Shown here in pieces: positions 1 to 64,000 of a stretch of 64,000 nt of DNA (its first letter is position 1; each line of letters begins with the position of its first letter). The stretch is from NCBI RefSeq assembly GCF_036588685.1, contig NC_086384.1:17050001-17114000 (forward strand), in the 5' to 3' direction. The position numbers and the translations under genes were made by a program. This DNA is from Mytilus trossulus (Eukaryota). The notes beneath the pieces were generated by a model. The model was given only the letters and a program-made list of their open reading frames with translations, did not search any database and was not told where the DNA came from.

Positions 1-620
1 TGATTTGTTGAATTCTGTCTGGTCAAATAAACATAAAATATATATTATGCAGGCATGTACTTTATTTCCCTTTAAATCTATTGACCGGAATTTATGTAAT
101 ACATTTTTGATATTCCGAAACAGGAATGTAATAATCATACCGATGAATTTTCTATGAGTCTCTTTAAATATAATCGATTTCAGATAAAAATACGTGAAAT
201 AAAGCCCTTTCGACGTCATAATGTAACAAAGTAAAAATAAAAATTGAAAGAATTTGACAGACGAAAAAATGTCGATTGAATATCGTATTGTTTGTATTAG
301 ACGTATTCGATGGATGATACTACACACATATAATACAATGATACAGGTAATTTGAGGAGAAAGGCTATTGATAATGTAGGTCTTGTGTCAACAATTAACG
401 TTGAATATATCATACATGTACATATAAAGAGCATTAGGGTGATTTTATATAATAGTAATAAAGGTAATTCAAATATGTTTAACGAGGTGATAATTCGGTC
501 GACTCACTTATAAAAGAAGACAAGCCGATGTACTTAATATAAAGATTGTCAATGAAAGCATGAGTTCGAACATCAATCAACTCTGTTGATAAAACATGCA
601 CTACTTATAAATTCATTTTA

Positions 621-971
621 GATTTTAACGAGAGAAATTGATGCATTACTGAAAAATTATTACACCAGGGTTTTCGATATCACAAACTAGTCAAAACATT
701 TACTAAATTTTATCATCGGTACAAAGACATCATTCGTAAATTTAGCTCAACATGCAGACTTCTTATACGTTCAGGTATTTCACATCCATTTTTTTATGGA
801 AATATTCTTTATAAAGCACAAAGGTGTCAGTATTCACCTCAGAAACTTACAAAACCTTTGAATAGACTTATTAAGAAGGGATATAATTACGAAACTGTTG
901 TCAAGTCATTAAAGATTGCATATTTTGGCGTTAATATTGAGTCACTGATAAGGTCTTTGCGTCGGAACTAA
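621..971 (+). pseudogene. C-terminal fragment of a PLE reverse transcriptase ORF (one in-frame TGA at 639-641)
   Basis: 116 codons in one frame ending TAA at 969-971; contains a KLLHQGFRYHKL motif typical of invertebrate PLE RT C-termini. Confidence 0.7.
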
Positions 972-1020
972 ACACATTTATTCTAAAACAGTTGTTGGCA
1001 TGACACGGGTTATGTTCTTC

Positions 1021-1087
1021 TCATATATGTTATGATGGTATGATACTAAACCCCTAACGGGAAGGATTGTGTCTGATGTTCATATGA
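1021..1087 (+). promoter_or_regulatory. Type II SECIS element in the retroelement 3' UTR
   Basis: Helix I UCAUAU/AUAUGA; core AUGAU (1032)...UGAU (1074); 11-position helix II GGUAUGAUACU/AGGAUUGUGUC with one mismatch; AAA bulge; mini-stem CCC-CUAAC-GGG. Starts 50 nt after the ORF stop. Confidence 0.8.
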
Positions 1088-1282
1088 TGAAATCATAATC
1101 TTTCAGTCAGTTTAATTGAAGTCTGGAGCTGGCATGTCAGTTAACTGCGAGTAGTCTGTTGTTATTTATGTATTATTGTCATTTTGTTTATTTTCTTTGG
1201 TTACATCTTCTGACATCAGAATCGGACTTCTCTTGAACTGAATTTTAATGTACGTATTGTTATGCGTTTACTTTTCTACATT

Positions 1283-1373
1283 GGTTAGAGGTATAGGGGG
1301 AGGGTTGAGATCTCACAAACATGTTTAACCCAGCCGCATTTTTGCGCCTGTCCCAAGTCAGGAGCCTCTGGCC
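1283..1373 (+). ncRNA. P5-type twister-like ribozyme (P2 has one mismatch)
   Basis: GGUUAGAGGU/GCCUCUGGCC closing stem; GGGG-GAGGG ... UAA-CCCA-GC-P3(CGCA UUUU UGCG)-CCUG-UCCCAAGU-CAGG; predicted cut U1326/A1327. Confidence 0.65.
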
Positions 1374-1572
1374 TTTGTTAGTCTTGTATTATTTTAATTT
1401 TAGTTTCTTGTGTACAATTTGGAAATTCGTATGGCGTTCAATAACTCTGAACTAGTATATATTTGTTTAGGGGCCAGCTGAAGGACGTCTCCGGGTGCGG
1501 GAATTTCTCGCTACATTGAAGACCTGTTGGTGACCTTCTGCTGTTGTTTTTTTATTTGGTCGGGTTGTTGTC

Positions 1573-1700
1573 TCTTTGACACATTCCCAATTTTCTTTCT
1601 CAATTTTATTAGTTAATTTTGTTGTATGCTTTTATCTTTGACACATTCCCAATTTTCTTTCTCAATTTTATTAGTTAATTCTGTTGTATGCTTTTATCTT
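1573..1700. repeat. 62-bp tandem duplication spanning the 3' junction of the PLE copy
   Basis: tctttgacacattcccaattttctttctcaattttattagttaatt(t/c)tgttgtatgctttta occurs at 1573 and 1635. Confidence 0.85.
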
Positions 1701-2594
1701 CTATCAGTATTGTTGCATAAACCGTTAGATAGATATATGAAAATGTAGTATGAGTCCCCATGAGACAACCCTCAATAGGGAATCCTAATCATGTTTTGTT
1801 CCCTTTTATCCCTGCTCCAGTAAATTATTTTGCTGCTGGTAGTTGGATTTTTTAGTGTTTTTTTTTAATTTTACGCTACATGGTTTTAAAATGTCAAAAA
1901 AGATTTCAGCACACGTGTCGACTTACAAACCTCCCCACATAAAGGTTTCACGAGTACCATTTAATATATATATGGATTGAATCAATAAATATAGCAATGC
2001 TTTAATGAAGTAGTTGTTGATTAAATCTGTTTTTTCAACAATTGAAATAATAAGATCGCAAAGAGACTTGTTTGCTATGTATAGTCAGTTTAACACCAGT
2101 GTAAAATTGCGCTATTTATATCATTTTTATAGATAATAATAATTTACACCATTTTAAAAGCAAAAGAAGGGAGGAGTGATTCTTTTTTGGTTCTATATTT
2201 ATATATAACCATTTTTAAAGTTATTTGTACAACTGAAATCAAATATCTTTATAAAACCGACATATTATATCAATATACGTGGCATTATATGTAAATGCTT
2301 ATCCTGTATTTATTAAGATCAATTCTTTAATCTTAAGTTCCTGAAAGAACCCCTCATCGCAAGTACTGATAACTGTTATTTTTTTAATACCATGGTGTAA
2401 GTAAGATATGTGTCATCGGTGGTATATATAATACCACACACCAATTAGTATGACCTCGAAATAGACTTCTTACATGTACCACTCGTTCCTTTGGACGATG
2501 ACGTTTGATGTTGTCACTATTCATGGAAATCCCTTTTATGACTTTAGTATGGATATCTGTATAATGCTTATATTAGGACTTGTTTTATTCATTA

Positions 2595-2646
2595 ATTTTT
2601 AGGTTTAGCAAATGTTTAACAACAATGACCTCTAACTGTACAGAGT
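2595..2646 (+). pseudogene. Degenerate partial duplicate of the acceptor and start of the first visible scramblase exon
   Basis: tttttag/gtttagcaaatgtttaacaacaatgacctctaactgtacagagt versus real exon ttttaag/gtttagcaaatgttcaacagcaatgggctccagctgtacagagt; contains in-frame stops. Confidence 0.75.
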
Positions 2647-2724
2647 TACGTTTGTTGATTACTTTATAAATTTGGTTTGGATTTCTTTATTTTTAGTTTC
2701 TTTTTTTATACATTTATTTTTAAG

Positions 2725-2850
2725 GTTTAGCAAATGTTCAACAGCAATGGGCTCCAGCTGTACAGAGTATGCCCGGGTGTCCCCCAGGTTTAGAATACCT
2801 CACAACATTAGATCAAGTGTTAATCAAACAACAAATTGAACTTTTAGAAG
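2725..2850 (+). CDS. PLSCR: Scramblase coding exon A
   Basis: taag/ ... GAAG/gtaaat; CPPGLEYL motif. Confidence 0.9.
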
Positions 2851-5800
2851 GTAAATTTATTTCGTTCGTGACTATCAGAGTTTTAATATATATATTTAAA
2901 TATGTAAAGTATGAGAAGTCCTTTGCCAGAAATAAACATGATGTCACTTGTAATGTAAAATGATATTCAATATTTTTTTCATTTAAATACACTATCATAA
3001 TGGAAAGGGATCAAGAAAAAAGTCTTACTCAATAAAGAAATCGACCGTAGATCTCTTTAGACTATTGATTCTGTTAATGCTAAAGTTTAGAGTTTCTTCC
3101 AGTGATAGAAAAATAAGAATGTTTGAATTGTAAGAATGTTATTGCCAATAAGATAAATGTTCACCTGAGATCAAACGACGATTACAGCTATAGGTTATCG
3201 TACGGTTTTTAACAATGATCAAAAATCCATATCGCATAGCTATGCACAAAAAGACCCAAAATGATAATGTATAACACTACAAACTTGAAAACTAACAGTC
3301 TGCTTTGAGTACTAACAGTGAACGAAAACAAATATGATAAACAACAACAAATGACAGCTTCTGAAATGCATGCTCCTGACTAGGGACAGGCACATGTATA
3401 ATATGGGCGGGTTTAACATGCTTGTTAGCTTCCACTAGACATTGAAAAGTGTTGCAGGAAAATAACACAAGAACAGACTGTACATTGACCTATAATGGTT
3501 TACCTTTTTAAATTGTTATTTGGATGTAGAGTTGTCTCACACCACATCTTCCTATATCTATGTAAACGACAATAAACCAAAGTGAAATATGATAAGCAGT
3601 ATGTTCAGTTATTTTCGTTTTTATTGCAGCATTTACAGGCTGGGAACAAAACAACAAATACAAAGTAATGAACAATCAAGGACAACAAGTTTATTTTGCA
3701 GCAGAAGGTATTCTATAAAATGTTTTAGATATTGCGTTTGGTATTGTATTGCAAACTAAAGATTGTGCATACAATATGCAATGAAAAAAACAGTCTGTGC
3801 TACAATATACAAAGGTTTAATTATATCCCAGAAAATTTAAAGACGTTATTAAAACAACTTTTAATCTGGTAAGGCTTACACATTTTCTGTAATGCCACAA
3901 AAGACAGTGTGGTATATCGAATGATTATGTTTTTTTTTGCCAATAGTATAATTACATGTAGGTACTGTCAACTTGTCTTAAAATTCTTAAGATAAGTGTA
4001 TAATTAACCATTTTGAATGGTAAGAGTGTTATATATCTTTCATTAAGGAAAATGTCTTTACAGACCTGTTGACATGGTTCGATATTTTATATAAAAAAAA
4101 CTATATATATATATATATATATGCAGGCGATTTGGTGTCACGATATCACAGTAGCATGGGTTCGAATCCCGGCGAGGGAAGAACCAAAAATTTGCCAAAG
4201 CAAATTTACAGATCTAACATTGTTAGGTTGATGTTTAGACGAGTTGTATATACAGTATGTACACAGCTATGTATCACCATCATTGATGGCGATCCGATGG
4301 ATACATCTGTTGTAGAGTTGTCACTGACTCCGACGTACTTACAAATATAATTATTTTTTTCTGTGACTGTATCTTACATTAATTTGTAGGATCCTTTACT
4401 ATAGATAATATAGCTGATCTGTAACAATAACATCTTCATGCCTCATATATCATGTACTGTAGTACGCCGCTAGATTAAAACTGACGTGGAAAGGTAACAC
4501 ACGGCCAGCGAAAGCTCTATTATTGTAGAGCCCAGGTGGTCATGTGGTCTAGCGGGACTGCTGCAGTGCAGGCGATTTGGTGTCACGATATCACAGTAAC
4601 ATGGGTTCGAATCCCGGCGAGGGAAGAACCAAAAATTTGCGAAAGCAAATTTACAGATCTAACATTGTTGGGTTGATGTTTAGACGAGTTGAATATATAT
4701 ATATATATAACAAAATAATAACGCAGATTTCAAGAAATCAGCACTTATTTCAAAATATCCTGAATCAGTAATTTAACTGATTCGATACATTAAGTAATTT
4801 GTTAGGTACAATACAATGATTTTCCCTTTTTCCTAACATTAGTTTTGACTTGTAAATTTGTTTATAGAATTTAACTTGGATAAAGATATGTCTCATTGAC
4901 ACTCTTCCTTGTCTTCATATTAATATCAACGTTAACGTTTGAATTATATATTGTATATGTGTGTCTTTTATCTTTAAATGTTTACACAACTAAACAAACA
5001 AACAAATCGTCTTTAAACAAATTTCAATTAATTACCGTCATTAAAACGTTTACAGAATGGACATATGAATTGGTCAAAATTTTACTAAATTTGATCACAC
5101 ATATATAGATTTATCGTGGACTTATGATTTCTATATAGAAATGTAATTCAAAAGGGGGAGGATTACGGTCTTTTGTTTATGCAGCTGGTTAATTTAGGAA
5201 TTACCCTACACATATGTCTACTCGTTGTAACGGAGTTATTAATAAATAGTTATAATACTGTTGATAAATCTGTTTGTCCCATAATTTTTAGGATGAATAT
5301 CAATTTGCCTTTTTATAGTTTGAAGCAATACTAAAATTTTCATTGTTTTGTCTTCAAAATAGGATCAATGACAGAAGTGAATATTCCAAATTTTCTATTG
5401 TTATCTTTCCATTTCTTAGTAGTAACATGCACTATGGTGTATTGTTTTGTTCTTGCCTATCCCAATTAATACCACAAGTTCGTGTTCACATTATATATTT
5501 CAATGAGGACATGTTTTTAGTCAACGCTTTTGCTTTGTTTTGTTATTTTAACTTTTTAACTATTTAAATATCAAATGACAAAACTACTGTTAATATAAGC
5601 GCAAATGGTTGCATTTACTATTCAATTTCATCCAAAACCGAAGTGTATTGAGGAATGCAAATTACTTTACGCTTCATAAATTCTCAGTTCTATATTGAAG
5701 CAGCCCCAGAATTATAAACTTGAACTTAATAATAAACAACACAGTTTAAATCTTCATTCGTGTTCTTTGTATTTATTGTTTTGTTTGAACACAATGGCAT

Positions 5801-8800
5801 GTTTTCAAAATATGTAAAAGAAATTATATCTTTTAAATATAAAGGATCAAATCAAATTTGAGAAACAATAACTTAGTATTTTATGATATAACGACTTATA
5901 ATTATTGACGTTAATTTATAATTTATAAGCTTATCCACGTTGAAACCAACTTTTCCATTTTGCACATGTCAGCTTTAAGACGTTTTATTAGTTTCACGTG
6001 GCTTTATATCGCCTTGATCCCTCTAGAGAATGTTTGCCAAAGTTGTTAAAAGTTTGACTTTCAGATTAAAATGTCATTAAAATCGTATAGACTATATTTT
6101 AAAGGTTAATATAATTGTTGCATGCTCTATTCTAAAAGGCAAAATGAAAGTAGTCTAAAATCACATTTAACGTTTCATGCAAAATATGAAAGCCACTTGT
6201 CTTCATTGCACTTTAAATTAGCCGAAAAGATAAACAGCATTCTCTTTTAAAATAAAAAAACGAAGAATACTAGTAGAACTAAATAAATTTAAAATTGCAA
6301 AAGTCTTATAGGATTTATAATACCTTTCATATTTTAAGTTTACTTTAATGTTGTATATAAAGAATTGAATCACTCTATTTTCCTCACTTATATATAGCTG
6401 TGAAAATTGGGGTTTCTTTGCAAAATTGTAACTATCAAGACCATTAAATGATTATTTATAATTCTAGAAAAATACTGTTTAATATCTATTTGATGTTTCT
6501 CATTTCATACCAAAGATCAGCCCTGATTTTTAGTGGGAGTTCATGTTTTCTATGTAATTCATACTGTTGTGTGTCGTTTGGTCGTTTGTTAATTTTTTAC
6601 GGCTATTTTCTACTTTTCTAATGTCCTATCGGTATCTGTTGCCTCTTTTCAAAACACATTCCGTTTCAGTTTTGCATAAATGAAATTAATGTCCACACAT
6701 TATAGTTATCTTGTCTATGTTTTCAGATACAGACATGTGCATGAGACAGTGTTGTGGGCCTCAAAGAAGTTTTGTGATACACATAACAGACAACATGAAC
6801 CAGGCAAGTATCAATCTCTGGCGCAGAATTCATATCCGTTCCATAAAATTGAGAATGGAAATGGGGAATGTGTCAAAGAGACAACAACCCAACCAAATAA
6901 AAAAATCAACAGCAGAAGGTCACCAACAGGTCTTCAATGTGGCGAGAAATTCCCGCACCCGGAGGCGTCCTTCAGCTGGCCCCTAAACAAATATATACTA
7001 GTTCAGTGATAATGAACGCCATACTAATTTCCAAACTGTACACACGAAACTAAAATTAAAATAATACAAGACTAACAAAGACCAGAGGCTCCTGACTTGG
7101 GACAGGCGTAACAATGCGGCGGGGGTAAACATACCTGCTTCCCAATACTGCACTTAATATGACGTCATTGTGTGTGTAGTGTTACAAAGTATTGAACGGA
7201 ACGTATATGATTTCTCTGCTCAGGAGATTTGAATTACATACCAAGAGCATAACAATGTAGAAGTTTGTTTTCATGTAAAACATCTGAAAGCTTTGTGTGT
7301 ACTATTAATGCAATCTTATTATTTTTATTTTTAATTTTGACGTCACGTGTCCGCAATGGTTGACCACAAAGGACTACTGGGTTTGTTATGTAACATCAAA
7401 AGGTTGAGTTTGTCAAAATCTCTTGACAAGTATCCCAAAATCTTAGGTCGAGTGTTTTTTTTTATTTAAAGGTCGTGATCTTAAAGCTTTGACTTTAGAT
7501 TACTATTTATTGATAATAAACTTGAAATCTTTGTAACTATACTCACTTATAGGGTCTTTGCATCGGAACTAAACACATTTATTCAAAAACCAGTTGTTGG
7601 CATGACACGGGTTAATTTCTTCTCATATATGTTATGATGATATGATAATAAACCCCTAACGGGAAGGATTGTGCCTGATATTCATATGATGAAATCATAA
7701 TCCTTCAATTAGTTTAATTGAAATCTGGAGTTGGCATGTCAGTTAACTGCGAGTAGTCTGTTGTTATTTATGTATAATTGTCATTTTGTTTATTTTCTTT
7801 GGTTACATCTTCTGACATCAGACTCGAATTGATATTTAAATGAACGTATTTTTATGCGTTTACTTTTCTACATTGGCTAGAGATATAGGGGGAGGGTTGA
7901 GATCTCATCAACATGTTTAACCCCGCCGCATTTTTGCGCCTGTCCCAAGTCAGGAGCCTCTGGTCATTGTTAGTCTTGTGTTATTTTAATTTTAGTTTCT
8001 TGTGTACAATTTGGAAATTAGTATGGCGTTCATTATCACTGAACTAGTATGATTTGTTAAGGGGCCAGCTGAGGGATGCCTCCAGGTGAGGGAATTTATC
8101 GTTACATTGCAGACCTGTTGGTGACCTTCTGCTGTTGTTTTTTTCTATGGTCAGGTTGTTGTCTCGTTGATACATTCCCCATTTCTTTTCTCAATTTTAT
8201 CAATTCAATTAAAAGTCAAGTATAACATTCAAATGAAATGAGAAATAAAAAAAACAGGCCTCATGTTTTATGGTTTTTGACTCTTTACCATTTGTTTTTG
8301 ACAGGAAGTAATTCGTCTGTCTAGGGACTTTAAGTGTTGTGCCGGATGTTGTTGGTGTGCAAACGCTGATGGATGCGCACATGAGGTTGTGATCGAAGCT
8401 CCTGTTGGACAGGTAGTTGGATACGCAAGACAAGAGTAAGTATAATACTTCAAAAACAGATACGAAATCTCTACATATTATGGAAACATTCTTTAAACTG
8501 ATATGATTCTAAACGATGTTTAACAGAACATTTTTATAAATAAACTCATCATAGATACCAGGACTAAATTTTATATATACGCCAGACAGGCGTTTCGTCT
8601 ACAAACGACTCATCAGTGACGCTCGAATCCAAAAAAGTTTTAAAAAAGCAAAATAAAGTACGAAGTTAAAGAGCATTGAGATCAAATTTCTTAAAAGTGT
8701 TGCCAAATACAGCTAAGGTAATCTATGCCTGAGATAGAAAAGCCTTAGTATTTAAAAAAAAAAAAAAAAAACAATATTGATAAATCTTTAATCAAAATCT

Positions 8801-11374
8801 CTACATCGTCTAGAAAATTGCTTCGGACGCATTACATTCTTATTGTTAAATCACCTTAATACCTTCATTCAAAGGCAGTATGTTTTTATTAAACTGAATT
8901 CCCTATGATGCAGTTGTGCAAAATTGTTAAAACAAAAAAGTCATAAAATGTTTGAAAGTTTTACAATAACAACATCAAAAAGACGGAAATGATGTAAAAA
9001 TTATGCGATTAAAAATTTAAAACAAAGATCGAATTAACAAATGGATTTAATAAATGACATAAAGTAGGATAAAAATCTATACGATGATGATTATACCATG
9101 TATACATTACTATAAGGGTATCATATATTTGTTAAAATGTTTATGTTCAACACCCATTGTTCAAAGGATAAAAATCATACTTAAATCCTATGTTTCTTGT
9201 AATATATTTGGACCTTATTTTTTGTGATGAAATGAGATAGGTTAATTGACTTTATATTTTCAACTTGTTTTTCATGTATTAATAATATTTTCTGTTTGTT
9301 TTCCAATAGATACAGCAGTTGGTCTCCGAATTTCACGTTGAGAGATGCTGACCGGAATCCAATATTGAGAATTCATGGCCCATGTTGTGTTCTCAATATG
9401 CCATGTTGTGAAGATACATTTAATGTAAGCTAACTATTCAAACTGTAAATGCAAAAATGGGTGTGCACATTTATTAATGCGTTTGTTGGCGCGATAGACC
9501 GAAAGTCGAGAATAATTATTGAAATTATAGAAAAAGCTGCATAAAAATGTTTATGTCAGATTTCAAAATGCGATTTCTTATTTTTGCGATCCGATGAGAA
9601 TTACAAATATAACATCAAAACTAAATACATCAACTTGGGATAGAAAAGTACCATATCACGTCTTATAATAATGATCCCTTCAAAATACCGAAAGTCAACA
9701 CTGTTTAGACTAGCAGTTCCTGCTCCAATAGTGACTTCCGTTACATAAATGACATTGCTTTCCTACCTTTACAATGATTGGTGAATTGGTTTTAAGTTAT
9801 CATTTCATTATTGAATGCAAAATGTCAACAATATTTTCAATTGTTGCCGTCAGTTTTTGTTTAAACATTGATCAATTTATGAACACAATTTGTTATGATA
9901 TCAAACAATCAAATAGTATTGAAGAAATGAAAATATTGTTGATAATAGTGCAGTTTTATTTAATATTTAAATACAACATTCAGGTATGGTCACAAGATGA
10001 TACACAAGAAGTTGGAACAATCTGTAAACAAAAAGGTTTACAAGAATTCTTTGTGGATGCTAACACATTCGGAGCAACATGTAAGTATTCTATTTATGTA
10101 AAAAAAAATATCTCAATACTGATCAAATTCATTAGAAGTATAACTATTTGAGGTATTACAATAGTAGTAGTAATTGTAGAACAAATCCCAATTAAAATGA
10201 TTAACGCGCAAACAACACGTGTATCCTGAATTATTGTCGTAAGACGCTAATTTATGATAGTGTAGCAAGACAAAATATCCAATATATTGACACACAAAAA
10301 TGAGAGTCATTGCCTGTCGAGGTGCATTGTACCATCTGAGGAAAAAATGTTTGATTGAGTTATATTTTTCACTACCAAATACGTTTGTTCGTATCCGACT
10401 ATAATTAATCAATCCCATTGATATGTTCTTCCTTAATATATGTGATGCATCCTTAATCGACAGTTTGAATTAATTTTATCAACACTGTTGAATAAGGATT
10501 TAAATTTTACAACAATTTCTTCTGTATCATATTGACATTTTGGCAAATTAAGACGACAGTAGTTCATCGGTGTTGAAATCTCGTATATCGTCAATGAATA
10601 CAAATCAAAGGGAAAAAGGGAAGGGATTGTACGGCCTAAAAACAAGAACGGGTGTGTCGATATGACAAAAGAGGGACAAAAGATACCAGAGGGACAGTCA
10701 GACTAATTAATCGAAAATAAACTGACAACGCCATGGATAAAAATGAAAAAGACAAACAATAGTTCATATGACACATGATAAGCTAAACCTCTATGTCAAT
10801 TCATGTCGATTAAAAAAAATGCGAATTTTTTTTCTAATCTTCCTTAAATTAGGCTACAGCGGATCAACCAGACAAATGTTTTTGTTACAAGTTTATAAAA
10901 GTGTTGTATCTCGAAAAATGGTTTTAGTCTTATATATTCTATGTTGTAGTCCCACGAGATCTTGATGTAAAGGTGAAAGCAGCAATGCTTGGAGCAGTAT
11001 TCTTAATTGTAAGTAAACTGTTATTGATTGTAAAATCTATTAACATTTTGTTCTATATTTTCTTAATAGTCTCACTATTAGTTCTGTAAGCATCAATTTC
11101 TATTCTTTTATTTTCTACCCGAAATTTTTTTTCACTCTGTAAGTAAATATATTTGATTAAAATAAAATGATTAATAAATTATAGCAGAAAATAATTTAAC
11201 GATATACTTTCGGACATTATGTTGGAGAGGAGAATATACATATAAAATTATGAAATCCCATACATGTCCACAAGAATGCATAGCTTTATCAAATATATTG
11301 CATACTGTATGTACCAATACCAATGATTTTTGCAGGACTTTATGTACTTCGAGAAATCCGGAGGGAAACGATAA
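2725..11374 (+). CDS. PLSCR: Phospholipid scramblase (spliced; exons 2725-2850, 3630-3707, 6727-6803, 8305-8435, 9310-9424, 9984-10080, 10950-11008, last exon 11336-11374); 5' end unresolved
   Basis: Exons join in phase to ...[65 protein letters not shown]../[47 protein letters not shown]../..[34 protein letters not shown], a classic Scramblase domain. Confidence 0.95.
3130..3420 (-). repeat. Degenerate interspersed repeat (PLE-derived 3'-end family with twister remnant)
   Basis: Reverse complement contains aacccgccc...cctgtccctagtcaggagc; related copies at 25615-25900, 59215-59480 and 39160-39540. Confidence 0.6.
3630..3707 (+). CDS. PLSCR: Scramblase coding exon B
   Basis: ttgcag/ ... GAAG/gtattc; [26 protein letters not shown]. 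Confidence 0.93.
4122..4691 (+). mobile_element. tRNA-headed (Pol III) SINE-like element in partial tandem, flanked by (TA)n
   Basis: 4122-4246 is repeated at 4567-4691 (period 445). The head at 4530-4623 has an A-box-like GGTGGTCATGTGG and B box GGTTCGAATCCC. (TA)n runs lie on both sides. Confidence 0.7.
5358..5490 (+). pseudogene. Highly decayed PLE RT relic
   Basis: [29 protein letters not shown] resembles the PLE motif DKRDDFNFPIVNFPFLSSNIP..YGVYISQLIRY. Confidence 0.55.
6727..6803 (+). CDS. PLSCR: Scramblase coding exon C (GC donor)
   Basis: tttcag/ ... CAG/gcaagt; [26 protein letters not shown]. Confidence 0.9.
6845..7132 (-). mobile_element. Inverted 3'-terminal ~290 bp of the Naiad-like element
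   Basis: Reverse complement of 7911-8198 and 1320-1608. Confidence 0.85.
7623..7689 (+). promoter_or_regulatory. SECIS copy (helix II more degenerate)
   Basis: AUGAU (7634)...AAA CCC-CUAAC-GGG...UGAU (7676). Confidence 0.6.
7875..7965 (+). ncRNA. P5-type twister-like ribozyme, core intact
   Basis: GGCUAGAG/CUCUGGUC; GGGG-GAGGG; UAA-CCCC-GC-CGCAUUUUUGCG-CCUG-UCCCAAGU-CAGG; predicted cut U7918/A7919. Confidence 0.72.
8305..8435 (+). CDS. PLSCR: Scramblase coding exon D (Cys-rich palmitoylation motif)
   Basis: gacag/ ... GA/gtaagt; [43 protein letters not shown]. Confidence 0.93.
8579..8624 (-). ncRNA. Type I hammerhead ribozyme within a ~220 bp repeat (8540-8755)
   Basis: Reverse complement GAGCGUCA CUGAUGA GUC-GUUUGUA-GAC GAAA C-GCCU-GUC UGGCGU. 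Confidence 0.75.
9310..9424 (+). CDS. PLSCR: Scramblase coding exon E
   Basis: aatag/ ... AAT/gtaagc; [38 protein letters not shown]. Confidence 0.92.
9984..10080 (+). CDS. PLSCR: Scramblase coding exon F
   Basis: attcag/ ... T/gtaagt; [32 protein letters not shown]. Confidence 0.92.
10950..11008 (+). CDS. PLSCR: Scramblase coding exon G
   Basis: ttgtag/ ... ATT/gtaagt; [20 protein letters not shown]. Confidence 0.93.
11336..11374 (+). CDS. PLSCR: Scramblase last exon variant a ([12 protein letters not shown])
   Basis: tttttgcag/GAC TTT ATG TAC TTC GAG ... TAA. Confidence 0.85.
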   Translation, partial: DFMYFEKSGGKR

Positions 11375-12063
11375 TATGTATATATACATTTATATCAAAT
11401 AATTGTATCGTTACCCTATACACCTATGTGCGCTTTGTGTTTTATGTTAGGTTATTAAGATATGAGCATAATTCATCATAACAACATTATATCATTTTGT
11501 ATACACTTCATTATCTATGTTGGCTGTTTTGGTCAATTGTTTTCAAATCAACATTTACATATACGTTGTTATGTTTGTAGTTAGTTGCATTTGATGTTAG
11601 CATGTTCCATTTGATATGTTTTCCTTTTTATTGTGAATGTGTCTGTAGCTAGTCAGCAGAAGATGTTGTTGAGTTAGATAGTTTTTTCGAGTAACATAAA
11701 GTAAATATTGTAATTGGTTTCTAAAGTTTACAAGTATGTGTATGTAACATTACAACTAGGAGTTTAGTGAGATCCATTAAAGTTCTACCATAAACTTTAG
11801 TTAAGGACTCTCCTAGTACAAATAGGATATTAATAGTTACATATAATAGAAATTGAAATTCTGATTTATACTAATACCTATAATTTAGATATCAAGATGT
11901 GTACTGAAGGATCTAGGATTTGTTCAACATGAATATTAGAAAAGTCATCATAAAAAAAACATTTATTACATTCCTAAATAATTTATTGCGCTCTTTGCCT
12001 TTTTATAAAATAAATAAAAATAAATAAAATCATCATAGATACAAGAATCAAAATTTTATATTT

Positions 12064-12109
12064 ACGCCAGACGCGCGTTTCGACCACAAAAGACTCATCA
12101 GTGACGCTC
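12064..12109 (-). ncRNA. Type I hammerhead ribozyme within repeat 12028-12335
   Basis: Reverse complement GAGCGUCA CUGAUGA GUC-UUUUGUG-GUC GAAA CGCGCGUC UGGCGU; one stem II mismatch. Confidence 0.7.
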
Positions 12110-13157
12110 GTATGAAAATGTTTAAAAGGCTAAATAGAGTACTAAATTGAAGAGCATTGAGGACCAAAAATTCCTAAAATGTTTGCCCAATACAGCTAAA
12201 GTAATATATTCCTGAGGTAGAAAAGCCACAGTTTTTCAAAGTTTTGCTTACAGTTAATTCAAAACTATGAACACAACTCAAGTCAACATATGAGTGCTGA
12301 CTACTGGGCTGGTTATACCCTTGGGGAAATAAATCTCAACCACCAAAACACTTTATGTACAGCATTCCATCAAGTATCCCTGTTACACAAAATAATTACT
12401 AAATATCAATGGAGAATATTCAGTAAAACATATTTTATTTGATATAATTTCTTTATAAATAATCATAATTTTATATCCAATTTTATCGATGTAAAGATAC
12501 ATCTACTACACACAATGTGTCGTGAAATTTACGGAGAAAAATTCGCTATCGATTCATTGAATGAAGCTAACATGTGAATTTGTGAATGAGATACAGCGTG
12601 GTTACTGTTTCTAATACTTTTGGTCATTTTATACCCTTGGAATAATACAAACTTTGGGAAATATCGGATAACATTAAAGACTGGTAAGTTACATAATAAT
12701 AATGTATAATAATTGAAAACGTTTGTGTCTATAATCTTTTGTTCAGAAAATTCAATAACAAACTTAATTAACTAACCCGTGATCTTGACCTTTATATTTT
12801 TAAACATAACAATTATACTCACTTTACTAATATATATGGTCTTATAGTTTCACATACAAAAGCTTCGAGATATAATACGTAGAATATGTTTTTTTGTTGA
12901 ATCATTGATAAAAGTGAAATAGTGAAATAATGATTCGCTTTTAGCAGTCAGTTTAATATTGGCAATATGAACATAAACATCGCTGATGAATCATTCACTT
13001 GCAAGTAAATAATTCGGCTCCCCCCCCCCCCCCCCCCCCGGAATCTGTATTCATAGGATCTGCAATTTAATCCTTTACCTAGAGATTTGTAACGCGTGTA
13101 TAAAACGTGTTCCGCCATAGACTATATTCTTGTTTTGCTTTCTAACTTTTTTTATCT

Positions 13158-13203
13158 GAGCGTCGCTGATGAGTCTTAAGTAGATGAAACGCGCGTCTGG
13201 CGT
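13158..13203 (+). ncRNA. Type I hammerhead ribozyme
   Basis: GAGCGUCG CUGAUGA GUC-UUAAGUA-GAU GAAA CGCGCGUC UGGCGU; G10.1-U11.1 wobble. Confidence 0.72.
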
Positions 13204-13606
13204 ATAAACTTATAAGCTTTATACCTTTGCTAACTATTTGCATACTGGCAAATGTCTAACTTAATCTTGTTACTGTACATGTACAACATCATTTGCCAAT
13301 GACGGATCTAAGTAGTAATGTTAGTGTAAACAAACATTGGTTTGAAATTTTTAATTCTTTTATGTAAAAATGTTGATTAAGAATCTTCAACTCATCATTA
13401 TAGTTTTAAAATATTGGCGATGACACATTCGTTATCCAAGTATATAGCATAAACAGTGTTTAGATTATAATGAAAAGTTTCCATTAAGCATGCATATTTG
13501 AAATACATCTAAAAAAAAATATGCAGCAGCGCTATACTCATGTTATAAAAATTTAATTCTGATTAATATGAATTTGACGTGTCATAATGCTTTTATTATT
13601 TTTCAG

Positions 13607-13636
13607 GACTTTATGTACTTTGAAAGAAAACAATGA
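13607..13636 (+). CDS. PLSCR: Scramblase last exon variant b (DFMYFERKQ*)
   Basis: tttttcag/GAC TTT ATG TAC TTT GAA AGA AAA CAA TGA; same phase as variant a. Confidence 0.75.
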   Translation, partial: DFMYFERKQ

Positions 13637-14699
13637 TAGGCCACAGTCCATTGAAATTATATAGCTGTATGTTACAGTGGAAGAATATGGAACTCATCAA
13701 AACATCCTGGTTTTACTTATCTAAACGGTTTCATTCATCGTCTATTTCTAGTCGGACTTTTTATTTGGATCTTTGGTTTAAGAATGGACTTAGTTCTTAC
13801 ATTGTAATAAATAGTTTTGATTTGTAATCATTCATACTTAAGTTATTTCAGAATGTTTTCAAACACTTGAAACAGATGATTTTATTTAATTTCTATTTTG
13901 TACATTATTTCAATGATTTAAGGTAAATAGAACAATTATATAGACTCTACTAGTGTATTCATTAAAATAGGACATTCACAAATTGAAATAAACAATTAAT
14001 AATTAAAAAGTCCAGGGTTCAAGAACGATAGGTCATTCAATTATGAGACTGCTTATATATCATATTTATTCTTAAAGGCGACAATTGAACAAGATTTAAA
14101 TGACGTCACCACACTAATAATACAAATTATATGAATCAAGATCGGCAGTTAAAGGTTTTTTATTAATGATCATATAAAACATTATTAATTAGATAATAAT
14201 AGAACCGAAAATGTACATTCAAATTATGAATATGTCAAGAATTAAGAACGGGTATCTCATGACGTATACGTGCACATTAAAGTCAATTTGTATTCAGTGT
14301 CTTTAGTGCGTTCATGACCTTTATATAAAAGAAATGGCCGTACAAGGACAGGAGATTGGAAGTAATTAAGATACTCAATGCATCCTTTTCTTCTCTAATA
14401 GTCATCTTTTCATAGTCCTTGTTTAGTTTACCTGTATTTCACATTTCGTTTTATTATTTTGGTTCTGTAAAATCGTACTAACCGAAAACAATTACTTATA
14501 CTAATTTGTTAACCTTCAAATCATTATATGGAAATGTGTCATGTTCTCAAAAATGTACAAGTGCTAGTCGTTTCAGTATTGTATACCATATGTGCCATAA
14601 TTAACCTAGTGATACCAAACGTCTATAAATCTTGTTGTTTTTCGTTCTTTATGTTATACATTTTTTCATGTAAACGAAAAAACATAGCGATAAAATCAT

Positions 14700-14950
14700 A
14701 ATTATAAATTAACTGTTAACAAAACTTGGATTCTTTTAAAACTAAGGCTTTTCTAATTCAGGAATTGGTGAATTTAGCTGTATTTGGCAAAACTTTTAGG
14801 AATTTTGGGTCCTCAATGCTCTTCAACTTCGTACTCTATTTGGCGTTTTAAATATTTTTTGATTCGAGCGTCACTGATTAGACTTTTGTAGACGAACCGG
14901 GCGTCTGGCGTAATTATAAAATTTTGATCCTGATATCTGTGATGAGTGTA
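14700..14950 (+). repeat. Hammerhead-family repeat with inactivated core (14866-14911)
   Basis: CUGAUUA and GAAC instead of CUGAUGA and GAAA; flanks match the other copies. Confidence 0.7.
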
Positions 14951-16462
14951 TTATATAAGGAGATATTTATTTATTTTGAATTATATCTTTAACTGAGTAG
15001 TTCAATTTCAAAACTTAAAAAAGATATTGTATATAATCAATATACTTCTTAGAAAAAAACAATTGTCTAATTTTTTGATTTTCAAAAAATGTAATGAAAT
15101 GGAATTGGCATGAAGGAACTTTAATGTAAAAGTACGAGGACTATTTGAATCATTATCTTGTCTCTAATTGTAACAAAACTAATAATTCATATAAGTAAAT
15201 AATTCATTTCATTAAAAATGTATGTAACTGCAATTGGACATGTAACGAATAATGACCATAAAATAGAATAGTAGTCACAGCTTCGTACATAACTTAGTAA
15301 GCAATATACAAAGATTCTTTCATACTATATAATACATCACTCTTAAACAAATATAATTATTCGAAACAAGTTGTCAAAATCAATTAGAAATATAGCATGT
15401 CCTTAAAACCTACTACCATGAAAAGTGTGTGACTAAAACGGATTACGGAGATTATTAACTATTTATTAAACTAATTCTATTTTCCCTTTGGAATATGCTA
15501 GTTCAATATGGAAATCGATTATAAACAGCAGGAGTAATGATAAGTACCTGAGAGAAATATAATCAAACAAACATATTTAACAACAAAGACGTATTTTCAA
15601 TACACACTCAACGTCGGGACAAAACAGTCTCACGAAATGCTTTATAGAAAGACAAGTTTATATGGTCCAATGTGACATGTACATTACGTAATCCAGTTGT
15701 TCATTTTTTTTTTATTAAATTGTTAAATAAGTATGTAGATTTAGCATTCTAGTCTGTGTAGTCTGTGTAAATTTTGTAGGAGTTATTTTGTATTAATGAG
15801 GAACAAAACCTGGAAATAAACATGTATCACAATTTTTCTTTGTGTATTGTTGAATTGTGCGCCTTCTATCTGTGATAAATTTATATAATCTTTGCATGTT
15901 TGTTTTCTAAATAAATATGTTCCTTTTTACGCTTTATTTATTTGTGCTATTTCTCCAAAATACTCATACCGTGCTACTTTGGTCTAGGTACCTGAGTATA
16001 CAGACAAAGTAAACCACCTCTCTTATTTGATCGCCGTCCATTATGTTCGGTCCTATTATCTAAAAATGCAATTAAAAGTCGACTGTATAATGCGAATGTC
16101 CTGTAATTTAACGTTTAACTTGTAAGGAGCCCCGAAATAAACCGGGAACCGATCCTTAGTTACGTATAACACAGACACTTCATAACAGTCAACCAAACAA
16201 TAAAACGGTCAGATAAACTTCAGAACGGATGGCTTCAATTCTAATTTTAGAAACTTACCCTGTAAGCAACAACTCTCTATCAAATAATTTTAAAAGAAAA
16301 CAAAATCCCCTGATTATCTCATCATCTTGGAGATATTTCTTCAGTACAGACGCTGCTGAATATTCTCCGAGAGGTATATATCATTATAAATGGTATTTGA
16401 ATAACGCTACACAGAGATGGAATTTTAATAATTTATGTTGTCAATTTGGGCACATGAGTTCA

Positions 16463-16758
16463 CCTCAGTTTTTGGTAGGGTTTATGCTCCTCAGTTTTTG
16501 GTAGGGTTTATACTCCTCAGTTTTTGGTAGGGTTTATACTCCTCAGTTTTTGGTAGGGTTTATGCTCCTCAGTTTTTGGTAGGGTTTATACTCCTCAGTT
16601 TTTGGTAGGGTTTATGCTCCTCAGTTTTTGGTAGGGTTTATACTCCTCAGTTTTTGGTAGGGTTTATACTCCTCAGTTTTTGGTAGGGTTTATGCTCCTC
16701 AGTTTTTGGTAGGATTTATGCTCCTCAGTTTTTGGTAGGGTTTATACTCCTCAGTTTT
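16463..16758. repeat. 26-bp minisatellite, about 11.4 copies
   Basis: Unit cctcagtttttggtagggtttat(a/g)ct. Confidence 0.95.
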
Positions 16759-16826
16759 ATGGTTTCTGTATAGTGTTACTGTCATTTCCTGACACGTCCT
16801 TGATTCTACATGCCTTATGGTAGTTC

Positions 16827-17382
16827 AGGGGTATACCGCCATATTGAATTGTACAATCACAGTACATACTCAGTCTAGTTCTTTGCACACAGATTTGCAA
16901 TTTACTGCTTACACTGATTATTTATATATAGAAAATTTATTGATTCATTGCATTAACGAAAATGTTTTAACAAATACCAAATATTTGTGTATTTTATAAT
17001 CAATTTTTGAAATAAGCCATTTAAGGGGAGTTAACTCTTTTAGAACAAAATGTATACTGGACATATTGGGAAATTTCATTTTTTACTTGTAGCAAGAAAA
17101 CAAGTTCAGTGACACCATTTTTTCCTTCTATTTTCTTAAAATATAGTATAAAACCTATCTTCTCATATTACATTATATTTCAAAATTCTGTCTTATTTTC
17201 TTTTTATGCACAAAAATGTGTTATTTTATAAACAATCTAAGCAAAGTTTGGCAATTTTGAACGACTCATACCATGAAAAATAGCGCGGCGACCCATACTT
17301 TTAATATTTGTTTGAAAAAAGCATAGTAAAATCTCGATTATGACAAAGAAGAAGAAAATTCTGTCATTTTTTTCTATACCCC
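16827..17382. mobile_element. Non-autonomous DNA transposon (MITE)
   Basis: Ends ggggtata...tatacccc flanked by ttca/ttaa (imperfect TTAA target duplication). Confidence 0.45.
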
Positions 17383-18375
17383 TTAACTACCTGAACCAAC
17401 TAATATTTACATAATTTTCGTTTGACAACATATACAATAGTTTTAAAAGGTTGCTGATAATTAAGTTGGTTTGCTAAAATATGCTTCCACCTAAATGAAT
17501 CATATTTACGTTAATACAAGTGTCGAAGTTTATGCGATATTGTTCAGGTCACCATGAACTACTTGACTGCTCTCCCTAGTCTGTCAATATTTCCAAACTC
17601 TAAAACTACTTAACTATACTATAAGAAGAGTTTGTACCTATTGGTCAAGTACATCTTATTGACTATTAGTATATAATATAAAAAGGTATGATTTGATTTC
17701 CAATGAGACAAGCCTTGTTTTTCTTCTTTTTTATCAACCCATATATTGTAGCTTTTCTCCTATATGTATTCTACTGTAAATGCAAAAGTTTTCATTGGTT
17801 TGTATGTTTTTCATAAAAAAGAAACTGCACTACGTTTTACGTGAAGCTTTTCACTTCAACGATTGAGAGTCAAGTTTCATTCCGTGCGTATGAATAACGA
17901 TTGAAAATACTACTTTTCTCGATATTTGAAAATGCATGAGTCTAGGACATCCATGAACAAGAATGAATAGTATGTCTCAGTGTTAGCTTGAGTGTCTCCA
18001 ATCTTAAAAGTTTATCAAATACTGGTAGATCATTGTCTTCCCAATGAATTACGGAACTCTTCTGAAACATGCATAGTATTAAGCATTTATTCCTTTTTCT
18101 TAAAGTCCTTAAAATTCCATTGAAATAATTTAATCTTAGGTAAAACCTTAACAAACATAATTTGTCTGAACACTAGAACAGTATTTGGAACATGAGACTA
18201 GATTGCAACATTAGAAAAAGTATATTATGTGCTTTAATACAAAATTTTTCCATATACCTATATTCATCTGCTCATTTCTTACAAAAAAGTATATTGTGCA
18301 CAGAATATTACATCTAACGAAATATACCATTGTAAAAGTATTGAACAAAAGGCAGAGGTTGAGCGAGAAAAATTA

Positions 18376-18570
18376 AAAGTTAGAGGTTTAGCGCTAAAGA
18401 ACCAGGTTCAATCCACCACTTTACATTTTAAATGCCGGTACCAAGTCAGAAATAAAACAGTTGTTGTCCATTACATTCGTTTGATGTGTTTTGTTATTTG
18501 ATTTTTCCATGTGATTAGGGACTTTCCGATTGAATTTTTCTCGAAGTTCAGTATTTTTTGTGATTTTTTT
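18376..18570 (+). repeat. Repeat family with degenerate twister-like motif (same family as 30005-30430 -, 26585-26718 -, 20815-20920 +)
   Basis: GAGGU-UUAGCGCUA-AACCAGGUU-CAAUCCAC...CCGGUACCAAGUCAGA followed by the shared tail ttcagtatttt(t)gtgatttt. Confidence 0.6.
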
Positions 18571-20283
18571 TTTTTGGTATTGGAGATAAAAATGGATAAT
18601 TGTTCTTTGTTTGGACATTAACCTATCTCCGATCCGTCGGATAGTGTATAACTTGTGTAAATTGTCTTCATACACCTTACAAATCTATTCCTGCATATCA
18701 TATATATAAAATAGTAAGTATGGATGTGAAATTTTATGTATAAACAGCGTGTTTAATGTTAACATGCAGGTAAAGTAGTGATATGGTCCGTTTGAGAGGA
18801 CAAAAAATAGTATTTCTAGATCTCAGTCTGTCAAAATGTATTATACCCTCACTCTACATAAAAATGAACATAAGTTGAGTGACAGTCTGTAGATCTTTCT
18901 ATGACTTTGATATCACTTATTTAAAAAAAATTAGCACTTATCCCAATATCAAAACAGTACACTATAATAGGTTTTTGATAGATCAGTTGTGATTTTTGAA
19001 TTTGCTTTTTCTGTGGTAAATAAATTTCCTATGATATTTATAGATTATCGTTGAATATCACAACCAAATTGATTTTATCGCTTGCGCCGGTACAGCGAAA
19101 GTGAGAAAAGCAATCGAGTTGAGATGATATGATAATCTGTTGATTGCTGTATTAACAATGACGACGTTGTCAATTTAATGTCGATTGCAAAAGCAACGCC
19201 ACGTGCCCCTTAGTTTCTAGCGATAATTCATTTTCACTCGACTCCGCTTGGAAAGGAAAAAATAAGTCAGCAAGATCAGAGAAAAATGTCGTAAACTAGT
19301 GTTTAAACTGTTTAGTCGAACTATTGTTTGTTATATGTTTGTCTTGGTTTACTAATAAAAGTCATTCTGGCCGGCAGTTCGATACAGTTTTATATGAATT
19401 CTTCGAATGATTTATAACTTGTTTATAAAATCCGCTAATGCAATCCGTATTCAATGTTATGACTTTCGGTCTCTTTAAGTTTTTCATTACCCTTATTTAA
19501 TCATGATTTTACGAAATGGCAAGCAAAATAAAATAAACCACTCCTTCAAGGATAAGCACTCGTTCAAAAGACCTCATTCTTAACAAAGATTCGACCGCCA
19601 TCAATCGGAATTTCTCTTGTAAAGTAAAAAATAAAAAATTACGACTATGTGGTAACATCAATGTTTTGCAAAACATTATGTACTTCGAAAAGTAGGTAGG
19701 ACAATGTTAATATGTACATATACATTTGTATTACATAATTGTATTTTGTTAAACCATTTATCCTACACACTTAAATGGGCTTATTGTATTATGTTATTTG
19801 TATACGTAGAAGCATTTATAGTTAATCATTACAAAGTTCTATCCGTTTATAACTATATCGTATACATTTCATTTTTGTACCGTAATTAGCAATGTTTCCA
19901 ATGTAAACAATTATGACCACATATTGTCTAGACAAGTTAAAAATAAGATTACTATACTTTAGTTTGGAGTTTTATTTCTTTTTCATTACTGTTGACTTAG
20001 AATCCTAAACTCATTAAGTTTTTAAATTTTCAAGCATTCATTAAAAAATTATAAAGCAAAGCACAATTTAGTTGAATACGGTTATTTTTTTTTAAGAATG
20101 TATATTCGAAGAAGAAATAGTCATACTATCATGTTGGGAGTTGTCTCTTTGGCAGTTATAACATATTTTCTCCTTTTTTACAAATAATACACAAACAAAT
20201 ATGTATCAGCAGTGTACTCCTGGTATACAAGATTTGTTTTAATTTTGAACAAGACATGTCATATTACTTTTGATATTTTTCAG

Positions 20284-20331
20284 GACTTCATGTACTTTGA
20301 AAAATCATCTGGAGGAGCCGCAGGCTATTGA
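20284..20331 (+). CDS. PLSCR: Scramblase last exon variant c ([15 protein letters not shown])
   Basis: tttttcag/GAC TTC ATG TAC TTT GAA ... TAT TGA; the following ~400 bp is homologous to the 3' UTR of variant b. Confidence 0.7.
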   Translation, partial: DFMYFEKSSGGAAGY

Positions 20332-23300
20332 ACTCAAACACCTGTGTGTTACAGTATATAAATACATGAATTCTTCAAAAACATCTTAGCTCTAAAGTTT
20401 TCAACGGTAGAATTTATCTTCCATTCCCCTAGTCTGACTTGTTATAATCGGGATTTTTGTTTAACAATAGACTTAGTTGTTACATTGTTACTTATGTATG
20501 GTTTCAGTTTGTAATCTTTTCTACTATAGTTAATGAAGAATGTTCATTGAAACAGATAAATTGTATCACTATTTTGTATATGATTTCAATGATTTAATGT
20601 AAATGTAATATATAGTATAGATTTTATTAGTGTTCATTGCAATGTGACAATCAAAACTTGAGAAAAACTATAAATATTTAAAAAGTCATTCATTGTATAC
20701 CATATGTGCCATAATTAACCTAGTGATACCAAACGTCTATAAATATTGTTGATTTTCATCTGTTATGTTATGCATGTTTTTCATGTACTAATAAGTAAAC
20801 AACAAAAATGTAAGACAGCCATTCGTTTTTGATGCGTTTTGTTTTTTGATTTTGCCATGTGATTATGGACTTTCCAAATTGATTTTCCTCTGAGTTCAGT
20901 ATTTTTGTGATTTTACTTTTTATATATATTGAGTTTTATTTTGAACAAAACATTAGATTATACAAATTCTAACAGGCATTTTTGTTATTCTAACAAATTT
21001 TGTATCATAAAAATGCTGTCTCATATCTAGAATTGCACGCACGAGTTTCCTAAAACGAAATATTTAGTGTTATAAAATGAAAAAAAACCATGAAGAAACT
21101 ATAACCTTAAAGTATGAGGACTATTTTAATTCAACGTCTTGTATCTTATTTTATCAAAACTGTTCATTACAGTATAAATCTCGTTAAATGCACTTCATTA
21201 TTATTTTTATTATGAATAATGCACATTAATGCTATCAAACTCATAGCATTTTAATTTTGATACCTGATTGTGCAATATTTAAAGATGCTGTAATGTTATA
21301 TGATATATCAATATAAATCATTTTTGAGATACCGGTTAATTTCAAGGTTGCCAAAAATTTGAAATCATATAAATAAAGTTATGAATACATTTTTTGTATG
21401 CCTTTAAGGATCGGATTGATTTTAGTTTGCTATTTTCACACAACTGTACCCTAAAAAAAATTCATACATTCAAACCCTTGCAAATCAAATATAAAATATG
21501 TAGCGTAGACGTTGTTGGAAAATTAATTTATGTTTCAGTACTTCTTACCATGGTAAATTATTCTAAATAAAGAAGTATTTGTATACCTTATTTTTAATAA
21601 AGATGTATGTGTATATTTTATTTTTTTTAATTTGGAAGTATCGAAACCTCTTAAATCTATTTTGATAGTTTCAAATTCTATACCTATATCAGCTAGATAA
21701 ACGATAAAAAAAATCGTCATAGGTTAAACTTTTGTGCGTTTGCTTCTAAAATGACTGCTCAGTGACGCTCAAAATAAAAAGAGTTAAAAAGGGCCGGACT
21801 AAGTACGAAGTCATAGCGCATTTTAGATTAACGCATTAATATCATTAGGTCTTTCTTTTAAGTTGGCTCATTGGTAACCATGCCACATCCCTAAAATAGA
21901 AGAATCAAATTTGTCAAGCACATAAATATCTGACTTTGCGGTATGGGTAGTGTTCATTGTTGAAGGTCGTACGGTGACCTATAGTTGTTAATTTTTGTGT
22001 CATTTGGGTCTCTTGTGGAGAGTTGTCTCATTTGCTATTAAATCACATTTTCTTTTTTATATATAAAATAATGATGTATGGTGAAATAATCAATAAAAAT
22101 AAAAGATCAATATGAATAATTAAAACATCTATTCTACCACGCTAAGTGATTGACTAAAACAAAATAGATGATTATAAACTGTTTATCAGACTAATTGTAT
22201 TTTCCGTTTGGAATATGATAATTCAATATGAAAATCGAATTTTTAATACTAGGAGTAATAATGAGGGCATTTTGTCCCTGAGATTAATATATCAGAAAAT
22301 GTATTTAACAACAACGCGAAACACGTTCTTTACTAAATGTCTGATTAACAGCTTTCTTTTGAAATATATGAAAGAAATTCATAGCATGTTTATAATTTAA
22401 TCAAGCTAGTTAAGCAATTTGAATTGTGATTTCATTTGTAGCATTGTAGTCTGTGAATGTTTTGTAAGGATAATTTATATTTATCAGAACACTTTTTAAA
22501 ATAAAAATACATAACAAGTTTTTATTTCTTTATTGTATTGTTTGATTTGCGCTTTGTCTGTGATAACTCTTTACATGTTTTTCTAAATAAAATATTTTCC
22601 CATTTTTTGCTTTACTCATTTTACTTTTGCCATGTTGATTTGATGTAGGAACATTCCCATACTGACAAAGTAAAGTGTCTCTCTAATTTGATACAATCTG
22701 TTTAACATACAGACCATGTGACCAAGCTTTGCTTACAAAAATCTGAAAACTCTCCGTCTCCTTTCTGTTTTAATGAACTTTCGAAATCCTCTTTTTTTTT
22801 CTCTCTGATTAATACAAACTTTCAAAAAATTGTAAGACTGGAATTTCATTGGCTGGTAATATAATTATAGAAAAGAAAGTAAAACCAAGTGTTGTCTGAT
22901 CCGTGTTAGCATGGACACAGGATCTGTATTCTAATTCGATTCTTCATTATTTTAAGTCTCTTTTCATTCATTAAAATTCCTTTTACATTCAACTGTATAT
23001 TGTCCTGGATCTCAATGTTTAATTTATAAGGTGTCTACATTTTCATGTTAAATAAACCAGGACTTATCATTTGTCATGGCGAGGAGAACTGCCATCTCAT
23101 CCATTAAAGCGTCAGAAAAACTTCAAAACTGATGACTTGAATCTTAAACATTTGGACTAATGGATCAATCGCTACATTGTTAGCTGCAAAACTTCTTCAA
23201 TGAAAATGCAAGCGCTGGATTATCGTATCATTAGACGCTGCTGACATGTTTCTAGAGGTGTATACTTCGTTTTAGGTGATAATTGAAAAATACTTTACAA

Positions 23301-23766
23301 ACATGGACTTCAATTTTTCCCTTGGTCAATGGAGAACACTGAGGTCACCCCTTTTATTCTTTTATTAAATATGTAGTTATGCTGCTTAATTGTTGTGTTG
23401 TGGTGATACATGTTCTGTCTTTTTTGCTGCGTGTGTGTATTTGCGCGTTTTGGTTGGCGTTGAAAGGTTAACAAGTTAATGAAACAGTTAAACTGTTCCA
23501 GCTTGGGGTCTTCAACCTATGACAACATTTGAAAATTTGTATTGAAACTATGCCTATAAACAAAATACAATAGCAGCCCCTACCTACCACAAACTTGTGA
23601 TTCTCCTATATGCAAACACGCATAATTGTGACACAAGTATGGACTTTTTTTTTAATACCATTTCATATTTAAAAATTGAAACCACAATTATATCATTGAT
23701 GCGTAAATAGAACAGATTTCAATGAATGGCACAACATGTTAGTTACTAAATAGTGTCCGTAAGTTA

Positions 23767-25455
23767 TTACTGAACATCGTATAAGAATACCTGACCATTA
23801 CTTCTACAAACTAACAATTGATTAAATTTATCACTGAACTGAACGCAATACGGACGATTGAGTCCACTGCTTGTGTCTAAGATACGTTTACTTTGTTGGC
23901 CGTCTGATGATATCAAGGTGATACCACCAGCATAATCAGCAACAAACACTACATCGTTTAATCCACATGTAATACCATATACTTTCGTTAGTAAATCATT
24001 TGTTACTGTCCACTGAGTGTTCCCTTGTCTATCACAACATACTACACGTTTTTCCCGTTCGATTGGATAATAAATCTGACCAAAACTTCCAACGCACAAA
24101 TGTGCTGTTGAAGTGCTTCTGAATTCGATGTCTGAGATAAATAATCCCGATACTGATAAAATTCTGATACTTATAGTTCCATTACGTATGAACAGTTTGT
24201 CGTCTTTGTATGCTATGCCATATACCTTCTCCTGAGACTCGTATATTGTGTCTAATTGCTCGTTTTCAGTATTAAAGGTACAAACTAACTTTTCTTCAAC
24301 TAACGAAATTGCAATCATATCATTATCCATATAGGTAATATCGAAAGGTGTCCATGGCAGTTTAAATTTTTTAATACGCTTCCCACTTTTATTATACATC
24401 AGAATTGTTTTGTTTGACTGATTTACCAACAATACGTCCCCACCAGGTAAAATCTCACACCCGGTCAACTTGCAATGCTCACTCTGAACTTTAAACGAAG
24501 TATTTTTCTTTAAGGTAATTGAGTGTATATCTGTAACATATTCTCTTCTTTTGCCAGGTAATATGATTTGAGCTTGTTTTTCTGTAGCAACATCTGTACA
24601 CACGGGACTGTCAAAAGTTTTGATGGAAATATCACCCCAAATTTTCACGTCTTTTGGCATCGATTTTAGACCATTTGATACTTTAAATTGTACATCAAAT
24701 GTTTTCATTTCAGGTTTAGTTTTAAGGTCTTTGATATATGAAAGTTCCCTTTCGACATCCTTTTCGATCTCATGAAGAGCTAAAAATATTTGTAAATCTG
24801 TGGCATGAATTTTCATCTGAATAATGTTTTCAATTGCTTTTTCAACGTTTTTAACTTTACTATCTATTATAGAAATAAAACCTTGAACTGTTGTCTTCAC
24901 CTCAAGCTGCTTCTCTTTTAAGTTCTTGGTCATTTCTAATTCCAAGGAGTCCAGATGAGAATTGATCTGTATCCTTAGATCTGCTATTGCTTTCAGGTAG
25001 GTTGTAGTTTTCTCGTCAATATGCTTTAAGTTACTTCTTTTTTCGTACCTTATCTTTTGAAAAATGGTTTGAATTTCAGACAAATTTTGCTCGATATTTG
25101 TTACAGATGACGATGTTTTTATATTTTGTACAACATCTCGAAGAGAATCGATCTCACATTTTTTATGATCTTGTTTTACACATTTGACACAGCATAGAGA
25201 AACATGGTTGGTGCAATAAAATTCATATTTCTCTTCGTGTATACTGCAGCGGTGTTTGATTTCTAGTGCATATTGCGGAAGCTTTTGGTAGTCTCTAATC
25301 GCTATTGTTTTATGATTCTTTGTTGATTTCCTACGGCTGTGAAGATCATCGCATTCGATACAAATAGCTTCTTCACATTCGGAACACCATGATGCTGCTG
25401 ATTTAGAGATATTCTGGAGTTGACAGACATCACATGAGGGTTCTGCTGTCGCCAT
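23767..25455 (-). CDS. RING-less TRIM-like protein 1 (B-box1, B-box2, coiled coil, NHL-like beta-propeller), 562 aa, single coding exon
   Basis: CDVC..C-SEC-EEAIC-IEC-DDLH..H; C-SIH..C..H..CC-VKC..H..C; heptad-rich middle; propeller repeats (PFDI, VYGI, PYCV). Splice acceptor caacag/GCCAGATG immediately upstream of Met. Confidence 0.93.
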   Translation of the reverse strand: MATAEPSCDVCQLQNISKSAASWCSECEEAICIECDDLHSRRKSTKNHKTIAIRDYQKLPQYALEIKHRCSIHEEKYEFYCTNHVSLCCVKCVKQDHKKCEIDSLRDVVQNIKTSSSVTNIEQNLSEIQTIFQKIRYEKRSNLKHIDEKTTTYLKAIADLRIQINSHLDSLELEMTKNLKEKQLEVKTTVQGFISIIDSKVKNVEKAIENIIQMKIHATDLQIFLALHEIEKDVERELSYIKDLKTKPEMKTFDVQFKVSNGLKSMPKDVKIWGDISIKTFDSPVCTDVATEKQAQIILPGKRREYVTDIHSITLKKNTSFKVQSEHCKLTGCEILPGGDVLLVNQSNKTILMYNKSGKRIKKFKLPWTPFDITYMDNDMIAISLVEEKLVCTFNTENEQLDTIYESQEKVYGIAYKDDKLFIRNGTISIRILSVSGLFISDIEFRSTSTAHLCVGSFGQIYYPIEREKRVVCCDRQGNTQWTVTNDLLTKVYGITCGLNDVVFVADYAGGITLISSDGQQSKRILDTSSGLNRPYCVQFSDKFNQLLVCRSNGQVFLYDVQ

Positions 25456-28400
25456 CTGGCCTGTTGAAACGGATATTAAAAAAAATATAGAAAAAGAAAA
25501 CATTTTCATAAGAACAATTTTCAAAAAAACACAATGGAATTCTAACTTTGTAATGCATAAACTGTAGGCAAGCGCCTAAATATTTTATTGCGCTGTAAAC
25601 ATATATGACTATGTATAAAAAAGAAGATGTGGTGTGATTGCCGATGAGACACATCTCCATAAGGGACCAAATGAAACAGAAATTAACAACTATAGTTCAC
25701 TGTTCGTCCGTAAATACTGAGCAAAGCCCAAATTGCATTTTTAGTAAGTTATTAAAGGCCCTAAAATGACAATCTAAAAACAATTCAAACGAAAAAACTA
25801 ACGACATTATTTAATGCCAAAAAATTGAACGAAAATCAACGATGTAACACTTTTAAACAAACATCAGCAACCGAATTACAGGTTCCTGACTTGGAACATG
25901 CATGTTGGTAAACTGTCTGTTTCAGTATGTAGACAGGACTAACATGTTAGTAAGAGAAAAAATAACGCTGTATAAATATTGTGCACCTAAGGTCTTTCAT
26001 TGAAAGGATACTAAACAGTGATGGCGCTAAGACTACCACTTTGTTTTCAGTAAAAAAAAAACAATTATTGTCTGTTTTTAATTAAAGTATTGATTACGAT
26101 AAAATTAAGAAAAACTATCAATAACTATAATATAGGCGCAGGAAACACGTAATGTTCGTACAAAAATACTTTAGAATTTGTTTTAATTTACTTATATATG
26201 GACAGTTTTTCTGCTGGTAATATTTAGTCCATAATGTTAAAATCGACACATATCTTCTTCGTTTTTGACGTACTTGATTGATCTACTTTAGGGGGAGGAA
26301 GTAAATTATTGATACCAGTTTATATTCTTAATCGTTGTTCTTTATTCAGTGTCTATGTACTAACTTTTGTTAATGAATGGATACCTGAAGCATGTGTGCA
26401 ATAGTGGCCTTGAAATTCCACTGCCATGATCGTCTGAATTTGAAACATTTCTTTACTAAATCCTTGGTATAATAATTAATAAAACAAAATTCTAGATATA
26501 GGTTTAAGTTTAGTTGCTCGCAGTAACTTTTTTTCTTTTCTAGTAACACAGATAGTAAGATTGTCATATCAAGGAGCGTATAGAACAGTAAAAAGTAAAT
26601 CACAAAAATACTGAACTGAGAAAATCAATTCGGAAAGTCCATAATAACATGGCAAAATCAAATATCAAAACGCATAAAAAACGAATGGACAAGAACTGTC
26701 ATATTCCTGACTTGGTTTTAAAACTATAACTGAAATTACAATAAAAACCCTTTCAAAGTTCGAATTTAAAATATGACAGATCACAATTTCGGTTTGGATT
26801 CAAGCCCACATTACGTTCAAGTTTATCAATTATTATTACAAATCAATAAAAAGTCTTTGTTATCAGTTTATGTAATGTGCGAATCCTGAAATGCCATTTT
26901 CACTGTATCCGTGATGAATTACTCATGTAGAATGATAAATAGATATAAGACAAATTCACGATTTTTTAATAAAATAAGAAATAATAAACAATATGTACTG
27001 GTTTCATAAATTCATGATAAATGTATTTGATGCGGACCCTAAAGCTATCCAGGTATAAAATTGATACACTGATAGATAAGTATTAAGAATAGTTATCGAA
27101 CAGAGTGTACAAGAGTTTTAAAAGTAGCAGTCAAGTTTCGTTTGTAGAAAAATGTACCTTTTAACATGATTAATAATGTAGTATAACTTAAAACAGGCTT
27201 TGTTGTTCAGCTTGTTGATATTCCAATTTGTTGTTCTTTTAATGCAATTCATGTTTACTGTTGAATAACGATATCAAAATTTCATTTTCACTACAGAGCA
27301 ATTCATTACTGTTGTATATGCGATGCATTTTCACAAACGGATTTTAATACATTCTCATCATCTAAAGTCGTAATTTAGCCGACTTTCTAACAGAATTTAT
27401 GAAGTCAGAAGGATTGATTATATATGCATACTTTGTGAGTAAAAGTCTGAAGTAATATATCAATAAATACCGTAAAAATGGCATTTATTGCTCATTGTTG
27501 AAGACCGTACGGTTACCTATAGTTGTTAATAGCTGTGTCATTTACATTGAGCCAAAGTCACTTGTATTTTTTTCCATGCAAAATAACCTGTAAATTTTTC
27601 AAGGGAAATTAACTTGTAATTTTTACCAGGGCCAATCAAAAACAATCCTTTTTTACGCAGTGATCCGAACCTGCTAAGAGGGTTAGGGTCCTCCCCCCGG
27701 CCCCTAGGACATTTTTGAAAATGATTCTTAACTTATTTTCTACAATAACAAGTGGTTTACGATTTCGGTCTAAATATACAGAACATACTTAAGACTTGCT
27801 TGCTTGGTTTGTATTCATGTTTGCCTAGGAATTGTAATTGAGATAGAGCACACATTTATACTAAAAAAGCAAAAAAAGACATCCAAACCGTTTATTACAA
27901 GCATTATGAAAATAGCGCTTATAGATGCATCTATGAAAATCAAACTTAAGAGAAGTCGCATAAAGATCTTCATTTCACGACTGATGAGTGGTAACGTTGT
28001 CGTCTAGCACAAACAATTGCTATACATTTGACGTCTGGATGGCGGTATAATTATTTTTTTTAATTTCAATTTTATGTACATCTTATACAGTAAAGAAAGT
28101 TCGAGCAACAATCGATTCACCTTGATATATGTTTGAATTTCTCATAACTATGTTCTAAATGTTTTACTTAAGAACGGTACAGAACTATTGCAAAAAAAAA
28201 ATAAAAAATAAAATTAAGTACAGAAAAAATATTTAAGAACAGAACACAATATCCGAATTCTACCATAAGTTGGTTATACCCGTGTATATTCAAGTAATCA
28301 TCTACAACCAGCTTGCTTTTTTAAATAACATCAGTATTAAAGTAATTTTTTAAGACTATTTTCAGTTGTTGCATGTCGAATTATCATATCAAATGATAAT

Positions 28401-29859
28401 AAAAATTCATCGCACCTGCAAAAATTCCACATCAGAAATGATTGCACTTTCAGTGATAATTCATCGCAACTATAGTTAAAATGAATAGCATCCAGTCAAC
28501 GATATTATGGATTCAGCTGCTTTATACACTTTTTTGGACTTTAATCTTGTGATTATACATAAGAAACTTATATTCTTATTTAATTGTGTTAAAACATACA
28601 TTTAAATTCCTTTTATTTTCAAAAAATAAACAAACGCAATTTTTCCCCGTCATCCTGTATTCTAAAATACTAGACATACTCGCATATAACAGTGAAAATG
28701 AACAAACTGGATTCGCATTTTATATACAATGGCAGTAATATTGTATAAATGCATCGTGTATAGAATCACTTAATTCTTTCAAATATTTTACTTCATATGT
28801 AATGATTTAGTGTGGTGTGTTCTAGAATTGAAAATATGTCTAAATTGTACAGCTCACAATATTAGCAGCAGAATTCCATCCTCAAATTCAAAAGGAAGCT
28901 ATCTTGGAATAATGATTTCTTTATAGTTTGTTATTGATTTGAAATAAAACCACTTAATCAACCTGATTTTATTGTCTAAATCTTACATGTCTGACATGGT
29001 AAGGCGAAGAAGAGCCCGCAAACATGTTTAACTCGTGATAAGTAATGTTTTTAAAATAACATTATAAACCAACATATTATAAGTACAAACAAATTTGTCC
29101 ATTTAAATGGACTGAAATAAAACTTGGTATTTTATATCATATACATTCTTATGACACAATAAACTGCAAAATGTCGTAGTTACTGTGAGCATTTTCGATA
29201 AATGACACATCCAAATGTTCTTTATATAATATAATGGGATCCCACCTTTTAAACCGCCAAAGTATTCCATTTGCATATTTTACCCATCTTATTTATAACC
29301 AAAATCAAGAACTCGTTATACAACTACTCTCACTAACCAGTCTTGAACTTATAAATAGTATAACTATACCACACAGGGGAAAACCCAAGTCTCATGGAAA
29401 ACAAATGTAATTCTGTTTGTCAGGCTTTGGAAATTCTTCAGTTACATGGTTTTGTTAACTCAGGGACAACACTAGCAGTTCATAATTTTTTACGAATACT
29501 TCTCCCCCCTTTTTGAAACTTATGTTCAAACTAACTGATCGGTCGGTTTGAAATTGGACTTCAACAAATCATTCATATGTATTTTGATATATGAAGGTAA
29601 TATCAATGTTTTATCAACATATATTCTTTGTTTTCAATTTAATCAGAGCAATCGAATAAAAATTCTTATTTTAGATTTAATCTCATGTCATACACAATTA
29701 ATGATTGTCATATTATATATATGAAAGGAATAAAGCCCTAAGGGTGTAAAGAAAGAAAGGTCACATATGACTAAATTTAAAAGTGATAACATCTAAGTGT
29801 CGGTTAGTGTATAGAAAGGTACATACTATGAACATTAGAGTACCTTTCTTTAGAACACC

Positions 29860-32150
29860 CCTTATCGTCCAATGAAAAGTCAGTTTTTTGCCCTCTAACT
29901 TTCATAGTACATGATTTTCCGTGCACTATGAAATACTATACATGAATGACTTTTCATTGTCAGTTAATTACGAAAGTAAACTCTTTTAAAATAGCTGCAC
30001 TAACGAAAAAAGTAAAAACACAAAAATACGGAACTCCGAGGAAAATTCAAAAAGGAAAATCCAAAATCAAAAGGCAAAATCAAAAGTCCAAACACATCAA
30101 ACGAATGGATAACAACTGTCAAATTCCTGACTTGGTACAGGCATTTTCTAATGTAGAAAATGGTGGATTAAAACTGGTTTTATAGCTAGCTAAACCTCTC
30201 ACTTGTATGACAGTCGCATCAAATTCCATTACATTGTCAACGATGTATGAACAAATAAACATACTCAAAGAGTAAAAATGTCAAAAATAGGGGTACAGCA
30301 GTCAGTATTGTGTTATCATCTTAATATCACTATAAAAACAACAAATGTAACAAAGAAGCACAAAAAGGCATACATCAAATTTAACATACTCATTTTGCTT
30401 TTCTTATACGACTTAATTTATCTAGGTAAAGTCTACTCGTAAAGGATAGAAGGTTTTCATTACTGATGTAAAATTGCGCGTTTGAAATTCGCACAGGTAG
30501 ACAGAAGTGTACGATCCCGTAAGACATTTTCCTTGGGAAAACAGCCTACTGATTAATGATGAAAGAGCAAAGATTAAAATAAAAATATTTTGAATTTTGT
30601 AAAATTTCATGCATTTGCTAATGGCACACATATATAGAATAAACAAAACAAAAAACAACAATACCATACTGCTGATATATAAAGCAAATGATTGTTTTTG
30701 AAGAAACACAATACATTTAAATTTATCAATAACAAGTAAGCATTTAATGTTGAATAATCTGATTTCAAATATTCATACAGAGAGTTTTATATTTATAAAA
30801 AAAATAAGATTTTAAACAGGAAATTTATATAACATCGTGTTGCTATTTAAAATTTATAAAAAACTAAAGGTTTATAAGTATTAAATTGTACCTGAAGCAG
30901 AAGAAAAACAATTTATCCATCACAAACTATGTCAGTGCTATTTGATTTCATCCATTGAAATGATCATTACCTATGTTTTATATTTTAGTTCATTATAAAA
31001 AGTAAACTCTTATTTAGGTTTAAATATTACAACGGCAAAAAACTGACTTTACATTGGACGAGACGGGGTGATTATGTTCTTAAATTTAGTTCCTTATAAA
31101 AAGTGAACTCTTATTTAGGTTTGAATATTACAACTGGAAAGGATAGTTTTGTAAGGTCACTCGAAAGTGTGAATATGTTCTAAATTGGTATTGTCTAACT
31201 ATGAATACACTATCCGATTTAGCACATATTTACAACTTGAGTAATCCTGTAATTAGTCTATTGATATGTTATGGATGACTAGCTGTAGCTCATTTACGTA
31301 GTTTTGTAAATCTACTCACTGTTATCGTTGTAAGATATTGACTCCAGAATGAAAACATTGTAGTTGCTGGTGTAAGTATGTTTATTGGTATATTTGTATA
31401 AAACTGTGTTTTACTATACATGATATTTTTTTAAACCTATAGATAGTTTGCAGTGGCAGATCCCGAAAGAGGTGGTGGAAAACGCTTATTTTTTGGGATG
31501 TTCAATGCTTTGAATAAGAACATACAGTTGAACCCCTCCCCCTTAATTTTGGTCGGAACCCCTTTAAAAATTAAAAACGGATCTGCCTCTTTTATGCACC
31601 GAAAGGTAGTCTAGTGAATAGTTTACATGCATGACATATCTGTCACTTGACATTAAGCATCCAATAACCAATCAATTCATGACGAAATAGATCAAATTGC
31701 TTTTATTTCCCTGTACAAGGTTTCATGGTTCACTCTATTTTTGGGTACAAAGTCATTACACGGAAGATAATATAAATGATTACAGTTTTAGATGGCATTG
31801 TCCTAAAATCAAGTCATAAAGAACTACATGTGTTACTCTTTATTTAATTGAAACACAATAATATTTTATTTGTCAAAAATATTTTTGATCCAAAGATGAA
31901 ATAGATGGATGTTTAAAAATTTATTTGAAAACTAGTTTATACAAACTATTTAGTTTAATTTGGAATACAACATTTTTTTTAAATAGTCAGTAGCAATTTG
32001 TATTTCAATATCTTCAAGATAAGATAATCTTGATTACGATACAATGAAAACTTATCCTTGTTGTCATTCATGCGTAGTTACTTAGTACACGAAAAGTATG
32101 TACTATGAAAGTTAGAAGGCAAATTCAACCAATTTGATTGAACGAAAAGT
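29860..32150. mobile_element. Non-autonomous DNA transposon-like segment bounded by ~90 bp inverted repeats
   Basis: 29860-29950 (tgccctctaactttcatagtacat...catgaatgac) is the reverse complement of 32063-32150. Confidence 0.55.
30113..30216 (-). ncRNA. Twister-like ribozyme, second repeat family
   Basis: Reverse complement ACUGUCA/UGACAGU closing stem; GUGA-GAGGU; UAA-UCC-AC-CAUUUUCUA CAU UAGAAAAUG-CCUG-UACCAAGU-CAGG. Confidence 0.65.
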
Positions 32151-35034
32151 TTTAAGTATGTGCTCACTAGAAGTATAGTATTTATATTAAACATTTAATT
32201 GGTGCATGTATATAGATTGTACCACTGCATCGATTGTGATACGATATATATTCACTCGTGACAGTTCATTTTTTAAATTAAAAATGCTAGGCTGGCCGAG
32301 CGTTATAAATAGCTGTCAAGAGTGTATACATGTCGTATTACACAAGATATATTTCGTATTACATGAGATATGATGGTGAAATCTGTTTCTCTAATGATTT
32401 TTAAACAATATACTGGCGAACAATTACTTCTGTTCAAATGATCAGCAACAGGATGTGTTCTTTCTATGTGACGTTACAGGTATGGCCGCCTTTTTTCATG
32501 TTGCAACTATGGGAAAGTTAGAGGAAAGTTTGAAAATTCGACGTCATAATCATATTTCGACCAATGACGAACTGCGATCAAACGAACCATACGTTGATTA
32601 AATAAAAATAATCAACATGTCAGGAAAAGAAAAAAATCGCGTAAGAATTAGAGAAAATTGCATAAAGTCTAGAAGTAACTAGTTATTGGTAATATCATTG
32701 ACATTTTTTGTTAAAGATAACTCTGGAAACTGATCAAATCAATCATAAACAGTTTGGTATATAACTTCGAATGAGCATTCAATATTACTAAGTTTTGTAG
32801 CATTTGAAATCGTTTGTGGGATCAAATGAGCAATAAATAGATGAAAATCATTGAAATTATAAGTTTATATTATAATTTCAGTATTTCGTATTTAAATAGA
32901 TGTAGGGTCATGTGACTCGACATATTTGCATTGAGGTAGATAACGCAATAAAAATATGCTTTGAAATAAAAGGGAGGTAAATACCTAATTTTACAAATCA
33001 TGGGTTGTGTCTTTTTTGATAGTTTCAAAAATTCTAGAACATACGTGCGAAATCGCGGGCATTAGAGCTTGTAATATTTTGTGTCTGGAGAATTTCAGTC
33101 AAATCTCTTATCTGGAAAATTTCAAAAAAGGTATCAAAGTTCTTAGGTCCTTGGAAACATTTTAAATCCTCTCCCTTGTTTCCAAAGTCCAAAGTTCTTT
33201 TTTTCTGTCAAATTCCATTATTTTCGCGTTTCTGTATACTATGAACATACGTATACTATTAAAAGAAAAGTATATTTGCTATTAACTGAAACAACATCTC
33301 TAATGCGCCATGAAATGAGGAACGTGTAAAGAAAAAATCACTGTGTAGTGATATTGGACATGTTTCTATTTTTAACAAATGACTGAACTTTATTATTGGT
33401 GGTGATTAGAAAAGAAGAGGAACATAGAATACATATGTAAAAACTATAAAGCTATTGAATGTGTTCAAAGTATTAAATTTTCAAAGAAATTATTGTGTTG
33501 AAAAGGGGATATTTTACCACAAGGAGCCGCATCACAACAGGATGTTCGGGGTTTGCTTATTTACGGGAAAAGTTATCTCACTTCGTACCCCGAAAATTTA
33601 ACCACACATGTGAAATGTTACAGCTTCGAAACGAGCCATCACACATATCCAAGTTAACGATATGGACTGAGCAACAGAAGAAAACGTTACCATTACGGCC
33701 TATGTAAAAACAATTAAAGATTTTGACCCAACTATGAATTTGATCTCCTGGAAAATCACTGCTATATTATTTAGAGAATTCCTATTAACGCAATAATTAT
33801 TGTCCTGTCCTCGAGTACTCTTATGAAATTTATGTGAAAGTTTAAAAGCGGTAGTTATGTTTGACTTACATTTAAAAGCGAAATTGCGGACATTTTAAGC
33901 TTGGTTGAAAGTATGTTAACTATTTAAGCTGAATTTTTGTAAAAAATAATTATGTCTGGAGAATTTAAGAAATGATATCAAATGTCATAAAGGTACATGG
34001 AGACAGGAAAGTATTTCTAAGCCCTCTTTTTTCAAATTCCGCTATCATTTTGTTTTCTGTTATATTCCCCGGTAGTCACGTCTGACTTAACAGTCGGTTT
34101 GATGACGAAAACTCAGTGCTATATTATATAGACAGTCTCTATATATTATCGTAGTATTAATCATAGTATACATGTAAATAAACGCAAAAATAACTGTTCT
34201 TTCCACGTCCGAGATCTTCTGAAAACTATGTTTAAAAGTTAAAACCGAAGTATAAAAGTAGTGGTTCTTCCGATATCAAAAAACCACGATAAGGACAACG
34301 CTCTGATTGGCTTGTTTATTTTTCATTTTTGTTATCTATCATACGATTGGTTCTAAATGGTTTTAAACCGGAAGTATGTGTGATATGAAAGACGGATTGA
34401 TAACGGAAGCAATATTCGGACGCATTAACTTTCGTTTTTCTCCCAAATTAACCCAAACTGAATAGTCATAAGAATGGATGACAAATGGGTAGATAGATAG
34501 TTTATTCTCATAAAACCATGCAAGTACAAAGGTTACATAGAGTTGGAAAATAATATACATAAAAAACAAATTATGCATTTAAAATGCATAAAATTCAAAA
34601 ATTTCGGATGAGATAACATATTAAAGAATATATATATATTTTGATAGTCAAGTGTAATAGTTAAAATTGTATAAAGAAATACTTTCTATAAGTATAGTGC
34701 GACTATGTATTGTACCTGAGGCATGATGATTAACTCGTCGTGAGAGGAAGAGAAACGACACACAAAATGAGGTCTTCTCGTTTAATAGTATAGATACTGT
34801 TAAAAATAAAAGACGATATACAAATGAAAATTAAATAATGTAGACGAACAGAGACCTGTTTATTTGAAGTACTATACCGTATATGATATGTATGATGAAT
34901 GTCTTTATGATTGACTAAAAAAGACAAAGTGGCGTATTCACAGATTAGTGCTTACTCGTTATATATTCTTTTTCGATTCATCATCTTGAAAATGATGTAA
35001 ATCTCAATATCACGTACATGTAAAGTTAACTTAC

Positions 35035-35130
35035 CCAGTAGATTGTATTCATGAAACCGACAATAATAAACGAAAAGGTCTAGCCGACTACGACAAGGAA
35101 GTGCAATATCATGTGATAGCATTTGTTATC
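35035..35130 (-). other. Putative non-coding first exon of TRIM-like gene 1
   Basis: Donor TGG/gtaagt at 35034; ~100 bp homologous to 48902-49005, which has TGG/gtaaga upstream of gene 2. Confidence 0.6.
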
Positions 35131-37269
35131 TATATATTTCACTTTTTTCTACCCTACGTTCTACCTATATCAGGTAGGGTTGCAATTTAATTTAGAGTCA
35201 TAAGAAACCTCAAATAAAAAAAATATTCATATATTTTTTACAACTAAATGGATAGTTTTCATTATACAACTTATGTACATATATTTGTTTTCTGAGGAAA
35301 ATTCTTTAATTTGTCCACATTTATAAGCAGTTTACGCAGTTTTAATTGCTTCCTTTTAGGAAGCAATTTGTCGACATATTTTCCGTATGCATAGTAACCT
35401 GAGCGTAACCCTCCTCGTAAAAATTCGGTGATCGCAATGCGCATGGATCTGTCATTAAAATAAACAAGTATCTGATTGTACATGTTAAATACGTGCTCAA
35501 TACCCATATTTTGTTATTTGTTTTTCTATAAGGTGACAATCTGAAGACTTCAGTTTCAAAACACGACATTTAATGAGCAGCCATATTTGTTAAATCAAAA
35601 CAAACAGAGAGAAAATAAAATTGACGTTTATACGATATATTTTGCGTAAAAAATGAGAAAATCGTGCACAGAGGACTAAGTTTATGAATTGAACATGCAT
35701 TGATTCAAGAATTGGATAAACATTATTTTTTACAACTCGTTTCATTTGACTTTAACTCATCAGTGTAAATTTTAAATTGGCTGACTTTAAATTCGATGCA
35801 CGCTTAAAAATCAATTGCCGTGCTTACAAAATCAAATTATTATATGCATTGTACATCATATACAAATTATAATCCACAAATACTATTTCTAGTAAATTAC
35901 AGTCCTCTTTTTGAGATCAGGCTGCATTTTAAATTAAATATCATCATAGTATGCATATGCTGTGAATATCACATACATGCTTTGTATCAAAATCACATCA
36001 AGGCCAGCATAAATGTGTTTGCAGTGTGCAAGCAAGGTTAAATGTTGTTAAATCGAATAGAGCATCTTTTCTAGCCAAGTGTAACGATCTACTCCTCTCC
36101 TCTTCACCCTTGACAGATTAAGCCAACATTTGAGATAACAATGTTGCGCCATCTATTGGTTGATTAAAGTCATGCCCATTCCGAATTCATTATTCCTGAC
36201 CAATAATAGCACTTAAACTCTTTTCAGTGTGGTAGCGTCTAGAGTCTACATGCTTGGTGAAGCAGTAAAAGACGATAAACATTGCGGACATCAACATGTG
36301 TGTAAAAATATACGCAGTTACTGCTGTTATATTATTAGTTGATTAAAAAACATTAAAATTGTCACTAAATATCTTCGTACGTTTTGAGGTGTACAGACTT
36401 GTTTCACAAACAGCACGTGATAAATGATTAACTACATTTTCTACATCTATAATTGATCATACTAAAGGTAAAATTGAGAATGGAAATGGGGAATGTGTCA
36501 AAGATACAACAACACGACCACATAAAAAAAAAACAGCAGAAGGTCACCAACAGTTCTTCAATGTGGCGAGAAATTCCCGCACCCGGAGGCCTCCTTCAGC
36601 TGGCCCCTAAACAAATATATACTAGCAGATTGCTGTATGTGCATATGATTAAGACAAGTAAAAGCTTAAAGGAAGATGGTCACACGAAAAGTATCATGAA
36701 TATGAGAACCAAACTTAATATGGTAGAAAAGACGGCAACGACAGGGAGGAGTTGCCATCATCCTCAACAAAGGTGATTGGATACAGCCAGTTACGACTGC
36801 AACCAGTGAAAATCGTTGCCTTTTGTCTCCAATATTATATCTCAATCCACCAATAGAGTATAGGAGTGTATCGTAACTCTTAGCGAAGATGCAAATATAG
36901 GCAAATAGGTCTATATAACAAAACAAAACACCAATAAAACATGGTGAACCATGTTGCCATTGATTGTATGGGTTTTCGTTTAAACGAAAGTCTACTACGT
37001 CGTCAGTTTTCTGTTTATACAGCTAAAAGTTGTTGATTGTGATTGAGACCAACTGTTTGCTTTGTTCTTCCAAGGTGAATTTTGTTATATGGTTGTTCAA
37101 ACCTTTTTTACCATGTTTATTAACGCACTACAGGGTAGTCATGTATCTAGTGTATGGGACTGTCCTATGGATATCTTATGCCGTTTTGGTAAAAGAAAGG
37201 CGAGTGAGCAAGTCTCTCCTGCCAGTACATAGCCTCTCAGTACCATGACTTAAACACTATCTTTTTCAC

Positions 37270-37760
37270 TACAGCACATAACTGTGCATTTGTATTCAGA
37301 TATCGCAGATCAAATTTATTCGTTCATTGTGTAATCATACGTTTTTTGATTGAGTTAAGTCTGCCAATTGATATTTTATCGTATGTTTTTATATGTTGTG
37401 ATGTTATGCTACTGTTTCAGAAAAAGGGAGAAGGTTTGGATCCATTAAAACGTTTAATCCCGCTGCAAATGTTTGCACCTGTCCTAAGTCAGGAATCTGA
37501 TATACAGTAGTTGTCGTTTGTTTATGTAATATATACGTGTTTCTCGTTTCTCGTTTTGTTTATATAGATTAGACCGTTGGTTTTCCCGTTTGAATGGTTT
37601 TACCCTAGTAATTTTGGGGCCCTTTATAGCTTGTTGCTCGGTGTGAGCCAAGGCTCCGTGTTGAAGGCCGTACTTTAACCTATAATGTTTTACTTTTTAA
37701 ATTGTTATTTGGATGGAGAGTTGTCTCATTGGCACTCACACCACATCTTCCTATATCTAT
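37270..37760 (+). mobile_element. Interspersed repeat (third PLE-like 3'-end family)
   Basis: Its terminus matches 3485-3562; carries a twister-like motif. Confidence 0.6.
37417..37500 (+). ncRNA. Twister-like ribozyme, third repeat family
   Basis: UCAGA/UCUGA; GGGA-GAAGG; UGGAUCCA; AAACGUUU; AA-UCCC-GC-UGCAAAUGUUUGCA-CCUG-UCCUAAGU-CAGG; predicted cut U37455/A37456. Confidence 0.72.
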
Positions 37761-38195
37761 GTAAACTATCCATTACTAGACTACCTTTGGGTACATACCA
37801 GGGGTAGATCCAGACATTTTTAAAAGGTATTTCAACCAAAAATATGGGAGGAGGAACCAAATGTTTGTACTCATTCATAAGCATTTTCAATATAGTTTCA
37901 GTTTTTATGTGAAATAAAAAAATACTTTCGAGAATGTAAAGTTTTAACTGCCATTTCAGAATTGTCTGCTTTTGGTCAATTTATTTTGTCATCTTACCAT
38001 GTAAATAAGTACATGTACAGTAAAACACCGCTTTATATCAATAACATACTTACACCAGCAGCTACCTTCTTTTCATTCTAAAGTGAAGGGCCTTTTGAAA
38101 TCCCATTTTTACAATGATATTAGTGAGTCGATTTACAAAACTATCTAGATGAGCTACTTCTAGTCAACCAAAACATGTCAATAGACTAATTTTAG

Positions 38196-39144
38196 GGTAA
38201 CAACGAAATAGGGGACCAAAAGGGTCTAAAATTAAACTTTGTTTGATTTCATAAAAAAAACGAATTGTTAGGGTCTTTGATATGCCAAATCTAACCATGT
38301 ATTCAGATTCTTAATTTTTGGTCCTGTTTTCAAATTGGGATACCTTAAGGTCCAAAGGGTCGAAAATTAAAATTTAAGTAAGCTTGATTTTAACAAAAAT
38401 TGAATTCTTGGGGTTCTTTGATATGCTGAATCTAAACATGTACTTAGATTTTTGATTATGGGCCCAGTTTTCAATTTAGTCCAAATCGGGGTCCAAAATT
38501 ATTACATTAAGTATTGTGCAATAGCAAGACATTTTCAATTGCACAGTATTCAGCAATAGCAAGAAATCTTCAATTGCACAGTATTGTGCAATAGCAAGAA
38601 ATTTTCAATTGAACAGTTTTGTGCAATAGCAAGAAATATTCAATTGCACTGTATTGTCCCATGTTCAAATTCGTCTACATTAAGGTTCAAAGGATCAAAA
38701 CTTAGACTTTGTTTGATTTAAAAAAAAATGTAATATATGGGTTTCTTCAATACGCTGAATCTAACCATGTATTTAGATTTTTAATAATGAGACACGGTTA
38801 TCAAATTGGTCCACATTGAGGTCTAAAGGGTAGGAACATTATTTGAATTCATCAAAAATTGAATTATTGGGGTTCTATGACATGCTGAATCTAACCATGT
38901 ATTTAGATTTTGGATATTGGACCATAAAAGGTAAATGTCCAATTTAAAAAAATTATTAAGTTTTTAAGTTTAAGTTCTTAGACCACGTTCATTCTGTGTC
39001 AGAATCCTATCTTGTGTCAACTATTTAATCACAATCTAAATTCAGAACTGTATCAAGCTTAAATGTTGTGTCCATACTTGCCCCAACTGTTCAGTGTTCG
39101 ACCTCTGCGGTTGTATAAAGCTGTGCCCTGCAGAGCATCTGGTT
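38196..39144 (-). mobile_element. Partial Helentron/HINE-like non-autonomous element with internal repeats
   Basis: Recurrent ~130 bp units (atgctgaatctaaccatgtatttagatt), 4.2 copies of a 35-bp unit at 38511-38657, and a GC-rich hairpin-like terminus at 39095-39144. Confidence 0.55.
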
Positions 39145-40090
39145 CTGCTTTGTATTGGTCTAATGAATTATGAACTTTTTAACTGTTTTTTATAGTTATT
39201 TCTTATGTGGTACTGTTACACCGCTGTCCAAGGTTAGTGAGGTTAGTGTTTTCAAACTTAACCCTACCACATTCTCTGTGTGCCTATCCCAAGTCCTTTG
39301 CCTGTAGTTTAATGGTTATCATTGTACCATATGTGTAATATTTGTTATTTTTCTTATATATTTTTGTTATGAATACCGCCATAAGTATTCCATAATATCC
39401 ATGTCAAAGTCATTAATGGGTTTCCTCATTGCTGAAGATCTTATGTTTACCTATAATTGCTTATATCTACTTGATTTAACCATTGGTTGATAGTTGTTTG
39501 ATTGGCATTCATACCACATTTCCTTTATATATATAGACTACATTCCATGGTTCACTGCCAATTTTCAAGCATTTTGTTTGCACAACCATGGATCGTCCTC
39601 ACTATTTGTTTTCAATATGGCAAAACATGTATAGTATTTTCAAATTCTTAGCAAAGTTAGCAAACTTGTGTAATGCTTTTCGTATATCCTCTATTTATGA
39701 AGTGTACAAAAAGTATCAGAACTATTAATTGTATTTTACTCCTGGTCTAACTTTATATCTCACAGGAAATGTGTTTCTTCTGGTGTTTTTTCTAACTAAT
39801 TAACAGCAAGGTACCAGATAAATACTGATGTAAGTAAATTGAAACCAGTCATGAAATAAAAGTAATATATAAATCAAAGAAAGATAATTCATGAAATATT
39901 TTTATTCAGGCAAGATGACTTTTTTTTTATTATACTTATTTTTTTTTATGTTAAATCCTCTTTTCAACTAACAAAACAATAACTAGATGTTTAAAATAGA
40001 AGTATAACAATACACATTGAAGATACATAATTACAAAAGCTTAACTCAACACTGCCTTTGGAAAATGTTGAAGTTTTTATCTGAAATATA

Positions 40091-40303
40091 GACTGTGGAT
40101 TCATTTTTATTCGTTGGATAACAATTTTTGTGGGTTTCATGGATACAATAGAACCACGAATTTTACTTTTTCAATAAAAAAATGTTTTTAATATGCTTTG
40201 CATACATGGATTGGAAAAAACGTGCAAATAAATATCCACCAATATGAAATTTTCAAGCAAACCACGAAAATCGATACCAAGGAAAATAAAGGAAACCAAA
40301 GTA
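40091..40303. mobile_element. Degenerate MITE
   Basis: Ends actgtggattcattttta / aaataaaggaaaccaaagta are imperfect inverted repeats. Confidence 0.45.
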
Positions 40304-42038
40304 GCTTTTGGAAGTTAAACCATTAAAAATATTATTTTAACTTTTAATATTCCTAGCTTTTATGATTCTTAACATGCAACATTCTCTATAAAAAAGGAAA
40401 AGGAAAATTAAGGATATGTCCTAGATTAAAAACAATCCTTGTAAAATTAAGTTCTTTTCTGATCATTTAACTATTAAAAGGAATTTTTGCTGGGAAAATA
40501 AAGAAAATAGTTTGTTTGATAATTAAAACATTTACTTCAGGCACACATCTGTCAAATATTTAAAAACAAATGATACACATTGTCTTAAATCATAAACAGT
40601 TGGATGCAGACAGCTTCTTTATCACACTTTATTTCTTATTAAGAAATATGAACAACAAAAATAACTGTCTATATAATCAGTTTTATTTCTACAAACATGT
40701 AACACCCTTTCTCCTATATATGGAGCTATGTATTTGACGGTACAATTAAAACGAAATTAAAAAGATATGGTATATTTATGGTTAAAATTTTCTTTCAGAA
40801 TAAGACCACAAACTATTCCAAATTAAACGAACTATTGGTTTTGTAGCTTTTAGTCAAACATAAGGAGTATGGGTTGTAGAGATGAAAATAAATCTACTTC
40901 GCAATCCATAAATTGAAAAAAAAAATAATATTTACTCTTTAAAGATTAATTCATAAACAATTTTCAAAAAAAGTTGAATTACCTTCCTTTCCATTTTTTT
41001 CAAAACTCATTTTTCCATTTTGATATTATTTGAAAATCTCAAAATGAAACAAGCATCTGTGTTTATCATTAATTCCTATACAAAAACAATTTGCCTTGTC
41101 CTAAATAGATATAGAAGAAGTGATAGTTGGTTCAGTATAGTATACGATACGTGCCATAAATTTACTTAGGGATACCAAATGTCTATCAATATTGTTATTT
41201 TTCGTGCTTTAATATAAAATACTAATTACTAAATAATTCACAATTAAAACATACAAATTCATACAAGCCTTGTATATATATTTTTTTATTATTCTAACAA
41301 GTGTTGTATCATACAAATAGGGTTTCATATGATATGACAAGAATTTCCTAAAACGAGATATATAAATGTAACTGACACGGAGGAGCTGGAATTTAACACT
41401 ACGAGGACTATTTTATTCATCGTCTGGTATCTAATTGTAACAAAAGTTTAATTATGATTTATGAGTTCATACATGTAACTGTTTACATTTCTTTCATTAC
41501 ACTTCATTACATGTACACTTCATTATATATTTGTTATGAATAATGTACATTAAATGCAATCAAAGTCATAGTAATATATTGTTAAAGCCACATTATGCAA
41601 TATACATAGATGCTTTAATGTTATATGATATATCAATGTAACGTACTGTGGATGTACAGGTTACTTGTAAGGTTGCAAAAAATTTTGAATCATTTAAAAA
41701 AAAGTAATGATATAAAAAAAAATCATGCCAATAAGGATCGGATTGATGTTGGTGCGCTATTTTCACACAATTATACCATAAAACATTCATGCATTTAAAC
41801 CTCTGCTTATCAAATATAGAATATTTAGCGTAGACGTTGTCAGACAATTAATGTTATTTTTAAGATCTTCTAATCATAGTAAATTATCTACAGTATTTGT
41901 ATACTTCATTTTTTTTATTCAAGAATATGGAAATATCGAAACCTCTAAAAACTTATTTTAATAGTTTCAAATTTGTTATCTATATCAGCTAGATATACGA
42001 TATATAAAAACTCATCCTAGATACCAGGTTAAACCTTT

Positions 42039-42074
42039 GCGCGTTTCGTCTAAGATGACTCATCAGTGACGCTC
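42039..42074 (-). repeat. Truncated hammerhead-family repeat (paralogous relics at 21735-21770 and 53458-53489)
   Basis: Reverse complement GAGCGUCA CUGAUGA GUC-AUCUUA-GAC GAAA CGCGC; cleavage triplet and stem I 3' strand missing. Confidence 0.65.
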
Positions 42075-44584
42075 AAATAAAAAAAGGGGCAAAAGAACGA
42101 ACGAAGTAAACAGTTGAAAAGCATTTCAAAATGACTAATTATTATTATTTTGTCTGTCTTTTTATAGTTGGCTCATTATCAACCATGCCACATCCCTTAA
42201 ATAGAAGTTTCAAACTTGTCAAAATCATACATAGCTGACTACCGTATGCGGTATGGGCTTTAGTCATTCTTGAAGGCCGTTCAATGACCTATAGTTGTTC
42301 ATTTTTGTGCCATTTCGGTCTCTTGTGGAGAGTTGCCTCATTGGCAATCATACCACATCTTCTTTTTGTTGTAATTACGTATGATAAGGTAATCAACAAA
42401 AATGAAAGAGCAATATAAATAAGAAAAATAGCCGTTCTATCACGAAGAGTGCTCGACTAAGAGGATTATAAATCATTTATCCAACTAATTGTTTTTTCCG
42501 TTTTAAATATGCCTATTCAATATTGAATTTCCAATTTGTAACACTAGGATTTATGCTACGTATCTCAGAGTAATATAATCAAAAGAATATATTCAACAAC
42601 GAAGACATACACGTATCAAAGTAAGGTAAACAGCAATCTAATGACATATATTTAGACACATATATTAACATAGCATGTTTGTAGTCAAATTAAAGTATTT
42701 TCAATTGGGTATTACGATGTAGTATTGTAGTCTGTAAATATTGTGTAAGGATTATATTGTAACAATCAGAAAAGTATTTAAAATAAAAACACAGATCAAT
42801 TTTTCTATTCTGGTGTATTGTTTGAATCGTGATCTAAACACCTTTGAAAGTTCTTTACATGTTTTTTTCCAAACAAAATATTTTACCTTTTTTGCTTTAT
42901 TCATCTACTTTTTGTTTAAACAAACTATCGCAATCCTCTAATTTGTCTGATTAATACACTCCATTTCAACATTGCCACGTTGATTTGATGAAGGTACTTA
43001 ACCATGATTTATTTCACAGATTTCACATGGGAATAGGCGCCTTATAAATTAATCATTTTGTACATATTCCAAGGGGAAACTTGATGCATAGCATTTTTTT
43101 TTACTGTTCCATTGCATTTAATAGAAAAAAGAGGACTTTGTGACAAATGAATCAGGATTTTAACAAATTCGAACAAAAATGGCTACAGAAGGGTACATAA
43201 ACCTTATTGCTACACAAACATGGATTTGAAATAATGCATTTTGTCAATTGGAGCACCCTGAGTACTACCCAGCTTTCGGTACGGTAAGATCCTAATTTTT
43301 CTTTTTTCGTTAATGTTGATTGTCTTACAAAGATATATATTTAAAAAAAATCATATATGCAATTCTTAAGTGGTATAGTATATCCGACATCGCAAATCGA
43401 GATCCCCATTTCCTTATGCATTCTGGATAGAGATTGGGCATACATACATGTGATATGCATTAACATGGATTTTATATGTTGCAACTTTACATGAAATATA
43501 ATAGCTCCCAATTTATTGAAATATGTATATATATATTATCACCCAACGCTGTTTCGTTTCTAGGGATATTTTTTGTTAAAAACAAACACGTGGAGACCTA
43601 GTATATTCAATATTAAGTTAGTTGGTGGGGTTTATTTCAATATACTGTTAGTATTGTTGTTATGTCCCTTTATTCCCTTTATACTAACATCGTGGTGTTG
43701 AATAAAAATCCGAAGTATTTCAACAGACGACGAAATTAATAGAATGATTGCAATTAATTAATAAGACACATTTTGTAATTTGTTATTGTTGGCATTTGAT
43801 TTTGTACAGACCAATGGAGGTCGATTACTTTTATAGGTCACTTTATTTGAAAAACCACATGGTGATATATTCGTTACATAATGTGCTAGTGACCTAAAAC
43901 GATATATAAAGGGTCCGTAAATTCCATATTGGGATCGTACTATGCAACTTATATTCTTTCAAAGCTTCTACAAAGGTTTAAACACAGACATACAAACATG
44001 GCAGAACATTTTCCCGACAATCATCCCGAATGTCCTATTTTATGACAAGACCTACCTTTTGTTTTTTTATTGTTAACTTGTTCTCGTCCTGAACATGCAT
44101 AGACTGTTTGCCACTGGATGTTAAGCAACCAACAATCAATCAATCAATCTAATATAAAGACGCAAGAATTTTGCCTAATGGTGCAAGTCTTATAACATCA
44201 CTGATGGTTCGCCAAAGGAAAGCAGAATATCAAAAGAAGTTGGTTTTAGCATCACCTTGTCACACACCAAATCTCTGCGAAACTTCAATAGTACTTTTCC
44301 TCCGATCACTTGCATACCTTTATTGATTTGAAGGTTAAACATTGACATGCAATGTATTTTCACACAATATCAATTAAAGTCATTATCCGGAAAAAACTCT
44401 TATCCAAAGGATTTGGTAAACTTTTATAAAAAGTCAAAATTTTATTAACAGAAATATAACTTATTTACAAAAAATACACGAACGAACTACTATATATATT
44501 CAATTCACTAAAAAATAAATTAACGTATCATACAAAATGTATATAATCATATCGAAACTATCACATTCATTGTGAAAAAAATAC

Positions 44585-45187
44585 AGGGTGGAGCTGATTG
44601 ACAGATAGGAAATTTCCGTTTAAAAAAAGTACAAATGATCTTGTTATTTTTGAGTGTTTGACAAAATTGTTTAGAATTTGCCGAACAAAATTTGCATGGA
44701 GGACCGCAATGCTAAGTTTTGTCCTCTCAAATGTCAAATACTGTTTGTAAATCATATGTTTCCTCGTTTTCAAAGAAAAACGTGTTAAATGTATATCTAA
44801 AAAACAGCCAACTTTAAGTTTGAAAGTTTTATTTTGGGATGGTATCATATTTATGTCTTCATCATTCCGATGATCTGTAATGATATGTGCACCGAAAATA
44901 TTTACCAAAATAGCGGGAAATTTAACCAAACATATATTTTTGAATTTTAAGATAACTACACAATACCATTAATTACCTCCATTAAAGGGATAAAATGTGA
45001 GAAAAATTTAGGGTGGAGCTGATTGACAGATAGGAAATTTCCGTAATTAAAAAAAGTTACAATTTAATGATCTTGTTATTTTTGAGTTTTTGACAAAATT
45101 GTTTAGAATTTGCCCAACAAAATTTTCATGCAGGGTCGCAATGCTAAGTTTTGTCCTCTCAAATGTCAAATACTGTTTGTAAATCAT
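44585..45187. repeat. ~175 bp direct duplication (44585-44755 and 45010-45187) downstream of TRIM-like gene 2
   Basis: Both copies begin agggtggagctgattgacagataggaaatttccgt and end ctgtttgtaaatcat. Confidence 0.88.
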
Positions 45188-45335
45188 GAAACTTTTTACA
45201 ACCAGATGAAAATTAAAATATAAACATTATTATATCATTTAAAACAAATTGCAGCCGTGTGTTATTCCGGACCATTAAACTTGTTAACTAAGCGCCTTTT
45301 TCGAGGTCAGTTGCAGTACTAATATCCAACAGTTA

Positions 45336-47033
45336 TTACTGAACATCGAAAACAAATACCTGACAATCAAGTTCATTACAAACTAACAATTGATTCCTTT
45401 TAACATTAAAATGAATGCAAAATGGATAATTCAGTCCTCTACTTTTGTCTAGAATACGTTTAATCTGATGTCCATCTGATGATATCACGGTGATACCACC
45501 AGTATTATCAGCAGCAAATACTACATCGTTTAATCCACACGTGATACCATACACTTCCGTTAGTAAATCGTTTGTAACTGTCCACTGAGTGTTGCCTTGT
45601 CCATCACAACATACTACACGTTTCTCTTTCCATATCGGATAATATATCTGGCCAGAGCTTCCTACGCACAGTCGAGGTGTTGAAGTGCTATTGAATGTAA
45701 AGTCTGATATCAATGTTCCTGATATTGTCATTATTCTGATACCTTTAGCTGCGCAACGTACATATAGTTTGCCGTCTTTATACGCCATTCCACATACATC
45801 AACTGGAGATTTGAATATTGTGTCTAATTGCTCGTATTTAGTATTCAACGTACAAACTTTCTTTTCATGGACAAAAGAAATTGCTATCATATCTTTATCT
45901 ATATAGGTAATGTCGAAAGGTTTCCATTGCTGTTTAAATTCCTTAATACGACTCCCGCTCTTGTTGTACATTAGAATTGTTTTGTCTGTCTGATTTACCA
46001 ACAGTATTTCCCCACCAGGTAAAATCTCACACCCGGTCAATCTGATTTTCTCACTTTGAACTTTAAACGAAGTATTTTTCTTTAATGTAATTGAGTGTAT
46101 GTCTGTAACATATTCTCGTCTTTTGCTGGGTAATATTATTTGCGCCTGCTTTTCTGTGGTTACTTCTAGATCTGTGCAAACTGAACTGTCAGATGTTTTG
46201 ATGGAAATTTTACCCCAACTGTTGATGTCCTTCTGAAACGATTTGAGACCATCTGATACTTTACATTGTACATCAACTGTTTTCATTTCAGGTTTACTTT
46301 TTATATCTTTGATATAAGAAAGTTCTTTCTCCACATCCTTTTCGATTTCACGTAGAGCCAAAAATACTTGCAAATCTGTAGCATGACTTTTCATCTGATT
46401 AATGTTGTTAATGGCTATTTCAACGAGTTTTATTTTACTATCTATTTCAGAAATGAAACTTTGAATTGTTGTCTTGACCTCGTTCTGCTTGTCTTTCAAG
46501 TTCTTGTTCATTTCTGATTCCAGAGCGTCCAGATGACAGCTGATCTGTTTCCTGAAATCTGCTATTTCTTTCTGGTAAGTTGTAGTTTTCTCGTCAATAT
46601 GTTTTACGTTTCTTCTTTTTTCGTCCCTTATCTTTTGAAAAATGCTTTGAATTTCAGATAAATTGTGCTCGATATTCGTTACAGATGACGATGTTTTGAT
46701 ATTTTGTACAACATCTCGAAGCGAATCGATCTCACATTTTTTGTGATCTTCTTTCACACATTTTACACAACATGGCAACACATGGTTGGTACAATAAAAT
46801 TCATATTTCTCTTCGTGTACACTGCAGTGGTGTTTGATTTCCAGTGCAGATCGCGGAAGATTTAAATAGTCTCTAATTGATATTGTTTTATGATTCTTTG
46901 TTAGTTTCCTACGGGTGTGAAGATCATCACATTCGATACAAATAGCTTCTTCACATTCGGAACACCACGATGCTGCTGGTTTAGAGATATTCTGGAGTTG
47001 GCAGACATCACATAAGGGTTCTGCAGTCGCCAT
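45336..47033 (-). CDS. RING-less TRIM-like protein 2 (B-boxes, coiled coil, NHL-like propeller), 565 aa
   Basis: Intact ORF paralogous to 23767-25455; acceptor ttttaaaag/GCAAGATG. Confidence 0.93.
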   Translation of the reverse strand: MATAEPLCDVCQLQNISKPAASWCSECEEAICIECDDLHTRRKLTKNHKTISIRDYLNLPRSALEIKHHCSVHEEKYEFYCTNHVLPCCVKCVKEDHKKCEIDSLRDVVQNIKTSSSVTNIEHNLSEIQSIFQKIRDEKRRNVKHIDEKTTTYQKEIADFRKQISCHLDALESEMNKNLKDKQNEVKTTIQSFISEIDSKIKLVEIAINNINQMKSHATDLQVFLALREIEKDVEKELSYIKDIKSKPEMKTVDVQCKVSDGLKSFQKDINSWGKISIKTSDSSVCTDLEVTTEKQAQIILPSKRREYVTDIHSITLKKNTSFKVQSEKIRLTGCEILPGGEILLVNQTDKTILMYNKSGSRIKEFKQQWKPFDITYIDKDMIAISFVHEKKVCTLNTKYEQLDTIFKSPVDVCGMAYKDGKLYVRCAAKGIRIMTISGTLISDFTFNSTSTPRLCVGSSGQIYYPIWKEKRVVCCDGQGNTQWTVTNDLLTEVYGITCGLNDVVFAADNTGGITVISSDGHQIKRILDKSRGLNYPFCIHFNVKRNQLLVCNELDCQVFVFDVQ

Positions 47034-48901
47034 CTTGCCTTTTAAAAGGTAAACAGCAATGTGTATCAAGAAAGTGTCAAAAGAAAACTATTTTATAGAT
47101 AAAGCATTCTGATTTGCAGGTCCATTGAAAACAGAGGCCAAATATAACGACAACGAAAAGACAAAAAATAATAACAAAATATTAGCTTAGCTATTAGTAT
47201 TGCCTTAACTGTATTTGGCAAAACTTTTAGAAATTGTGGTCCTCAATGCTCTTCAAGTTCATACTTTTTTTACCCTTTAGACGCGCGTCTGGCGTATATA
47301 CAAAATTAAGTCCTGGTTTCTATGATGAGTTTATTTACATAGAAAATTATAAAAGATTGAACAACACAAAACACCAAACAGGATGCCCATCGGGGTTTTC
47401 TCTTTTCAGGCGTTTAAGTCTGATAGAAATATTGACATGATGATAAAGATAATGATTGATCCAGTCACAATAAAGATAAACATACGTCTTTTTACATGTG
47501 ATGTACGATCTCGTTTTATTCTTTGCTTCTTTGCATAAATTGTCTCAGTTACTTATTTCAATGACGAAAAGCCTTTATGAACAAGGTTTATAATTTCTTT
47601 AGAAGAATTTCAAACTGGGATTTACAAATAAAAATAATTTTCCAAATGTGTCATTGATAACAAATAATTTTGTTAAATTCACATTCATCTACGGCCACTA
47701 AAAACTTTCGGTTTTATTTTTCTTATTTCAACCAAAATATGGGTTCAAACTTTTTACTTCCTCAAGGCAGCTTGTTTTGGTTTTCATTTAATTGTTTAAT
47801 GGAGTATTCTCTTTCTTTCTTACTTGTTCAAAAATGATACACTGTTTTAAAGTTAAAAATAGAGGCTAATGATTTGAAAATCAACTTACAACGCATGTAA
47901 AATAAATGACAAAGAAAAATATAGAAAACATAACATAGAAAAACTTAGGCCTGAACAAAACGACCTCCGACAGTAGCTTCGGCAGAGAAAGCAGATCCAG
48001 CCCCGTACTCTGCACCCGCCTCATGTTCCTAGTACAAACTAAGGTTATTTTTTAAGCATGTGTCTGTGTTAACTTACGTAATTCTTCTACTCTTATCATA
48101 GTTTAAGTCTCACTCTTTACGATACATGTATCACAAACAAAAATCATAAATATTATGATGTGTCAAAAAAATATCAACGAAAGAGATACTTAATACGCAA
48201 TAGAAAATGATTAACGAGCAATTTAAAATTAAATGCCGAGAGTTGACAAATATGTGTATTGCATGAGATACGTTGGAGGAATCTGTTTCTCTAATGATAT
48301 TTAGACGATATACAGGCAATCCTATTTCATTTGTTTTGATTGAATACATAACGATGTTTTTTTTCAAGTGACGTCATCGGGTATTATCATCTTTTTCATG
48401 ACACTACCGTATTATACTCAGAAGAAAGCAAGAAAAACATATTTACGTCGTTTTACGTCATAATCGAATGTTGACCAACAAAGAACTGAGATCAAACGAA
48501 CCACACATTGAATTAATAAAAATATTCAGCAGGGTCAGGAAAGCGTTAAATCGCTTAAGAATAAGAGAAATCACAATATTCAACATTTTACTGTTAAAAT
48601 GACCAAAATAATATATTTATACAAATTAAAATCAGATGTTTTCAAAATGGCATTTACCATGTATATTAAATACATGTATACATATGGAACAAGCAGGAAC
48701 ATGTATAGTACTCCGTTTACTATATATATATACATATATATAAGTATCTGGGACAAGGTCATATGTAATAAATTGATGAAAACAGACGCTTGCGTATTTA
48801 CAGACTATAATTCTCGCTTGTTATTATAAAATTCTTCGTTTCATTATCAAAAAAAGGATTGCAATACCATGTAAACAAATGTTTGTGTGAAAAGTTCTTA
48901 C

Positions 48902-49005
48902 CCAACAGATTGTATTCATGAAGCCAACAATGATAAACAAAAATGTCTACTCGACAAACAAGGTAGTTCAATACACAAGGAGGTCATGTGATCGCATTTG
49001 TGGCC
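48902..49005 (-). other. Putative non-coding first exon of TRIM-like gene 2
   Basis: Donor TGG/gtaaga; homologous to 35035-35130. Confidence 0.6.
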
Positions 49006-49320
49006 TTCTGTCACGTATCACAGATCAACAAGTGAAATTGTTGTCTTTGTTTAGCATGTTTAGTGTAGATATTAAAGTTCAAATCTCAGCATATATTTTA
49101 AACTGGCAGAGTTAATTAATTTAATTCGAAGCATTCTAAAAATCAACTCCTGCGTTTTAAAAATCCAAATGTTTTATCCATAAGGGGGGGGGGGCAATGG
49201 GGTTTGACTGTTATGCTGTTATGGGGCAATTTAATTCTTTGTTAGGGAACAGTCATCATTTATTAGCTGAGGGGGTCGGTGCATTTTAGGGGTGGTCATT
49301 ACTAAAAATTTCACACAGCT

Positions 49321-49351
<31 letters not shown>

Positions 49352-51629
49352 GCCATCAAAATAAATATTTTACTGGGTGAAATTGTTTAGGACATTAAAG
49401 TAAGCGTGCAATCTCTTAGATGATTTCTGTCATTTTCAAATCTTTGATACCGTACAGCACCAGCAGGATGACCAATCTCTCAAGGGTAGTATATATAATC
49501 ACTCATTTGTTATGGTTCATTATTCATAGGATGTGAACATTTACCAACTGACTTTAATATCTTAAATTCTTCAGATTAACAAGTTAACTGTATTAAACAT
49601 GAAAAGTCTCTGGATATGCAGTGGGGCATGTATATTTCAACTTTCTAAAGTGTTGAAATCATATTAATGATATTTCTTAGGATAGATGGAGAACTGTAAA
49701 AGGTGTGTGTATTCTAAAATCATTATAAATATGTATAATTAATTTGTTGAATTATTACAAAGTTATCGATTAAAAAAGAATATTTAATGTTTCAATTAAC
49801 AATTTCAAACTTGACAAATACAGGAGAAACAATCCATACACTCTGGTAAAAAAAAACAGGTGAGGAGTTGCCATCATCCTCAACAAATTAGCCAAACAAT
49901 AACGTATTGAGTACAATCCAGTCATTGAAAGAATAATAACAGTTAGACTGAATACGAAACCTTTGTTTTATGATATAAAGTGATGTAAAAATTCATGAAA
50001 ACTACATTTAGTCTATATGTGTCTATTAAAAATTAAAATAACTCTATTAAGTAATTTTATTATTTTTAGAAACAAAAATTACTTATGTAAGTAACTTAAA
50101 AAAATAACTTGTTTAAGGAACGCCCCTGACTGATTAAGGGTCTTTCATTGCGTTGGCATTCACACACACAAAATAATACACTTGGAGATTTTATAAAACA
50201 TTTCCACATTGAAATGAAATTGAATTTTATTATAATTATCAACCTGTAGATATAGAAATATATATAAGCTTCGAAATAAAGCAAGATCATATATGAATCA
50301 GGAAGGACCAGAACCATAAATTGCACTTCCTAGTATGATTTTATCATTTATCAGTTATATATGTTTTATGTTTTTATTTATGATAATTTGTATTTGCATA
50401 TATATAATATTTGTACTGATGAGCATCATTTGCTCAAAGTAATAAAGAATTGAATTGATTAGAAAATTAAACTCCACAAAACACTTATAAAACTTTAAAA
50501 TTTTAATCAAACTTAAATGAATTGAGATCTTTTGATTCAGTCTGTATACAAATGGTCAAGTTAAATAACAATCTATATTTTTTCATTAAATGCCTATTTT
50601 GTCCATTTATCTTCTTGCATGTGTCAAATATTCATATTTCAGAAAAAAACCAAAAAAAATTCGATGTGATATTTCATGTATTCAGGGTGTTCTCAAAGCA
50701 GAATAAAACTGAAAAATATCATGAACCAAAATCAGTTCCATCAGCTTCAAAACTAAGAACATGGGAGGTCATGATGAAACTCAAGGCGATATAATATTCA
50801 TCTTACAGTATATGTGCTTAATTTATCCAATCGAAAAATATTTGAAAATATTTAGAGACTATCACTTACTAATTAATACATTCATTTATGCCTAGTATGT
50901 CCAGCTTGTGTTTTTTCATTTTTCTTAAGATGATGGCTTGTTTTCAAAAAGTCTCTTTTAAATTTGATGCTAGCATTAAAGATACCTTGCGTGTGAATAG
51001 CTTCCAGTTGGCTTTTCACTATTTCATTCATATGCGCAGAATTCTGCTGGTATTCTGATATTACGAGACAATGTGTTTTTTTTTTCGTATCGTTGTTTCC
51101 GTAATCAAAAGCTGTTCGTCGAGTAGTGGAGACTTAACCCTAGCTCAACTTCCAACATGTTTGAGAATGGTTATTTTTTTTTATGGTTTTCCACGATAGA
51201 TGCCTTCCAAGGCTAACGAGTTTGAACTATCCGTTGAATGCATTTTCGAGTTTTCTTCTCTTAGAAAAAAATGCCGTAACCATGGTGGAACCCTCTTCTT
51301 ATTTAGATTAGATCCACTGCATTTAATTTAATATTAACTCTTTATCTGACATTTAGACATAAGTACGCCTCAGTATTTAAAATCTGTGTTTAGTATCATG
51401 CAGCATGCTCATTTAACTAAAATTCAATGAACACATAATTGTTCACATCATTTTAACATGACTAGGATTTCCAGTGTGTGAATTCTTTTTAAATATTCTC
51501 TGGAAGCCATAACATTACATATATAAACAAGTGTATTATATAAATGATTACTTAGATAGTCAAAAACAACTGTACATATGTACAACCTTGTGTAATCAGT
51601 TTTTCAATAAAACTGTTATCAAGTCACTT

Positions 51630-51862
51630 AAACGGATGCCACATGTGGAGCTAAATCTGCTTACCCTTCCGGAGCACCTGATATCCCCCCCCCCCCCCAG
51701 TTTTTGGAGAAGTTCGTGTTGCTAAGTCTTTAGTTTTCTATGTTGTGTAATGTGTATTATTTTTTTTTCTGTTTGTATTTTTCATTTTCAACAAAGGCGT
51801 TGTCAGTTAATATTCGATCTATGAGTTTGACTGTCCCTCTGGTATCTTTCGCCCCTCTTTTA
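51630..51862 (+). repeat. Short interspersed repeat (tail related to 10665-10780, - strand)
   Basis: cttacccttccggagcacctga...gactgtccctctggtatctttcgcccctctttt; tail is the reverse complement of aaagagggacaaaagataccagagggacagtc. Confidence 0.6.
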
Positions 51863-53105
51863 AAAGCAAATTTGGCAAAAAAAACAACCTTAAGCTTGGA
51901 ACTAGGAGGAGACTATCTTTTTTCAATTATTGCGTTTTTTTGTATGGACTTTTAAAACTAATTCATAAATACTTTTAAAAAAAGTCAGAGTTACCTCACT
52001 TTGCATGTGTTTTTTTTTTAACTTTTTAAAAGCGAAATTTTCAATTATTACATTATTCGAAAATCTCAAAATGAAACAACAATCTGGTAAAGTTTATATG
52101 CTATCATTTATATCATTAGTTCTCATACAAAATAATTTAGTAATGAGCCTTGTCCTCGAAAAAATAGAAGTAATGGTTGGTTCAGTACTGATACCATATG
52201 TGGCATAAATTAACTTAGTGATACAAAGCGTCTATAAATATTGTTGTTTTTTGTCCTTTATGTTACGTTTTTCATTTAAGCAAGTAGTCAAAAGGTAAGA
52301 TACACAATTATTTATTTTGAGTTTTATTAAATACTAAAATATAAAATGCTTATTACTAAATTATTCACATTTAGAACATACAAATTCATTTAGCCTTGTT
52401 TCAATTGATTTTTTATTATTTCAACAAATGTTGTATCATACAAATTTTATTTTATATATGGAATCGGAAGAATTTGATAAAACGAGATATATATATATTG
52501 CAAAGAAATGTAATTGACACGAAGGAGCTATAATTTAACACTACAAGGACCTTTTTTTTATCGTCTGGTATCTAATTGTAACAAAAGCTAAGTTTAATCA
52601 TGATTTATAGAGTTCATAACTGTATACATTTCTTTCATCGCACTTCATTATATTTTTGTAATGAATAATGCACAATAAATGCAATCAAAGTCATAGCAAT
52701 ATAATTGTAAAGCCTTATCATGCAATAAACATCGATGCTTTAATGTTATATGATATATCAATATAACTTATTGTTGATGTACCGCTTACTTGCAAGGTTG
52801 CCAAAAAAATTGGAATCATATAAAAAAAGGTTTTGATTTCCAATCATTGTTTATGACTTTAAGGACCGGATTGATCTTGGTTTGCTATTTTTTCACAATT
52901 GTATCATAAAAACAATTCATACAATCATAAATTCAAATCTCTGCAAATCAATTTTAAAATATTTAGTGTGAACTTTGTTATTCAATTTCATATTTTTCAG
53001 TTTTTCTAGCAATAGTAAATTGTTTAAAATAAAGCAGTATTTGTATATTTGAAATGTTTTTATTTGGGAATATGGGAATATCAAAACCTCTAAAAACTTT
53101 TTTAA

Positions 53106-53378
53106 GTCGGTACCTAACACTACAGGGAGATAACTCTGTAAAATCAGCATAACGTTTTAATTACATTGTGTATTAAAGCGAATATTAAGCTTCTCAATGA
53201 TCAAAAATGGAGTTGGTCAAACTACTATATAACAAGTGTATTTTTTTTGACAAAATAGTTGGTTCAAAATTATTAAAATTTATATATTTTTGATTAAAGG
53301 TCAAAGTAAATATTTTGACAAAATTTTATGAAAATTAAACGATCTAAACTAATTTTAATGAAAGTGTTGGGTACCACC
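53106..53378. mobile_element. MITE with TTAA target-site duplication (Kolobok/piggyBac-type target)
   Basis: ttaa/gtcggtacctaacact ... agtgttgggtaccacc/ttaa; the paralogous empty site is at about 41950. Confidence 0.75.
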
Positions 53379-53599
53379 TTAAATAGTTTCAAAGTATCTA
53401 CCTATATCAGCCAGATATACGATAAATAACTCATCATAAATACCATGGTTAAACTTTTCGCGTTTCGTCTAAAATGGCTCATCAGTGATTATAATCATTA
53501 GGTATTCTTTTTATAGTTGGTTCATTGCCAACCATGCCATATCCCTTCAATACAAGTATGAGTGCCCGACTAAAACAGACTATGAGGATTGTAAACTAT

Positions 53600-55040
53600 T
53601 CATTCAATTCAATTCAAAGCTTTATTTATAGTCGGCATGTCACATAGCAAATAAACGTAAGCTCTCTGAGCTTTTATAACCGACAAATGCATATATTCAC
53701 ATAACAATCATACACAATACAAATATTAAAACATAAAAGACATACAACATACATTTCATGCACATTTAGGTTGCACTATTTAAATACTATATTATACACA
53801 TGCATAAGCACCAAAAGCAAACATAAAAACTAAAGCACAGCATTCACAAATTATAAAAAGCTGAGCAAACATTCACAAGAAGCAGCACTATTATATTTCA
53901 AGCTGTAACATAAAATAAATAAAACTAAGCACATGCATTGCAATGGCATGAGTTGCCATTCCATGAGTTTATTAGACACTTGAATTGGGTAAAAGATGTT
54001 TCAGTTCTAAAGTGGTTTGGCAACTCATTCTATAGTTTGGCAGCAGAATATCTGAAAGATTTCAAGCCATACCTTGTTCTTACGTCAGGTATTTCAGCTA
54101 AATTTTGGTATCTGAAAGAATATTTAGTTTTTTTAATATTTATAAGGTCATGGAGGTACACTGGATTTTCATGATTGACTGTTCTAAAGACCATTATTGC
54201 CATGGTTCTTAGGCGTCTTACTTTAAGTGATGGCATTTTTGATTTTAAAAGTAAGTCTTCGTATGTGCTATTGTGATTCTGGTAAATGAAGCGAAGTGCG
54301 CTTTCTTGTTCTTATTCAATTTTTGTAGTGTTGGCCTCGCTGCAGAAATGCCAGGACAATGAGCAGAAATTAAAGTTTGACATGATAAAGGAGTGATATA
54401 TTGTTAATTTTCCAAGTTTGTTTAAGTATTTCCAAGACTTTTTAATACATTTAGTTGTCTGGATGCTTTTTTGCAGATGTTTGATATATGCGTGTTGCAA
54501 TTTAGTTCAAAGTCAATGGTGATGCCTAATAGTTTGACCTCTTCTTCACATTTTATTTTGTTACCTGCTAGATCAAATGTAATGTTTTTGCCCATTGTTT
54601 TTTTGCCAATTGCCAATGCTTGAAATTTTTCAGGGTTTGCCTTCATTTGATTGGAAGAAAACCATTCTATCAGAGCCAAACTGTCTTTTTCAAGTGTGGA
54701 GATGACGATGTCTATATCTCTATTTGCATAAGATAATGTGTTGTCATCAGCATAATTGTAAAGTGAACTGTTTGTAGTGAAGTGAAATATGTCATTAATG
54801 AAAATGTTAAACAGTATAGGACCTAGAATAGAACCTTGTGGTAATCATTTGTATATGTTTTGCTAATTGCTCAGACTAGAGCCAACTCGAACACATTGTT
54901 TCCTGTTAGATAAGTAACTTTTAATGAGTTTTAATAAGGAAGTTGAAAGACCATATGCTTCAAGCTTAAGCAGTAGAAGATCGTGAGGGAGACAATCGAA
55001 AGCCTTAGAAAGATCCATTAGAATTGAGCCAAAAAACTTA
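53600..55040 (-). mobile_element. 5'-truncated CR1/L2-like LINE; RT pseudogene with stops and frameshifts
   Basis: Minus strand motifs ILMDLSKAFDCLPHDLLL, PQGSILGP, YNYADDNTL, NQMKANPEKFQ, VKLLGITID; 3' tail (TTGAA)n; empty paralogous site at about 15455. Confidence 0.9.
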
Positions 55041-58000
55041 TTTATTAAACTTATTGCAGTTTATGTTTGGAATATGCTAATATAATGTTGAAATCGAATT
55101 TTTAATAAAAAGAGTAATAATAAGTATATTTTCTCCCTGAGAGACATATATCAGAAAAAAAAACTTATTTAACAACAACGACATACATGTTTAACATTAA
55201 AAGTCTGATTAACAGCAATCTAATGAAATATATTTACATAGTATGCTTATAATCTAATCAAGTTATAGTATTTTGAATTGTGAATTAAGATGTAGTAATG
55301 TAGTCTATATAGTGTGCTATAAGGGTAATTTTGTAATAATCTGAACAATTTTTAAAATAAAAATATATCCCAAGTTTTTTTCTTTGTGTATAGTTGAATT
55401 GTACTCCTTAACATATGTGATAACTCTTAACATGTTTTTAATTAATATATTTACCTCTTTCCTCTACTCATTTGTTTTGCTTCTCCAGGTTGATTGAAAC
55501 CATGTACCTAACCATACTGACAAAGTAAACGGTCTCTCTCGTTTTAGAGCTATCTATTATAAAATCTGTTTAATATACGTATCATGTGTCCAAGCTTTAA
55601 CAAGATTATAAATATTAACACGTGCCGTTCTACTTTCTATTCATGATTATTTTATCTTTTTCTGACTAATACACACTATCAACAAATTCATTGACTGATG
55701 AAATAATCCTAGCTCAATTGCCTGATCCGTGTTAGCATATCATAGAGACATGATCTGTATTTAAAATTAAAATTAAGAATGGAAATGGGAAATGTGTCAA
55801 AAAGACAACAACCCGACCAAAGAGAAGCCAAAAGTCTAAAGCCACTAATGGGTCTTCATTACATGCTCTTGATTTTTGTTTTCGCTACATTATAAGAAAC
55901 AAACATTTTTCTATATATATATAAAAAAAAAGCCCTGCATTAACGTACCAACAGATGCTGCTGACATGTTTCTAGAGGTATGTACTTCATTTTGATGGTA
56001 TTTGAAACATGCTACACAAACATGGATTTGAATTAGTCCCTTTTGTCAGTTGGAGGACATTGAGTTCTTCCGTGATTTTTTAGCGCGGTTAGTGCTCCTC
56101 GATTGTTAGTTTTCTATATATTGTTGATTGTCATATTTTTTTAAACACAAACATACAATACTTAAGTATCTTCTTCTTTAGTTTGTATATTCCACCAGTA
56201 TATTGGTGCACCCCACAGTGGGTAAATTTTCATTAATGCAATGTATCGTCACATTAGAGGATAATCTTATCAATAAGTATTTACATAGAAAAATCGAATG
56301 TTAACATTTGAATTCAGGGCCTAAGAAATTATGTACACTCTTGATGTTTCTGAGTATATAATAAATGGTATGAGTTTATGATAACTGTTCTGATTTTATA
56401 ATCAGTGTTCTGAGTTTATAATCAATAATCTTCCACAATAAGCGAGAAGCAAAGTTTTCTTGAGCAATCCTATATTCCAATAAGTATCATGGTATATATG
56501 ACAAATCATATCCAGACTGTTATATATTATGCAAATTGGGAATAACATAAATGTGATATGCATTAAGATATGTGTTATACATATCAACTGTAAATGTAAA
56601 CTAATAGTTTCCAAGTTATTTGAATATCTACCACAATTATTCTTCCAGACCTTTTACGATGGATTAAATACAGACATAAATACACGAATACACAGAGCAA
56701 AATTTGCCACTCTTTATAATAAGACTGATTGTATTTATCCAGGAGATAACACATGGGTATTTATATATATAATGAAAGTATACATATTTTTCAAATTAGA
56801 TTTCCTGGTCTTATTCATTAGTTTCTTGAACAACGATATATTTAAGAGAGCTACATACTTTGTATTAATACATTTGTTTCTTTTTAATTGTATTTCTCTA
56901 AACCTCAGAATATAATGAAACTCATCTGTTTAATAATATTACTCACGTCTATATACTAACGTTTTTATTCTGAGCGTTAGTGAGAAATAAAATTAAAGAA
57001 AATGATAAAGTCGTCTATATACTATACGTTTGTTATCCTGAGGGTTAGCGAGGGATGAAATTAACGAAAATGAAAGTCCAAGCCATGTGTTAATTTACAA
57101 CAGATATATTGGTTGCATGAATTATTTCTTCAATCATATATGCAATACTAAAGTATCATTGTATTTAAGACAACGCAAATCGAGACCTTTCTATTCATAT
57201 GCGTACTGGATGGAAATTGTACAGTTCATAAATGTGATGTGTATTAAGATCAATGTCATACGTTTTCTATGTGGCAGTTGTATATGAAATATAAAAAAAA
57301 AATATATACATAAATGTCTATAATTTATTCTTCTTTCAGCCATAAAAAAACATAACAAAAAAACAATAAAACTCTAATAATGCCACTATTCATTTGTATA
57401 CAGCTTGGTTCAAGCCCGGAGAGTACACATTGGATTTCATATATATATTGAAGGTAAAAACATTTTTCAATCTTCTAGGTCCTATTCATTGAAAATCGAT
57501 ATGTTTTAGCGAACTACACTGTTGTTTTGCCAAGATATTTGTTTATTTTTATTGGCATATCTTAACACCGCAGAATATAATGAAAATTATCTTTTGAATC
57601 ACACTTACAAGTTCGTCTATTTTCAAACGTGTGGGGTTTATCATAGGTTATATTTAATCAAAATATGAATTTGTCATAACACTTCAACGTTATCTTGAAA
57701 AAATATTTCAAAAATTAAAATGTACAGGTTTTTTTATCTTTTTACTTTATTTATCTGTTGTTCGCAGAATATTACATCTCTCGTAACTTAACATTGCAAC
57801 GGTGTTTTACAGTTTAAATTGGCGTATAAATATCGTATTGTGTTGAAAAAAACAAAAAATATGTGTAGTTTGGTTCTGCTGCTTAATTTGAGGGTTTTTT
57901 TGTAATGCATTTTTCTGTCTTTTTGACTGCGTGTGTTTTTACACGCATTCTGTTTGTTGTTGAAAGATTAATAAATCGATTTAATAGTTAACCTGTTTTA

Positions 58001-58738
58001 GCTAGGGTTCTTCAACCTATGCCAACATTTGAAAAATATATACTGAAACTATGCCTACAAACAAAATCCAATAGCCGCCCCTTCCTACAAAAAACTTGTG
58101 GGTTTCCGACATGCAAACACTCATAAATGCGCCACAAGTATGGACTCTCATTTTTTTAAATACCATTTCGTATTTAAAAAGGAAATTATAAAAGGCAACA
58201 CTCTATCTTTTGTATTTGCTAACAAAAATTCTTATACTTACAGGTTGTTTTTTATTCTGCTACGGCATACATGGCATATCTTATCGTAAATAACTTATGG
58301 TGATTATTTTGAAACTATGACTATAAAGGTCACCTTAGAAATAAAGCAATCTTTCAATTTTATTTGACTGAAATGCAGCATAATATGATATATACAAATA
58401 ATATGATGAGGATAATATAAATATAAAAAATCACTCTCAATGAATGCTATATTTACTGCAAAAGCAAAATAAACTATCTGTTCATTGAAGTTGAATAACT
58501 GGGATCTGTTGTTTGACTTGTCAAATGATTTACTCTAACGCATAGTTAAATAATAATCATTTGATTAGCTAACGAAATGATAATCTGTTGCTGAGTATAT
58601 TTTAATCATTGCATTAACTAAGCGCGTTTTTTTTAAACTTTTAATCACTTGTTTAAGCTAAGAATTAACACCCATAATGCAAATTTCCCCTTAATGCACT
58701 TGAGCAAGCACCTTAACCTCTTGCCAACTGCATACACA

Positions 58739-59161
58739 ATGGAGAATATATCAAACCTAAAGAAGCTGCCAAGACTGAGTAAAACCAACTTTTCCCAGTT
58801 GGAAGAAAACATCCTGCAAACAGAGGTGGAAATATTATACTGTAATCAAAGAAAAACACAGTACCAGTACAACTAACCTGGAAAAAATAGCGTATGGAAC
58901 AGCATAACCAACAAGATAAATGCTCTTGGTGTTGCCAACAGTACCCAGAAGGAGGCGAGGGACAAATGGAGGAACTTAACAGTAAATGCTAAGTCGGTCT
59001 CCATAGATCATAGGAGAGAGATAAATAAAACAGGTGGAGGTCCAGCCCAACGAAACCATCTTCACGTGTTGAAAGGGTTGTCAACATGCTACATGATACA
59101 ACAAGCTTTTCTGGAATACAGGGAGGAATTGAAACTGCAAGCTTTAAATGCTTTCCTGCAG
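58739..59161 (+). pseudogene. Myb/SANT-like DNA-binding protein of Harbinger (frameshifted)
   Basis: KTNFSQLEENIL..V; KNSVWNSITNKINALGVANSTQKEARDKWRNL..AK..KTGGGP; GIQGGIET; ends at donor CAG/gtatg. Confidence 0.82.
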
Positions 59162-59909
59162 GTATGTTTTTGATCCTATTTTATTTATTTTATTGAAATC
59201 AACCTCTAATATAAAAAAGAATATATGGTATGATTGCCAATGAGACAACTATCCACAAAAGACCAATATGACACAAACATTAACAATTATAGGTTACCGT
59301 ACGGCCTTCAACAGTGATCAAAGCCCATACCGCATATAGTCAGCTATAAAAGGCCCCGATTAGACAATGTAAAACAATTCAAGCGAGAAAACTAACGGCC
59401 TTATTTATGTAAAAAAATGAGCGAAAAACAAATATGTAACACATAAACAAACGACAACCACTGAATTACAGGCTCCTGATATCTTTTTAAGATTACATTT
59501 CCTCTAAAAAGAAACTTAAAATGTATGAGACCGACTTTCTCCGACTATCGTCTGCTCTCCCTTTCTGTGAAATTCCTTTTGATACTTTGCTAAAAATAGA
59601 ATCCAACAATAAATATGTACTACAACGCTAATGACTTATGTGCAGGAAAGAATGCACAACAAAATAAAACAGCACAGTGAAATTTTAAGGTTGTAAACCT
59701 TTTACTATCTACATATTGATAATCTATATATTAAGCAATATATCAACGAATCGAAACAATTGATTATATCCATTGAAAATTTAGGAAAATATAAAATGAT
59801 TGTTTTAATATAAAAACATTTTTTTTTTATATTACATTCTGGAAAACATGTTCGCCTCCCCACAACAGAAAAACCATTAGCAACAATACTTTTCCCATAC
59901 AAATTAAAA

Positions 59910-61200
59910 CTAGAGGCTCTAAAGAGCCTGTGTCGCTCACCTTGGTATATGTGAATTAAACAAAGGAAGCAGACAGTTCATGACATAATTGTGTTTAGGT
60001 GATTGTGATGTGTTTGTACATCTTACTTTACTGAACATTCTTGCTGCTTACAATTAACTCTATCTATAATGAAGTTGTCCATGTAGTTTCAGTGGACAAT
60101 GTTAGTAAAAATTTACAAATTTTATGAAAATTGTTAAAAATTGATTATATGGGACAATAACTTTTTAGGGGGTCAATTGACCATTTTGGTCATTTGACTT
60201 ATTTTTTAGTCTTAAATTGCTGAACATTATTGCTCTCTACAGTTTATCTCTATCTATAATAATATTCAAGATAATAACCCAAAAACAGCAAAATTTCCTT
60301 AAAATTACCAATTTAGGGGCAGCAAACTAACAACGAGTTGTCCAATTCATCTAAAAATTTCAGGGCAGATAGATCTTGACCAGATGAAAAATTTAACCTC
60401 ATGTCAGACTTGCTCTAAATGCTTTGGTTTTTGAGTTATAAGCCAAAAACTGCATTTTACCCCTATGTTCTATTTATAGCCGTAGTGGCCATCTTGGTTG
60501 GTTTGCCAGGTCACAAAACACAATTTTTAAACAATACACCCTAATTATGGTTCTGGCTATGTTTGGTAAAATTAGGCCCAGTAGTTTCAGAGGAGAAGAT
60601 TTTTGTAAAAGTTAACTAAGATTTACAAAAAATGGTTAAAAATTGACTATAAAAGGCAATTACTCCTAAAGGGGTCAACTGACCATTTTGGTCATGTTGA
60701 CTTATTTGTTAATCTTACTTTGCTGAACATTATTGCTGTTTACAATTTATCTCTATCTATAATAATATTCAAGATAATAACCAAAAACAGTAATATTTCC
60801 TTGAAATTACCAATTTAGGAGCAGCAACCCAACAATGGGTTGTCTGATTCATCTGAAATTTCAGGGCAGATTGATCTTCACCTGATAAACAATTTTACCC
60901 CATGTCAGATTTGCTCTAAATGCTTTGGTTTTTGAGTTATAAGCCAAAAACTGCATTTTACCCATATGTTCTATTTTTAGCCATGGCGGCCATCTTGGTT
61001 GGTTGGCTGGATCAAAAAACACAAATTGTAAACTAAATACATCAATGATGATTGAGGCCAAGTTTGGTTTAATTTGGCCTAGTAGTTTCAGAGGAGAAGA
61101 TTTTTGTAAAGGTTAACGCCGGACGACGGACCACGACGGACGACGGACGCCAAGTGATGAGAAAAGCTCACTTGGCCCTTCGGGCCCGTCGAGCTAAAAA
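59910..61200 (+). mobile_element. Helentron-associated (HINE-like) non-autonomous element nested in the Harbinger
   Basis: 5' hairpin aggctctaaagagcct; ~500 bp internal tandem units (60128, 60631); (gacg/gac) microsatellite; 3' hairpin ggcccttcgggcc; A-run flanks. Confidence 0.7.
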
Positions 61201-61629
61201 AACCAACCATGATAATTTTGATAAGCAACATTAAATTGAGACTACATACTTATAATTTTAAATTTTGATATAAAACATAAATCTACAAAACACTTTAAGA
61301 AAATTAGACTAAGCAAAAGTAACACAAATAAGTTCTTGGTTTTTAACTCTCCTGCTCCACACATGTTACACTTATAAAATTTGTATTTTTATTGTTTTCA
61401 ACTCATTGATATTTTCAGCAAATGAGGAAATCCGACGATAATGAAATTGAAAATACTATTATAGAAATACATAACTTGAGATGTTTTCATTATCACGAAT
61501 ATTTTCATGTTTAATTTTTCATAGTATTATTATTTGTATGTAACATTTCCAGAAAGGACAATGACTGCCCCCATTAATAAATACATTCAATAATTTCAGA
61601 ATTTACAGTATATGTATGTACAACTAAAT

Positions 61630-62040
61630 TATGGTTCCATCGACACATTGGGGAAGCCTGCTTTTTCAAAGAAACCATTTTAGTTGCACTCCATTTATCC
61701 GGCATACAAGGCCATTTGATGAACTATAATAAATGCTCCAGTAAATTTGGTTAAAACCGTCGACACAGTAGCTTTGTCATGGCCCATAGTGTCACCTATA
61801 ACGTGAAGATGTGAGCAACTGGAAGAAACACTCCTCAACACCCAGTACTGTGCACCTTGAAGTTGTGCTTTATAGATCATCTCTGAGCAAGTCTGAAATG
61901 TATTCAATGCTCTCTTTTCCAAACCTAAATCTAAGGCGCAACTGCTCATCCGAAAAATTCATTTGTAGAGGGTCTTGACTCCTAAAATCTCTCTCTTTTC
62001 TAGGCAAAGGTTCTAAATGCCATTGGACAACATCCACCAT
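61630..62040 (-). pseudogene. HARBI1-like Harbinger transposase N-terminal relic
   Basis: MVDVV..FSDEQLRLRFRFGKESIEYISDLLRDDL*; HVIGDTMGHDKATVS; FIKWP; FFEKAGFPN..VDGT (first catalytic Asp region), then deleted. Confidence 0.82.
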
Positions 62041-62295
62041 GTTGAATTTAATGAGTTGATTAATATTAAACGCAACAATTGTAGATGTTTTAGTTGAATT
62101 ACAATTTAATCAAGTTATTAAAGTTAATCACAAGTTGAACAACAAACTAATCGCTTGATTAAATTTAATCACATGATAAAAAAAAATTTAACGCAGTGTT
62201 ACAAACAAGTCAAACAACGGACCCCTGGTGTGTTAATAGAAGAACAACGGTGAATGAATGCTACAACTTGTTAGTTACTGCATAGTGTTCAAATG

Positions 62296-63996
62296 TTATA
62301 ACTGAACATCATATATAAATACCTGACCATCACAATCATTACAAACTAACAACTGTTTCCTTTTATCACTAAAATGAATGCAATATGGATGATTCATTCC
62401 ACTACTTTTGTCTAGGATACGTTTGCATTGTTGTCCGTCTGATGATATCACAGTGATACCATCATTATAATAATCAGCAGCAAACACTACATCGTTTAAT
62501 CCACATGTGATACCATACACTCTCGTTAGTAAATCATGTGTTACTTTCCATCGAATGCTGCCTTGTCTATCACAACATATAACACTTCTTTCTCGCCAGA
62601 TCGGATAATAAATCTGATCAGAACTTCCTACGCACAGATGTGATGTTGATCGGCTTTCGAATTGAATGTTTGATATCTGTGTCCCCGATACTGATATAAT
62701 GCTGATACCTTTAATTCCATAACGTAGGAATAGTTTGCCGTCTTTGTATACTATTCCCCATACCTTTTCTGGGGACTCGAATATTGTGTTTAATTGCTCG
62801 TTCTTAGTATTCAACGTACAAATTTTCTGTTCATTGAAAAAAGAAATTGCAATCAGATCTTTATCTATATAGGTAATGTCGAAAGGTTCCCATTGCAGTT
62901 TAAATTTTTTAATAAGACTTCCACTTAAGTTGTACATTAGAATTGTTTTGTCTGTCTCATTTACCAACAGTATTTCCCCACCAGGTAAAATCTCACACCC
63001 GGTCAATCTGATTTTCTCACTCTGAACTTTAAACGAAGTATTTTTCTTTAATGTAATTGAGTGTATGTCTGTAACATATTCTCGTCTTTTGCTGGGTAAT
63101 ATTATTAGCGCCTGCTTTTCTGTGGTTACTTCTGTGCAAACTGAACTGTCAAATGTTTTGATGGAAATTTTACCCCAACTGTTGATGTCCTTTTGAAACG
63201 ATTTGAGACCATCTGATACTTTAAATTGTACATCAACTGTTTTCATTTCAGGTTTAATTTTTATATCTTTGATATAAGAAAGTTCTTTTTCAACATCCTT
63301 TTCGATTTCACGTAGAGCCAAAAATACTTGCAAATCTGTAGCATGACTTTTCATCTGATTAATGTTGTTAATGGCTATTTCAACGAGTTTTATTTTACTA
63401 TCTATTACAGAAATGAAACTTTGAATTGTTGTCTTGACCTCGTTCTGCTTGTCTTTTAAGTTTTTGTTCATTTCTAATTCCAGAGCGTCCAGATGACAGC
63501 TGATCTGTTTCCTGAAATCTGCTATTTCTTTCTGGTAAGTTGTAGTTTTCTCGTCAATATGTTTTACGTTACTTCTTTTTTCGTCCCTTATCTTTTGAAA
63601 AATGCTTTGAATTTCAGATAAATTGTGCTCGATATTCGTTACAGATGACGATGTTTTGATATTTTGTACAACATCTCGAAGCGAATCGATCTCACATTTT
63701 TTGTGATCTTCTTTCACACATTTGACACAACATGGCGACACATGGTTGGTACAATAAAATTCATATTTCTCTTCGTGTACACTGCAGTGGTGTTTGATTT
63801 CCAGTGCAGATCGCGGAAGATTTAAATAGTCTCTAATTGATATTGTTTTATGATTCTTTGTTAGTTTCCTACGGGTGTGAAGATCATCACATTCGATACA
63901 AATAGCTTCCTCACATTCGGAACACCACGATGATGCTGGTTTAGAGATATTCTGGAGTTGGCAGACATCACATAAGGATACTGCAGTTGCCATCAT
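62296..63996 (-). CDS. RING-less TRIM-like protein 3 (B-boxes, coiled coil, NHL-like propeller), 566 aa
   Basis: Intact ORF paralogous to genes 1 and 2; ag/GTATGATG at the window edge. Confidence 0.93.
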   Translation of the reverse strand: MMATAVSLCDVCQLQNISKPASSWCSECEEAICIECDDLHTRRKLTKNHKTISIRDYLNLPRSALEIKHHCSVHEEKYEFYCTNHVSPCCVKCVKEDHKKCEIDSLRDVVQNIKTSSSVTNIEHNLSEIQSIFQKIRDEKRSNVKHIDEKTTTYQKEIADFRKQISCHLDALELEMNKNLKDKQNEVKTTIQSFISVIDSKIKLVEIAINNINQMKSHATDLQVFLALREIEKDVEKELSYIKDIKIKPEMKTVDVQFKVSDGLKSFQKDINSWGKISIKTFDSSVCTEVTTEKQALIILPSKRREYVTDIHSITLKKNTSFKVQSEKIRLTGCEILPGGEILLVNETDKTILMYNLSGSLIKKFKLQWEPFDITYIDKDLIAISFFNEQKICTLNTKNEQLNTIFESPEKVWGIVYKDGKLFLRYGIKGISIISVSGTQISNIQFESRSTSHLCVGSSDQIYYPIWRERSVICCDRQGSIRWKVTHDLLTRVYGITCGLNDVVFAADYYNDGITVISSDGQQCKRILDKSSGMNHPYCIHFSDKRKQLLVCNDCDGQVFIYDVQL

Positions 63997-64000
63997 ACCT

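What the first reader, a model, noticed from the sequence alone, without database searches (positions are those of the whole stretch)
7875..7965. Permuted twister-like ribozyme lacking P1, conserved by covariation across three repeat families
Seen in sequence: copies at 1283-1373, 7875-7965, 37417-37500, 30113-30216 (-) and degenerate 18376-18463 share one order of elements. The order is closing stem / P2 strand / GAxGx / two palindromes / UAA / P2 / 2 nt / P3 hairpin / CCUG-UxCxAAGU-CAGG / closing stem. Pairings covary: T1 pseudoknot GAGGG:CCC, GAAGG:CCU, GAGGU:ACC; P2 GGGG:CCCC versus GGGA:UCCC; T2 GC or AC with GU; P3 closing pair C-G versus U-A; and the P5 stems are unrelated in sequence but all complementary. 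Established: this matches the twister core (UAA, L4 UCCCAAG, GAGGG) opened at P5, and P1 is known to be dispensable for twister cleavage. Inference: this is a widespread bivalve retroelement twister variant. PLEs are classically associated with hammerheads, so a twister-bearing PLE terminus may be undescribed; I cannot check the literature.
Basis: partly seen in the sequence, partly recalled or inferred. Interest (0 to 1): 0.92.

Follow-up and report, generated by a model that had tools for sequence, protein, structure and literature searches.

The report
Twister-like RNA fold in Penelope-like retroelement tails
The stretch is a 91-base RNA module with nearly every hallmark of a rearranged "twister" self-cutting ribozyme. 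It sits in the tail of a dead copy of a very abundant Naiad-type Penelope-like retroelement, a group described as lacking the hammerhead ribozyme of its relatives. Cutting itself is not shown.

Summary
At 7875-7965, 1283-1373 and 37416-37501 the order P5 / A-rich joint / P2 strand / GA+T1 / palindromes / U-AA / P2 / GC / P3 / P4-L4 / P5 matches the twister core opened at P5.

- **Abundance:** the P4/L4 hairpin occurs 46,323 times in this 1.3 Gb genome, against 17 for a reversed control.
- **Covariation:** compensatory changes support P5, P3, one pair of P2 and two of the three T1 pairs.
- **Weak fit:** the ACC-type families (30114-30216, 18376-18463) keep T1, P3, P4 and P5 but not canonical P2 plus T2.
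- **P1:** no P1 can form. Its place holds a perfect palindrome that differs between families.
- **Carrier:** the carriers are 3' tails of Naiad-type Penelope-like elements. An RT reading-frame remnant lies at 615-971, and full-length homologues have an N-terminal GIY-YIG, a CxC motif and a DKA motif. Short non-autonomous derivatives also carry the module.
- **Against:** no Rfam model reaches its threshold. RNA reads show unbroken cover and no pile of ends at the predicted cut.

So the fold is well supported, but catalysis is unproven.

This scan reached the same reading earlier on other pieces of this genome (s1-820125, s1-820501). I re-tested both of their points myself. I found no paper linking twister to Penelope-like elements.

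The parts
7543..8200 (+). 5'-truncated dead copy (family A) of the 3' tail of a Naiad-type Penelope-like element. It holds the finding.
   Evidence: It is a direct repeat of 942-1619 at 87-93% identity. No RT match lies upstream of 7543. The 3' end is inferred by homology to copy 1, where reads run off into varied flanks at 1608-1611.
7875..7965 (+). Twister-like module, type-P5 order with both P3 and P5.
   Evidence: Read directly. The core matches the Rfam twister-P1 consensus lines printed.
7875..7883 (+). P5 5' strand. It pairs with 7957-7965. In this copy the innermost pair is an A-C mismatch.
   Evidence: four P5 pairs change on both sides between families.
7888..7896 (+). P2 3'-side strand GGGG (7888-7891), G7892-A7893 (position of the catalytic G of twisters) and T1 strand GGG (7894-7896).
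7898..7907 (+). Perfect palindrome UGAGAUCUCA at the place where P1 would start. G7896-U7898 can also pair with A7910-C7912 to close it as an 11-base loop.
   Evidence: the palindrome word differs between families but stays perfect.
7910..7917 (+). Second small palindrome AACAUGUU, directly 5' of the predicted cut.
7918..7920 (+). U-A-A. The predicted scissile bond lies between U7918 and A7919.
   Evidence: By position relative to P2 and the Rfam consensus. Cutting is not shown.
7921..7926 (+). P2 5'-side strand CCCC (7921-7924) and T2 strand GC (7925-7926).
7927..7938 (+). P3 hairpin, CGCA-UUUU-UGCG.
   Evidence: two P3 pairs change on both sides.
7939..7954 (+). P4 stem CCUG/CAGG with loop L4 UCCCAAGU. 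CCC pairs in T1 and GU pairs in T2.
   Evidence: The same P4/L4 occurs in type-P1 twister-like RNAs that score 45-55 bits.
7957..7965 (+). P5 3' strand.
615..971 (+). Remnant of the last 118 codons of the element's RT reading frame. It has one in-frame stop, and the natural stop is at 969-971.
   Evidence: tblastn gives 93% identity to the L011 reading frame.
972..1610 (+). 3' tail of copy 1 (family A).
   Evidence: RNA reads run off into varied flanks at 1608-1611.
1283..1373 (+). Module of copy 1. One P2 mismatch (CCCA).
6843..7132 (-). Inverted, 5'-truncated family A copy. It starts 5-6 bases before the U-AA equivalent, so it lacks the GAGGG strand.
37416..37501 (+). Family C module: GGGA:UCCC, AGG:CCU, palindrome UGGAUCCA.
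30114..30216 (-). Family D module in a short (~235 bp) non-autonomous element. T1 is GGU:ACC. P2 and T2 are not canonical.
18376..18463 (+). Degenerate family D copy. Its P4 is broken (CCGG..CAGA).
3375..3390 (-). P4/L4 hairpin of a decayed family-B-like copy, without a GAGGG strand.

Best explanation
The stretch is an RNA module of the twister ribozyme class in the type-P5 arrangement, with both optional stems P3 and P5. It is encoded in the 3' untranslated tail of a 5'-truncated, dead copy of a Naiad-type Penelope-like retroelement (N-terminal GIY-YIG endonuclease, C-terminal RT).

The module was kept by selection on the RNA while the carrier families diverged to 45-69% RT identity. P1, the helix next to the cut site, is replaced by a perfect palindrome that differs between families.

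Most likely working (inferred, not shown): the module is the Naiad counterpart of the hammerhead ribozyme that other Penelope-like elements carry in their terminal repeats. It would cut the element's transcript between U7918 and A7919, with G7892 and A7919 at the active site. Cutting would be weak or conditional, perhaps only when two modules pair through their palindromes, as proposed for the dimeric hammerheads of Penelope-like elements.

I rate the twister-type fold at about 0.85 and present-day self-cleavage at about 0.45.
For: Core match. Read in type-P1 order, family A has UAA, P2, GCC, P3, G, P4 with loop UCCCAAGU, an A-rich joint, P2' and GAGGG. These agree with nearly every upper-case position of the Rfam twister-P1 consensus lines printed. 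The one P4 difference is a compensated U-A pair.

Same hairpin in other twister-like RNAs. Type-P1 twister-like RNAs from metagenomes with the identical P4/L4 score 45-55 bits, E 1e-9 to 4e-7.

Pair counts.
- Families A, B and C: 90.5% of cells pair, against 30-47% when partners are slid. Eight pairs change on both sides, against 1-2 when slid.
- With D and E added: T1 pairs in 94.4% of cells, and two of its three pairs change on both sides.

Abundance: 46,323 hairpins against 17 for the control.

Carrier.
- RT frames on the same strand end about 380 (A), 417 (B) and 740 (C) bases before P4, including window 615-971.
- Full-length homologues of 915-1055 aa have an N-terminal GIY-YIG, one CxC about 128 aa before DKA, and YIDD.
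- These are the Naiad marks of PMC8557442, which also reports that Naiads lack canonical hammerheads and dominate bivalve genomes.

Palindromes.
- 36 of 42 full copies hold a perfect palindrome of 8 or more bases, against 22% of shuffles.
- Within family C the centre is AU, GC or UA, with one G-U intermediate.
- Hammerheads of Penelope-like elements have a palindromic helix III and are thought to act as dimers (PMC4209133).

P1 is reported as dispensable for twister cleavage (PMC11662667 citing Kosutic 2015).
Against: - No Rfam twister model reaches its gathering score. Locally there is only a partial 13.3-bit match, and the best Twister-P5 score genome-wide is 24.9 against 37.6.
- RNA raw reads (run X24) cover the predicted site of copy 1 (U1326/A1327) without a break. 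No place shows many molecules beginning or ending, and no joint suggests circles.
- The reads come from thousands of copies and both orientations, so weak or conditional cutting is not excluded.
- The ACC-type families D and E, the most numerous, cannot form canonical P2 and T2 together. A subgroup of D also breaks one T1 pair.
- The minimum-energy fold of family A prefers GGGUU with AACCC, which would hide the cut site.
- 5' truncation points of genomic copies scatter and do not pile up at the predicted cut (small sample).
- Six RT-like ends in the sample have no module within 1.3-1.4 kb downstream.
- The structure was derived from these same sequences, which inflates the slid-partner contrast.
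Confidence: 0.55

Rival explanations
1. The module descends from a twister, or has converged on its fold, but no longer cuts. It would serve the retroelement as a structured RNA signal, for example for RNA pairing or dimerisation through the palindrome, or for recognition of the tail by the element's RT during target-primed reverse transcription.
For: - Cover is unbroken and no ends pile up at the predicted site in RNA reads.
- The most numerous families (D, E) keep P3, P4/L4, P5, T1 and the palindrome but not canonical P2 plus T2. This suggests the constraint is on shape and on the hairpin, not on the active site.
- The P4/L4 hairpin and everything downstream are kept in nearly all 5'-truncated copies.
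- Perfect palindromes point to RNA-RNA pairing.
Against: - Bases needed for catalysis rather than for folding stay fixed in all families: the G-A before T1 and the A-A after the cut site.
- Twisters tolerate many imperfections in P1 and P2 (PMC11662667).
- Hammerheads of Penelope-like elements also cut poorly in vitro and are still regarded as ribozymes.
Confidence: 0.3
2. The module has no present function. The likeness between families only reflects recent common descent of their tails, and the apparent covariation comes from a handful of lineage-specific changes.
For: - Only about five family-level lineages were sampled, so each compensatory change counts once or twice.
- P4 never varies, because it was the search pattern.
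Against: - The flanks and the stems P3 and P5 are unrelated in sequence between families, while pairing is kept.
- The RT proteins of the carriers are only 45-69% identical.
- Two separate double changes fall within the 3-pair T1.
- Palindromes differ in sequence but all stay perfect.
Confidence: 0.1
3. The module is the conserved central domain of a tRNA-derived SINE superfamily (Core, V, Deu or Meta), not part of a Penelope-like element.
For: - Family D is a short (~235 bp) non-autonomous element with a fixed 5' end.
- Many copies are 5'-truncated, as SINE and LINE copies are.
Against: - ARAGORN finds no tRNA-like sequence anywhere in the window.
- In families A, B and C the module follows an RT reading frame of the Penelope-like type on the same strand.
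- The SINE papers I read give no such domain, though their sequences are in figures that I could not read.
Confidence: 0.05

Closest known systems
Type-P5 twister ribozyme (Roth et al. 2014; Rfam RF02684, clan CL00120)
   Same: - The order of strands is the same when opened at P5.
- It has the U-AA site, P2, the GC of T2, and P4 with loop U-NNN-AAG-Y.
- It has an A-rich joint and a G-A followed by three bases that pair with L4.
   Different: - No P1 hairpin. A palindrome-bearing insert of about 21 bases takes its place.
- P3 and P5 are both present.
- It scores far below the family's gathering score.
- It is eukaryotic and repeat-borne, in tens of thousands of copies.
- Cleavage is not shown.
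Hammerhead ribozymes in the terminal repeats of Penelope-like elements (Cervera and de la Pena 2014, PMC4209133)
   Same: - A small self-cleaving-ribozyme motif carried in the non-coding repeat or tail of Penelope-like elements.
- It is massively copied.
- The helix next to the cut site is reduced to a palindrome, taken to mean action as a dimer.
- Apparent activity is low.
   Different: - A different ribozyme class (twister, not hammerhead).
- A different clade: Naiads, reported to lack canonical hammerheads (PMC8557442).
[quoted passage not shown] 2021, PMC8501958)
   Same: Twister variants tied to a retrotransposon in an invertebrate. The proposed role is processing of the element's transcript.
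   Different: - Those are type-P1-like and sit at the 5' end of a LINE. Their P1 is partly formed by the target-site duplication, and they are shown to cut in vitro and in reporter constructs.
- Here the module lies inside the 3' tail of a Penelope-like element, is permuted, and is untested.
Mini-twister without P1 (Kosutic et al. 2015, as cited in PMC11662667)
   Same: The twister core works without P1, which is the state seen here.
   Different: That is an engineered construct. Here the loss of P1 is natural and comes with a conserved palindromic insert.

Membership tests
Twister ribozyme (Rfam clan CL00120) | Conserved core bases: U-A-A at the cut, GCC after P2, L4 UCCCAAG, A-rich joint, GAGGG | tested here: met
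   I compared families A, B and C directly with the Rfam twister-P1 consensus lines. Differences: the joint is UAUA instead of UAAA, L4 ends in U, and P4 has a compensated U-A pair. Families C, D and E change the T1 bases together with L4.
Twister ribozyme (Rfam clan CL00120) | Helices P2 and P4 flanking the core | tested here: inconclusive
   P4 is always present but never varies, because it was the search pattern. P2 pairs in A, B and C, with one double change. In D and E only CAC:GUG can form, shifted by one base.
Twister ribozyme (Rfam clan CL00120) | Pseudoknot T1 between L4 and the GGG after G-A | tested here: met
   T1 pairs in 94.4% of cells, and two of its three pairs change on both sides across A, C, D and E.
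Twister ribozyme (Rfam clan CL00120) | Pseudoknot T2 between the end of L4 and the two bases after P2 | tested here: inconclusive
   GC with GU can pair in A, B and C, with no double change. In D and E only one pair is left if P2 forms.
Twister ribozyme (Rfam clan CL00120) | P1 helix next to the cut site | tested here: not met
   The bases after GAGGG (UUGAG) and those before UAA (AUGUU) are not complementary in any family. P1 is reported as dispensable.
Twister ribozyme (Rfam clan CL00120) | Score at or above the gathering score of an Rfam twister model | tested here: not met
   There are no matches in the window. The local match is a partial 13.3 bits to twister-P1. The best Twister-P5 score genome-wide is 24.9 against 37.6, at other loci. 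The models expect P1, and the P5 model has no P3.
Twister ribozyme (Rfam clan CL00120) | Site-specific self-cleavage giving 5'-OH and 2',3'-cyclic phosphate ends | tested here: inconclusive
   Ordinary RNA-seq reads show no break in cover and no pile of ends at U1326/A1327. That rules out efficient bulk cutting only. A bench test is needed.
Naiad clade of Penelope-like elements (Craig et al. 2021, PMC8557442) | N-terminal GIY-YIG endonuclease joined to a C-terminal RT | tested here: met
   Seven of nine full-length homologues of the upstream RT frame have a GIY-YIG match at residues ~50-200, and the query matches their C-terminal 300 residues. This was shown on homologues (37-46% identity). 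I could not fetch a full-length copy from this genome.
Naiad clade of Penelope-like elements (Craig et al. 2021, PMC8557442) | CxC motif in the linker, and the DKG motif changed to DKA | tested here: met
   All 11 full-length homologues have one CxC about 128 residues before a DKA.
Naiad clade of Penelope-like elements (Craig et al. 2021, PMC8557442) | No canonical hammerhead ribozyme | tested here: met
   No hammerhead family reaches its gathering score in the 64 kb window.
Naiad clade of Penelope-like elements (Craig et al. 2021, PMC8557442) | Partial tandem copies (pseudo-LTRs) and adjacent inverted 5'-truncated copies | tested here: inconclusive
   An inverted truncated copy (6843-7132) lies 410 bases from the 5' end of the finding's copy. 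No full element with pseudo-LTRs is in the window.
tRNA-derived SINE with a conserved central domain | tRNA-like head | tested here: not met
   ARAGORN finds no tRNA-like sequence in the window.

The most novel reading that the evidence does not exclude
Naiad-type Penelope-like elements did not lose their ribozyme. They swapped the hammerhead for a twister whose cut-site helix is a palindrome, so that it cuts only when two copies pair, either in tandem transcripts or as RNA dimers. If so, a self-cleaving ribozyme would be a general requirement of endonuclease-bearing Penelope-like elements. The twister would then be one of the most abundant ribozyme genes in bivalve genomes.
Probability: 0.3. 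Interest if true: 0.85.

Novelty: new variant of a known kind. Interest (0 to 1): 0.7.

Why it matters
Penelope-like elements are known for hammerhead ribozymes in their terminal repeats. The Naiad clade, which dominates bivalve genomes, was reported to lack them, and this was taken to show that the ribozyme is not needed for spread (PMC8557442).

A twister-type module kept by compensatory change in Naiad tails reopens that question and makes it testable at the bench. If it cuts:
- it would link a second ribozyme class to Penelope-like elements;
- it would give a natural twister without P1;
- through its family-specific perfect palindromes, it would parallel the dimer-dependent hammerheads.

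It also shows that standard Rfam models miss this variant.

Tried and rejected
- **Rfam.** I scanned the whole window at gathering scores and found nothing. A local scan at E up to 10 gave only a partial twister-P1 match. Twister-P5 over the whole genome gave its best hits at other loci, all below threshold.
- **Known SINE domain.** Text searches of three SINE papers found no match, and there is no tRNA head. I rejected this reading for families A-C and left it weakly open for D and E.
- **PLE reading frame between the two family A copies (1600-7500).** There is none. They are separate truncated insertions.
- **Circular RNA or a cut-defined 5' end.** Reads show no such joints. The truncation points of about 20 copies scatter.
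- **First palindrome test.** A fixed segment (-72 to -40) missed the palindromes of families A and C. I redid it with a wider segment.
- **Metagenome scan for the hairpin.** Most of the 120 hits are chance or ordinary type-P1 twister-like RNAs. Only two contigs of one record set (L084, L087) hold decayed copies of this module, so it gave no independent cross-species test. I did not analyse locus L112, whose record name mentions a human gut metagenome.
- **Steps that could not be run.** One script that located modules by typed fragments was not run, and I used numeric offsets instead. The supplements of PMC11662667 are not held.
- **Consensus sequences.** The majority lines printed by the alignment tools, and one script, served only to find repeat boundaries.
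Full report
**What is there**

The sequence at 7875-7965 reads, 5' to 3':
- a 9-base strand, GGCUAGAGA
- UAUA
- GGGG
- G-A
- GGG
- UU
- the palindrome GAGAUCUC, flanked by U and A
- AUC
- AACAUGUU
- U-A-A
- CCCC
- GC
- the hairpin CGCA-UUUU-UGCG
- the hairpin CCUG-UCCCAAGU-CAGG
- AG
- CCUCUGGUC, which pairs back to the first strand

The window also holds partial copies at 6843-7132 (minus strand), 3375-3390 (minus strand) and 25885-25900 (minus strand).

The hairpin pattern CCTGTNNNAAGTCAGG is not a chance feature. With up to 2 mismatches the window has 8 matches against 0.00 expected. The 1.3 Gb genome has 46,323 exact matches against 17 for the reversed pattern. Of these, 15,757 have the loop variant ACC and 6,127 have CCT.

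**Likeness to twister**

Rfam gives no match at gathering scores. At E up to 10 there is only a 13.3-bit partial match of twister-P1 to P3 plus P4. Over the whole genome the Twister-P5 model scores at best 24.9 bits against a threshold of 37.6, and at other loci. By Rfam's standard the module is therefore not a member.

The models expect a P1 helix, and the P5 model has no P3. Clear type-P1 twister-like RNAs also fall below the twister-P1 threshold of 67.2 bits:
- one in this genome (L003) scores 55.5 bits;
- several in metagenome contigs, with exactly the same P4 and loop (CCUG-UCCCAAGU-CAGG), score 45-55 bits with E from 1e-9 to 4e-7.

I set the module beside the consensus lines printed in those calls. 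Family A agrees at UAA, the GCC after P2, the G before P4, UCCCAAG in the loop, the A-rich joint and GAGGG. The one change in P4 is a compensated U-A pair. P5 is inserted where twisters carry it, between P4 and the A-rich joint. This is the type-P5 order.

**Covariation**

I sampled 83 loci of 3 kb around hairpin matches and sorted the copies into families:
- Family A: the finding's family.
- Family B.
- Family C: the family of the copy at 37416.
- Families D and E: the ACC type, which includes the copy at 30114.
- Single variants.

On a MAFFT alignment of families A, B and C, the twister structure with both pseudoknots pairs 90.5% of cells. When the partners are slid by one to three columns, 30-47% pair. 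Eight pairs change on both sides, against one or two in the slid versions. These lie in P5 (four pairs), P3 (two), P2 (GGGG:CCCC to GGGA:UCCC) and T1 (GGG:CCC to AGG:CCU).

A second alignment adds D and E, and MAFFT on its own places GUGA-GA-GGU in the same register. There T1 pairs in 94.4% of cells, and two of its three pairs change on both sides (GGG:CCC, AGG:CCU, GGU:ACC).

Caveats:
- The structure was read from these same sequences.
- P4 was fixed by the search pattern.
- Only about five family-level lineages were sampled.

**Where the fit fails**

In families D and E the stretch between N-AA and P3 has five bases, not six (UCCAC or CCCAC). Either CAC pairs with GUG as a 3-pair P2 and T2 shrinks to one pair, or AC pairs with the loop's GU and P2 is lost. 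In the canonical register P2 pairs in 64.6% of cells and T2 in 70.8%.

Two family D copies also have GGG opposite ACC, which breaks one T1 pair. These families are the most numerous.

P1 cannot form in any family. The bases after GAGGG (UU...) and those before UAA (...GUU) are alike rather than complementary.

**The palindromes**

Directly after the T1 strand every family has a perfect palindrome with no spacer:

| Family | Palindrome |
|---|---|
| A | UGAGAUCUCA |
| B | GGGAUCCC |
| C | UGGAUCCA, UGGGCCCA or UGGUACCA, plus one GGGUCC intermediate |
| D | UAGCUAGCUA or UAGCGCUA |
| E | UGGCAUGCCA |

Of 42 full copies, 36 hold a perfect palindrome of 8 bases or more in that region, against 22% of shuffles.

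The central two bases stay self-complementary, so a simple hairpin does not explain the constraint. Pairing between two RNAs does. The flanking (G)GUU(U) and (A)AAC(C) can also close the palindrome into a 10-11-base loop. The 'second palindrome' is that AAC followed by a GUU before the cut site.

ViennaRNA predicts P5, P3 and P4 in all families, and predicts dimers 8-17 kcal/mol more stable than two monomers. For family A it prefers GGGUU with AACCC, which would hide the cut site.

The hammerheads of Penelope-like elements have a minimal, palindromic helix III next to their cut site. They are thought to work as dimers and have low activity in vitro (PMC4209133). The parallel is suggestive, but the dimer model for this module is my inference.

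**What carries it**

The window has no large reading frame near the finding. However, 615-971 encodes the last 118 residues of a reading frame, with one internal stop, that is 93% identical to an open 373-residue frame in locus L011. Its stop lies 311 bases before the start of the module at 1283.

Same-strand frames of this kind end the following distances before P4:

| Family | Distance to P4 | Identity to the family A protein |
|---|---|---|
| A | about 380 bases | reference |
| B | about 417 bases | 45% |
| C | about 740 bases | 65-69% |

One of these frames matches Pfam RVT_1.

A search of 1.84 billion proteins gave 24,094 relatives. Seven of nine full-length ones tested (915-996 residues) have a GIY-YIG match at residues 50-200, and the query matches their last 300 residues. 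All 11 full-length ones examined have a single CxC about 128 residues before a DKA, followed by YIDD. These are the marks of the Naiad clade. [quoted passage not shown]

The finding's own copy (7543 to about 8200) is cut off just before the stop codon. An inverted truncated copy lies 410 bases upstream of it.

Family D is a short element of about 235 bases with a fixed 5' end some 20 bases before the module. It is probably a non-autonomous derivative.

Six other RT-like ends in the sample have no module within 1.3-1.4 kb downstream. They may be broken copies, or they may be families without the module.

**Does it cut?**

I laid RNA reads on 985-1670 (copy 1) at 90% likeness.
- One run of raw RNA reads gave depths of about 420-700 over the module, in both orientations.
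- Cover across the predicted bond U1326/A1327 was unbroken.
- The tool listed no place where many molecules begin or end, and no joint suggesting circles.
- Reads run off into varied flanks at 1608-1611, which marks the element's 3' end.

Efficient cutting of the bulk RNA is thus excluded. The reads come from thousands of mostly dead, co-transcribed copies, so weak or conditional cutting is not excluded.

The 5' ends of about 20 truncated genomic copies scatter.

**Literature**

- Twister candidates have been predicted in bivalves (PMC11662667).
- Twister variants act at the 5' end of Perere-3 elements in Schistosoma (PMC8501958).
- P1 is reported as dispensable.
- Of 17 papers holding both 'Penelope-like' and 'twister', none (judged by title and abstract) describes a twister in a Penelope-like element.
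- A 2026 preprint on retrozymes and Penelope-like elements does not mention twister.

**Earlier notes of this scan**

Two follow-up notes on other pieces of this genome (s1-820125, s1-820501) gave the Naiad reading and reported no efficient cutting in reads. I used them as leads and re-tested both points here, with the same outcome.

**Verdict**

- The twister-type fold is well supported for families A, B and C, and only in part for D and E.
- The carrier is a Naiad-type Penelope-like element.
- Self-cleavage is plausible but unproven, and the one available test speaks against efficient cutting.

Noticed in passing
window 23767-25524 (-), 45336-47069 (-), 62296-63996 (-): Three paralogous reading frames of 566-585 aa, each with B-box zinc-finger matches (TRIM-like). 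They lie in a roughly 17-21.6 kb segmental repeat.
   Followed up: partly
loci L042-L056 (G000:C1:1156668-1158362) and L074-L077 (G000:C1:4461421-4461550): Tandem arrays with a 37-39-base period. They are built from the P4/L4 hairpin plus the bases after it, so a piece of the module has been amplified as a minisatellite.
   Followed up: partly
L003:1483-1542 (-): An ordinary type-P1 twister-like sequence elsewhere in this genome (55.5 bits on RF03160, E 1.4e-10, below the gathering score). Its genomic setting was not examined.
   Followed up: no
L002:1512-1596 (+): A weaker type-P1 twister-like sequence (30.5 bits). About 17 bases downstream lies the 3' part of a family C tail, starting at its P4 hairpin.
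   Followed up: no
window 1544-1605 and 1606-1667: The last 62 bases of the family A tail are duplicated in tandem at the end of copy 1 (81% identity). This may correspond to the terminal 'extension' described for Penelope-like insertions.
   Followed up: no
window 16385-16810: A 26-base tandem repeat array of about 16 units.
   Followed up: no
L196:2915-3040 (-) (metagenome contig): A twister-like sequence with a proper P1 hairpin, P3 and the same P4 stem. It can be read in either type-P1 or type-P5 order, because CGCAGA occurs on both sides (30.5 bits on RF03160).
   Followed up: partly
L084:4508-4524 (-) and L087:3426-3442 (+) (metagenome contigs JYMV01...): Decayed copies of this module in contigs of a metagenome record set. 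They are probably host DNA of a related animal.
   Followed up: no
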